Shown: positions 1-64,000, counted from the stretch's first letter. The stretch is DNA of 64,000 nucleotides from Pristiophorus japonicus (GCF_044704955.1 NC_091999.1:26784001-26848000), one strand, 5' to 3'. Notes: generated by a model not told the origin, from the sequence alone. Numbers and translations: made by a program.

Positions 1-195
1 GAGCCTTTATTTTCTATATTACACTAGACACTGTCTCTGTTTATATTACACTAGGCCCTGTCTCTGTTTATATTACACTAGACGCTGTGTCTTTTTATTT
101 TACACTGGTCCCTGTCATTGTAGATATTACACTATATCATCTCTCTGTCTATGTTACACTTGGACGTGTCTCGGTTATTACTGCACTAGACCCTG
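1..195. repeat. 27-bp minisatellite (AGACCCTGTCTCTGTTTATATTACACT), left block
   Basis: CTGTCTCTG recurs at 31 and 58; about 7 degenerate units; same unit resumes at 2554-2700. Confidence 0.85.
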
Positions 196-244
196 GGGTA
201 TAGATGTGTCTATATAGGTTAAATCGAGCAATCCATTTGGCTGA

Positions 245-400
245 GGGTCAGACGTCGCACTGATGTAGCTATGGCGACCAAATCACGTTGATGACGTTGC
301 TTTGTTGTAAACAATTACGTCACCCATTGTTTACGTGTTGCTGACGTGATGATGTCAAACAGGTAAACACGAAATGCAATATACAGGAAGTTGCACTGAC
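245..400. promoter_or_regulatory. CpG-rich cluster of CRE-like, forkhead, X-box and ETS motifs (putative promoter/enhancer)
   Basis: TGACGT 292 and 342, TTACGTCA 315, TGATGTCA 350; GTAAACA 307 and 363, TGTTTAC 328; GTAGCTATGGCGAC 265; CAGGAAGT 384. Confidence 0.35.
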
Positions 401-427
401 AAAATCAATTTTCTGCGATAGTGATGT

Positions 428-915
428 CACACTGTGCCATCAAACATTCCCAGGGCAGGTACAGCGCGGGCCTATGCAAAGAAAAGCTCCGTCGATGCTG
501 TCCCATCAAACACTCCCAGCTCAGGTACAGCACGAGTCGAAAAACAATAAAGCTCCCTCTACACCGTCACATCAAACACTCCCAGGGCAGGTACAGCACG
601 GTTTAGATAGAGAGTAAATCTTGCTCTACACCGTCCCATCAAACTCTCCCAGGGCAGGTACAGCTCTGGTCTATGCAGAGTAAAGCTCCCTCCACACTGT
701 CCCAGCAAAGACTCCCAGGGCAGGTACAGCACGGGTAAGCTATGGAGTAAAGCACCCTCTACACCGTCCCATCAAACTCTTCCAGAGCAGGTACATCACT
801 CGTCTATGCAGAGCAAAGCTCCATCGAAACAGTCCCATTAAACACTCACAGGGCAGGTACAGCACGGAGTTAGATGCAGAGTAAAGTTCCCGCTACAGAG
901 TCACATCAAACACCC
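428..915. repeat. ~66-bp tandem repeat (CCCATCAAACACTCCCAGGGCAGGTACAGCACGG...GAGTAAAGCTCCCTCTACAC)
   Basis: About 7.5 units; CAGGTACAGC core recurs every ~66 bp. Confidence 0.9.
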
Positions 916-1734
916 AAGATCATTGAGTTCACACGACATATTTTATTATAAAGCTGCCTCTCCGCACACCCACCAATTTGGTTTGAGGCCTGGAAATAGA
1001 CCTTAGAGAACATTTTTGTTAGACATTGACTTCTTATTGTGAGGTAAAAATAATGACGCATTCTTTAGAGGCAAGTCAAAAGGTGGGGATAGTAGAGAGA
1101 GGCAGAGAGGGAGGGGATACAGAGAATTGCCACGAATACATTTGAGCTGTTACTATATACGGTGACTAGAATCTTGCCCCATTCTGGCCGCAGATAACAT
1201 CGTTGATTTGTTCACCAATAACTGAAAAAAATATCACAAACATCAATTGTTGCTGGAATCCGTTGAGACATTAGCGTTTCTTTATCTGTTTATTTCTATT
1301 CTGTCGTTCACTATTCTAATCTGGGTCTTCTATTTCTGCGTTTATTTACATAAACACCTCACAGGTTTCCATGAAGTGTTCATGGCAGCAAAAGCAGATC
1401 CACAAAGTCATTTATTGATTAGTTTTAACTCACAGCACGGGTTTATTTTATGAATATTGGTAGTTGGTACAAAGAAATGGAAATATCTCCAGCTGTGACA
1501 TCGGTTTTTGGTTTGTTCAATTAGAAGAGATGTGATTTATATCAAAGGGAACATATTAAAATTAATAATTCAATTCTGAAAATTCTGCTACCAATGTCAA
1601 TGGAACCTCGCTGAACAGATCAGTAATTCACTGAATGTCCATTTAGCTTAAGAATCCAGCCACTTAAACTAAACAAGTTAAAACAGCGACCAGAGGAGTC
1701 ACCCATTGCAACGTGTATTTTAAATGTTGACGTT

Positions 1735-2190
1735 TAGAAATAACTTTCACGACTTTCACGTCCTCAGAATGTCCAAAAGTGCTTTATAATGAAGTATGTT
1801 TGAAGTGTAGTCACTTTTATAATGTAGGAAACATGGAGTCAAATTGCACACAGCAAGCTCCCACAAACATAATGTGATAATAACCACAGAATCTGTGCTT
1901 TAGCGATGCTGGTTAATGGATAAATATGTGTAATGGACTTCGGGGTGAACTCCCCTGCTATTTAAAATAGTGCCATTCAATCTCTTACATCCAACTGTGA
2001 GTGAAGACTCAGCAGATGTAACGTCTCATCCGAAAGACTGCTCCACCGTCAATATAGCCCCCCCTCCCCTTCTCCTTCGGTACTGGTACCGGGAGTGCCA
2101 GCCGAGATTAGGTGCTCAGCCTCTGGAGAGGGGTTGAGAACCCACAGCCTTCTCACTCAGAGGTGAGAGTGATCCCATTGTACCGGGGCT
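1735..2190 (-). mobile_element. Deu-domain SINE (SacSINE1/AmnSINE1-like) with tRNA-derived head
   Basis: Reverse complement has head CTCTCACCTCTGAGTGAGAAGGCTGTGGGTTC, core GTCTTTCGGATGAGACGTT...ATGGCACTATTT...GCAGGGGAGTT and TTTGTGGGAGCTTGCTGTGTGCAA, and an L2-like tail. Confidence 0.8.
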
Positions 2191-2553
2191 TTAGCACGTC
2201 ACAGCTTAATTTTGTAGACTTTGTCATTTAGTTCAGAGTGTCCAAAATTTAGTGCCTGAGACGAGTCTTACACAATCGGTTTAATTCCCGGGGATAATGC
2301 TCTTATCTTGCCTGGGATGATATTCTGGCACTGTTGTAAAATGGGATCAAATCTTAGCGACTCCTCATCTGGATGTTCATGAGGTGCATCAGTAGAACAG
2401 CTGGAAACTGGGACGGTGCTCCTTATATCCGAGAATGTTAAGGCAGATTTAATAGTGGCGATCAAAATTATGAGGAGTTTTAATCAAGTAAATAGTTAGA
2501 AACCTTTACCACTGGTAGGACGGACAGTAACCACAAGCCAGAGATTTAAAATG

Positions 2554-2700
2554 TATTACTGCACTAGACCCTGTCTCTGCTGAGATTACAATCGACCCTG
2601 TCCCTGCTTACATTGCACTAGACCCTGTCTCTGTTTATATTACACGAGACCCTGTCCCTATTTTTATTACACGAGACCCTGTCTCTATTTATATTACAGT
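2554..2700. repeat. 27-bp minisatellite, right block
   Basis: Same unit as 1-195, about 5 copies. Confidence 0.85.
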
Positions 2701-3965
2701 CGCTTAAACAAAGGGGACTACAGTGGGATGATGGCAGAGTTGTCTAAAGTACACTGGAAAGGCAGACTAAACGGTGGCACAATTGAGGAACAGTGGAGGA
2801 CTTTTAAGGAGCTATTTCATAATGCTCAACAAAAATATATTCCAGTGAAAATTAAGGGCGGTAAGAGAAGGGATAACCAGCCGTGGATAACCAAGGAAAT
2901 AAAGGAGAGTATCAAATTAAAAACCAATGCGTGTAAGGTGGCCAATGTTAGTGGGAAACTAGAAGATTGCGAAAATTTTAATCGACAGCAAAGAATGATT
3001 AAGAGAGCAATAAAGAAAGGAAAGGTAGATTACGAAAGTAAATTTGTGCAACACATAAAAACAGATAGTAAAAGCTTTTACCGATATATAAAACGGAAAA
3101 GAATGACTAAAGTAAATGTTGGTCCCTCAGACGATGAGAAGGTGGATTTAATAATGGGAAATGTGGAAATGGCTGAGACCCTAAACAATTATTTTGCTTC
3201 GGTCGTCTCAGTGGAAGACACAAAAATCATTGCAGAAATTACTGGTCACGGGAATGTGAGAAGGGAGGACCTTGAGATAATCACTATCACAACGGGGATA
3301 GTGCTGGATAGGCTAATGGGACTCAAGGTAGACAAGTCCCCATGTCCTGATAAAATGCATCCCAGGGTATTAAAAGACATGGCGGAAGTTATAGCATATG
3401 CATTCGTTATTATCTACCAAAATTCTCTGGACTCTGGTGAGGTCCAGCGGATTGGAAAGCAGCTAATGTAACGCCTCTGTTTAACAAAGGGGGCAGACAA
3501 AAGGCAAATAACTATAGGCCGGTTAGTTTAACATCTGTAGTGGGGAAAATGCTTGAAGCTATCATTAAGGAAGAAATAGCGGGACATCTAGATAGGAATA
3601 GTGCAATAAAGCAGACGCAACATGGATTCATGAAGGGGAAATCATGTTTAACTAATTTACTGGAATTCTTTGAGGATATAATGAGCATGGTGGATAGAGA
3701 TATACCGATGAATGTGGTGTATTTAGATTTCCAAAAGGCATTCGATAAGGTGCCACACAAAAGGTTACTGCAGAAGATAAAGGTACGTGGGGTCAGAGGA
3801 AATGTATTAGCATGGATAGAGAATTGGCTGGATAACAGAAAGCAGAGAGTCGGGATAAATGGGTCCTTTTCGCGTTGGAAACCGGTGGTTAGTGGTGTGC
3901 CACAGGGATCGGTGCTGGGACCACAACTGTTTACAATATACATAGATGACCTGGAAGAGGGGACA
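2701..3965 (+). mobile_element. CR1 LINE ORF2 fragment (tether and RT)
   Basis: ORFs 2728-3471 and 3540-4049 with [56 protein letters not shown]. Confidence 0.95.
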
Positions 3966-3966
3966 G

Positions 3967-6197
3967 ATTCAATCAAGTTAGTCAGACATGACCTTCCCTT
4001 AACAAATCCGCGCGGACTGTTCCTGATTAATCCATGTCTTTCCAAATGAAGATTTTTCCTGTCATTCAGGATTTTTCCAAAACAAATTCCCACCACTGAG
4101 GTTAGGCTGACAGGCCTTTAATAAATCGATCCATCCTTGCTCCCTTTTTAAACAAAGGTTAAACATTAGAGGTCCTCCAGTCCTCTGGCACCACACCTGT
4201 AGCCAGTGCGGATTGGAAAATGATGGTCAGAGCCTCTGCTATTTCCTCTTTTGCTTCTCTTAACAGCCTGAAATACATTTCATCTGGGCCTGGGGATTTA
4301 TCCACTTTCAAAGCTGCTAAGTCCCTTAATACTTCTTCTCTAACTATGTTTACCTCGTCCAATATTTCACACTCCTCCCTCATTGCAAAATCTGCAACGC
4401 CCCTCTCTTTTGTGAAAACAAATGCAGGGTATTGATTAAGAATGATAGTCACATCTTCTGCTTCCACACAGATTTCCTTTGTGGTCTCTAATAGGCCGCA
4501 TTCTTTCTCTAGTTATCCTCTTAAGGTATTTATAATGTCTACCTGTCCTGAAACCTTCATGGGTCTGTGGATATGCACTCCTAGGTCTCTTTATTCATCT
4601 ACACTTCTCAGTAATCTACGATTCATTATGTATTCCCTTGCCTTGTTAGCCCTCCCCAAATGCAAGACCTCACACTACCGCGGATTGAAGTCCACTTGCT
4701 ACTATTCTGCCCACCTGATCAGTCCATTGCTATCTTCCTGCAGTCTAGAGCTTTCTTCTTCATTATCAACCACAAGGCCAATTTGTGTGTCATCTGCATA
4801 CTTCCTAATCATACCCTATAGATTCAAGTCCAAATTATTGATAAAAAAGGGACCTGGTAGTGAGCCCTATGGATTCCCCACTGGAGACAGCCTTCCAGTC
4901 TCAAAAACACCCATCAACCATTAACCTTTGCTTCCTGACTCTGAGCCAATTTTGGATCCAACTTGCCACTTTGCCTTGTATCCCAATTGCTTATAATTTT
5001 GTGACCAGTCTGCCTTGTGGGACTTTATCAAAATAGTTGCTAGAATTCATATACGCTACATCAAATGCACTGCCCTCATTAAATTTTTTGAGGGGATATA
5101 CAGGAGAGTCAATCGGTAGACAGACCCGACTTTCCCTTAACAAATCCATGCTGAATGTCCTTGATTAATCCGTGTCTTCCCAAATGAAGATTTATCCTAT
5201 CCCTCAAAATTTTGTCCAAAAATGTTCCCACCAACGAGCTGAGGCTCTCCCCAGCTTGTAGAGGAACTAGGTCCCAGCTTTGTTCAGGTGCAACCCGACT
5301 GGCTTGTCCAGGTCCCACCGCCCCCAGAAACAGTCGCAATACCACATAAATTTAAAGTCTTCCCTCCTGCATCGTCTCAAGCCACATATTCACCTGCTCG
5401 ATCCTCCTATTTCTATACTCACTAGCACGTGGTACTGGGAGTAATCTGGCGATTACTACTTTTGAGGTCCTGTTTTTTAGTCTCCTTCCCAGCTCCCTTA
5501 AAACTGCCTGAAGGACGTCATCCCTCTTTCGACCTTTGTCATTGCTGACAATATAGACCACGACTTCTGGCTATTCACACCCCTCCCCCCGGTTCCCTCA
5601 CAATGTCCTGCAACCTTTTAACGACAAACCTTGACCCTGGCACCAGGGAGGCAATAACTATCTTGGAGTCACGTCTGCAGCCGCCAAACGTCCTTATTAC
5701 TAGGGGGATCAAGGTGTATGGCGAGAACGCAGGAATGGGGTACTGAAGTTGCATGTTCAGCTATTAACTCATTGAATGGCGGTGCAGGCTAGAAGGGCCG
5801 AATGGCCTAGTCCTGCAACTATTTTCTATGTTTCTATGTCTGTCTATTCCCCATGTATCAAGTGACCTACCACTATTGCTCTTCCACTCTTCTTCCTTCC
5901 CTTCTGTGCAGCTGAGCCAAACATGGTTCCGTGGACTTGGCACTGGCTTCACTCCCCAGAGCAACCATCGTGCTCCTCATTAACCTGAACTGAAAAGCGG
6001 TTAATGAGTCAGGGGATTCCTGTCCTACATGTCAGTTCCTCCTTGCCTGTCTGACGATCTTCCATTCCCTCTATGCCTGCACAATTTAAACTGCTGGGTG
6101 ACTACCTCCTGAAATGTGGTGTCCTCAAAGCTCTCAGCTTCACGGATAGACTGCATTGACGCTAGCAACCGGTCAAGCTGCGAAACCCGGAGCTCAA
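3967..6197 (-). mobile_element. Scrambled CR1 fragments (RT pieces and ORF1 SGNH region)
   Basis: Minus-strand KSPGPDEM..RLLRE, PEDWRTSNV, QHGFVKGKS; ORF1-like LRELGRRLKNRTSKVVIARLLPVPRASEYRNRRIEQVNMWL. Confidence 0.85.
5693..5839 (+). mobile_element. Very short 5'-truncated CR1 3' end nested in an older CR1 ORF1
   Basis: Matches the 3' UTR at 23620-23779 and ends CTATGTTTCTATGT; flanks rejoin as AAACG-CTGTCTATTCCCC of ORF1. Confidence 0.85.
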
Positions 6198-6382
6198 AAT
6201 GCACCCTTATGATATGGAATCGATATGGGTAGAGCTGCAGAACACCAAATGGCAATACACGTTAGTGGGAGTTTTGTACAGACATATAAACCGTAGTAGT
6301 GATGTTGGGGAGGGCATCTTACAGGTAATTAGGGAGCTGGCGACACTTCCCGCAACGTGGTCATCCAGATGTTCCCACATGG

Positions 6383-6644
6383 CCCAGTATGTGTATTCCA
6401 TGGGACTTTGCTGCCTGACCAGGATGTACATTCCATGGGACTGAGCTGCCTGCCCAGGATGCGCATTCCATGGGACTGAGCTGCCTGCCCAGGATGTGCA
6501 TTCCGTGGGACTGAGCTTCCCTGCCCAGTATGTACATTCCATGGGACTGAGCTGCCTGCCCAGGATGTGCATTCCATGGGACTGAGCTGCCTGCCCAGGA
6601 TGTGCATTCCATGGGACTGAGCTGCCTGCCCAAGATATACATTC
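6383..6644. repeat. 35-bp minisatellite (CCATGGGACTGAGCTGCCTGCCCAGGATGTGCATT)
   Basis: Units start at 6398, 6433, 6468, 6503, 6539...; about 7.5 highly similar copies. Confidence 0.95.
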
Positions 6645-7365
6645 TCTACAGACAGTTCTAGTTTCTCTGGAACATTTTTTCCTCTCTTGCTCATCCTAAG
6701 CTGTATAATTAGTCCACTCCACTGCTCTGCCTCATAACCCTGCAAATCTTTGCAACTCAAATATTTATCTCTTTTGCACTTAAAGAGTGAATCTGCCTCC
6801 ACCACCCTTACAGGCAGTGCGTTCCAGGCCATAACATTTCGCTACTGAATGTTTTTCGCTCGTGTGGCATCTGGTTCATTTGCCAATCATCTTAAATAAG
6901 TGTCCTCTGGCTACCGAGCCGTCTGACACTGAAAATGTTTTCCCTCATTAAGAGGGTTGGTGGGCTGGAGGAGGTTACAGAGATCGGGAGTGGCGAGGTC
7001 TTGGCGGGATTTGAACAAGAGGAGGAGAATTTTAAAGGCTGAAGCTACCCGCCGTCTCCCCCAGTGCAGAATGTGGCTCTCTATTAACAGGAAGGATTTT
7101 TGTTTCACAACTAAAGATGCATAATGAGGGGAAATCAATCTGTGTATCTTTAACTAACAGCGAAATGGAAAGAGAGAAATGAATGGCCTTTAAACACCTG
7201 GTTATCGACCCCCGAAACTGTAAATTATTTCTCATTATATAACCATACAAATTTACAGCACGGAAGGAGGCCATTTAGGCCCATCTTGTTTGTGCAGACT
7301 GATAGAGAGCTATCCATTCTAATCCCACTTTCCAGCTCTTAGTCCGTAGCCTTGTAGCTTACAGA

Positions 7366-7680
7366 GGCGTGAGTTCGGGGCCATTGGGCAGCGCGGGCCA
7401 GACCACACAGTGATAAGTGTGCACACTAGGTCCGTGCAGCAGAGCACATCTAGGATAACCCTTGCCACTGGAATAAGACCTAGCTCTGTCAAGCCCGCGT
7501 GGCGGCTGGTGTGTAACGGCCAGCACACGTTAAAAAAATCCATGCACAAGCATCTTCCACCCGTCAGGATGTAGTTTGGAACATGGAATATTAGGTCCTT
7601 CATTGAAACATCTGTGAACTCATCCTTCTTTTTGGCGTGGAAGCAAGTCATCCTCGTTTCGACGCACTGCCAATGATGAT
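7366..7680 (+). mobile_element. Unclassified short retroelement with RTE-like 3' end
   Basis: GC-rich body ending GGAAGCAAGTCATCCTCGTTTCGACG...ATGATGAT; family recalled, not verified. Confidence 0.35.
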
Positions 7681-8265
7681 ACTTTGTATCGGGTGAGTAT
7701 GCAATGTGTTGTGTGAGTACAGATTGACATTTGTCCGTATATGTTGTTTTGTGTGGGGACACCTTGTATTGTGTGAAGTCACGATATATTGTGTGAGTAG
7801 AACTTGTGTTGCATGAGTACAGCTTGTGTTGCGTGACTACATCTTGTATTGTGGGAGTGCACCATGTATTTATAAGTAAAGCTTTTATTGTGTGAGTACA
7901 CCTTGTATTGTGTGAGTACTGACTTTGTTGCATAAATACAGCTTATATATTGTGAGTACTGATATTATGGTGTGAGTTCACATTTTATATCGTGTGAGTA
8001 TAGTTTTTATGGTGTGAGCACACGTTTTATCGTGTAAGTACATCTTGTATTGTGAAAGTAAAGCTTTTGTTGTATGTGTACACCTTGTATTGTATGAGCA
8101 CCCCTTTTACTGTATGTGTACATATTTTATTATGTGAGTACACCTTGGGGTTGTGTGCGTAAACCTTGTAATGTGTATGTACACCTTGTATTGTGTGAGA
8201 ATAGTTTGTATTGCGTAATTTCAGCTTGTATTGTATAAGTACACCATGTATTATGTGAGTAAACC
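7681..8265. repeat. 20-bp minisatellite (TGTATTGTGTGAGTACACCT), left block
   Basis: Degenerate 20-bp periodicity; same unit continues at 11648-13030. Confidence 0.9.
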
Positions 8266-11200
8266 TTTGTCTCTGATCGGGAGGAGCATCAGTTGGAGGA
8301 GGTAGAGGGAGCGGGAGGATCGAGGCGGATAAAAGTACTGCAGCAGATCGGGAGGAAGAGCAGTCGCAGGAACAGCTGCTGTAGCGTCAAAAATCAAAAA
8401 GCAAAATAGAATTAAAAAGAAATCGAAGAGTAATGTCACAGCCAAGCGGGTAAGTTTTTGGCTGGTTGATTGGTAAGCATTTTTTCTTTTTTTTTTCTTT
8501 TCTTATCAGTAGGAAACCTTTGGCATTGTTGCCAAATTATGTTAATCTAAAGGTTAAGTCATGGCAGGAGAGCCCAGAGCCGTGTCCTGCTCCTCCTGTG
8601 GTATGTGGGAAGTCAGGGACACTGGCTACTATGTGTGCGTGAAGTGTGTCGAGCTGCAGCTCCTGTCAGGTCGCATTGAGGCACTGGAGCTGTGCATGGA
8701 TTCACTCTGGAGCATCCGCGATGCTGAAGATGTCTTGGATAGCATGTTTAGTGAGTTGGTCACACAGCAGGTAAAGGTGACACAGACAGATAGGGAATGG
8801 GTGACCATCAGGAAGAGCAGGGGAAGGAAGGTAGGGCAGATATACAGTTTTGGATACTGCTGAGGATGGTGGCTCATCAGGGAAAGGGAGCAGCAGCTAA
8901 GTTCATGGCAGCAGGGGTAACTGTGCTGCGCAGGTGGGCTGGAAAAAGAGTGGAAGGTATATAGTGAGAGGAGATTCTATTAAAAGGGGAAGAGATAGGC
9001 GTTTCTGCGGCCGCAAACGAGACTCCAGAGTGGTATGTTGCCTCCCTGGTGCAAGGGTCAAGGGTGTCTTGGAGCGGGTGCAGGGCATTGTGGAGGGGGA
9101 GGGTGAACAGCCAACTATCGTGGTGCATGTAGGTACCAACAATATAGGTAAAAAACTGGATGACATTCTACAAGATGAATTTCGGGAGCTAGGAGTTAAA
9201 TTTAAAAGTCGGGCCTCAAAGGTAGAATCTCAGGATTGCAATCAGTGCCACGTGCTATTCAGAGTTGGAACAGCAGGATAGTTCAAATGAATACGTGGCT
9301 TGAGGTTTGGGGCAAGGGGGAGGTATTCAAATTCCTGGGACATTGGAACAGGTTCTGTGGGAGATGGGACCAGTACAAACCGGATGGTCTGCACCTGGGC
9401 AGGACCGGGACCGAGGTCCTTGGTGGTGTGTTTGCTAGTGCTGTTGGCGAGTGTTTAAACGAATATGGCAGGCGGATGGGGATATATGTAGGGAGGCAGA
9501 GGGAAGTAAAAAGGCTGCAGAAGCAAAAGATAGGAAGGAGAAAAGTAAGAGTGGAGGGCAGAGGAATCAAAAAGCGGCATATTAAAATATAATTCTAAAA
9601 GGACAAAAAGTTTAAAAAAAACAAGCCTGAAGGCTTTGAGTCTCAATGCGAGGAGCATTCATAATAAGGTGGATGAATTAACAGCGCAGATAGCTTTTAA
9701 CGGATATAATGTAATTGGGAATTTCGGAGACATGGCTCCAGGGTAACCAAGGCTGGGAACACAACATCCATTGGTATTCAATATTCAGGAAGGATAGACA
9801 GAAAGGAAAAGCAGGTGGAGTAGCGTTACTGATTAAAGAGGAGATTAACACAATAGTAAGGAAGGCATTACCTTGACTGATGTGGAATCTATATGGATAG
9901 AGCTGCGAAACACCAAATGTCAGAAAATGTTTTCGGGAATTATGTACAGACCACCAAACAGTAGTAGTGAGCGTGGGGATGGCAAGAAACAGGAAATTAG
10001 GGATGCGTGCAATAAAGGTACAGCAGTTATCATTGATGACTTAAATCTACATATTGTCTGGGTAACCAATCTGGTAGCAGTACTGTGGAGGAGGATTTCC
10101 TGGAGTGTATTTGGGATGGTTTTCTGTACCAATATGTCGATGAATCAACTAAAGAGCAGTCCATCCTAGACTGGGTCTTGTGTAATGAGGGTGGATTAAT
10201 TAGCAATCTTGTCATGCGAGGGGATGGGCGACCATAATATGGTATAATTCTTCATTAAGAAGGATAATGTCACAGTTAATCCAGAGTCTAGTGTCCTGAA
10301 CTTAAAGAAAGGTAACTTCGATGGTATGAGACATGAATTGGCTAGGATAGAGTGGCGGATTATACTTAAAGGGTTGCTGGTAGATAGGCAATGGCAGACA
10401 TTTAAAGATCACAGTGATGAACTACAACAATTGTACATCCCTGTCTGGCATTAAAATAAAACGGGGATGGAGGCTCAGCCGTGGTTAACAAGGGGACTTG
10501 TGGATATTATTAAATCCAAGGAAGAGGCATATAAATTGGCCAGAAAAAGTAGCAAACATGAGGACTGGAAGAAATTTAGAATTCAGTAGAGAAAGACAAA
10601 GGGTTTAATTATGAAGGGTAGTGGGATACCGCAAGTTTCAGTGCTGGGACCCCAACTATTTACAATATATATTAATGATTTAGACGAAGGAATTGAATGT
10701 AATATCTCCAACTTTGCAGATAACACTAAGCTGGGTGGCAGTGTGAGCTGTGAGGAGGATACTAAGAGGCTGCAGGTTGAATTCGCCGGATAAGTGAGTG
10801 GAAAAATGCATGGCAGATTGAGTAAAATATGGAGAAGTGTGAGCTTATCCACTTTGGTGGCAAACATAGGAAGGCAAATTATTATCTGAATGGTGAAATA
10901 TTAGTAAAATGGGAGGTGCAACGAAACCTGGGCATCATGGTACATCAGTCATTAAAATAGGCAGGCATGTACAGCAGACAGTAAAGAAAACAAATGGCAT
11001 GTTGGCCTTCATAGCATGAGGATTTGAGTATGGGAGCAGGACGGTCTTGCTGCAGTTGTACAGGGCCTTGGTGAGACCACACCCTGAGTATTGTGTGCAG
11101 TTTTGTCTCCTAATCTGAGAAAGGACCTTCTTGCTTTTGAGGGAGTGAAGCGAAGGTTAACCGGACTGATTCCCGGGATGGCAGGACTGACATATGAAGA

Positions 11201-11647
11201 AAGGTTGATTCAATTGGCTTATATTCCCTGGAATTTAGGAGAATGAGAGGGGATCTCATCGAAGTATATAAAATTATGACGAGATTGGTCAGGTCGGATG
11301 CAGGAACATTGTTCCCGATATTGGGGAAGTCCAGAACCAGGTGTCACATGCTAATGATAAGGGGTAAGCCAAATAGGACCGTGATGAGGAGAAGCTTTTT
11401 CACCCAGAATATCGTGAACCTATGGAATTCTCTACCACAGAAAGCTTTTGAGTCCAGTTCGTTGGATATATTCAAAAGGGAGTTAGATTTGACCATTACG
11501 GCTAAAGGGATCAGGGGGTATGGAGAGAGGGCAGTAATGGGGTACTGAAATTGCATTATCAGCCCTGATCATATTGAATGGTGGTGCAGTCTCGAAGGTC
11601 CGAATGGGCTGCTCCTGCACCTATTTTCTATGGTTTCTATGTTTCTA
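8266..11647 (+). mobile_element. Near full-length CR1 LINE (5' UTR, ORF1 Zn-finger/SGNH esterase, ORF2 EN-RT with internal deletion, 3' tail), inactive
   Basis: ORF1 MAGEPRAVSCSSCGMW...CVKC, GDSI, CLPGA, VHVGTNN, DGLHL; ORF2 LNARSI..K, PQVSVLGP, FADNTKL, LRGDLIE-type C-terminus; CTATGTTT tail; many stops and frameshifts. Confidence 0.95.
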
Positions 11648-13030
11648 CACATTGTATTGTGTGTGCACACCTTGTATTTTGCGAGGACAATCAGAGTTGC
11701 ATGAGTACATCTTGTATTGTGTACGTACACGTTGTACTGTGTGAGTAATCCTTGTATTTCGTGAGTACATTTTGTATTTTGTGAGCACTTTGCACTTTGT
11801 GAGTACACCTCGCATTTTGTGCGTATGCCTTGTATCATGTGAGTAAACATTGTATCGTGTGAATACATCTTGTATTGTGTGATTACAGCTTGTATTGTGT
11901 GATTACACCTTGTATTGTGAATACACCTTGAATTGTGTGATTACATCTTGTATTGTGAATAGACCTTGTATTGTGTGATTACACCTTGTATTGTGTGATT
12001 ACAACTTGTATTTTGATTACCCTTGTATTGTGAGTGTACAGCTTGTATTGTGTGATTACACTTTGCATTATGTGAATACACCTTGTATTGTGTGATTACA
12101 CCTTGTATGGTGATTACCCCTTGTATTGTGTGAATACACCTTGTATTGTTAGTGTACACCTTGTATTGCGTGATGACACTTTGCATTATGTGAATACGCC
12201 TGTATTGTGTGGGTACACCCCGTAATCTGCCAGTTCACGTTTTATTGTGTGAGAATAACTTGGAATATTTGAGTACACATTGTATTGTGTGAGTACACAT
12301 TTTATAGAACGAGTACATCTTGTATTGTGCGAGTACATCTTGTATTGTGTGAGTACACCTTGTATTGTGAGAGTACATCTTGTATTGTGTGAATATATAT
12401 TGTATTGTGGCAGTACACTTTAAAGCATGTGAGTACACATTGTATAAGTACACATTGTATTGTGTTCGCACATCTTCTATTGTGCGAGTACATCTTGTAT
12501 TGTGTGAATATATTATCTATTGTGTGAGTACAGCTTCTATTGTGTGCGTACATCATGTATTGTGTGAGAATCCATTGTAATGTGTGACTGCAACTTGCAT
12601 TGTCAGTTTGTGCATCTTGTGTTGTGTGAGTACACCATGTATTTTGTGAGGATACATTGTATTGTGTGATTTCACCTTGTATTGTATGAGTAGTGCTGAT
12701 ATTGTGTGAGTACACCTTGTATTGTCTACCGACACATTATTTTGTATTAGTACAACTTGTATTGTGTGAGCGATCCTTGTAATGGGTAAGTACAACTTCT
12801 ATTTTCTAAGTACACGTTGTACTGTGTGTGTGCAACTTGGACTATTTTATTGCAAATTGTATATTGAAAGTACGCTTTCTATTATGTGAGTACATGTTTT
12901 GTTTATTTGTGCATCTTGTATTCTGTGAGTACACCTAGTATTGTGCGAGTACACCTTTTATTGTGTGGGTACGTCTCATATTCTGGGGTGTAACTTGCAT
13001 TGTGTGGGTATAACTTCCATTACATAACTA
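11648..13030. repeat. 20-bp minisatellite, right block
   Basis: About 1.4 kb of TGTATTGTGTGA(G/T)TACACCT units. Confidence 0.92.
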
Positions 13031-13380
13031 CATACGGCAGCATGTGACTGTCACTGTTGCTCTGATTCGTGCCTGTTCTAGATGTCCTTGAGCTGTGATT
13101 GGTTCCGCCTCATTAGAAGTGTTGTTCCTTTGCTGCTTCACAGAATTGAACATTCCATATGAGTCAGCCGTACTTAGTTTTGCAAAAACTGCTGGGATAT
13201 TACTTTAGATGCTAAGCTGGGCCACATGATATCTCGAGCCTTGGGAGTCATATCCCAAGAGTCCGAACAAAATTGTTCCTCCTCCCACAATGAAAATGGA
13301 AAGTAAGTGCTGAATTTGTTTGTTCAAATAACTGTAAATAATTGTGAAAACTAATTGTCTACCTGTGGATTTCCAACACA

Positions 13381-13387
13381 TATAAAT
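13381..13387 (+). promoter_or_regulatory. TATA box of orphan GPCR first exon
   Basis: TATAAAT 83 bp upstream of ATG 13464; same arrangement as 30762/30860. Confidence 0.5.
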
Positions 13388-13463
13388 GAGGACCCTTTGA
13401 GCCTGTCATGGAGAATCTGTTTGATTGACTCTCACAAGCAGAGACCATCGCTTCTCATAGAAT

Positions 13464-13533
13464 ATGCACGGTCGGATAACTGGTCTACTTTATGCCATTT
13501 ACTATCCTATTCTCGCAGCTATTGGAGTTCCGG
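13464..13533 (+). CDS. First coding exon of a GPR139-like class A GPCR (no cognate exon 2 found nearby)
   Basis: Translates MHGRITGLLYAIYYPILAAIGVP then phase-1 donor G|GTGAGT; homologous to IYYPLLAAVGVP G|GTGAGT at 30860-30956. Confidence 0.8.
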
Positions 13534-15231
13534 GTGAGTCATTGCACTAAATCATTAAATTGTAAATGATTGTTGAATGAACTTACAGCTGTTACTGACA
13601 ATTTAAAATGTGACATATTCATCTCCAGTTGTTTGTTAGAAAGTCACTTCGTGAGTGGTATCCTAGTTTTCCATCATTCTTTAATTTATATGTATTGTTT
13701 TACACAAGCTGCAGTGGTTGAGTCTCAAATACACACAGTACTCTGCGATTATTGCAAATAGCAAGCATTATGTTCGGCTTGTTCATTGTACTGAATTATA
13801 TTTTTTAAATAATGTTTTGTCCACTTTTTTAACACCAATGATTGTGTGTGGATAATTCTACATGTGAACATCTGAGGACAAATTTTCAGCAAGATCACCT
13901 TAGATAGAATTTTAATATGTGTCATTGTGAAAAAGGTGAAAGTGAGTTGGCAGTCCGTGTTACATCTCTCCCGAATTTTATTTCATTGACTTCAATAGAA
14001 ATACTAATTGGGATGCTGGAGTTTTGCCAGCGCTCAGAGGACGGGATCGGTGGAGAGTCAGCTATCAAAATAAAAACATTGACAGTGGGTTGGGACCGAG
14101 CGCCATGCTACTTTCCCAGATGTCGTGTCTGTAAACTCTCAACAGACCCGCCACGCTGCAGCAGGCGAGGCAATTTAGGTCACTGTGACCTTGTTAAGAG
14201 TTTATTAAAAATAATGTTGAGCTGAACTTCCCATTTTGCCAGGTTTTCAATGAGATTCACACGGCTCGGGAAGCAGGACATCGGGCCATCTGTTACCATG
14301 AATTCATTTCTTTACCTGCTAGCTACAAATATGTTATAAATACTCCCATCTCACAGCTGTTTGCATTTCAAGATTAAAACGTCATGCTTACTGGGTTTGG
14401 GAGGCACATTGAACTTTGTGGACGTTGCACGTCCTTGGAACAATCTCTCATTGGAAGTTTCACCTCATTGGAACAATCTCTCACCATTGATAGATCACTT
14501 CTGTCCTCTCAAGGTCATTTGCCATCTATTACATTAGCCTTTGGAAATTTAAGCTTTCTCACTTTGCTCCTCTGAATCACATCACGATTAGCGCCAGCAC
14601 CATAATCACAATTAACACTAGCAGCACCAACAACAACATCCTTCTCCGCAATCAACTGATGCTGCACAGGAGAGAGGGCATCAGAACTCGGCCACATTGC
14701 TGACCAGGACGGGAGGGATGGCCTGACCATGATTTACTTCAGCAGACGCTGTACATCCTGCCTGTCACATAATGCGCTATTTTGACACCACTCCAAAAGA
14801 ACATCATACAGCGTCGTTACAGTGCCCAAGCCACAGCTTTCACAATCGTTGCCATTGCGGGGGGGTACCGTTATGTTTCAACATTCACACAGCTCAGAGC
14901 ATCACATCTGAAGATGCGCATAAATCTGTCCAAGAACACAAAGTGATGAAATTACAGGTGTCAATATTTGACAGCACATTAAAAGAAATCTTGTATGATC
15001 ATTGGCTAAACCACACATGCCTATCCTTGTGTGTTGTTAGTTGGTATAATTGCAACAGGATGAGGGTGAGTATGGGGCGTGGCTAGCGAGATGGAGAAGT
15101 TATAATGTAGATAGAGAGGGATAGGTGGATGTGCAAGGAAAGTTGATGTGCGTAAGAATGTGCAGGAAGTGATGGGGCTGTGGTGAGTGGCACAACAGGA
15201 TAAGGTTGAGAATGGCTTTGCAATAAAGTGT

Positions 15232-15450
15232 GTGATCCACTTAGATCATGGAAAGATTTTCACCACTGCAGTCTGGTCCTGCTGACGATATCACTGCCTT
15301 TGATTCCACTGCAATGTGCAACCGTATTGATTTGGTTTCCTGGGGAGGTCGCCCCTGCCCATAGTAAGTAACGAAAACGTCTCTCTGTGCTGCATAGGAG
15401 AGCCTGGGTGAAGCCGTGCACCTTTCTGCAGTGCGTGTCACTGTTTGTAG
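15232..15450 (-). mobile_element. Degenerate Myb/SANT-like domain of a PIF/Harbinger-type transposon
   Basis: Minus-strand QRDVFVTYYGQGRPPQETKSIRLHIAVE, then after a frameshift RTRLQW*KSFHDL, resembling the RTxxQCRKRFNDL signature. Confidence 0.55.
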
Positions 15451-16454
15451 CAATTCAATGCTGTGGAACTCTCAGAGCACAACTATTAAATTCAATTTCG
15501 AAAAGGTCCCTTTCAGGAAACCGTCTGATGAAGCGTCTCCAAATGACGTCATCAGGCCCCCTTCCTTCAAACCGCCCGAGCAATGCTCTGGGCGGGCTTA
15601 ACAAGCTTAATCAATGGATAATCTTATCTATATAACTGGCTGGAGCCAGCAGCGAGATCGGAACCTGCACGGAGCCACTGAGGTAGGCGAAAATGCGGCC
15701 ATAAAACGAGCTGCAGGTTCATTATCAGCCGCTTTACACTACCTCTTGAAGTGAAGATGTGCCTGCTTGAAATGATTATGGGTGAAATTCGTCTTGCATG
15801 GTAGAGGGAATCAGTAAACAGTTTTACAATTCTCCCGGTTATCTGCCCATTGACATCGAAGGAGAAGAAATTACGACTGAGCATATAACAGGTGGCCTAT
15901 TCGCTACAGCCCGTCATTAATTGCACCCGTGTGTTCCTTCGGATTTTTATATTCCCGTGTTGCTAAGGACGGAGGCAATTTACAACATCCAGGTGTATAT
16001 ATCGCCCGGTATACGCAGTGCCTGACATTCAGTGTCTAACACCTGAGATTAATTCTTCGGCCCTGACTTTCAATATTGAGGTAGGATTGCAATTTGCAGC
16101 TATTACCTAAAACTGGCATCGCTGATCACTTGTCCTTATGGAAGCTGGTCGATTTTCATTTCCAGCTCCAACACCAAGCTGCTCAGTTGGGATCGACCTT
16201 TTGTGTTCCATGTTCTACATATCTCAATCAATGCAAGCAGTCTGTTTCTCGCTCCCTTGTCCTATCTTTTCATAATTTGAAACATTTCTATCACATCGTC
16301 CCATAATTAGGGTTCTAATCAATTAAAAAACATTTTTGGAAGATTTATTGATATTTGTATCTCATCATGCCAATCAGCATCGCGTGATTTTCTCTCTCTA
16401 TTCCCTCACTATCCTTCCTATACTGCAATACTTTATACCGTATTCTTAACTAAA

Positions 16455-16925
16455 TCTCGTTAACCATGCTTTCCGTATGCTAACTCCCACCATCCGTTTC
16501 ATCCATCATGCCCTGTGCTTGCTGACCTACACGAGTTCCTGGTCGAACAACGCTTTGATTTGAACGTTCTCACCGTTGGTCAAATCCTTCCATTGCACCA
16601 CACCTCCAGACCTTTATAACCTCCTTCAGCCCTACCATCTTGGATCATGAATGCATTCCTTCAATTATGGCCTATCCCCCATCCCCAATGTTCTTCATTC
16701 CACCATTGGTGGCCATGCCTTCAGCTCCCTAGTCGTTAAGCTCTGGAATTCTCTCTCGAACCGTGCTATCTCTCTCTCGTCATGAAAGACGCTCCTTAAA
16801 CCTATCTACCTCTGATCCAGCATTTGGTTATCGTTCCGAATATTTGGCTCAGTATGATGCTCCTGTGAAGCGTCTTGGGACGCTTTACTACATTGAATGC
16901 GCAATATAAATGCAATTTCTTGTAT
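16455..16925 (+). mobile_element. L2 LINE 3' fragment
   Basis: PVLADLH-type C-terminus, AAGCTCTGGAATTCTCTC, tail GTGAAGCGTCTTGGGACG...TATAAATGCAA similar to the DeuSINE tail. Confidence 0.75.
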
Positions 16926-17169
16926 TATATAGTTTCATTATTATCTCTTGGCTTTTATTTTCTATTCCACTAGAGATAAAATCTCGGGATTTATCCCCAT
17001 TTAATTAGTTGCTACAATTATTGGGGATTGCAATCTCCAATATTTTCGTTGTCGTACAGTGTGCATGAAAAGACAACATGGAAAAGTTGCACATGAATAA
17101 CAGGTGGGTCCCCGTTTGTAAGGAGCATTCGACATGTAAGGGTTGATGTGTAGGTCATTGGTGAGGAAT

Positions 17170-17300
17170 TTATCATTTCTGGTGAAGGGCCTGCAACCGA
17201 AGCCAGATTCCTTCTGTGTTCTTTACAGATGCTGATTGAGTTGTTGTGCATTTCCATCTCAATGGTTTATTTTCAGAGCTGCAATATTTGCAGTTTCATT
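17170..17300 (+). mobile_element. Penelope-like element terminal-repeat remnant with decayed hammerhead core
   Basis: TTCTGGTGAAGGG...CCGAAG followed by ACAGATGCTG...CATTTCCA...TTTATTTTCAGA. Confidence 0.4.
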
Positions 17301-19577
17301 TCAGAGGGTTTTGGTTCATTTTTGTTACCCACTTTTTATTGTTATTTCTCATAATGCGCTAATTTTGGCCTTTTAATTGGATCTTTCGTCGGCTTCTAGT
17401 GGGTTTCCTAGCAGAAATGATTGCGTTGCTGATAATGAAAGACTGAATATAAACTGAATACAGACAACATTTTGTAAACCAATGAAGATATCAGACGAGA
17501 ACGATCACATGCATCGGATAGAATTTTTAAAAAGTGAGGTTGTTAAATCAATTATTCAATCAATGATTACATTTATCGAGTAAGTTAACTTAAGTGATTA
17601 TGTTTAATTTATACAATAATTATTAATTGAGAGAGTCAGTATCACTGTCAAATAAGGTGAATAGTTTATTGACTCGATAGAACGTTGTTCAGGTATGGCT
17701 GCTTAGTGTTAATGGGTAATTTCGCGATGCTCGATTCTGAGACACACCTGATGGCCAGAAGTTGATGAGCAAGGAAGGTGGCAGGGAAGACATGCTGCTT
17801 GCACGTTCAGCATAAAACCGGGCTAGTAGACCGAGGAGTGATGTGTTTGACAGGAAAATCGTTGAGGCTGAGTAGACAGAATTAGAATTTAACATGTATC
17901 ATAGGACCAGTGTTTAAGACATAATGAACGTGGAGGGAGTCGGTGGGGTCGGCATTCATCGGGGAAGCTGGAACAGGTCTTGAAACGGTCGTTAGGTTGA
18001 GAGTTGGGCACAGGGCCTAGTCAAAGGCCAGTAGAACAAAACAAGTTTTGGCTAAGATTTATTTAAAAAGTGTACATTAGTAGCCACACGTAATTAAATA
18101 AACTGTGAATAAGTTTGATGTTTTTTCTTGTAAATTTTATATTTAGTTGCAAAGAGAAGCTATAATATTTTAGTGATAGATGAACGTTTGATATAAAACA
18201 ATAAGCTGCATGAAATTTCCATCTAAAATATGCTCGCATCTAATTGAGTGTGATAAAAAACTCTGAGAAAACATTGAGATAGAAAGAGTGATGAACAGGA
18301 AATTCACGTGGAATGTAGGGTCCGGATATTGGGAGATCTCAATCCAGGAGCAGCATCGGGACACCCGTTTGGTGACCCGAATTGCCGGCCTGGCGTAAAT
18401 GAGGCCGTTGCTTCAAAATCACAGGGACAGCACTGATCTTCGACTTCAACTCGACCTTCCCGTACTATCACCATATCCCTTGATACCTCCAATATGAAAA
18501 ATCTATCGATTGCAATATTGAATAATAATATGCTAAACATATTTATGCTTGCTCTTGGTGACTAAAGGAAAGTGACTTTCCATTTTTACGTTTTGGCAAA
18601 TGTTTGTGCGAATTTATTTCATTACATTAATAGAAACTGCTAACTGTAATCATTGCTATTTACTTACACAATTCCGGCATAAAGGGCGTTATAGCGCTTT
18701 AGTTTGATGTGACACAGCTGCTCACTTTACACTATAAAAAATCGCCAAATCTTCAACCATCTATTTTCCTCAAATTCAGTAACGGTTTCTATTTAACTAG
18801 GAATAATAATACTGAATCAGTATTGTAGGACTGGGGTAAATTCCTACTTTTGCTGCCAGGCAAAAAATGTGTCGCAGGCAATCCCAGTCCCTTTTGCACA
18901 CCAATCTATTTTCATCGACTTTGCCCATTATAAAGATCGCTGTTTGTGTTAAACATTGAAGTAAATCGAAATGAAACGCAGCCGATGCTACACGCTTAAT
19001 AAAGTATAAGGATCCATCATCTCTTCAACAGAGCATTCGCGCACACATTCCCATCCCATTTCTCTATCTACATATATATATATCGAAAATCTATAACCAC
19101 ATGTATTCTCGAACTTGTTTACTTTATTAATATTGACAGAACGTACAAGTATGTCATACTTCTACACTTACTAGTAGGATACCCACCGGTTTATAAGAAC
19201 TATGGATCAACCCAGGATAATTTTCAGCACGGAGTGCCAAAGCATAACTGATGGGACCAAATTGCCCATTTTTAGAGGCCCGTTAGTGCCTCCAGGGCTG
19301 CCAACGGGGCAAAAGACAATTTTAGCAAGGGGTGTGGGGCTCTCCTGGCTCCTGGTAAATTGCACGGGAATTTGGAGAACGCTTCCCGCAAGGCTGGCGC
19401 GGGTGGGTGCCAACACCAGCTTCTGACATCCGCTGCAGCCAGAAGTTAAAGGTAATGTCGCCAGAGCCCGGCGACATCATCTTCCTCGTTTTGCCGACTC
19501 TCGGGTTAGCTCTTCATGTCCCCCTCTGGCATGGTCAAAGGGTACTGCACAAGATAAAGTTCACTTGGTTGTGACAT

Positions 19578-20690
19578 GTAAAGAGGATTGGCTAACCAGC
19601 AGAGAAAAGAGTGCCGGGATGAATGGTTCATTCTCTGGTTGGCAACCAGTAACTAGTGGTGTGCCGCAGGGATCAGGCTGGGACCCCAACTATTTACAAT
19701 CTATATTAATGACTTGAAAGAAAGGACTGAGTGTAACCTAGCCACGTTTGCTGACGATAAAAAGATGGGAGGAAAACAAATGTGTGAGTGGGACACAAAA
19801 AATCTGCAAAAGAACATTGAAAGGCTAAGTGAGTGGGCAAAAAATTTGGCAGATGGAGTTAAATGTTCGAAAGTGTGAGACAGTTTGGCAGAAAAAAATC
19901 AAAGAGCAAGTCATTATTTGAATGGCAAAAGATTGCAAAGTGCCGCAGTACAGCGGGACCTGGGCATAATTGAACATGAAATACAAAAGGATAGTACGCA
20001 GGTACAGCAAGTGATCAGTAAGGCCAATGGTATCTTGGCCTTTATTGCAAAGGGGATGGAGTATAAAAACAGTGAAGGCTTGCTACAGCTATAAAAAGTT
20101 TTGGTGAGGCCTCTCCTGGAATACTGTGTGCAGATTTGGTTTCCATATATACGCAAGGGTATCATTGCTTTGCAGGCAGTTCAGAGAAGGTTCACTAGGT
20201 CGATTCCGATAATTCTGGAGTTGATTTATGAGGAAAGGCTGAGAAGGTTGGCCCTATATTCTATGGAGTTCAAAAGAAGGAGAGGTGATCTTATCGAAAC
20301 GTATAAGATTATGAGCGTGTTTGACAAAATGCATGGAGAGAGACTGTTTCCACTGATGGGGGAGACTCGAACTAGGGGGTATGATCTTAGAATAAGGGGC
20401 CGCCCATTTAAAACAAAGATGAGGAGGAATTTATTCTCTCAGAGGATTGTAAATCTATGGACTTCGCTGACTCAGAGAGCTGTGGAAGTTGGGATGCTGA
20501 ATAATTTTAAGTCAGAAATAGACAGTTTCTTAAACGATAACGGGATAAGGGGTTGTGTGGAGCGGGCGGGGATGTGGAGTTGAGTCCATGATCAGATCAG
20601 CCATGAACTTATTGAATGACAAAGCAAGCTCGAGGGGCCGTATAACCTACTTCTGTTCCTATTTTTTATGGTCTTATGTTCTTATGGTCC
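19578..20690 (+). mobile_element. 5'-truncated CR1 (RT C-terminus and 3' UTR)
   Basis: GVPQGS, FADD, VRPLLEYCVQIW, RRRGDLIETYKIM; tail CTTATGTTCTTATG. Confidence 0.95.
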
Positions 20691-21035
20691 GAGCCACAAT
20701 CGTGGAGCCCGTTAATCTCTTTTGGGTGCCGGGCTGCAGGGCCGGTACCACGCTGTCCTGGTGGTTTAGTGGAGACCACCAGAGGCTTGCAACTTCAGTA
20801 GGGATTGCCTGCAGAAAAGCAGACGTTACAGCAATTCTAAAGGGACATGTCAAAATTGTGGTAAACTTGGACATTTGGCCAAAGATTGCTGGAGTTATGA
20901 GGAAGGCGCTGGATGGCGAGATCACAAACAGGCAAAGATGGAAATACCATTAACCAGGGAAGATCTGATGGACATGCTCAGACAGATACCAGCACCACTG
21001 GTACCACTGCCACCACCGCCCCAACCAGAGAACAC
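20691..21035 (+). pseudogene. gag: gag C-terminal remnant with CCHC zinc knuckle
   Basis: 20848-20889 translates CQNCGKLGHLAKDC (CX2CX4HX4C). Confidence 0.85.
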
Positions 21036-24000
21036 CCAATAACCAACTTAGATTTGCCTCTGACCCATAGGACCATCAACATACAAGGAGAGAGTGGGGG
21101 ATATCAGAAAGCAACCCGAAGTGAGATGGTGTTGTCGAAGTACAGGGGTTATGCAACCTGCTCAGTTTTGGTGCCGTCAGAATAGAGAAGGCAACATAAA
21201 GAAGGCATACAGAAGGCAGCGATACATTAAGGGAGATAGGGGTATTGATAGCTCTTCAGCGTAATCGGATAATTTTGGGAGATAAGCAAGAAACCGAATT
21301 AAGTTCGAAAACCCGGGACACCAGCAGCAACGCGTGGTAGGAACAACCATAATCCAACCCGAGTGGGAAACAAAGGGTGTATGGGGTAGCGTGTGCCAAT
21401 TATACCCGACTCTGTGGGCACAATGCAAACAAGATTATGGATTAGCAGAGATATTACCCATCAAAATTCCTGGACCCGAACACAAAGCTCACCGACAGTT
21501 CCAATTAACACCCGAAGCTGAGGTAGCGGTCTGTCAGATAGTGCATGAATTAGAGGAGCAAAGTATATTGAAACATGTAATAGCCTCCATTAATTCACCT
21601 GTGTGGCTGATGAAGAAACCCGACAGGTCTTACCGATTGACTATCGATTATACCACCCTGAATAAGGTGACTTCCGGAGAACACCCAATAGTGGTAAGTC
21701 CAGCCACAATATTTAATGGCCTGGATCCAGATCATAAGATATTCACCATGCTGGTATAGTGAATGGAACTTGGACCATTCCCTTAGCCAAAGAGTCTCAA
21801 GGAAAATTTGTCTTCAAGGTAAATGGATAACAATACACATGGGCGAAGGTACCACTGGGATTCAATAACAGCTGCAGGATATTTCATCGAATATTGTCAG
21901 GGATTTTGGAACCAGTAGACTTAGGAGAAAGAAGGAGCGAAGTAACCAATCTGGGATACATAATATCGTAAGGGAAGAGACAGATGCCCGAGGACAGTAA
22001 GGAAGCAATTCAATCAATCCCCAGACCAGGAACCGTGAAAGGGGTCAGGCAGGTACTTGGGCTATTAAACTACTGCAGAAATGTTATTCCCGAATATGCC
22101 AAGGTGGCCTAACCTATTCAGAAACAGGTCAAAGGGTGGGAACCCTCCTAAGAGCCAGTAAACTGGGGCCTAGATCAAGAAACTGCATGTGTGCGGTTAA
22201 AACAAACTCTCACAAGTGCTCCAACCCTGGGACTACCAGACCAGAATAGGCCCTTTTACGTCTATACCTACCACATTAACCATCATAATAACGCGGTAGT
22301 GATTCAATTACATGGCGACAGGCATAGACCGTGGCATATTACTCAGACAAACCGCAACCTGTAGCTGCAGGACGGTCCAGGAGCGTTGCTGCCCTCGACT
22401 GTGCGGCTTGGGCCATCAGAGTTAACGAAACAATAATAATGTCAGGGTGCATTATTCTACAAACCCAGCGTACCTTAGTAGAATTACTTAACACTGGAAG
22501 GCTAAAAATGTATTCGATGCACAAATGGCGAGGTGGTAAATAATGCTCTCCCCCTCCTCTCCCGCCACCCCCCACCCCGCCCCCCACACCACTCAACGGT
22601 ATGGTAACAATAATAAAAGACGCCTGCAGGGTGGATCATTACAAAGGGAGAGGAGCATCATTATAGCACAACAGAAGATGAGGGAAGTAGTCAGGCTAGT
22701 GAAACCCTGCTTGAGGAGGCAGACTTGGATCTATATGTAGATGAGTTTCGGCGCTATATCAATGGGACACCACAGACAGGATGGGTCGTGGTAGATAGCA
22801 GCTGTCAGGTCAAAGGGGAAGGACGGTTAGAAGAGAATCTATCAGCTCAAGTGGTTGAATTTGTGGTTCTCACTGAGGTTCTGAGGCTTGCGAGGGGAAA
22901 ATGAGTAAATATCTATACAGACAGTCGATATGCTTTCGGAGTAGAGCTTGATTATATGATAGCCTGGAGCAGACGGTGATACACGACCTCAGGAGGAGGA
23001 CCGATTAAACATGAGGAGATTGGGAAACATCTAGTGGAAGCCTCCTTCCTACCCCAGGAGTGTGCGATAATAAAGATCAAAGCACACGTAAAAAATAATG
23101 ATCAGTATGAACAGGGGAATGCATGGACAGATGAAGCAGCAAAGCGAGTGGCAGGTACACTGGCCGGGGAAGCCCAAGGCAGAGCATGTACAATTGGGCC
23201 TGAGGAAGTAAATATTGTGTACAGTTTTGGTCTCCTAACCTGAGGAAGGACATTCTTGCTATTGAGGGAGTGCAGCGAAGTTTCACCAGACTGATTCCCG
23301 GGATGGCGGGACTGACCTATCAAGAAAGACTGGATCAACTGGGCTTGTCTTCACTGGAGTTCAGAAGAATGAGAGGGGACCTCATAGAAACATTTAAAAT
23401 TCTGACGGGGTTAGACAGGTTAGCTGCAGGAAGAATGTTCCCAATGTTGGGGAATTCCAGAACCAGAGGTCACAGTCTAAAGATAAGGGGTAAGCCATTG
23501 AGGACCGAGATGCGGAGGAACTTCTTTACCCAGAGAGTGGTGAACCTGTGGAATTCTCTACCACAGAAAGTTGTTGAGGCCAATTCACTAAATATATTCA
23601 AAAAGGAGTTAGATGAGGTCCTTACTACTAGGGGGATGAAGGGGTATGGCGAGAAAGCAGGAATGGGGTACTAAACTTTAATGTTCAGCCATGAACTCAT
23701 TGAATGGCGGTGCAGGCTAGAAGGGCCGAATGGCCTACTCCTGCACCTATTTTCTATGTTTCTATGTTTCTATATTTCTATGCTTGAGGTACAGGGAGAG
23801 GCCACTCCGCAGGAACAGGAGGGGTGGAAGCAGAGAAGGCCAAACAAGGGACCGACGGGATATGGAGAAAAGATGGGAATGTGGTGGCCCCGGAATGCAT
23901 CCAGGGGAGCCTATTAAATTTATACCACGGGTATGTCCATACAGGTAGAACAAACATGATAAACTTGATGTCCAGATGCTGGTGGTGGAAGGGAATATCT

Positions 24001-24735
24001 AGAGATATAGAGGACCTCTGCAGAAGGTGAGTGATATACGCAAAATACAACCCAGGGGGGAAAGTAAAGGTCAAAATGGGACATCAGCCCCCACCGAAGG
24101 GACTCTGGGAAAATTTGCAGGTAGATTTTACTGGACCTTTATCCAGCAACAAGGGGAAAACATACTGCTTAGATATAATAGACACGTTTATGAAGTGGGT
24201 AGAAGCTGTCGCCACTAGGAATTGTTCAGTAGAAACCATGGCCAGGATCCTAGCAAACAAAATAACGGCACTGCAGCTGAACTCAGATCAAAGTTCAGAC
24301 TTCACAGGGAAGATCATGAAACAGGCGTGCGCTTAGGGATTAGGCAAAAACTATCCCACATCAACGAGACTGGAAAGGGATGGGTTGACAGGATACACCG
24401 AGTATAAATAAAGCTCAAGGCAACCCCTAGTCGAACGATAGGAATGATACCCTTTTAACTAAAATAATATGGAAATCTGTAATGGAACTCTGTAAGCAGT
24501 TACATGATATAGAGGCAAAGATTAGAGATCAGCAAATCAAGGATTTAGAGAACGACACTAAGAAGCAGAAGTTCCAAACACCCCAAATAGGCAGTCAAGA
24601 GATGACCACAGAGAGGTTCGGGATCGCATCCAAATAGATCGGTCTCTATCAGGTAATCATGGTAAGTTATGGTACTTATAAGGAGTATCGGCAAGTGGAA
24701 ACACTGGACCCAGTTAAAAAAGCATGGTCACTAAC
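21036..24735 (+). pseudogene. pol: pro-pol pseudogene, interrupted by CR1 at 23214-23779
   Basis: NSPVWLMKKPDRSYRLTIDY..LN, YTWAKVPLGFNNS, LGLLNYCR, tether AYYS, RNase H LYVD..SAQVVE..NIYTDSRYAFG..KIKAH..GN..D, IN H..H, LQVDFTGPL, IDTFMKWVEA, SDQ. Confidence 0.92.
23214..23779 (+). mobile_element. Young 5'-truncated CR1 inserted between RNase H and integrase of the ERV
   Basis: Open 134-aa CR1 C-terminus (23270-23674) and (CTATGTTT)n tail; pol frame rejoins as GPEEVN|MLEVQGEATPQ. Confidence 0.95.
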
Positions 24736-24770
24736 TAACCAGTGACGACCGGAAAATATTGCTTTTTGCA

Positions 24771-26890
24771 GGACTCGAGAGCTCGTGGAAATAACGTGGA
24801 GTAATGCAGCCTCATATCAGTGACAACAGACTGAGGGATGGCAAGGCCTGTATTACAGGGACTTGGGCGACATTAGTTTAATAAAACATCAAAAACACTG
24901 ATGGTGTCGGACGGAGCAACAGTAGAGTTAAATAACGGGCATAAAACAACGTTACAAGGAAACGAAACAACATTGGGGATGAGCCAATAATATAGAACCA
25001 TAATTAATGGGAATAAGACCGCGGTGTGTTTTTAATCAGGAAAGACAAACATACTGCACCAGGGGAAGGGGGTGCAGATTTCACTCAACATCTATGAATG
25101 GTGGTGGAGTGATATCTCCAGAGATAGACCCACCAACACGGCCCCATCCACTAGTTTAGCAACAGTGAGCACTACCAGGGCCTCGACCATCACACCCCCA
25201 GCGCCACAAACCTGTCCAACTGTGAACACTGGGGCAAAAGAGAAATTGATAAGGCAGACCAAGGGTAAGATACACTTCAGGGTACGTCAGCGAATAATTA
25301 CTGTATTCCTAAATTTAAACAATAAAACTACCCCAACATCTGCGGGTTAAACAGTATAAGCCTGTATAGAAACATGATCCTTCGAGCACTTAAAGGCGCT
25401 GAATCCAAAACCATGAAGTTTAATGTGGAAAGAGAGTCAGGTAAAAAAAAACGGGACAGGGGAAAAAGAGGGATACTCGAAATGGTACGAGGCAGGATAC
25501 ACGGCAGGATACGTGGCAGGATACACTGCAGAATACACGGCGGAATACGTGTATGTGGCGGGAGTTGCGAAACTATAGACCTACACACGATAGATGATTG
25601 AGTTAACGCCTTCGCATGAACCTGACTGGGATTGCTGGAAAGCGATAAGGATAATGAAAAGATACAGGCACAGCTGGGTAATGGCGCATAAAGCGAATTA
25701 TTACAGTGGCCCACACATTGCGAGACCACACCAGAACTCTAAATGAATAAAGCATAACGCAACTTAAGTAAAACCATACAGACAGAACAAGTACGTGCAG
25801 GATATGGAGCATGGTTGCTCACTGGAATACAACATAACAGAGAGTAGCTTCAGAAGAGAAAGGTGTCGGATTGGATAACACTCGATATATTTACAAACTG
25901 GACCTTAGACAAAAACATGACTCATGCCTGCGAGGTGCAGAGAAACAGTCATGCTTGGGTTTCAAAGGCCAGCTGTGTTACCGGACATTTAAATAGATTT
26001 TTTATTATCTCTACCACAGTATTATGTGACAACAGGAGATCCTTCATACCAAACAATGTAGGAGAAATAAGGATTCAAACTCGCGTGTGGTGTGATGACA
26101 AACCAGAAATGTAACTGAGGAGAACAACAGTCCTAAGAGTCTCAGCATATGTAGATTGTTATAAAAATAACCAAGTTGCTTTATGTCGAGATCCACTACG
26201 AATGATCAAAGATGACTGTGGATATAACCAATTGGACGGGTGCACCTTGAGCATCACCCCCACTAACACAGGACTACAAAATTATCGCTGTTTCACGAGG
26301 ATATGGAGATTGATGTGTGACCACCACGGCAACTGAAATGAAGAAAGGAACACCTCATGCACCATTATGGATATTGACTTCTGCTTTACTCCACTTGATG
26401 AGACAGATATAAATGGGTTTATTATAACCCCTGAGCTAAAGGAGGAATGATCGATGGGACAATGATGGACATTGCCTGAGGAGGTTTTGCGAAGACCAGC
26501 GGGCCACAAGGAAAACCAATACTCGAATTGAAAGAGAAACAAACTCGACTGAATTGGACACCATTCGACAACATAGAGGGTACTCCAGGCGGGGCAGAAA
26601 TTCGGCAGAACAGTGAAGACCCCAAGTGGAGGGAAGATAGATGAAACAGCAGATACTCCAGGCGCGGCATAATTCGAACACCGAGAAAATGTTGGCTACA
26701 AAGGACTTATACATGAACTAAGCTAGACTCAATGTACTGGTTGTAGTGCAAGGGTGCTCACCTTGCTAGTATTATCCTTTAAAAAGCTGTAACCGACGTA
26801 AGAGGCAAGCCCTAGCCCGTACTATAGTTAAAACATTGAAGAAAGGGAAATCAGACAGTCCGGCAGAAAGGACATACATAGTATAACCTT
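24771..26890 (+). pseudogene. env: env pseudogene, F-protein-like class I fusogen
   Basis: Splice acceptor TTGCTTTTTGCAG ending 24770; Thr-rich stretch; furin site RGKR at 25458 then GILEMV/AGY; amphipathic helix HTLRDHTRTLNE; C-x8-C-x10-C-x7-C at 26157-26240; hydrophobic segment ~26730-26780 then basic tail. Confidence 0.75.
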
Positions 26891-27033
26891 GATGGGAAAG
26901 CCAACAGATAGCTCCAGGAGCTCGGGAAGTAGCACTACCCAAGGGCAAGGACAACCCTGGAATCTCACCCATGTGGTATTAATTGCGAAATGGCCTATCT
27001 TGGGCATATAGTCAAGGGCCATTAGGGGGTAAT

Positions 27034-27700
27034 TGTAAGGGATAAATAGTAAGGTTCTAGATAGGGGGTCAGAATTATGCCGAAGGTAGTGAACTTATCA
27101 ATTGTCGATGTATGTAACACTTGCTTATATAGGTATGACACACTTATACGCATTATATCATAGCTTAACCTGAGTAAAACTTAAACAGCCAAAGTCAGCA
27201 GTTTTGTTTAAAAGTCGCTGATCAAGAGATAAAGAAGCCAGGACAACCACACCAGGTGTCGGATAGACTGGGGTAGAGGGCAAAATGGAATAAGACAATG
27301 ATGAGAGATGGGCAATTTCATGTACCACTCGGAGCCCGTCTGATAAGAGTCGACAAATCACTGTAACTTCGCTGATAGCAATAGACCTATCGATGATTTT
27401 GTAGGAGGATACCTCCTCTCCAACACCTGTATACATTATGCTTCAAAACCCTTCTATGTCGGAGGTTCCAATACGGAACCTTCCCGTGCATTGCTCGTAA
27501 AAAAACCGATAAACCTGAGGTTTCGTGTGTTTACTTCCGTGTTCGTCATACAGTGGGAAGCTGGGCGAGGTGTCGATTAACTATATCAGTTCGTACACCC
27601 CGAGGGAGAGAAGCCTAGTTTTATCCCAACGGAAGGTCAGGTGTCGATTAACTACATCAGTTCGTCCTTGAAGGAGAGAAGCCTCCTTTTTACCACAACA
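27034..27700 (+). repeat. 3' LTR of ERV family A
   Basis: Preceded by purine tract AGGGGGTAAT; starts TGTAAGG, ends CAACA; internal ~55-bp duplication near the 3' end. Confidence 0.75.
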
Positions 27701-29878
27701 CCTTCCCTCCTCACCACTCCTCTCCTCACCTCTCTCCTCACGTCTCTCCAATGCTCATCTCCTCTCATCTCCCCTACCTTCTACCCTCCTCTACTCTATT
27801 CTCCTCTCCCACCCTCGCCTCTACCCTCTCCTCTCCCCAGTCCTCTCCTCTAATCCCCTCCCCACTTCACTCCACTTTCATCTCCTCTCGTCTCCTCTCA
27901 TCACATCCACTCTCCGTTCCACTACTCTCCCCTGCTCTGCTTTCTTCTCCCCTCTCCTCCCCTACACACTCGTCCCCTCCCTGCTCATCTCTACCCTCCT
28001 CTCTCCCCTCGTCTCTCGTTTCCTCGCCTCTCCACTACTCTCCTCCTCTCGCCTCTCCTCTCCTTCACACTCCTCTCCTCTCCCCTCTGCTCACCTCCTT
28101 ATCCTTTCATCATCTCTACTCTCCCCTCTCCTCCCCCATCCTCTCCACTCGGCTCATCCCTTCACCCATCTACTCCTCTCTCATCTCCACTGCTCTTCTC
28201 ACCTGTCTTCCCGTTCTCTCCTGTCTACTCTCCTCTCTCCTCTCCCCTCTCCTCAACTCTCCTCCCCTTTCAGCTGTTCTCCTCAACTCTTTTGTGCCTC
28301 ATTTTCTCCCCTCTTGCCTACCTTTTCCACGCCTCTACTCCACTATTCTCCTCCCTTTCCCTCTCCTCCATTCTCCTCTCAGCTCCTCTGCTTTCTCATC
28401 TCCACTCATCTCCCGTCTTCCCCGATCCACCCCTATCCTCACCGATCCTCTCCTCTCTCCTGTTTTCAGGTCGCTTCTCACTCCACTCTCCTCTCTCCTC
28501 TCCACTCGTCTCCACTCCAATCATCTCGACTCCTCTCCCCTAAATTCTCCCCTCCTCTCCTCACCCCTCTCCTCTCCTCTTCACCTCTTCTCCCCTTTCA
28601 TTTTAACTCCTCTCCTCACTTGTGTCGTCTGATGTTCTCCCCTCTCCTCTCCTCCCCGCTCCTCTCCTTCCCTCTGCTCTCCTGTACCCTCTCCAGTCCA
28701 CTCCTCTCCTCCCGCTCCTACCCTCTCCTCCCCTCTGCTCTCCTTTCCTCTACCCTCTTTTCACCTCCTCCTCTCATGCACTGTCTTCTCTCTCCTCTTC
28801 TCTCCCCTAACTTCCCCCCCTCTTCTCCACTCACCTTTACTCCCCTCTCCGTTACCCACTCTTCTATCCTCTCCTGCCCTCTCTTCTAATCTCCTCCCTT
28901 GTCCCCTCTCTTGTCCTCTCCTCTCCTCTAATCTACTACCTCCTCTCTCTACTTTGCTTTCATCTTTTCTCTGCTATCCTTACATCTCTTCTATTCTCCT
29001 CTCCATTGCTCGTATCTCCATAGCTCTTCTCTCCTCCACTCTCCTCTCCACTTCCCCTCTCTTCTCCCCTCTCCTCCCCTCCCTTCTCATCTCTTCTCGC
29101 CCCTGCTCTCCCCGCTCTCTTCCTCTCCTCTGAGGGTCTCTCCTCTGCTCTCCCACTGCCCTTCCCCTCTCCTCTGCTCTACTCTCCTTCTCTCTCATCC
29201 TCTCACTTCTCCACTTTTCTCCATTCCTCCTTTCTCTGCTACGCTCCTCTCCTCCTCTCCCCGCTCCTCTCATCTCTCTTCTGTCCCCTACCTTCTCCCC
29301 ATCTCTACTCCACTCTCCTGTCCACCCCTCTCCCCTACACTCTCATCTCCACTCCCCTCGCCTCTCCACTCCTCTCATCCCTCTCCTCTCCCCTACCTTT
29401 TCCTCACCTCTATTCCACTCTCCTCTCCTTCCATCTCCCCTACACTATCATCTCCTTTCCCCTCCTCTACTCTCTTCCCCTCTCCTATCTTCTCTTCCCC
29501 CCTCTTTTCTCCTCTCCTTTCATCTTATCAACTCTCCTCTGCTTTCCTCTACTCATCTCTGTTCTGCTCTACTCTCTACTCCCCCTCTCATCTATCCTAT
29601 CCTCCACTAACCTCCCCTCCCCTTCCTGCTCATCTTCACTCTTTCCTTCTCCCACCCTCTCCTCTCACCTCCTACCCTCTGCTCTGTTCTGCTGTCTTCT
29701 CCACTCAACGCATCTGCTCTCCTCACCTCTGCTCTCCTATTCCCCTCCTCTCCTCTCCTCCACACTCATCTCCTCTCGTCTACTCCCCTCCCACCTCCTG
29801 TCCTCTCTCTTCTCTTCTCCTCACCTCTCTGCTCCTTTCATCTCCATTCCTCACCTCCAGTCTCTACATTCCCTGCTC
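27701..29878. repeat. 2.2-kb degenerate polypyrimidine (CTCTC/CTCCT)n tract
   Basis: Plus strand almost entirely C/T with pentamer periodicity. Confidence 0.95.
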
Positions 29879-29969
29879 TGAGGAAAATAAACGATTTGAT
29901 GGCGTGTGACTGTCAGTATGGCATCGGTCGCCATGAATCTGGACTGACCATTGTAATAATAGCACACAC

Positions 29970-30402
29970 AATTCCTTACTTACCAATATGTTATCTGTCC
30001 CCATGTGCCCTGACTCACCACTCTATTATCTGTCCCCATGAACCTTTACTGACCAATATATTATCTGCCCCATGTCCCCTTACTGACCACTGTATTATCT
30101 GTCCCCATGTATCCTTACTGACCTCTGTATTATCTGTACCCATGTATCCTTACTCACAATTATATTAACAGTCACCATGTACCCTTACTGACGATTGTAT
30201 TATCAGTTCTTATGTAGCCTTACTGACCACTGCATTATCAGTCTCCATGTACCCTTACTGACAATTGTATTATCAGTCCTCATGTACCCTTACTGACCAA
30301 TATATTATCTGCCCCATGTACCCTTACTAACCACTGTATTATCAGTGCCCATGTATCCTTAATTTGCACTGTACTGTCAGTCCCCGTGCATGTTACTGAC
30401 AC
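29970..30402. repeat. 35-bp minisatellite (CCATGTACCCTTACTGACCACTGTATTATCAGTCC)
   Basis: CCATG at 30001, 30036...; about 12 units. Confidence 0.92.
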
Positions 30403-30761
30403 TTACTTAGCCTGCCTCTATCATTCCATTTGTTTTATTTCACTTGTGTTACCCCGAGAAGTGAATTGAAAATCTGAAATTACAGAGTTATTTTATATCT
30501 CAGTAATAACAGAAACTGCCTAAATGAAAGTTGCTCCCTTCACATGCATGCTGTGATTCTGTGGAATTAACTATTTCTGCTTTTGCCAATAGTGCTTGGT
30601 TTTGGATCAAGTTATTTGATCTGAAAGCCACGTTGCTTTTAAAATATTTTGCAATTGAAAGTGATGCAAAGAATAGGTTCGGACAACTTGTTTATTCAGT
30701 GACTGTGATTAATATCCTTCAGTGTGCAGTTTAATTGTCTCACTGGAGAGTTCCCTCAGGC

Positions 30762-30768
30762 TATAAAT
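30762..30768 (+). promoter_or_regulatory. TATA box of GPR139-like gene
   Basis: TATAAAT 98 bp upstream of ATG 30860. Confidence 0.5.
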
Positions 30769-31974
30769 AGGGATTTTTTTTCAGTCTGTACAGCAATGTT
30801 TGACTGAAGTTGTTGTCTAAAACGAACAGCGCTCATTGGAGTTCACAGAAAGTCAAGTCATGTTCTGGGAGATTCCAAGTGAGCTTTGCATCTTGTGGGC
30901 ACTTTTCAATGTGGAACGTATTTATTACCCGCTCCTCGCTGCTGTTGGTGTTCCTGGTGAGTCCTTCATCTGCAATTAATTATGTAACCCATGTTTCTCT
31001 GTATTTGCTGTCCTTGTCCTTTAGTTCTAGTTATTAATTGTATTCAATTTAAACCTCTTGTTCTGTGTCTGGCAATGCAAATACGTTTCTGTCATGTAAT
31101 GTTTCATCATTTGCTGACTCGCTGCTGCCAGTTCAATGAATAGTATGTTGTTTCCACAACTTGCTTCCAGTGATAGTGGTTCACAGGTTTTGACAGAAAT
31201 TTGACTTTATTGACACAGATATGTTAGTGAACGATTATATTATTGAACAGCTTGCAGTCAGCTTTCTGCACTGATGCCCAGTGTTGGATAATAAATATGT
31301 GTTCAGAGGTAACAAGTGTTTTAAGGACCACTGGTTATTGTAAATGACACTGACCAGTGGAAATCAGCGTTGAGAGATCCTTCACAAATACACTGAGATA
31401 TGAGACATTATTCACTAATGATTCAGCTATAGACAGTTGTCGTAATTTCCACTGCCTCCCGCTCTGCCTCACAGTCACTAATTTCAAACGATCAGGACAG
31501 GGTTAAAACTGCAATACGGATTCCAGTAAAATGTTTATTCAGTTGTGTTTGAATTGATTTATTTCCCTTGTTCAGCCACAGTTCAGGAGAGCTCGGTGTG
31601 GGCCGCACGGTAGCAACTATTCAAAATGGAGCACTATATTGTGCAATATTTTGATATTTCCAGTCTCAAACTCTCTCTGTCAACTGGAAGTCTGTAACTT
31701 CCTCACACCAGGTGAAAGGAAATTGGTTGACACAGTTCCAGCTGTAAACAGACACGTTCGAAAATCTTCTGTGACATCTTACAACATGGGTTATCATTAG
31801 TCTATTGTAAAGCGACAGTCCCTTCTTTAAAAATTATTTGAAATATTCTTGGAAAGTCAGCTTAAGGCAGTTACAAAGAGTACTTTCAAAACAATGGTTG
31901 GAAAGGTTCTGATTTCGACACATAATACAATTCAATTCATCTTCTTCAGCCTACGACACAACCACAGTAATCTC

Positions 31975-32270
31975 GCCAAAGACTCCATTCCCCTCTCTGG
32001 CCACAGATTTCATTCCCCACCTTGGCCACAGACTCCATTCCCCTCCCTGTACACAGATTCGATTCCCCTTCCTGGACAAAGAATCGATTCCTCTCATGGG
32101 CCACATACTCCATTCCCCTCCCTGTCACAGACTCCATTCCTTCCTTGGCCACAGGCTCCATTCCGTCCCTTGGCCCCCAATTCCATTCTCCTCCCTGGAC
32201 ACTGATTTCATCCTCCTCGCTGTCCCCATACTGCATTCCCATCCCTGGACAATGACTCTATTCTCCTCAA
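31975..32270. repeat. ~25-bp intronic minisatellite (CACAGACTCCATTCCCCTCCCTGGC)
   Basis: CCATTCCC core recurs about every 25 bp. Confidence 0.8.
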
Positions 32271-32409
32271 TGAACACAGGTTATTCACAAACTCGCGGCT
32301 TCTTGTGCTGAATTATTACTTCCTCTGACTTGGATATGGCGTTCTATCAGAGTCTCATTCGGAGCTTTACCCACCTGGAAAAAGTCCAATACATTAATTA
32401 TTTCAGTCA

Positions 32410-32720
32410 TGACCCGGCACCCACACATCACATCCACCGATTCACTCACTCCCTGTCACAACACCCAAACACCCCATCCACTGGTACATTCAGTCCAGAC
32501 CCAACACCCACACGTCCCATCCATTGGTACATTCAGTCCTTGTCCCGATACCCACACGTCCCATATATTGGTTCTTTCAATACCTGTGCCAAACACCACA
32601 CGTCCCATCCACTGGTGTAATCAGTCGTGACCCAAACAGCACACGTCCCATCCGATGATTTCATCAGTCCTGACCCAAACACCACAAGTCCCATTGGTTG
32701 GTTAACTTAATCCTGACTCA
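32410..32720. repeat. ~42-bp intronic minisatellite (CACCACACGTCCCATCCACTGGTACATTCAGTCC...)
   Basis: CACGTCCCAT core repeated; shorter version at 49410-49640. Confidence 0.75.
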
Positions 32721-34619
32721 TTTCACACATAATTCTTTGAGACAGCTGTTCATGCTCTCAATCTGAAATATAAATTCCCTGTTTTTCTCTTTCTTGCAGT
32801 GAACTTAGTGACAATAATGATCCTGTCTCGAGGAAGGTGCGGTCTCTCCAAGTGTGTCAGCCGTTACCAGGTGGCAATGGCAGCGGCAGATCTACTGGTC
32901 GTTATCCTGGAACTAATATCCAGGCAGATTCCTATTCATTACTCAACCGTGTTTGAGTTCATGTGGAACATTAAAGTGTGTAATATCCATGCTATCCTGC
33001 TTTACGCAGTCACAGACTGTTTCATCTGGTTCACAGTTGCTTTTACCTTTGACCGATGTATAGCCATTTGTTGTCAGAAGCTCAAAACCAAATATTGCAC
33101 CGAGAAAACGGCGACTGTGGTTGTGGGAACAGTGAGTGCGCTGTTCTGTGTAAAGAACACTTTCTGGTACTTTATGTATGGAGGTATGTATCAGATTTCC
33201 AATAGTCCCTGGTTTTGTTTTGTTCGATGGGAAGTCTCTGATTCAGTATCATGGGCAGTAATTGAATTTCTTCATTATATTATAACACCGTTTATTCCAT
33301 TTGTTCTGATCCTTCTGCTCAATACTTTAACTGTCAGACACGTTTTAGTGTCGATGCAGAGCCCGCAGGAGACTCAGGGCCCACAGCAGTGGGGAGAGTC
33401 CCAGTGACCCAGAGATGGAGAAGCGAAGGAAATCCATAATTTTACTGTTTGTTATATCCGGCAATTTTATCCTGTTATGGGCAGTGTTTCTGTTATATTC
33501 TGCGGTTGAACGATTGCATTCGTTAAACGTTATTCGTGCATCTCTACCTCAATATGTACAGGAAATGGGATTTATGCTTCAGCTCCTGAGTTGCTGCACC
33601 AACACATGTATTTATGCCGTGACCCAGACGAAATTCAGAGAGGAGTTGAAGAATGTGGTGAAATATCCCTTTACTGTAATTGTTAAATGCATTAAATAAT
33701 AAGAATCACACAATGTTTTGGACGTGTATTCTGCCCAATCTGCTCATCTCTGTGATACACACACAGTGAGGCCTGTTTATATCTTTCACCGCACGGATTC
33801 AGCGACTAACAAAAATGATAGAGGTGGGGAAGTCCACGGAGATCAGTCCCGCTGGACTCCTGCAGGTTTTATCCCCGCTAAGACATCTGCTGCGGCCTGG
33901 GATGGGTTTATAAAGCTCCCGACCGCCAGGCTCGTGCCGGATGTGTTTACCCAAAGGGAGCGGCACGGGGAAGATGGCTCTGTTACTTTTCAGTCCACGG
34001 GCGGAAGGGCCGCTCAGTCCCCAGCACTCCCAGGGAAAGCTGGGGGGAAATGGCCTGGGACCAAACAACAGCCAGAGAGGGAAGGTTTCAAAGGCTCAAA
34101 GGTCAGTGCTTTCATCCCTTTGCAGGCTCCTTGTGTTATCCTCCCAGTGGGGTTTAACCTGAGCAGCCCCAGCGCCTGGTGATAGCGACGTATCCTTGTT
34201 TCAGATAATCTACCTTTGGGATTAAAGGGTGTCCTGCAGACGGAATATATCCCAGTGACATTCACCACTATAACGTTCCTTTGTAAGTTTGCCTGAACAA
34301 TGCGGTGATCTGCAGGATGAAGTGTTCCCCGCACACACTCGACACACATTAAACTCAGCTCCTCCTCACTCTCTCAATAATCTCCGTGCTAAACATAGCC
34401 CATAATATGCAGCATTCAGGGAGGGTCGTAACGAGCTTTGTTACTAGGTATTGCAGTATGTGTGATGTAATGAAGCGGGGAAACTCGCATGACACTGTGC
34501 CTCAGTATTGTGACATCACAGACCTGCACTTTTGACCATGCCCTGGCCTGTGGCTGACTCAGAATCGCATTTCAGACATCCCATCTCCTTCACCCATCAC
34601 TTTACAAAGAGTTACTTAA

Positions 34620-36405
34620 TGTCTGCAACAAAGAAATAGGCCATTCGGTGCTCGCGGCTGCAAACTGGTCTGAGGCGGTTCCCCTGAGGTTTTCCTGGGG
34701 GTGCTGGGAGTTAGCAGCCCGTCTGCCTGTGGACTGCAAATTTACAGAGCGACCTTCCCCACCCCGACCCTTTCGGCCCAGCAGAGCATGTCAGAGCTTA
34801 CTCGATCACCACATTCTGATCATAAACGGAGTGCACAAAGAGAGTGGTAAACTTGGGAACGAAGAGAAAGTGAGATTCAGTGGTAAGTCCGTGGTGAGTC
34901 TGGCTGAGTATTAGCTGTAAGAAGGGAAATTTAGATTAACGTTTTGAATTGAACTTAGAACTTTAAAAACAGAAGTTAGCAGAAACTGCCTGTTAGTGGT
35001 AGTTAACTATCAGTCAGCTGTAAGTGTTAGTCTTAAATATGTGCTAATTACTGCGAGCAATGGGCATGGAGCTGAGACAGCACTTGAAACTTGTGTGTGG
35101 CTCCAAAGGTATAAAACTAAACACTAACTGTTGATTCACAGTGTGTTCTGCACAGTGATATTAAACGGAATTTGGTGAGAGTTTGAATGGGAACAGTGGT
35201 TGAAGGAGGTGTTGCTTTGGCCTCCAAAATACAGCAGGTAGATGAATGTTTGGTGAGTATTACCTTTTTTCTCGAAGCTTGGTCCACACTAAGACCTGGG
35301 AGCAATAACAATACTTTATTAAATTAATAATTTAACCATAATTACTAATTAATTAATATAATTATAAATAACCATTGAATAAAAACTAAGTAATTAAATT
35401 AATTCAGTGTGTAAATAAGCAAATACATTTATAAAAAATAACTAAAGATGGCAGGGTAGGCAATGAGTCGAGACTATAATGTGTGTGAATTTTTGCACAT
35501 CAAATCTGTCCCACATTCCCACATCTGCAGGAAATGTCTTTGCTTTATTCGCTCTGGCTCAGGGTAATTCGGCTGGAGTGCGAGTTCGACACACTCTGAA
35601 ACACACAGGATAACTGATTTAATCCAGAAAACAGTCACATCCCACAGAAAAGCGCAGGTTCCGGAAAGTCTGTGGCTGATTGGGTGCCGTGTAGCGAACT
35701 GAGGAGAGGCTGAGAATGAGACACTGCTCCTGTCCAACAGGCACGATATACTCGTTACCTTTAACGATAAGGATAAAGATTGCGTGGAGGACATCCAGAT
35801 TACATACCAAAGTACGTGGCTCAGAAGGTTGTCTACAGGCAGAGATAGGTAGAAATATTAAACAATTACTTTGCATCAGTATTTATCAGGGAGACAAAAA
35901 GGTGGACATGACATCGGATGATATTAGAAATGAAATAACTGCATTTAAAATAACAAGAGGAAAATATTATTTAAACTAATCAAACCGAAAATGGTTAAAT
36001 GCCAGCTTCGGACGAATCACATCTAGGGAAGAGATAGCAGAGGCATTAATAAACATATTTAATACTTCGTTAGAATAAGGTGCAGTGCCGGAGGATTGGC
36101 AGACACCTAATGTAATAACTATTTTTAAGAAGGGAGGTGGAACGTGTCTGAGGAACTATAGTCCAGTCAACTTAACGTTGTTGGGAGGAAAAATAATGGA
36201 TTCCCTACTAAAAGAAAAAGGGGAAGAGCAACTAGAAACCAAAAATGAATAGTCAGCATGGATTATAAAAGGGAAAGTCTTGAATTGACCAAATTCTTTG
36301 AATTTTTCGAACAGGTAACAGATAGCGTAAACTAACGTAATGTAGTAGGTGTAATTTATCTGGATATCCAAAGGCCTTCGATAAGATACCCCATAATCGA
36401 CTGAA
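34620..36405 (+). mobile_element. Old internally deleted CR1 (5' UTR, ORF1 N-terminus, RT remnant)
   Basis: ATGGCAGGG start at ~35448 with decayed Cys motifs; VPEDW, NYSPVNLT, QHG, AFDKIPHNRL; copy at ~51510-53295. Confidence 0.7.
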
Positions 36406-36451
36406 AGGGCAGATCACAAATCATAATTACAATTAATAATAATAATTGGGA

Positions 36452-36936
36452 TGTTTTGAAATGGAGTTAACAGATTTTTAAAATGGATCCCACAGCCTGT
36501 TTTTCAGTCTGTGGGAAGCATGTGTGGGATGCCTTCCACAGAGGGGCAGATGTTCCAATTCATAGACCAAAGGCCTTGGGAGCTGGGCACAGACACAGAT
36601 AACATAGAATTTGAATTCTACAACAAGATACAAGTCAAATAAAAAGAATCATAACAACATGTATATTGAAATAACCATTTAAACATATAGGGGCCAGATT
36701 GGAGGAAGCAACCTACCAGATAATCATGTATTAATCAATCAGCACATATTAATTGTAACTTGTGTAATTACGTAATGCTATAATCTGAAACTGTATAAAA
36801 TAAGATATCTCTGGCAGTTTCTCTGAGCATTCATTCAAGGATACCTCCCCTGCCAGCTTGTATCTTTTATTATGAAAAACTGCATTTACTTTAAGGCTAA
36901 CGGACTCCGAGTGGTGGTTTGAAGTTAACCCTAACA
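36452..36936 (+). repeat. 5' LTR of ERV family B
   Basis: TGTT...AACA termini, TATAAAA at ~36794, AATAAA intact in paralog (53761), followed 3 nt later by a PBS. Confidence 0.7.
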
Positions 36937-36939
36937 AAT

Positions 36940-36957
36940 TGGCGCAGTCAGCAGGAT
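36940..36957 (+). promoter_or_regulatory. Primer-binding site complementary to tRNA-Ser 3' end
   Basis: TGGCGCAGTCAGCAGGAT versus the tRNA-Ser complement TGGCGTAGTCGGCAGGAT (recalled; 2 mismatches). Confidence 0.8.
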
Positions 36958-39900
36958 CTACTGGACGGGCAGATTAGACACAAAAAGCTGACCAAACTAA
37001 CAACGAATGAGGAGAGAATTACCTTGATAAATTCTCCTTGCAAAGTAACCAGAGATGCAACGAATCTGAAGCAGAGTCTGTGCAGCCAGTAAATCCAGTT
37101 GAGCGGTGCGTCAGGACACTGTAAGTAAATACATGTGTCGGGAGAATAAGTACTGTACGGGATATTGGGCTAAAAGCCTCGGTGTAAATAGTTCCGCTTT
37201 AGTAAAGGTGGGTAAAATGGGAACTGGGGAAAAAGCCCCAGTGTAAGAAATGGCAACGGAATCTGCCAAGGCCCTTGGAGGGCTGAGGTATAAACTACCA
37301 GAAGAGTTTCTGAGAGATAAATCTGAAAAGGTTAAGAAGATGGTTAAGGCTGGATATGATGAAGGGAAAAAGAGCAGTTTAACAGCCGGAAAGATGAATA
37401 GAAATATACCCGAAGTTGAGATGGACAGAGAAAGTGACAAAAGACAAGAGGCGGTAAGTATAAAAATAGATATAGTTGACAAAAGGGAATGGACAGAGGA
37501 ATTTGGCCCAAATTTGTATCCCCCACTAACAGGGTTATGATTAGGAGCCGAAGAAAATAAAGGATTTATTGGGGGCCAGAAGTATTGCTAAGCAGATATT
37601 TTTCGGAAGACCATAATAAAAACTGTTAGTGACTATCTTAAGTGAAATATGGATCCAAAATTAGAGCCGGCCAAACAATAAGCTTTGTTGAATGAAGAGA
37701 GACTTTTGTGAATGTCTGTCTTTGAATGAAAGTGCTTCTGTGATTGTTGACTGCGGAATATTTGAGGTGGGAATTAATGAATTTTTCAAGTGTCTGAAAG
37801 CCTACTTCAGAAAGTGGTGGAGCTGTCTGTTGTTTTGGCCCCACCTACTTTTTCAAACAGAGTGAACGTTTTTTTTAACCCTTTACAGTGTTGTCCTGTT
37901 TGAGGGAAGTTTTAAGAAACTATGAACCTAGAATTGAATTACATCTTCATTTAGAAATCCAGGTGTGGATTTATTCGGATGATATGTTATGGAGTTAGGA
38001 AATGCACAAAGGATAGGTTTGTTGAGCAAAAGATAACAAATGCGAGGTCCCGTTGGTTTAAATTGTTTTTTTCGACACGCTCACTTGTCAAAAGAAAACA
38101 CGTATGCATTGATTACATTTTGTTGAAAGAAAATACATTTAGTCTAGGAATGAAATAAAGAACGATGAAGGGAAATTGTAATGCCTTAAAAAAAGAAGCC
38201 TGCGTGGGTGTCTCAAGGCTGTGGGCTTGGGAAATACGCCCCCATATTCCTTTGTGTAAAATCTTGATGCGAAAGCTTCTAGCTCTGTAAAAAGATTTTT
38301 AAATAAAAGATTGGCAATACAATATTTGAATTGGGACTTTGAGATATTTCAGGTGATTCTCCTTGACAAACATTTTGGTTGTATTGGAAAATATTGTGTT
38401 TGGAAGCCTTTTAATAAAAGTAAACATACTGTGTCAGAAGCTGAAGCTTAAAAAGATTACATTTATGAGATACTGTATCACAAAATTGAAGTTGCAGCGC
38501 AAAAGATTAGAGTTTTTGACGTTCAGCTTCTAAAACAGAGGATAGGCACATATTTATAAAACAAGTACTTTGCATTCTGTGATCTGTGACTCACTATAAG
38601 CATAAATGAGAAGTCCGATTAAAAAACAGTTTTACCATACTTGACATTTCATAATCCAACAAGAAATACAAATACAACAAAAGGGGAGCAGAAATTAGGA
38701 TGGAAGAAGTGAACAGTTAATTTTGTTGTGAAGATTTCAAGTACCACTGTTTAAGAAAATACACAACATAAAAACTTAAATCTGATCTCTTAAAAAAAAA
38801 GAAATAAAACTATAATGTTTCGAAACAATGTAGAAATGCCTTCAGGGATCAGGGCAAATCCTGGGCAAGTGGGGAGCTACCTGTGAAAGTTAAAACGGCA
38901 GGCTTTAGCAGTTTAGAACAAAGGAAAATATAAGTTGAACTTGTGACTTCAGATACGGTGGTTGAAGAACCACAGAAAATGAGTCGTAAAGGCTTTGAAA
39001 CTGGAACAATTGAGATAACGGAAAGCAGTTATCAAAGTCTATGTGTTAGACTCTGTTCTAGTTATGATAAAGACATTTGAGATAACGGAAAGCAGGATTT
39101 AAAGTAAATCCCAAAAAGGCACAAATCGGACAAGCTGTGGTACAGTACCTGGGACATAAAATATCGCAAGGAACTCGGACCATGTCCAATGACAGGAAGG
39201 AGGACATTAGGATTATGCCCCGACCAAAACCAGCCTGAGGGGGGTGTAAGATATTGGGGTTCTTTTGTTTTTGCAGGAATTTTGTACCTAACCACAGCAA
39301 TTGCAGAACCAATACAGTGGCTAGTGAAAGGAAAATCCGGTTGAAATGGAAATGGTAAGACTCTAACTAAAACCTGGAATATCCAGGATGTGTTTTATCA
39401 ACAGAATATAAACGTGATCATCACCGTCCTTCCGATTCTACAAGGACAAGCTGCAAGGCCGCCCCAAGGGGGCCCAGAAGCATTTTACCACACCAGAGGC
39501 TACGTAAAGCAGCCTCTAGGGGGCGGCATCTAAGTGTCAGGAGCGTTTGTCTTGAAGCCATAAGATAAGTGTGTAAAAAAGGTTACCTGAATATTGTAAA
39601 CCAGGGGAATTAACCTTGGGAAATTGCGTGGTAGTTAAACCTGGAACAGAAGTAATGTTGTTATTTGACAATGGCCAGCATGAAATGTGACCTGTGAGCA
39701 TAAATTGAACAGCCAGAAAAAAGTAGCCACAAGACGAAAGCTTTGTAAACATGATTGCTAGACACAATGCTGAGAATAGCTAGTGACACATCAGGAGCAA
39801 GGGAGTAACACAAGAAGCTGAGACACAAAGAAGGAAGACAGAGGAGATCTATAGCAAATGACGTATTAGCTGTACAGGGACATCTCTAGTAGATACACCA

Positions 39901-40266
39901 GATATACAGGCGATCCAGGCAGGTGTAGATAGTTTGAGGGGAACAACGGAGTTACTAATCAGGAATCAGACCAGGATTGGGATACAGTCTTCACAGTTAG
40001 GATACAAAACTTCCAAAAAAATGCTACAGGGTGTATCCGTATTAGAAGGCCATGCACGAACAATTAACGAGCTAAATAAGCAGGAATTGAGAGGACGATG
40101 CTGAGGACAGGAAAAGAGACACATGTCATGCCTATGGGAGATGGATGATTGGTCAGGTGAGACACAATATGGATCAGATACAAACCGGGCGAGTTACAGA
40201 TTCAATAAATAGCACCCAGTTGAAAGTAATGGCACAACACACTGGGCCATTAGATGCATGTACCCT

Positions 40267-43200
40267 GAAACATAGAAACATAGAAACATAGAAAAAGGTT
40301 GCAGGAATAGACCATTCGCCCCTTCGAGCCTGCACCAACATTCAATAAGATCATGGCTGATCATTCACCTCAGTACCACTTTCCTGCTTTCGCTACACAA
40401 ACGTTGATCCCATTAACTTAAGGGCCATATCCAACTCCCTCTTGAATATATCTGATGAACTGACATCAACAACGTTCTGCGGAAGAGAATTCCACAGGTT
40501 AACAACTCTCAAAGTGAAGAAGTTTCTCCTCATCTCGGTCCTAAATGGCTTTTCCCTTGTCCTCAGACTGTGACCACTGGTTCTGGACTTCCCCAACATC
40601 GGGAACATTCTTCGTGCATCTAACCTGCCCAGTCCCATCAGAATGTTTTTGAGGTCCCCTCTCATTCTTCTAAACTCCAGTGAATACAGGCCCAGTCGAT
40701 ACTATCTCTCCTCATAAGTCAGTCCTGCCATACCGGAAATCAGTCTGGTGAACCTTTGCTGCACTCCTTCAATAGCATGAACGTCCTTCCTCAGATTAGA
40801 ACAAAACTGAACACAGTATTCCAGGTGAGGCCTCACCAAGGCCTAGTACAGCTGCTATATTCAAATCCCCAAGATATGGGGCCAACATGCTCTTTGCCTT
40901 CTTTCTGTCTGCTGCACCTGCATGCCAACCATCAATGACTGATGTACCATGACACCCGGATCTCGTTGCACCTCCCCTTTTCCTCATCTGCCGCCATTCA
41001 AATAATATTCTGCCTTCCTGTTTCTGCCACCAAAGTGCATAACCTCACATTTATCCACATTACACTACATCTGCCATGCAATTGCCCACTCACCAAACCT
41101 GTCCAAATCAACCTGCAGCCTCTTAGCATTCTCCTCACATTTCACACCGCCATCCAGCATAATGTCATCTGCAAACCTGGAGATATTATACAAAATTCCT
41201 TCATCTAAATCATTGATGTATATTGTAAATTGCTGGCGTCCCAGCACTGAGCCCTGCAGCACCCCACTAGTCACTGCCTGCCATTATAAAAATAACCCGT
41301 TTATTCCGACTCTCTGCTTCCTGTCTGCCAGCCAGTTCCCTATCCACGTCAATACATTATCCCCAATACCATGTGCTTTAATTTTGCTCACCAACCTCTT
41401 GTGTGGGACCTTGTCAAAAGCATTTTGAAAGTCCCACTACATCATATCCACTGGTTCTCCCTTGTCGACTCTGCTTGTTACATCCTCACAAAATTCTAGA
41501 AGATTTGTCAAGCTTGATTTTCCTTTCATAAATCCACGCTGACTTGGACCAATCCTGTCACTGCTTTATAAATGGGCTGCTATTTCATCTTTAAAAATTA
41601 ATTACAACATTTTCCCCACCACTGATGTCAGGCTAACCGGTCTATAATTCTCCGTTTTCTCTCTCCCTCCTTTTTCAAAATGTGGTGTTAAATTCGCTAC
41701 CCTCCAGTCCATACAAACTGATCGAGAATCGATGGACTGTTGGAAAATAATCACCAATGCATCCACTATTTCTAGGGCCACTTCCTTAGTACTCTGGGAT
41801 GCAGACCATCAGGCCCCGGGGATTTATCGGCCTTTAGTCCCATCAATTTCCCTAACACAATTTCCCACAAATAAGGATTTTCTTCAGTTCCTCCTTCTCG
41901 CTAGCCCCTCGGTCACGTATCATTTCCAGAAGATTATGCGCATCTTCCTTCGTGAAGGCAGAACCAAAGTATTTATTCAACTGGTCTACCATTTCTTTGT
42001 TCCCTATTCACCTGAATCTTACTGCAAGGGACCTACGTTTGCCTTCACTACTCTTTTTCTCCTCACATATTTATAGAAGTGTTTATGTTTCCAGCAAGTT
42101 TCCTCTCATACTCTATTTTCCCCCTCCGAATTAAACCCTTTGTCCTCCTCTGCTGAATTCTAAATATCTCCGCGTCCTCGGGTTGATGCTTTTTCTGACC
42201 AATTTATAAGTCTCTTCCTTGGATTTAACGCTATCCTTAATTTCCCTTGTTAGCCACGGTTGAGCCACCTTCCCCGTTTTATTTTTACTCCAGACAGGGA
42301 TGTACAATTGTTGAAGTTCATCCATGTGATCTTTATATATTTTCCATTGCCTATCTGCCGTCAACCCTTTATGTATCATTTCCCAGTCTATTCTAGCAAA
42401 TTCATGTCTCATACCATCGAATTTACCTTTCCTTAAGTTGAGGACCCCAGTCTCAGAATTAACCGTTTCACTCTCCACCTTAACAAAGAATTCTACCTTA
42501 TTGTGGTTACTCTTCCCCAAGGGGCCTCGCACAACAAGATTGCTAATTAGTCCTTTCTCATTACACATCAAGCAGTCTAGGATGGCCAGCCGTCTAGATG
42601 GTCCCTCGACATATTGGTCGAGAAAATCATCCCTAATACACTCCAGCAAATCCTCCTCCACCGTATTGTGACCAGTTTGGTTAGCCCAATCTATATGTAA
42701 ATTAAAGTCGCCCATGATAACTGATGTACCTTTATTGCACACATCCCTACTTCCTTGTTGGATGCTGTCAGCAAACTCACTACGATTGTTTGGTGGTACA
42801 CAACTCCCACTAGCGTTTTTGTCCCTTTGATATTCCACAGATCCACCCACGTAGAATCCACGCAAATGTCCTTCCTGACTATTGTGTTAATTTCCTCTTC
42901 AACCAGAAATGCCACCCTACCTCCTTTTCCTTTGTGTCTATCCTTCCTGACTGGTGAATATCCCTGGATGTTGCGTTCGCAGTCTTCGTCACCCTTGAGC
43001 CATTTCTCCGTGATGCCAATTACATCATATTCATTAATTGCTGCCTGTGCAGTTAATTTGTCCACCTTATTACGAATACTCCTCGCATTGAGGCACAGTG
43101 CCTTCAGGCTTGTTATCTTAACACACCTTGTCCCTTTAGAATTTTGCTGCAATGTGGCCCTTTTTGATTTTTGCCTTGGATTTCTCTGCCCTCCACCCTT

Positions 43201-43500
43201 ACTATTTTACCCCAAAGGTTCCCATCCCGCTGCCATATCAGTTTAACCCCTCCCCAACAACACGAGCAAACTCTCCCTCGTGGACATTGGTTCTGCTGAG
43301 GTTTGCACAGGTCCCAGCTCCCCCAGAACGGTTCCAATGTCCCAAGAAATTGAATCCCTCCCTTCTGCAACACACATTCATCTGAACTATCCTGCGCTTC
43401 CTACTCTGAAAAGTGGTAGCTATCCCTGAGATTGCTACCTTTGAGGTCCGATTTGGTAATTTAGCTCCCAGCTCCCTAATTTCAGCTTATAATTCCTCAG
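40267..43500 (-). mobile_element. Long CR1 (ORF1 3' part, EN, RT, tail), inactive
   Basis: (GAAACATA)n at left end; LCLNARSIRNK, MGDFN, QGSVLG, FADD on the minus strand. Confidence 0.95.
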
Positions 43501-43682
43501 ACACAGGGAGTCAGACTCAAACACATGAAGAGCACTCTAAAGACAGAGAGTGAGAGGCACAGATACATTGCACAATCCCATTTCTTTGAATGTTACAAAG
43601 TTATCGACAAATGCAGATTCAACAGAATAGATTCGGGTATAACTGAGCAAGATGGGAGGAAATCGGTTTGAATTTAAAGATG

Positions 43683-43754
43683 TACCAGGAGAGGGGTTCG
43701 AACCCACGCACGTATAAACCCATCGGAATGCCTTAACAACTCGGCCATCCTGGT
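43683..43754 (-). pseudogene. tRNA-Leu(TAA)-derived pseudogene lacking the anticodon loop
   Basis: Reverse complement ACCAGGATGGCCGAGTTGTTAAGGC...GCGTGGGTTCGAACCCCTCTCCTGGTA; about 11 nt of anticodon arm missing. Confidence 0.85.
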
Positions 43755-43849
43755 TTTGTCAATATTCGGATTTTGTCTCTGTGAGAATCTGGGCTGCAGC
43801 TCCACTCTCACAGACACAGGTTTTCAATGAGCATGTTCGAATATTTATA

Positions 43850-44100
43850 GTAATATTGACACAGGGGCAACTCTCCTGTTCTTTTTTGAGTAATGCACTG
43901 GGAACTTTCACATCCACCCGAGGGTGCAGACGGAGCTTCAATTTAACATTTTATCCCAAAGTCAACAGCTTCAACAATGCAAAATTCCCCAAATACTGCA
44001 TTTGAGTGTCAGCCAAGATTATATGCTCAAGTCGCAGGAGTGGGACTTGCACACACAACCTCCTTATTCAGTCGAGGATGCTGCCACTGAACCAAAGCCG
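43850..44100 (-). mobile_element. DeuSINE 5' half upstream of tRNA-Leu (also at 47030-47285, 59338-59590, 62855-63105)
   Basis: Homologous to 1930-2190. Confidence 0.7.
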
Positions 44101-44193
44101 ATACCAAAGTTCACATCCGTATTATTTTCCCCAAGTCTTTTTATAAAGTATCAGGACATACAGAAGTAATATTCAACATTTTAAAAATGCTTC

Positions 44194-44264
44194 ATCCTGG
44201 TCGGGGAATTGAACGCCAAAACGTGCGTGACAGAGCGGGATATTAACTAAGACACGAATGAGGA
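44194..44264 (-). pseudogene. tRNA-Asp(GTC) pseudogene
   Basis: Reverse complement TCCTCATT...TATCCCGCTCTGTCACGC...GTTCAATTCCCCGAC; stems disrupted. Confidence 0.75.
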
Positions 44265-44734
44265 GCTGAAGGGTGTGGATTCTGTCAGTGCAGGAATCGA
44301 GCTCAGAACAGAAATGGACACCATGAGAAGTAGACAGGCACATTGAGAGACAGAGATAAACCGACAAACAGGGAGAGACAGACAGCGAGTTCGAGACAAC
44401 GTGAGACAGAAAGTGTGAGACTGAGAAGGAGAGGCAGACTGCGTGAGAAAAAGACTCAAACTTATACATATACAGATAGAAAGAGAGAGAGGGAAACAGT
44501 GAGAGAAAGACAGTGATAAAGACAGTAACAAGGAGAGAGACAGATGAAGAGTGAGCGACAGATAGAGAGATATACAGAGATATAAACAGAAAAAGATGGA
44601 AATACTCAGCAGGTTAGAGACAGGAACTAACAGAGACAGGCAAAGAGAGACAGACAGGTAGAGACATAGACAGACGGAGATGATGGGAATGAGAGAGACA
44701 GTCAGACAGATAGACTGAGAGAATCCCACTGGAA

Positions 44735-46419
44735 CCTTCCTAGGGGACTGTGGGTCTCGTGAGAATGAGGAACTGAAAGATATCCTTATTGGCGGGAAAT
44801 TGTGTTTGGGAAATTGATGGGATTAAAGGCCGATAAATCCCCGGGTCCTGATAGTCTGCATCCCAGAGTACTTAAGGAAGTGGCCCTAGAAATAGTGGAT
44901 GCATTGGTGATCATTTTCCAACAATCTATCGACTCTGGGTCAGTTCGTATGGACTGGAGGGTAGCTAATGTGATGGCACTTTTTGAAAAAAGGAGGGAGA
45001 GAGAAAGCGCGTAATTCTAGACCGGTTAGCCTGACATCAGTCGTGGGGAAAATATTGGAATCAATCATTAAGGATGAAATAGCAGCCCATTTGGAAAGCA
45101 GTGACAGTATCGGACCGAGTCAGCATGGATTTATGAAAGTGAAATCACGCTTGACGAATATTCTGGAATTTTTTGAGGATGTAACGAGTAGAGTTGACAA
45201 GGGAGAAACAGTGGATGTGGTGTATTTGGACTTTCAATAGGCTTTTGACAAGGTCCCGCACTAGTGATTGGTGCACAAAATCAAAGTGCATGTTATTGGG
45301 ATTAATGTACTGACATGGACAGAGAACTGGTTGGCAGACAGAAAGCAGAGAATCTGGATAAACGGGTCCTTTTCAGACTGGCAGTAAGTGACTAGTGGGG
45401 TGTCGCAGGGCTCAGTGCTGGGACTCCAGCTCTTTACAATATACAAGAACAATTTAGTTGAAGGAATAGAGTGTAATATCTCCAAGTTTGCGGATGACAC
45501 GAAACTGGGTGGCGGTACGAGCTGTGAGGAGGACGCTAAGAGGCTGCAGGGTGAATTGGACAGATTAGGTGAGTGGGCAAATACATGGCAGATGCAGTAT
45601 AATGTGGATAAATGTGAGGTTATCAATTTTGGGGGCAAAAACACGAAGGCAGAATATTATCAGAATGGCGGAACACTAGAAAAAGTTGAGGTGCAATGAG
45701 ACCTTGGTGTTATGGTTCATCAGTCACTGAAAGTGGGCATGCAGGTACAGCAGGTGGTAAAGAAGGCAAATGGTATGTTGGCCTTCATAACTAGGGGATT
45801 TGAATATAGGAGCCAGGAGATCTTACTGCAGTTGTACAAGGCCTTAGTGAGGACACACCTGGAATATTGTGTTCAGTTTTGGTTTCCTAGTCTGAGGAAG
45901 GACGTTCTTGCTGTTGAGGGAGTGCAGCGAAGGTTCACCAGACTGATTCCAGGGATGGCAGGACTGTCATATGAGGAGAGATTGGATCAACTAGGCCTTT
46001 AATCACTGGCGTTTAGAATGATGAGAGGGGATCTCATAGAATCATATAAGATTCTGACGGGACTGCACAGGTTAGATTCGGGAAGAATGTTCTCGATGTT
46101 GGGGAAGCCAGAACCAGGTGACATAGTCTTAGGATAAGGGGTAGGCCATTTAGCAGTGAGATGAGGAGAAACTTTTTCACTTAGAGATTGTTGACCTGTG
46201 GAATTCCCTGCCACAGAGAGTTGTTGAAGCCAGTTCATTGGATATATTCAAGAGGGAGTTAGATATGGTGCTTACGGTTAAGTGGATGAAGTGGTATGGA
46301 GAGAAAAACAGGAAAGGGTATCTGAAGGAATGATCAGCCATGATCATATTCAATGGCGGTGCAGGCTCGAAGGGCCTAATGACCTACTCCTGCAGTTATT
46401 TTCTATGTTTCTATGTTTC
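44735..46419 (+). mobile_element. 5'-truncated CR1 (RT and 3' UTR) within GA-rich repeat
   Basis: ORFs 44802-46002 carry RT motifs; CTATGTTT tail. Confidence 0.95.
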
Positions 46420-46837
46420 AAAAACAGAAAATGATGGAAATACTCATCAGATTAGAGACAGGGACAAAATGAGACAGGCAAAGACACGGACAGGGATGAT
46501 GGGAAAGAGAGAGACAGTCAGACAGAGAGTCTGAGAGAATCCCATTGGAACAGAACTGGACAGCGTGAGAAAGAGACAGATTGAGAGACAGAGACAAACA
46601 GAGAACCAGGCACAGACAGTGTGCGTCAGAGAGAGGCAGACTGAGGGAGACAAAGGCTCAAGCACACAAACACATACACAGCTCTCTAAAGAGAGAAAGT
46701 CAGAGACTGAGATACACAGATACATTTCACAATTTCATTTCATGATCGGCTCAGAGTGTCACAGAGTTACAGATTCAACAGATGAAAATCCGGTGTCACT
46801 GGGCAGGATGCGAAAAATCTCTGTTAAATTAAAGAGA

Positions 46838-46919
46838 TTCTAGGATTGGGGTTCGAATCCACGTGGGAAAAACCCATTGAATTTAAAGGCCAACGCCGTA
46901 ACCACTCGCCCATCCTGGT
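46838..46919 (-). pseudogene. tRNA-Leu-derived pseudogene, full length, anticodon mutated to TTA
   Basis: Reverse complement ACCAGGATGGGCGAGTGGTTACGGCGTTGGC-CTTTAAA-TTCAA...GGATTCGAACCCC; stem mismatches. Confidence 0.8.
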
Positions 46920-47451
46920 CTGTGTAGCGTTTGGATTCTGTCTCTGTGAGAATGTGGCCTTCAGCTCCACCCCCACAGCAACATACACACATACCGATCG
47001 GGTTTCAGTGAGCATTTACGAACATTTTTAGTAATATTGAGACGGGCACAACTCTCCTATTCTTTTTCGTGGAATGTTCTGGGAACTTTCACATTCACCC
47101 GAGGTTGCAGACGGAGCTTCAATTTAACATTTCAGCCGAAGGTCAACAGCTTCAACAATGCAAAATTCCCCAAATACTGCATTTGAGTGTCATCCAAGAT
47201 TATCTGCTCAAGTCTCAGGAGTGGGACTTGCACACACAACCTCCCGATTCAGTGGAGAATGGAGCCAATGAACCAAGGCCGATACCAAAGATCACAACCG
47301 TATTATTTTCCCCAAGTTTTTAAAACATTTCCAGGACATACCAAATTCATGGTGATGATTTGCATCGACAGTTGCACATACACAGAGACATACATATAGA
47401 TAGACATACACAGACACGCGCACACACAATAACCAAAAATATACACGCATC

Positions 47452-48180
47452 AACATAGAAACATAGAAAAATAGAAATTTGTTGCAGTAGCAGGCCATTC
47501 AGCCCTTCGAGCCTGCACCGCCATTCTTTAAGATCATGGCTGATCATTCAACCTCAGTACCCATTTCCTGCTTTCTCTCCATAACTCTTGAACCCTTGAG
47601 CCGTAAGGGCCATATCTAACTCCCTCTTCAATATATCTAACTAACTGGCCTCAAGAACTTTCTGCGGTCGAGAATTCCACAGGTTAACCACTCTCTGAGT
47701 GAAGACGTTTCTCCTCATCTCGGTCCTAAATGGCTTACCCCTTATTCTTAGACTGTGACCCCTGGTTCTCGAACTCCCCAGTAACGGAAACATTCTTCCT
47801 GCCTCTCACTTGTCAAATTTCGTCAGAATTTTATGTGTTTCTATGAGATCCCCTCTCATACTTCTAAACTCCAGTGGATACCAGCCCAGTTGATCCAGTC
47901 TCTCTTCCTATGTCAGTCCTGCCATCCCGGGAATCATGCTGGTGAACCTTCGCTACACTCCCTCAATAGCAAGGACGTCCTTCCTCAGATTTGGAGACCA
48001 AAACTGAACACAATATTCCAGGTGTGGCGTCACCAATGCCCTGTACAACTGCAGTAAAACATCCCTGCTCCTATACTCAAATCCCCTAGCTATGAAGGCG
48101 AACATGCCATTTGCCTTCTTCACCGCCTGCTGCACCTGCACACCAACAATCAATGACTGATTTACCATGACACCCAGATC
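47452..48180 (-). mobile_element. 5'-truncated CR1
   Basis: AACATAGAAACATAG tail; LVTPHLEYCVQFWSP on the minus strand. Confidence 0.95.
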
Positions 48181-48514
48181 AAGATATACAGAGGTTGCCT
48201 TGGACAAATAGATGGATAGACAGGCAGGGTCACTGTCGCTACTTTGTCTGGCTTTTGCGTTTTTCAGTCGAGGATGCTGCCACTGAACCAAAGCCGATAC
48301 CAAAGTTCACAATCGTATTATTTTCCCCAAGTCTTTTTAAAAAGTTCCAGGACAAACCAAATTCATGGTGATGATTTCCACAGACAGTTGCACATACACA
48401 GCGACATATATACAGATAGACAGACACAGAGACTCACACACACATAACCAAAAATATACATGCACCAACGGACATGCACAGATGCCTTAGACATCTCGAG
48501 GGATAGACAGGCTT

Positions 48515-49310
48515 TTTGGTCCAGAGCCAGGGTCGCCGCAACCGAACCCATCTGTCCCGGGAAAGATGATCCGAGCCGGGGCTGCTCATCGCGTCCGTCC
48601 GCGCCGCCGCTAAAACCATGGCCGGAGGCGGGCCCTTATCAAAAGCGCAAGGCCTTGAGCTGCGCCGGCTCAAAGGGTTCCTCGCTGGGCTGCTGAAGGA
48701 GTGGAGGTCAACAAAAGACTCCGCTCCCTCCCCCACAATAGGTTAGGTAGAGGTTGCACTATGCTTTTGTCATGAAGATAACCATAGCCAGCCTCAACAT
48801 CAACGGCGTAGATTTAACAATTTTTCGCTCCTGCGGGAGGGGAAATATGAGGTTTGCTTCCTGCAAGAAACCCACACCGTTCCGGGAGACGAAGCCACGT
48901 GGCTCCTGGAATGGCAAGAAGAGGTCCGCATGAGCCACCTCACCGCCACTTCTAGTGGGGTGGCCATCTTGTTGGCCCCGCATTTTCAGCCGGAGATCTT
49001 GGGGGTCGAGGAGCCCGTGCCAGGCCGCTTGCTGCACGTCACGGTTCGTCTGGGGGACGTGCAGCTCCATCTCGTGAACATGTACGCCCCTCAGCCCGGA
49101 CCGCAGCAAACGCGCTTCTTTGAAGAGGTGTCCGCTCTTCTTGGCTCCGTCGACGTCGGCGACTGCATTGTCCTCGTGGGAGATTTTAACTGCACCCTCG
49201 AGGCGAGGGACCGCTCCGGTGCCCCGCAGAGCATGACGGCGATGGAGAAGTTGAGGGACTTCTTGAGGCTATGGTGGGACGTGGGCAAGGCTCACTTCCA
49301 CGTCTTCTTG
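48515..49310 (+). mobile_element. Tx1/L1-clade LINE fragment (ORF1 end and ORF2 endonuclease, internally deleted)
   Basis: ATG 48772 MKITIASLNING, CFLQETH, SSGVAIL, GRLL, VNMYAP, GDFNC, then jumps to WWDVGKAH; GC/CpG-rich. Confidence 0.85.
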
Positions 49311-49718
49311 TGCTGAGGTATTGCTTCCTCTGACTTGGATATGGCGTTATATTAGAGTCTCATTCAGCGCTTTACCCGCCCGGCAAAAGTCCAATCCATT
49401 AATTATTTCGGTCATGACCCAGCACCCTCACATAAGATCCACCGCTTCACTCACTCCCTGTCACAACACCCAAACATCCCTTCCACTGGTACATTCAGTT
49501 CCTGTCCCACCATCCGCACGTCCCATACATTGATTCTTTCTGTACCTGTGCCAAACAGCACACGTCCCATCCGATGATTTCTTCAGTCCTTACCCACACA
49601 CCACAAGGCCCATTGGCTGGTTCATTTAATCCTGACACATTTCACACGTAATTGTTTGAGACAGCTGTTATTGCTCTCAATCTGAAATATAAATTCCCTG
49701 TTTTTCTCTTCCCTGCAG

Positions 49719-50606
49719 TGAACTTAGTGACAATAATGATCCTGTCTCGACGAAGGTGCGGTCTCTCCAAGTGTGTCAGCCGTTACCTGGTGGCAATGGC
49801 AGCGGTGGATCTACTGGTCGTTATACTCGACCTGATATCCAGGCAGATTCCTATTCGTTATTAAACCGCTTTTGAGTTCATGTGGGCGATTAAAGTATGT
49901 AATATCCATGCCATCCTGCTTTACGCAGTCACAGACTGTTCCGTCTGGTTCACAGTTGATTTTACCTTTGATCGATGTATAGCCATTTGTTGTCAGAAGC
50001 TCAAGCCCAAATATTGCACCGAGAAAACGGTGACTGGGGTTGTGGGAACAGTGAGTGCGCTGTTCTGTGCAAAGAACACTTTCTGGTAGTTTATGTTTGG
50101 AGGTATGTATCAGATTTCCAATAATCCCTGGTTTTGTTTTGTTACATGGGATGTCTATGCGTCACTAGCATGGGCAGTAATTGAATTCCTTCATTATATT
50201 ATTACACCGTTTTTCCATTTGTTCTGATTCTTCTGCTCAATGCTTTAACTGTCAAACACTTTTAGTATCGAGCAGAGCTCGTAGGCGATTCCGGGCCCAC
50301 ATTAGTGGGGAGGGTCCCAGTGACCCAGAGATGGAGATGCGAAGGAAATCCATCATTTTACTCTTTGTTATATCCGGCAATTTTATCCTCTTGTGGGCAG
50401 TGTTTCTGTGCTCTTCTGTGGTTCATCGATTGTATTCGTTAAAATTTCTTTCTGCACATCTACCTGATTATATACAGGAATTGGGATTTATGCTTCAGCT
50501 CCTGAGTTGATGCATCAACACATGTATTTTTGCTGTGAAATTCAGAGAGGAGTTAAAGAATGTGGTGAAATATCCCTTTACTGTAATTTTTAAATGTATT
50601 AAATAA
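49719..50606 (+). pseudogene. GPR139-like exon 2 pseudogene without exon 1
   Basis: Paralog of 32800-33699; stops at 49862, 50087 and 50508, a frameshift near 50200, and a small deletion near 50535. Confidence 0.92.
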
Positions 50607-53342
50607 TAAGAATCACACAATATGTTGGGCGGGTGTTCTGCCCAATCCGCTCATCTCTGTGATACACACACAGTGAGGCCTGTTTTCATCATTCACCGCC
50701 CGGATTCAGCGACTAACAAAAGTGATAGAGGTGGGGAAGTCCACGGGTATCAGTACAGCTGGGCCCCTGCAGGTTTTAAGCCCGCTAAGACCTCTGGTGA
50801 GGCCTGGGACAGGTTTATAAAGCTCCCGACCGCCAGGCTCGGGTCTGATGTGGATACCCAAAGTCGTGGGGAATGTGTCTCTGTTACTGTACCGTCCACG
50901 GGCGGAAGGGCCGCTCAGTCCCAGCACTCCCAGGGAAACCACGGGAGAAATGGCCTGGGACCAAACAACAGCCAGGGAGGGAGGCTTTGAAAGGCTCAAA
51001 GGTCAGTGCTTTCAGCCTTTTACAGGCTCCTTGTGTTTTTATCCCAGTGGGGTTTAACCTGAGCAGCCCCAGCGCCTGCTGATAGCGACGAATCCTTCTT
51101 TCAGATAATCTACCTTTGGGATTAAAGGGTCTCCTGCAGACGGAGTATGTCCCAGTGACATTCACCACTGTAACGTTCCTTTGTAAATCTGCCTGAACAA
51201 TGCAGTGATCTGCAGGATGAAGTGATCCTCGCAAATTGAACTCAGCTCCTCCTCACTCTCTGTAAATTCTCCTTGCTAAACATAGCCCATAATATACAAT
51301 GTTCAAAGAGGGTGGAAACGAGTTTGTTGCTAGGTATTGCTGTACCTGTGAAGCAATACAGCGGTGAAACCCCCATGACACTGTGCCTGAGCATTGTGAC
51401 ATCACAGACCTGCCCTTCTGACCAAGCCCTGGTCTGTGGTTGACCCACAATCGCATTTCAGACATCCCTTCTCCTTCACCCATCACCTTACATAGAGTTA
51501 CTTAACGTCTGCAACATAGAAAGAGGTAATTTGGTGGCCACGGCTGCACGTTGGTCTGAGCCTGTTTCTTGTGGTTTCCCTGGGGGCTCGTGGAGTCAGC
51601 AGCCCGACTGCCTGTAGACTGCAAATTTATAGAGCGACCTTCCCCACCCCGTCCCCTTTCGGCCCAGCACACCATGCCAGAGTTTACTCCATCACCACAT
51701 CCTTTTCTTAAACGGAGGGCACAAAGAGAGTGTTAAACTTGGGAATGGGGAGCGAGTGGGATTCAATGGTAAGTCCTGGGTGAGTCTGGCTGAGTATTAG
51801 CTGTAAGAAGGGAAATTTAGTTTAACGTTTTGAATTGAACTTAGAACTTTAACTAATGTAGTTAGCAGAAACTGCCTGTTAGTGGTAGTTAAATATCAGT
51901 CAGCTGTAAGTGTGAGTCTTCAATATGTGCTAATTACTGCGAGCAATGGGCATGGAGCTGAGACAACTTGTGTGTGGGTCCAAAGGTAAGAATAAACACG
52001 AACTGCTGATGCACAGTGTGTTCAGCACAGTGATATTAAACGGAATTTGGAGAGAATTGGAATGGGAACAGTGGTGGAAGGAGGTGCTGCTTTGGTCTCC
52101 AAAATACAGCAGGTAGATGAATGTTTGGTGAGTATTGCCTTTTTCACGAAGCTTGGTCTAAACTAAGACCTGGGAGCAATAACAACACTTAATTAAATTA
52201 ATAATTTAACTATATAACCTAATTAATTAATAGAATTATAAATAACCGTTTGAATAAAAACTAACTATTTAAATTAATTCAGTGTGTAAATAAGCAAATA
52301 TATTTTTAAAAAATAACTAAAGATTGCAGGGTAGGAAATGAGTCAAGACTGCAGTGTGTGAGAGTTTGTGGACAGCAAATCTGTCCCGCATTTCCACATC
52401 TGAAGGAAATGTCTCTGCTTTATTCTCTCTGGCTCAGGGTAATTGGGCTGGAGCGCGAGTTCGACACATTCTGAAACACACAGGAGAAGTGATTTCTGGA
52501 TAGTTTAATCCAGAAAACAGTCACACACCACAGAAAAGCGCAGGTTCAGGAAAGTCCGTGGCTGGTTGGGTGCCATGTAGCGAGAACTGAGGAGAGGCTG
52601 AGAATGAGACACTGCTCCTATCCAACAGGTAAGATATACTCGTTACCTTTAACGAGAAGGATACAGATTGAGTGGAGGACAGCCACAATACATACCAAGG
52701 TACGTGGCTCAGAAGGTTGTCCACAGGCAGAGATAGGTAGAAATATTAAACAATTACTTTGCATCAGTATTTATCAGGGAGACAAAAAGGTGGACATGAC
52801 ATCGGATGATATTAGAAATGAAATAACTGCGTTTAATAAGAACAAAAGGAAAATATTATTTAAACTAATCAAACCGAAAAAGGATAAAATGCTTGCTTCG
52901 GACGAATTACATCTTGGGAAGAGATAGCAGAGGCATTAATAAACATATTTAATATTTCGTTAGAATAAGGTGCAGTGCCGGAGGATTGGCAGATACCTAA
53001 TGTAATACCTATTTTTAAGAAGGGAGATGGAACGTGTCTGAGGAACTATAGCCCAGTCAACTTAACTTCGTTCGTAGGAAAAATAATGGAATCCCTACTA
53101 AAGGAGAAAGTTAAAGAGCAACTAGAAACCAAAAATGAATAGTCAGCATGGATTATAAAAGGGAAAGTCTTGAATTGACCAAATTCTTAGAATTTTTCGA
53201 AGAAGTAACAGATAGCGTAAACTAACGGAATGTAGTAAATGTAATTTATCTAGATTTTCCAAAGGCCTTCGATAAGATACCCCATAATCGACTGAAAGGG
53301 CAGATCACAAATCGTAATTACAATTAATAATAATAATTGGGA

Positions 53343-55746
53343 TGTTTTGAAATGGAGTTAACAGATTTTTAAATGGATCCCACAGCCTGATTTTCAGACT
53401 GTGAAAAGCATGTGTGAGATGCCTTCCGCACAGGGTCAGATGTTCCAATTCATAGACCAAAGGTCTTGGGAGCTGGGCACAGACACAGATAACATAGGAT
53501 TTGAATTCTATAACAAAATACAAGTTAAATAAAAAGAATCATAACAACATGTATCCTGAATTACCAATTAAACATATAGAGGCCAGATTGGAGGAAGCAA
53601 CCTACCAGATAATCATGTATTAATTAATCAGCACGTATTAATTGCAACTTGCGTAATTACGTAATGCTATAATCTGAAACTGTATAAAATAAGATGTCTC
53701 TGGCAGTTTCTCTGAGCATTCCTTCAAGGATAGCTCCCCTGTTGGCTTGTATCTTTTATTAATAAAAATTGCATTTACTTTAAGGCTAACGGACTCCGAG
53801 TGCTGGTTTGAAGTTAACCCTAACAAGTTGGCGCAGTCAGCAGGATCTACTGGACGGGCAGATTAGACTCAAAAAGCCCACCAACCTAACAACGAGTTAG
53901 TAGATAATTACCTTGAGGAATTTCTCTCGCAAAGTAACCAGATCCAACGAATCTGAAGCAGAGTCTGTGCAGCCAGTAAATCCAGTTGAGGGGTGCGTCA
54001 GGACAAAATAAGTAAATACATGTGTCGGGAGAATAAGTACGTATACGGGATATCGGGGTAAAAGCCTCGGTGTAAATAGTTCCGCTTAAGTAAAGATGGT
54101 AAAACAGGGGGAACTGGGGATAAAGCCCCTGTGTAAGAAATGGCAAAGGAATCTGCCAAGGCATTTGGAGGGGTGAGGTATAAACCACCAGAAGAGTTTC
54201 TGAGAGATAAATCTGAAAAGGTTAAGAAGATGGTTAAGGCAGGATATGATGAAGCGAAAAAGAGTAGTTTAACTGCCGGAAAGATGAAAAAAAATACCCG
54301 AAGGTGAGATGGACAGAAAAAGTTACAAAAGAAAAGAGGATGTAAGTATAAAAATAGATATAGATGACAGAAGGGAATGGACAGAGGAATTTGGCCCAAA
54401 TTTGTATCCCCACACTAACAGGGTTATGATTAGGAGCAGAGGAAAATAAAGGATTCATTGGGGGCCAGAAGACTAGCTTAGTAGATATTTTTCCGAAGAC
54501 CATAATAAAAACTGTTACTGACTACCTTAAGTGAAGTATGGATCCGAAATTAGAGCCGGCCAAACAATAAGCTTTGTTGAATGAAGAGAGCATTTTGTGA
54601 ATGTCTGTCTTTGAATGAAAGTGATTGTGTGATTTTTGACTGCGGAATATTTGAGGTGGGAATTAATGAATTTTTCATGTGTCTGAAAGCCTGCTTCAGA
54701 AAGTGGTGGAGCTGTCTGCTGTTTTGGCTCCACCCACTTTTTCAGACAGAGTGAAAGTTTTTTTTAACCCTTTGCAGTGTTGTCCTGTATGAGGGAAGTT
54801 TTAAGAAAGTATGAACCTAGAATTGAATTACATTTTAATTTAGAAACCCAGTTGTGGATTTATTCGGAAGATATGTTCTGGAGCTAGGAAATGCACAAAG
54901 GATAGATTTGTTAAGCAAAAGATAAAAAATGCATGTTGGTTTAAAAAAAAATTACTGGGGAAGTACGCCCCATATTCCTTTGTGTAAACACTTGATGCAA
55001 AATCTTCTAGCTCAGTAAAAGTATTTTTAAATAAATTGTGTAAAAAATGTTACCTGAATATTGTAAACCAGGGGAATAAACCTTGGGAAATTGCGTGGTA
55101 GTTATGCGTGGTAGTTAAACCTGGAACTGAAGTAATGTTGTTATTTGACAATGTCCAGCATGAAATGTGACCTGTGAGCATAAATTCAACAGCCAGAAAA
55201 AATTAGTCACAAGACTAAAGCATTGTAAACATGATTGCTAGACACAATCCTGAGAATAGCTAGTGACACATCAGGAGCAAGGGAGTAACACAAGCAGCTG
55301 AGACACAAAGAAGGAAGAAAGAGGACGTCTATAGTAAATGACGTATTAACTGTACAGGGACATCTCTAGTAGGTGCACCAGATATACAGGCGATCCAGGC
55401 AAGTGTAGATAGTTTGAGGGGAACAACGGATTTACTAATCAGGAAACAGACCAGGATTGGGATAGAATCTTCACAGTTAGGATCCAAAACATCCAAAAAA
55501 ATGCTACAGGGTGTATCCGTATTGGAAGGCCATGCACGAACAATTAACGAGCTAAATAAGCAGGAATTGAGAGGACGATGCCGAGGACAGGAAAAGAGAC
55601 ACATGTCATGCCTATGGGAGGTGGATGATTGGTCAGGTGAGACACAATATGGATCAGGTACAAACCGGGCGAGTTACAGATTCAATAAATAGCACCCAGT
55701 TAAAAGAAATGGCACAGCACACTGGGCCATTAGATGCATGCACCTT
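53343..55746 (+). mobile_element. ERV family B, duplicated copy (LTR 53343-53825, PBS 53829-53846, RT remnant deleted, env remnant ~55310-55720)
   Basis: Colinear with 36452-40266; ORF 55414-55692 contains LEGHARTINEL. Confidence 0.8.
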
Positions 55747-58700
55747 GAAACATAGAAACATAGAAAAATAGAAAAAGGTTGCAGGAATAGACCATTCGCC
55801 CCTTCGAGCCTGGACCAACATTCAATAAGATCATGTCTGATCATTCACCTCAGTACCCCTTTCCAGCTTTCGCTCCACACCCGTTGATCCCATTAACTTA
55901 AGGGCCATATCCAACTCCCTCTTGAATATATCTGATGAACTGGCATCAACAACGTTCTGCGGAAGAGAATTCCACAGGTTAACAACTCTCTGAGTGAAGA
56001 AGTTTCTCCTCATCTCGGTCCTAATTGGCTTATCCCTTGTCCTCAGACTGTGACCACTGGTTCTGGACTTCCCCAACATCGGGAACATTCTTCGTGCATC
56101 TAAACTGCCCAGTCCCGTCAGAATGTTTCTGAGGTCCCCTCTCATTCTTCTAAACACCAGTGAATACAGACCCAGTCGATCCTAACTCTCCTCATATGTC
56201 AGTCCTCCCATCCCGGAAATCAGTCTGGTGAACCTTTGCTGCACTCCCTCAATAGCAAGAACGTCCTTCCTCAGATTAGAACAAAACTGAACACAGTATT
56301 CCAGGTGAGGCCTCACCAAGGCCCAGTACAGCTGCTCTATTCAAATCCCCAAGATATGAGGCCAACATGCTCTTTGCCTTCTTTCTGTCTGCTGCACCTG
56401 CATGACAACCTTCAATGACTGATGTACCATGACACCCGGATCTCGTTGCACCTCCCCTTTTCCTCATCTGCCGCCATTCAAATAATATTCTGACTTCGTG
56501 TTTCTGCCACCAAAGTGCATAACCTCACATTTATCCACATTACACTGCATCTGCCATGCAATTGGCCGCTCACCTAACCTGTCCAAATCACCCTGCAGCC
56601 TCTTAGCATCCTCTTCACATTTCATACCGCCATCCAGTATAATATCATCTGCAAACTTGGAGATATTATACAAAATTCCTTCATCTAAATCATTGATGTA
56701 TATTGTAAATTGCTGGCGTCCCAGCACTGAGCCCTGCGGCATCCAACTAGTCACTGCCTGCCATTATGAAAATAACCCGTTTATCCCGACTCTCTGCTTC
56801 CTGTCTGCCAACGAGTTCTCTATCCACGTCAATACATTACCCCCAATACCATGTGCTTTAATTTTGCACACCAACCTCTTGTGTGGGACCTTGTCAAAAG
56901 TATTTTGCTAGTTCCACTACACCATATCCACTGGTTCTCCCTTGTCGATTCTACTAGTTACATCCTCACACAATTCTAGAAGATTTGTCAAGCTTCATTT
57001 TCCATTCATAAATCCATGCTGACTTGGACCAATCCTGTCACTGCTTTCCAAATGGGCTGCTATTTCATCTTTAAAAATGAATTACAACATTTTACCCACC
57101 ACTAATGTCAGGCTAACTGGTCTATAAGTACCCGTTTTCTCTCTCCCTCCTTTTTCAAAATGTGGTGTTACATTAACTACCCTCCAGTCCATACACACTG
57201 ATCGAGAATCGATGCACTGTTAGAAAATAATCACCAATGCATTCACTATTTCTAGGGCCACTTCCTTAAGTAATCTGGGATGCAGACCATCAGGCCCCGC
57301 GGATTTATCGGCCTTTAGTCCCATCAATTTCCCTAACTCAATTTCCCACAAATAATGATTTTCTTCAGTTCCTCCTTCTCACTAGCCCCTCGGTCAGGTA
57401 GCATTTCCAAAAGATTATGCGCGTCTTCCTTCGTGAAGGCAGAACCAAAGTATTTGTTCAACTGGTCTACCATTTCTTTGTTCCCTATTATAAATTCACC
57501 TGAATCTGACTGCAAGGGACCTACGTTTGCCTTCACTACTCTTTTTCTCTTCACATAATTATAGAAGTGTTTATGTTCCCAGCATGCTTCCTCTCATACT
57601 CTATTTTCCCCCTCCTAATTAAACCCTTTGTCCTCCTCTGCTGAATTCTAAATTTCTCCCCGTCCTCGGTTCGATGCTTTTTCTGACCAATTTATATGCC
57701 TCTTCCTTGGATTTCCCTTGTTAGCCACGGTTGACCCACCTTCCCCATTTTATTTTTACTCCAGACAGGGATGTCCAATTGTTGAAGATCATCCATGTGA
57801 TCTTTATATGTTTTCCATTGCCTATCTGCCGTCAACCCTTTATGTATCATTTCCCTGTCTATGCTAGCCAATTCATGTCTCATACCATCGAAGTTACCTT
57901 TCCTTAAGTTCAGGACCCCAGTCTCAGAATTAATTGTTTCACTCTCCACCTTAACAAAGAATTCCAGCTTATTGTGGTTACCCTTCCCCAAGGGGCCTCG
58001 CACAACAAGATTGTTAATTAGTCCTTTCTCATTACACATCAAGCAGTCGAGTATGGCCAGCCCTCTAGATGGTCCATCGACTTATTGGTCGAGAAAACCA
58101 TCCCTAATACACGCCAGCAAATCCTTCTCCACCGTATTACTACCAGTTTGGTTAGCCCAATCTATGTGTAGATTAAAGTCGCCCATGATAAGTGATGTAC
58201 CTTTATTGCACACATCCCTACTTTCTTGTTGGATGCTGTCAGCAAACTCACTTCAATTGTTTGGTGGTACACAACTCCCACTAGCGTTTTTTTCCCTTTG
58301 ATATTCCACAGATCCACCCACGTAGAATCCACGCGAATGTCCTTCCTGACTATTGCATTAATTTCCTCTTCAACCAGCAATGCCACCCCACCTCCTTTTC
58401 CTTTGTCTCTATCCTTCCTGACTGGTGAAGACCCCTGGATTTTGCGTTCCCGGCCTTCGTCACCCTGGATCCATTTCTCCGTGATGCCAATTACATCATA
58501 TTCATTAATTGCTGCCTGTGCAGTTAATTTGTCCACCTTATTACGAATACTCCTCGCATTGAGGCACAGTGCCTTCAGGCTTGTTATCTTAACACACCTT
58601 GTCCCTTTAGAAGTTTGCTGCAATGTGGCCCTTTTTGATTTTTTCCTTTGGGTTTCTCTGCCCTCCACCCTTACTTTTCTGCCCCCAAAGGTTCCCATCC

Positions 58701-58990
58701 CGCTGCCATATCAGGTTAACCCCTCCCCAACAACACGAGCAAATTCTCCCTCGTGGACATTGGTTCTGCTGAGGTGCAGACTGTCCGGTTTGCACAGGTC
58801 CCAGCTCCGCCAGAACAGTTCCAATGTCCCAAGAAATTGAATCCCTCCCTACTGCAACACACATTCATCTGAACTATCCTGCGATTTCTACTCTGAAAAG
58901 TGGTAGCTATCCCTGAGATTGCTACCTTTGAGGTCCGATTTGTTAATTTAGCTCCCAGCTCCCTTAATTCAGCTTCTAATTCCTCAGACA
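55747..58990 (-). mobile_element. Long CR1, paralog of 40267-43500
   Basis: Same junctions and motifs. Confidence 0.95.
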
Positions 58991-59169
58991 CAGAGAGTCA
59001 GACTCAAACACATAAAGAGCACTCTAAAGACAGAGAGTGAGAGGCACAGATACATTGCACAATCCCATTTGTTTGAAAGTTACAAAGTTATCGATAAATG
59101 CAGATTCAACAGAATAGATTCGGGTATAACTGAGCAAGATGGGAGGAAATCGGTTTGAATTTAAAGATG

Positions 59170-59241
59170 TACCAGAAGTGGGGTTCGAACCCACGCAGGT
59201 ATAAACCCATCGGAATGCCTTAACAACTCGGCCATCCTGGT
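59170..59241 (-). pseudogene. tRNA-Leu pseudogene lacking anticodon loop (paralog of 43683-43754)
   Basis: Same deletion as the unit A copy. Confidence 0.85.
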
Positions 59242-59680
59242 TTTGTCAATATTCGGATTTTGTCTCTGTGAGAATCTCGGCTGCAGCTCCACTCTCACCG
59301 ACACAGGTTTTCAATGAGCATTTTCGAATATTTATAGTAATATTGACACAGGGGCAACTCTCCTGTTCTTTTTCGAGTAATGCTCTGGGAACTTTCATAT
59401 CCACCCGAGGGTGCAGACGGAGCTTCAATTTAACATTTTATCCGAAAGTCAACATCTTCAACAATGCAAAATCCCCCAAGTACTGCATTTGAGTGTCAGC
59501 CAAGATTATATGCTCAAGTCTCAGGAGTGGGACTTACACACACAACCTCCTTATTCAGCCGAGAATGCTGCCACTGAACCAAAGCCGATACCAAAGTTCA
59601 CATCCGTATTATTTTCCCCAAGTCTTTTTATAAAGTTTCAGGACATACAGAAGTAATATTCAACATTTTAAAAAAGCTTC

Positions 59681-59752
59681 ATCCTCGTCGGGGAATTGAA
59701 CGCCAACCTCGCGCGTGACAGAGAGGGATATTAACTAAGAAACGAATGAGGA
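59681..59752 (-). pseudogene. tRNA-Asp(GTC) pseudogene (paralog of 44194-44264)
   Basis: Reverse complement contains CTGTCACGCG and GTTCAATTCCCCGACGAGGA. Confidence 0.75.
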
Positions 59753-60499
59753 GCTGACGGGTGTGGATTCTGTCAGTGCAGGAATCGAGCTGAGAACAGA
59801 AATGGACACCATGAGAAGTAGACAGGCACATTGAGAAACAGAGACAAACCGACAAACAGGGAGAGACAGACAGCAAGATAGAGACAACGTGAGACAGAAA
59901 GTGTGAGACTGAGAAGGAGAGGCAGACTGAGTGAGAAAAAGACACAAACACACACACATACAGATATAAAGAGAGAGAGGGAAACAGTGAGAGAAAGACA
60001 GTGATAAAGACAGTAACAAGGCGAGAGACAGATGAAGAGTGAGCGACAGATAGAGAGATATACAGAGATATAAACAGAAAATGATGAAAATACTCAGCAG
60101 GTTAGAGACAGGAACTAACAGAGACAGGCAAATAGAGACAGTCAGGTCGAGACAGAGATGATGGGAATGAGAGAGACAGTCAGACAGAGAGACTGAGAGA
60201 ATCCCACTGGAACAGAACTGGACATCGTGAGAAAGAGACAGACACGTTGAGAGACAGACAAACAGGGAAACATGGAGAGACAGACAGCGAGATAGAGGCA
60301 AAGAGAGACAGAAAGTTTGAGACTGAGTGGGAGGGTCAGACTGAATGAGAAAATGACTCCAACACATACATACACAGAGATGTGTTTGTGTGCTCCATAA
60401 GGAGAAGGAGGCAAATATGATGCAATGACAGAGACAAAGACAGGGACAAAGAAATAGACAAAGAGGGAGACAGATAGAGAGAAAGACAGATAGAGACAA

Positions 60500-62229
60500 T
60501 AATTCGGTTCTGTCTTTACAAAGGAAGATACAAAAAACCTTCCGAATGTACGAGGGGACTGTGCGTCTCGTGAGAATGAGGAACTGAAAAATATCCTTAT
60601 TGGCGGGAAATTGTGTTGGAGAAATTGTTGGGATTAAAAGCCAATAAATGCCCGGCTCCTGATAGTCTGCATCCCAGAGTACTTAAGGAAGTGGCCCTAG
60701 AAATAGTGGATGCATTGGTGATCATTTTCCAACAATCTATCGACTCTGGATCAGTTCCTATGGACTAGAGGGTAGCTAATGTGATGGCACTTTTTAAAAA
60801 AGGAGGGAGAGAGAAAGCAGCTAATTATAGACCGGTTAGCCGGACATCAGTCGTGGGGAAAATATTGGAATCAATCATTAAGGATGAAATAGCAGCCCAT
60901 TTGGAAAGCAGTGACAGGATCGGACCGAGTCAGCATGGATTTATGAATGTTAAATCATGCTTGACGAATGTTCTGGAATTTTTTGAGGATGGAATGAGTA
61001 GAGTGGACAAGGGAGAACCAGTGGATGTGGTGTATTTGGACTTTCAATAGGCTTTTGACAAGGTCCCACACGAGAGATTGGTGCACAAAATCAAAGCGCA
61101 TGGTATTGGGATTAATGTACTGACATGGATAGAGAACTGGTTGGCAGACAGGATGCAGAGAATCGGGATAAACGGGTCCTTTTCAAACTGGCAGGAAGTG
61201 ACTAGTGGGGTGCCGCAGGGCTCAGTGCTGGGACTCCAGCTCTTTACAATATACATGAACGATTTGGTTGAAGGAATAGAGTGTAATATCTCCAAGTTTG
61301 CGGATGACACTAAACTGGGTGGCGGTCCGAGCTGTGAGGAGGACGCTAAGAGGCTGCAGGGTGAATTGGACAGATTAGGTGAGTGGGCAAATACATGGCA
61401 GATGCAGTATAATGTGGATAAATGTGAGGTTATCCATTTTGGGGGCAACAACACGAAGGCAGAATATTATCTGAATGGCGGAAAACTAGAAAAAGGGGAG
61501 GTGCAGTGAGACCTTGGTGTTATGGTTCATCAGTCACTGAAAGTGGGCATGCAGGTACAGCAGGCGGTAAAGAAGGCAAATGGTATATTGGCCTTCGTAG
61601 CTAGAGGATTTGAATATAGGAGCCAGGAGATCTTACTGCAGTTGTACAAGGCCTTCGTGAGGACACACCTGGAATATTGTGTTCAGTTTTGGTCTCCTAG
61701 TCTGAGGAAGGACGTTCTTGCTGTTAAGGGAGTGCAGCGAAGGTTCACCAGACTGATTCCAGGGATGGCAGGACTGTCATATGAGGAGAGATTGGATCAA
61801 CTAGGCCTTTAATCACTGGCGTTTAGATTGATGAGAGGGGATCTCATAGAATCATATAAGATTCTGACGGGACTGCACAGGTTAGATTCGGGAAGAATGT
61901 TCTCGATGTTGGGGAAGCCAGAACCAGGGGACATAATCTTAGGATAAGGGGTAGGCCATTTAGCAGTGAGATGAGGAGAAACTTCTTCACTCAGAGAGTT
62001 GTTGACCTGTGGAATTCCCTGCCACAGAGAGTTGTTGAAGCCAGTTCATTGGATATATTCAAGAGGGAGTTAGATATGGTCCTTACGGTTAAGTGGATGA
62101 AGTGGGATGGAGAGGAAAACAGGAAAGGGTAACTGAAATAATGATCAGCCATAATAATATTGAATGTCGGTGCAGGCTCGAAGGGCCTAATGGCCTACTC
62201 CTGCAGTTATTTTCTATGTTTCTATGTTT
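60500..62229 (+). mobile_element. 5'-truncated CR1, paralog of 44735-46419
   Basis: Shares the YLDFQ* stop with the unit A copy. Confidence 0.95.
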
Positions 62230-62658
62230 CAAAAACAGAAAATGATGCAAATACTCATCAGATTAGAGACGGGGACAAAATGAGACAGGCAAAGACACGG
62301 ACAGGGAGGATGGGAAAGAGAGAGACAGTCAGACAGAGAGTCTGAGAGGATCCCATTGGAACAGAACTGGACACCGTGAGAAAGAGACAGATTGAGAGAC
62401 AGAGACAAACAGAGAACCAGGCACAGACAGTGTGAGTCAGAGAGAGGCAGACTGAGGGAGACAAAGGCTCAAGCACACAAACACATATACAGCTCTCTAA
62501 AGAGAGAAAGGCAGAGACTGAGATACACAGCTACATTTCACAATTTCATTTCATGATCGACTTAGATTGTCACAGAGTTACAGAAAATTGCAGATTCAAC
62601 AGATGAAAATCACGTATCACTGGGCAGGATGGGAAAAATCTCTGTTAAATTAAAGTGA

Positions 62659-62740
62659 TTCTAGGATTGGGGTAAGGATCCACGCGGGAAAAACCCATTG
62701 AATTTTATGGCCAACGCTGTATCCACTCGCCCATCCTGGT
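62659..62740 (-). pseudogene. tRNA-Leu(TAA) pseudogene (paralog of 46838-46919)
   Basis: Anticodon loop CATAAAA; B-box disrupted. Confidence 0.75.
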
Positions 62741-63274
62741 CTTTGTAGCGTTTGGATTCTGTCTCTGTGAGAATATGGCCTTCAGCTCCACCCCCACAGC
62801 AACACACACACATACACATCGGGTTTCAGTGAGCATTTACGAAAATTTTTAGTAATATTGACACGGGCGCAACTCTCCTAATCTTTTTCGTGTAATGCTC
62901 TGGGAACTTTCACATCCAGCCGAGGTTGCAGACGGAGCTTCAATTTAACATTTCAGCCGATTGTCAACAGCTTCTACAATGGAAAATTCCACAAACACTG
63001 CATTTGAGTGTCAGCAAAGATTATCTGCTCAAGTCTCAGGAGTGGGACTTACACACACAACCTCCCGATTCAGTCGAGAATAGAACCAATGAACCAAGGC
63101 CGATACCAACGATCACAACCGTATTATTTTCCCCAAGTTTTTAAAAAATTTCCAGGACATACCACATTCATGGTGATGATTTGCATCGACAGTTGCACAT
63201 ACACAGAGACATACATATAGATAGACATACCCAGACACACACACACACACAATAACCAAAAATATACACGCGTC

Positions 63275-64000
63275 AACATAGAAACATAGAAACTAAAAAT
63301 TAGTTGCAGGAGCAGGCCATTCGGCCCTTCGAGCCTGCACCAACATTATTTAAGATCATGGCTGATTATTCAACCTCAGTACCCATTTCCTGTTTTCTCT
63401 CCATATCCCTTGAACCCTTGAGTCGTAAGGGCCATATCTAACTCCCTCTTAAATATATCTAACTAACTGGCCTCAACAACTTTCTGCGGTGGAGAATTCA
63501 ACAGGTTAACCACTCTCTGAGTGAAGACGTTTCTCCTCATCTCGGTCCTAAATGGCTTACCCCTTATTCTTAGACTGTGACCTCTGGTTCTCGAACTCCC
63601 CAGTAACGGAAGCATTCTTCCTGCCTCTCACTTGTCAAATTTCGTCAGAATTGTATTTGTTTCTATGAGATCCCCTCTCATACTTCTAAACTCCAGTGGA
63701 TACCAGCCCAGTTGATCCAGTCTCTGCACATATGTCAGTCCTGCCATCCCGGGAATCATGCTGGTGAACCTTCGCTGTACTCCCTCAATAGCAAGGACGT
63801 CCTTCCTCAGATTCGGAGACCAAAACTGAACACAATATTCCAGGAGTGGCCTCACCAAGGCCCTGTACAACTGCAGTAAAACCTCGCTACTCCTATATTC
63901 AAATCCCCTCGCTATGAAGGCGAACATGCCATTTGCATTCTTCACCGCCTGCTGCACCTGCACACCAACTTTCAATGACTGATGTACCATGACACCCAGA
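63275..64000 (-). mobile_element. 5'-truncated CR1, paralog of 47452-48180
   Basis: ORF 63628-63990; AACATAGAAACATAG tail. Confidence 0.95.

Follow-up and report, generated by a model that had tools for sequence, protein, structure and literature searches.

The 64,000-nucleotide stretch of the Pristiophorus japonicus genome analyzed here (the window; GCF_044704955.1 NC_091999.1:26784001-26848000) contains a dead copy of an endogenous retrovirus (ERV) that has been deleted twice. With considerable, though not complete, confidence this copy can be assigned to a non-autonomous family (family B) of a shark lineage that combines an ordinary Pol with an F-type Env; the family was likely a helper-dependent satellite, and the insertion was then segmentally duplicated. 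The copies of family B are dispersed, and the family is separate from families A and C of the same genome. The new part of the finding is a non-coding stuffer, X, which is shared among defective elements of these families and whose function is a candidate only.

The window copy and its duplication on contig C23

The genome measures 5.9 Gb, and its contig C23 contains the window, in which the element and its parts are all on the plus strand. The 5' LTR (36402..36936; 535 bp, TG...CA) is 76-89% identical to the paired LTRs of the dispersed copy L053/L054 and to the LTR of L063. The first-pass annotation had recognized a real LTR but started it at 36452, a boundary that the dispersed paired LTRs correct to 36402, with the terminal CA at 36936. 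This LTR matches nothing in the sequence around the family A remnant. The primer binding site (PBS; 36940..36957, TGGCGCAGTCAGCAGGAT) is present where it had been annotated and is of the tRNA-Ser(AGA) type. It agrees at 16 of 18 positions with eight of the 11 host tRNA-Ser 3' ends checked, and at 17 of 18 with three deliberately chosen minor variants; ARAGORN assigns 10 of the 11 tRNAs to Ser(AGA). In several family C copies the PBS matches tRNA-Ser at all 18 positions.

The internal region is largely deleted. A probable gag 5' remnant with stops (37217..37590) matches the N-terminus of family C Gag marginally (z 2.9, 3/300 shuffles) and has no Pfam match, so that the proposed gag start stands only as a marginal one. 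The sequence that follows (37591..39088) is neither gag nor pol, but the AT-rich, non-coding stuffer X, which occupies the place of the remaining gag, the protease and most of the reverse transcriptase (RT). The annotated RT thumb is confirmed (39089..39331): it is 58% identical to residues 367-437 of the intact family C Pol, and clusters with other B copies in the shark clade. It ends at the junction (39331..39334) of a further deletion of about 1 kb, private to the window copy, which removed the tether and the end of integrase; L053, L055, L063 and L071 all have about 1 kb of extra sequence at this point.

The env remnant (39334..40270) is a 5' half that includes an SU/F2-like part, an RQRR site (39836-39847), the fusion peptide, HR1 and a YGxW-x6-HN helix, interrupted by several stops and frameshifts. 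The three motifs that had been aligned with family A are found at the expected positions, RQRRSI at 39836, EGHARTINE at 40045 and AYGRW...VTDSI at 40130. The corresponding motifs of family A lie at 25458, 25721 and 25800, in a provirus remnant (20700..26800, plus strand) that retains zinc knuckle, RT, tether, RNase H, integrase and env. At about 40270 the family B env is broken off where a LINE-type repeat on the minus strand (40271..41973) has inserted; the repeat was recognized from self-BLAST to further copies in the window and from translation of the downstream sequence, and is presumably of CR1/L2-type. Beyond this repeat there is neither 3' env nor 3' LTR.

The same insertion occurs a second time in the window (53290..55750, plus strand, start approximate), with a PBS at 53829-53846 and most of the sequence equivalent to 38043-39567 missing. 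Both copies lie within a segmental-duplication unit (32489..44735, repeated at 49407-60213) that contains a degenerate tRNA-Leu (43683-43754). Among 40 scored matches to the B LTR, 36 are on C23 and four on small contigs. The ten LTR-match loci fetched have both flanks in common, and so do five more diverged loci (88%). A 22-mer from the LTR gives 181 genome matches, and the 100 listed are all exact and all on C23. The many C23 copies are one insertion that was amplified by segmental duplication, together with the tRNA-Leu-bearing unit, on a tRNA-array chromosome. The number of copies on C23 is an artefact of this duplication, and would mislead estimates of copy number or activity.

Family B and the stuffer shared by defective elements

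DNA searches with the B LTR and env retrieved nothing beyond the C23 duplication and unplaced contigs, and the dispersed copies were therefore sought with a degenerate env motif. This motif has 377 matches in the genome; among the first 100 listed, 74 are on C1-C21. Ten dispersed B loci were fetched, all on the plus strand. Their env segments are 79-92% identical to the window copy (n=10), and every one has an internal deletion, with no intact gag or pol in any. In the usual layout, as in L053, L055, L063 and L071, the LTR and PBS are followed by the gag start, X, the RT thumb and tether, the end of integrase, env and a second LTR; the window copy is shorter by another 1 kb and by the 3' half. 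The same internal region is surrounded by at least two unrelated LTR types, one in the window copy, L053 and L063 and the other in L055, L057, L069 and L071; the LTR of L059 is still more distant.

The distance between paired LTRs is 0.052-0.089 in family B (five pairs) and 0-0.025 in family C (six pairs). At a mammalian rate the B pairs would be 12-20 million years old, and the shark substitution rate that is assumed in a passage of PMC4422223 makes them ten times older. Since the two rates differ tenfold, only the order of the ages, with B older than C, is safe.

Family B thus shows the combination taken here to mark a satellite, namely dispersed copies with one common internal deletion, paired LTRs and a PBS, and no autonomous parent of the family was found. 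It appears to have kept only the cis-acting parts (LTR, PBS and leader) plus env. An autonomous relative primed by tRNA-Ser would have supplied the Gag and Pol that packaged and reverse-transcribed its RNA. This helper is putative; the young autonomous family C shares the tRNA-Ser primer, and C-type X elements share its LTR. Template switching between co-packaged RNAs may then have exchanged LTRs, env and X among the families.

The stuffer, 1.5 kb long and non-coding, is present in eight of the ten dispersed B loci, where it replaces gag and most of RT, and a ninth retains a 56-bp trace of it. It is not confined to family B. Four of ten loci fetched for C-type env contain X, and these four are without pol. 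All eight loci picked by an X motif contain it as well; three of them have A-type env, four have C-type env with the family C LTR and one has a piece of pol. The X pieces are 65-88% identical between defective elements, whether their env is of A, B or C type. The 35-nt X motif, allowing up to two mismatches, has 2,721 matches in the genome (control, 0). No match to X was found among 99 autonomous or reference loci, a set that covered SnRV, loki, the teleost relatives and six C stretches with gag and pol.

There is no support for X as a coding gene, an Rfam RNA or a covarying structure. In the seven copies translated, its 5' 850 bp have stops in all six frames; Rfam gives no match; and covariation was seen in only one of 82 predicted pairs (covariation term +3.3), which gives no support. 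With no covariation and no ORF, X may be a neutral passenger. One early deletion or insertion would have produced a defective backbone, different env genes and LTRs would have been acquired by it later, and X would be inert. The many indels agree with this, and in all three A-env X elements a short piece of C-type env 5' sequence precedes the A env, which fits a single, env-swapping backbone. The identity of X is nevertheless kept between families that have only 23-43% identity in their Env proteins and no alignable LTRs, and the surrounding gag and pol pieces were lost in differing ways. The chance that X is inert is substantial, a little under one half, and the choice between a cis role and a neutral passenger is about evenly balanced. 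A putative role in packaging, export or genome length is the most likely reason for its persistence, and X is a candidate for an RNA module that acts in cis in defective retroviruses.

The mouse elements ETn, which depends on MusD, and VL30 are LTR elements in which the coding region has been replaced by non-coding sequence, and which require an autonomous helper. The shark X elements share the first two properties, and probably also the helper dependence. They differ in that env is kept, and is intact in the younger C-type members, and in that one stuffer extends over three env lineages and several LTR types.

Placement of the polymerase

The intact proteins of family C consist of a CCHC Gag and, after an in-frame TGA, protease, RT, tether, RNase H and integrase. 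In an RT tree of 35 rows families A, B and C form a clade with three shark proteins (support 98/98). This clade lies within Retroviridae, outside the gamma/epsilon and foamy clades, and its sister group (98/97) consists of unnamed teleost ERVs (P0011, P0015 and L088-L091) that are 47-55% identical to family C in RT and also have gag, stop and pol in frame. The lokiretroviruses, a group recognized by an RT clade that is sister to all other retroviruses, fall outside (98/97). Family B is represented by short rows (22-35% of columns), and it can be placed only by its thumb, its tether, the one broken RT of L057 and integrase pieces, of which the thumb pieces alone enter the AU tests. These tests (quick LG+G4 tree, 26 rows) reject a grouping of the shark families with loki (p=0.0045) and an exclusive clade with SnRV (p=0.019). 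The SnRV reference (P0029/L073) was identified by identity to a sequence in the supplement of PMC7947760. The two loki references (L131 and L132) were assigned by RT motif, PF00523 match and likeness to Loki-Str Env of that supplement.

The first-pass annotation had labeled family B loki-like, and a lokiretrovirus would extend that group to cartilaginous fishes. The label is attractive because lokiretroviruses likewise have an F-like Env, homologous over about 300 columns and with an RxKR site (RxKR or RxRR in the shark families), and a dual RNase H, a feature common to all retroviruses (Wang and Han, 2021; PMC7947760). Tether and RNase H are both present in families A and C, whereas in B copies only the tether survives. 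The integrase of loki is closest to CGIN1; in a BLAST comparison with loki and MLV, the shark integrase is nearer to loki (44% identity) than to MLV (37%). Other evidence from Pol argues otherwise. Besides the RT tree and the AU test, the integrase tree separates shark from loki at 97. The RT motif is TRVPQG in the B locus L057 and TRLPQG in family C, that is, xPQG, and not the PFG of the loki RTs shown, wherever these are ungapped. The RNase H of family C is MLV-type (45% identical to MLV, 41% to SnRV, 25% to loki and 24% to foamy virus), and not of the group I that loki shares with foamy viruses. The PBS also differs, and YGxW-x6-HN is missing from loki Env. Six chondrichthyan genomes are unstarred in Table S2 of PMC7947760, which, as far as that table goes, is read as absence of loki. 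Judged by its Pol sequence, family B is not a lokiretrovirus, and the chance that it is one after all is very small.

Smaller still, and close to nil, is the chance that family B is an env-bearing Ty3/gypsy errantivirus. A tRNA-Ser PBS and an F-type env are common in errantiviruses according to passages of PMC13524379, and would fit. The RT falls within Retroviridae, away from the gypsy outgroup; families A and C have a tether and a second RNase H, whereas a Metaviridae-type RT goes with a single one; and the same passages of PMC13524379 report no intact vertebrate homologues of errantiviruses. Two other assignments were discarded. An epsilon/gamma placement had been suggested by a 405-bit match to MLV, but this signal comes from RNase H, and RT alone is near-equidistant. 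The 'NYNRIN-like' proteins of Latimeria and frog were considered as loki, against which their RT motifs and tree position speak.

A more serious alternative is that family B is an ordinary SnRV-like ERV (clade Huo, class III), in which an F-type Env would be ancestral, or common in aquatic retroviruses, and no env exchange would be needed. This is a real possibility, if somewhat less probable than its negation. Among named viruses SnRV has the highest RT identity (43%, against 40% for MLV, 37.5% for loki and 36% for foamy virus), but the AU test rejects an exclusive clade of SnRV and the shark families. SnRV and its relatives agree with the shark families in the LPQG and LQYVDD motifs of RT, the MLV-type RNase H, the single CCHC knuckle, a shared gag-pol frame interrupted by one stop and chondrichthyan hosts, elephant shark among them, as far as the passages of Han (2015; PMC4422223) and Xu et al. 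(2018; PMC6001957) describe them. SnRV differs in its PBS, which in the sharks is for tRNA-Ser. The deep backbone of the RT tree is without resolution, with foamy virus inside the tree, and the reference set contains neither ERV-L nor ERV-S; 'class III/Huo grade' is therefore used as the nearest name and not as a tested membership. What is at issue in this alternative is direction and naming, and the satellite model can stand alongside it.

The F-type envelope and its origin

The homology of the A and B envelopes, the second claim of the first-pass annotation, is secure through intact relatives. Compared directly, only part of it can be seen: the YGxW piece aligns significantly (0/2000 shuffles), the HARTINE piece does so weakly (8/2000), HR1 is marginal (26/2000) and the cleavage-site piece is non-significant (1314/2000), while at the DNA level the two are, as had been noted, without similarity (best E 0.76). 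Against the intact family C Env, three of the five window pieces are never equaled in 500 shuffles, the cleavage piece is equaled in 7/500 and the most 5' piece is non-significant. This Env has a signal peptide, an RxKR site, a fusion peptide and a TM. Env sequences form four clades: A; B (support 100); C, with Mustelus and Chiloscyllium proteins; and a skate type. A and B are distinct lineages with homologous F-like env, as proposed, and the genome in fact holds at least three (A, B and C; env clade support 97-100). All five gag-pol-bearing family C loci, which had been selected by env, have an env frame of 737-765 aa, and full-length, PBS-bearing relatives without env, which would have spoken against the proposal, were not seen among them. 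All six named homologues from a HMMER scan are from sharks or skate, a seventh match, to a Calx-beta protein, being spurious. Neither the short B env piece nor an A-type env piece had any match in protein-database searches.

The shark envelopes are also homologous to those of loki. When 257 ORFs were searched with a profile built from shark env only, the two loki Envs matched (E 4e-8 and 1.4e-7), and the other 255 gave nothing at E<=1. Hhalign compares shark and loki Env over 306 columns with a probability of 89% and E 2.3e-6. In the reverse search, the profile of the loki pair barely detects the shark envs (best E 0.005), and leaves window B undetected. PF00523, the family of the fusion glycoproteins, matches one A-type env (E 1.7e-6, below the curated cut-off); counted by set, it matches one of 11 members of alignment A2, none of four further A-type envs and none of four B-type pieces; a genome search at a stricter setting gave one sub-threshold match. 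Searches of the PDB with the intact C env alone or with alignment A2 found no F, and once the loki rows were included in the profile the best sequence match was paramyxovirus F0 (E 0.003).

The predicted structure of an A-type env is of low confidence (pLDDT 46, against 31 in an earlier fold), and its input alignment included two loki rows. The PDB matches listed for this model are all F proteins of RSV or HMPV (TM about 0.22). In BFVD it resembles F-like viral glycoproteins and the Env of WDSV and WEHV-1, and more weakly foamy Env. The family B Env is homologous to loki Env and to the F of paramyxo- and pneumoviruses; it is tied to PF00523 and RXKR only through the A and C envs, its own site being RQRR.

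Class I fusogens are cleaved by furin and fuse membranes through HR1 and HR2. By homology, the shark Env would be furin-cleaved and would act in the same way as a class I, F-like trimer.

The resulting combination, an F-type Env on a Pol internal to Retroviridae, is well supported as a mosaic. The only teleost-sister env that is readable, in L090, is a conventional TLV_coat Env (E 1e-20), and L091 has the same 579-aa frame. From this it follows that env was replaced at least once, on one or the other of the two sister branches. At least one replacement between sister groups weighs against an SnRV-like ERV with an ancestral F-type Env, as does the Env of SnRV itself. This protein, of 1134 aa (about 750 aa in the loki-related shark Env), is non-significant to the shark profile (E 0.15), with one weak stretch at the YGxW helix, and has no significant match to PF00523; it is not supported as a close homologue. 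In favor of an ancestral or common F-type Env are the matches of the low-confidence model to WDSV, WEHV-1 and foamy Env, and the F-related foamy Env described in passages of PMC11468914, which mention neither snakehead nor loki.

A loki-related Env on a Retroviridae Pol, next to a teleost sister group with a gamma-type Env, shows that an F-type Env does not identify a virus as loki, and that deep aquatic lineages have exchanged envelopes. The origin of Env in loki and other retroviruses is left open in the passages of Wang and Han (2021; PMC7947760). In the literature covered (titles, abstract starts and passages, with subscription journals outside this coverage), no description was found of an F-type Env on a shark class III Pol. 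A bolder proposal, rather unlikely as a whole, is that the shark lineage took a loki/paramyxovirus-type F Env instead of the gamma-type Env of its teleost sisters, and that it gave rise to a satellite system in which X, as a single functional non-coding RNA module, recombines from one defective, env-keeping element to another across three env lineages and has reached thousands of copies. The presence in one genome of three env lineages and of a young family with near-identical LTRs makes the history of envelope exchange traceable.

The search motif put forward by the first-pass annotation, which extends from YGxW to VxDxI, misses the intact A env, P0002, P0003, P0005 and P0006 as well as the two loki Envs. 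Shortened to YGxW-x6-HN, it marks the shark A/B/C clade only.

Family C, an autonomous relative

Family C is a young autonomous family, present genome-wide (fetched loci L033-L046), in which the two LTRs of a pair differ by 0-0.025. Its LTR is about 675 bp long and is accompanied by a tRNA-Ser PBS, a Gag frame of about 470 aa that is followed by an in-frame TGA, a Pol of about 1180 aa and an Env of about 750 aa. A genome search, with 23,975 first-look candidates, yielded 66 scored matches with env open frames of 528-765 aa.

Defective elements carrying the stuffer X

The AT-rich stuffer X, which replaces gag and most of RT in defective elements, is also present at loci L164, L165 and L168, where a short 5' piece of C-type env lies upstream of an A-type env; these three are apparent env-swap recombinants. 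A further defective family with X (L049:2240-5600, minus strand) has a PBS for tRNA-Ser and pol pieces that share about 60% identity with family C; its 40 scored matches, at 95-100% identity, are spread over many contigs. In both the L049 element and L164, a 35-bp fragment of the family B LTR adjoins the start of X. The LTR of the defective L049 element also contains a 149-bp segment of the element's own env (L049:6933-7081).

tRNA genes and duplication around the family B copy

The contig of the window (C23) bears tRNA-Asp and tRNA-Ser genes in long tandem arrays whose repeat unit measures about 1.95 kb (L019, L022), and a tRNA-Ser pattern has 1,080 matches across the genome. Degenerate tRNA-Leu(TAA) copies are located in the duplicated unit, at window positions 43683-43754, 46842-46919, 59170-59241 and 62663-62740. 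The family B ERV was likely carried along by the duplication of a tRNA gene, because ARAGORN calls a tRNA-Leu gene in four diverged copies elsewhere on this unit. Three near-identical copies, at C23:26680195, 26820452 and 26960706, are spaced by about 140,255 bp, a higher-order tandem repeat inside which the window lies. Short matches to the C-terminal part of protein P0003, outside env, occur at window positions 32832-32918 and 49754-49837, and probably represent another repeat.

Possible reach of the F-type Env

Skate and shark proteins (P0005 and P0006) form a fourth env clade. P0006 has a Niban-like annotation and carries a piece of env joined to its N-terminus, a fusion that may be an artefact of the gene model. 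An Env of the F type may be more widespread in retroviruses of fish: the SnRV env (L073:6131-9532) gave its best, non-significant match to the shark profile (E 0.15) at the YGxW-x6-HN helix, and the Envs of WDSV and WEHV-1 were among the top BFVD fold matches in a structure search with a low-confidence model of an A-type env.
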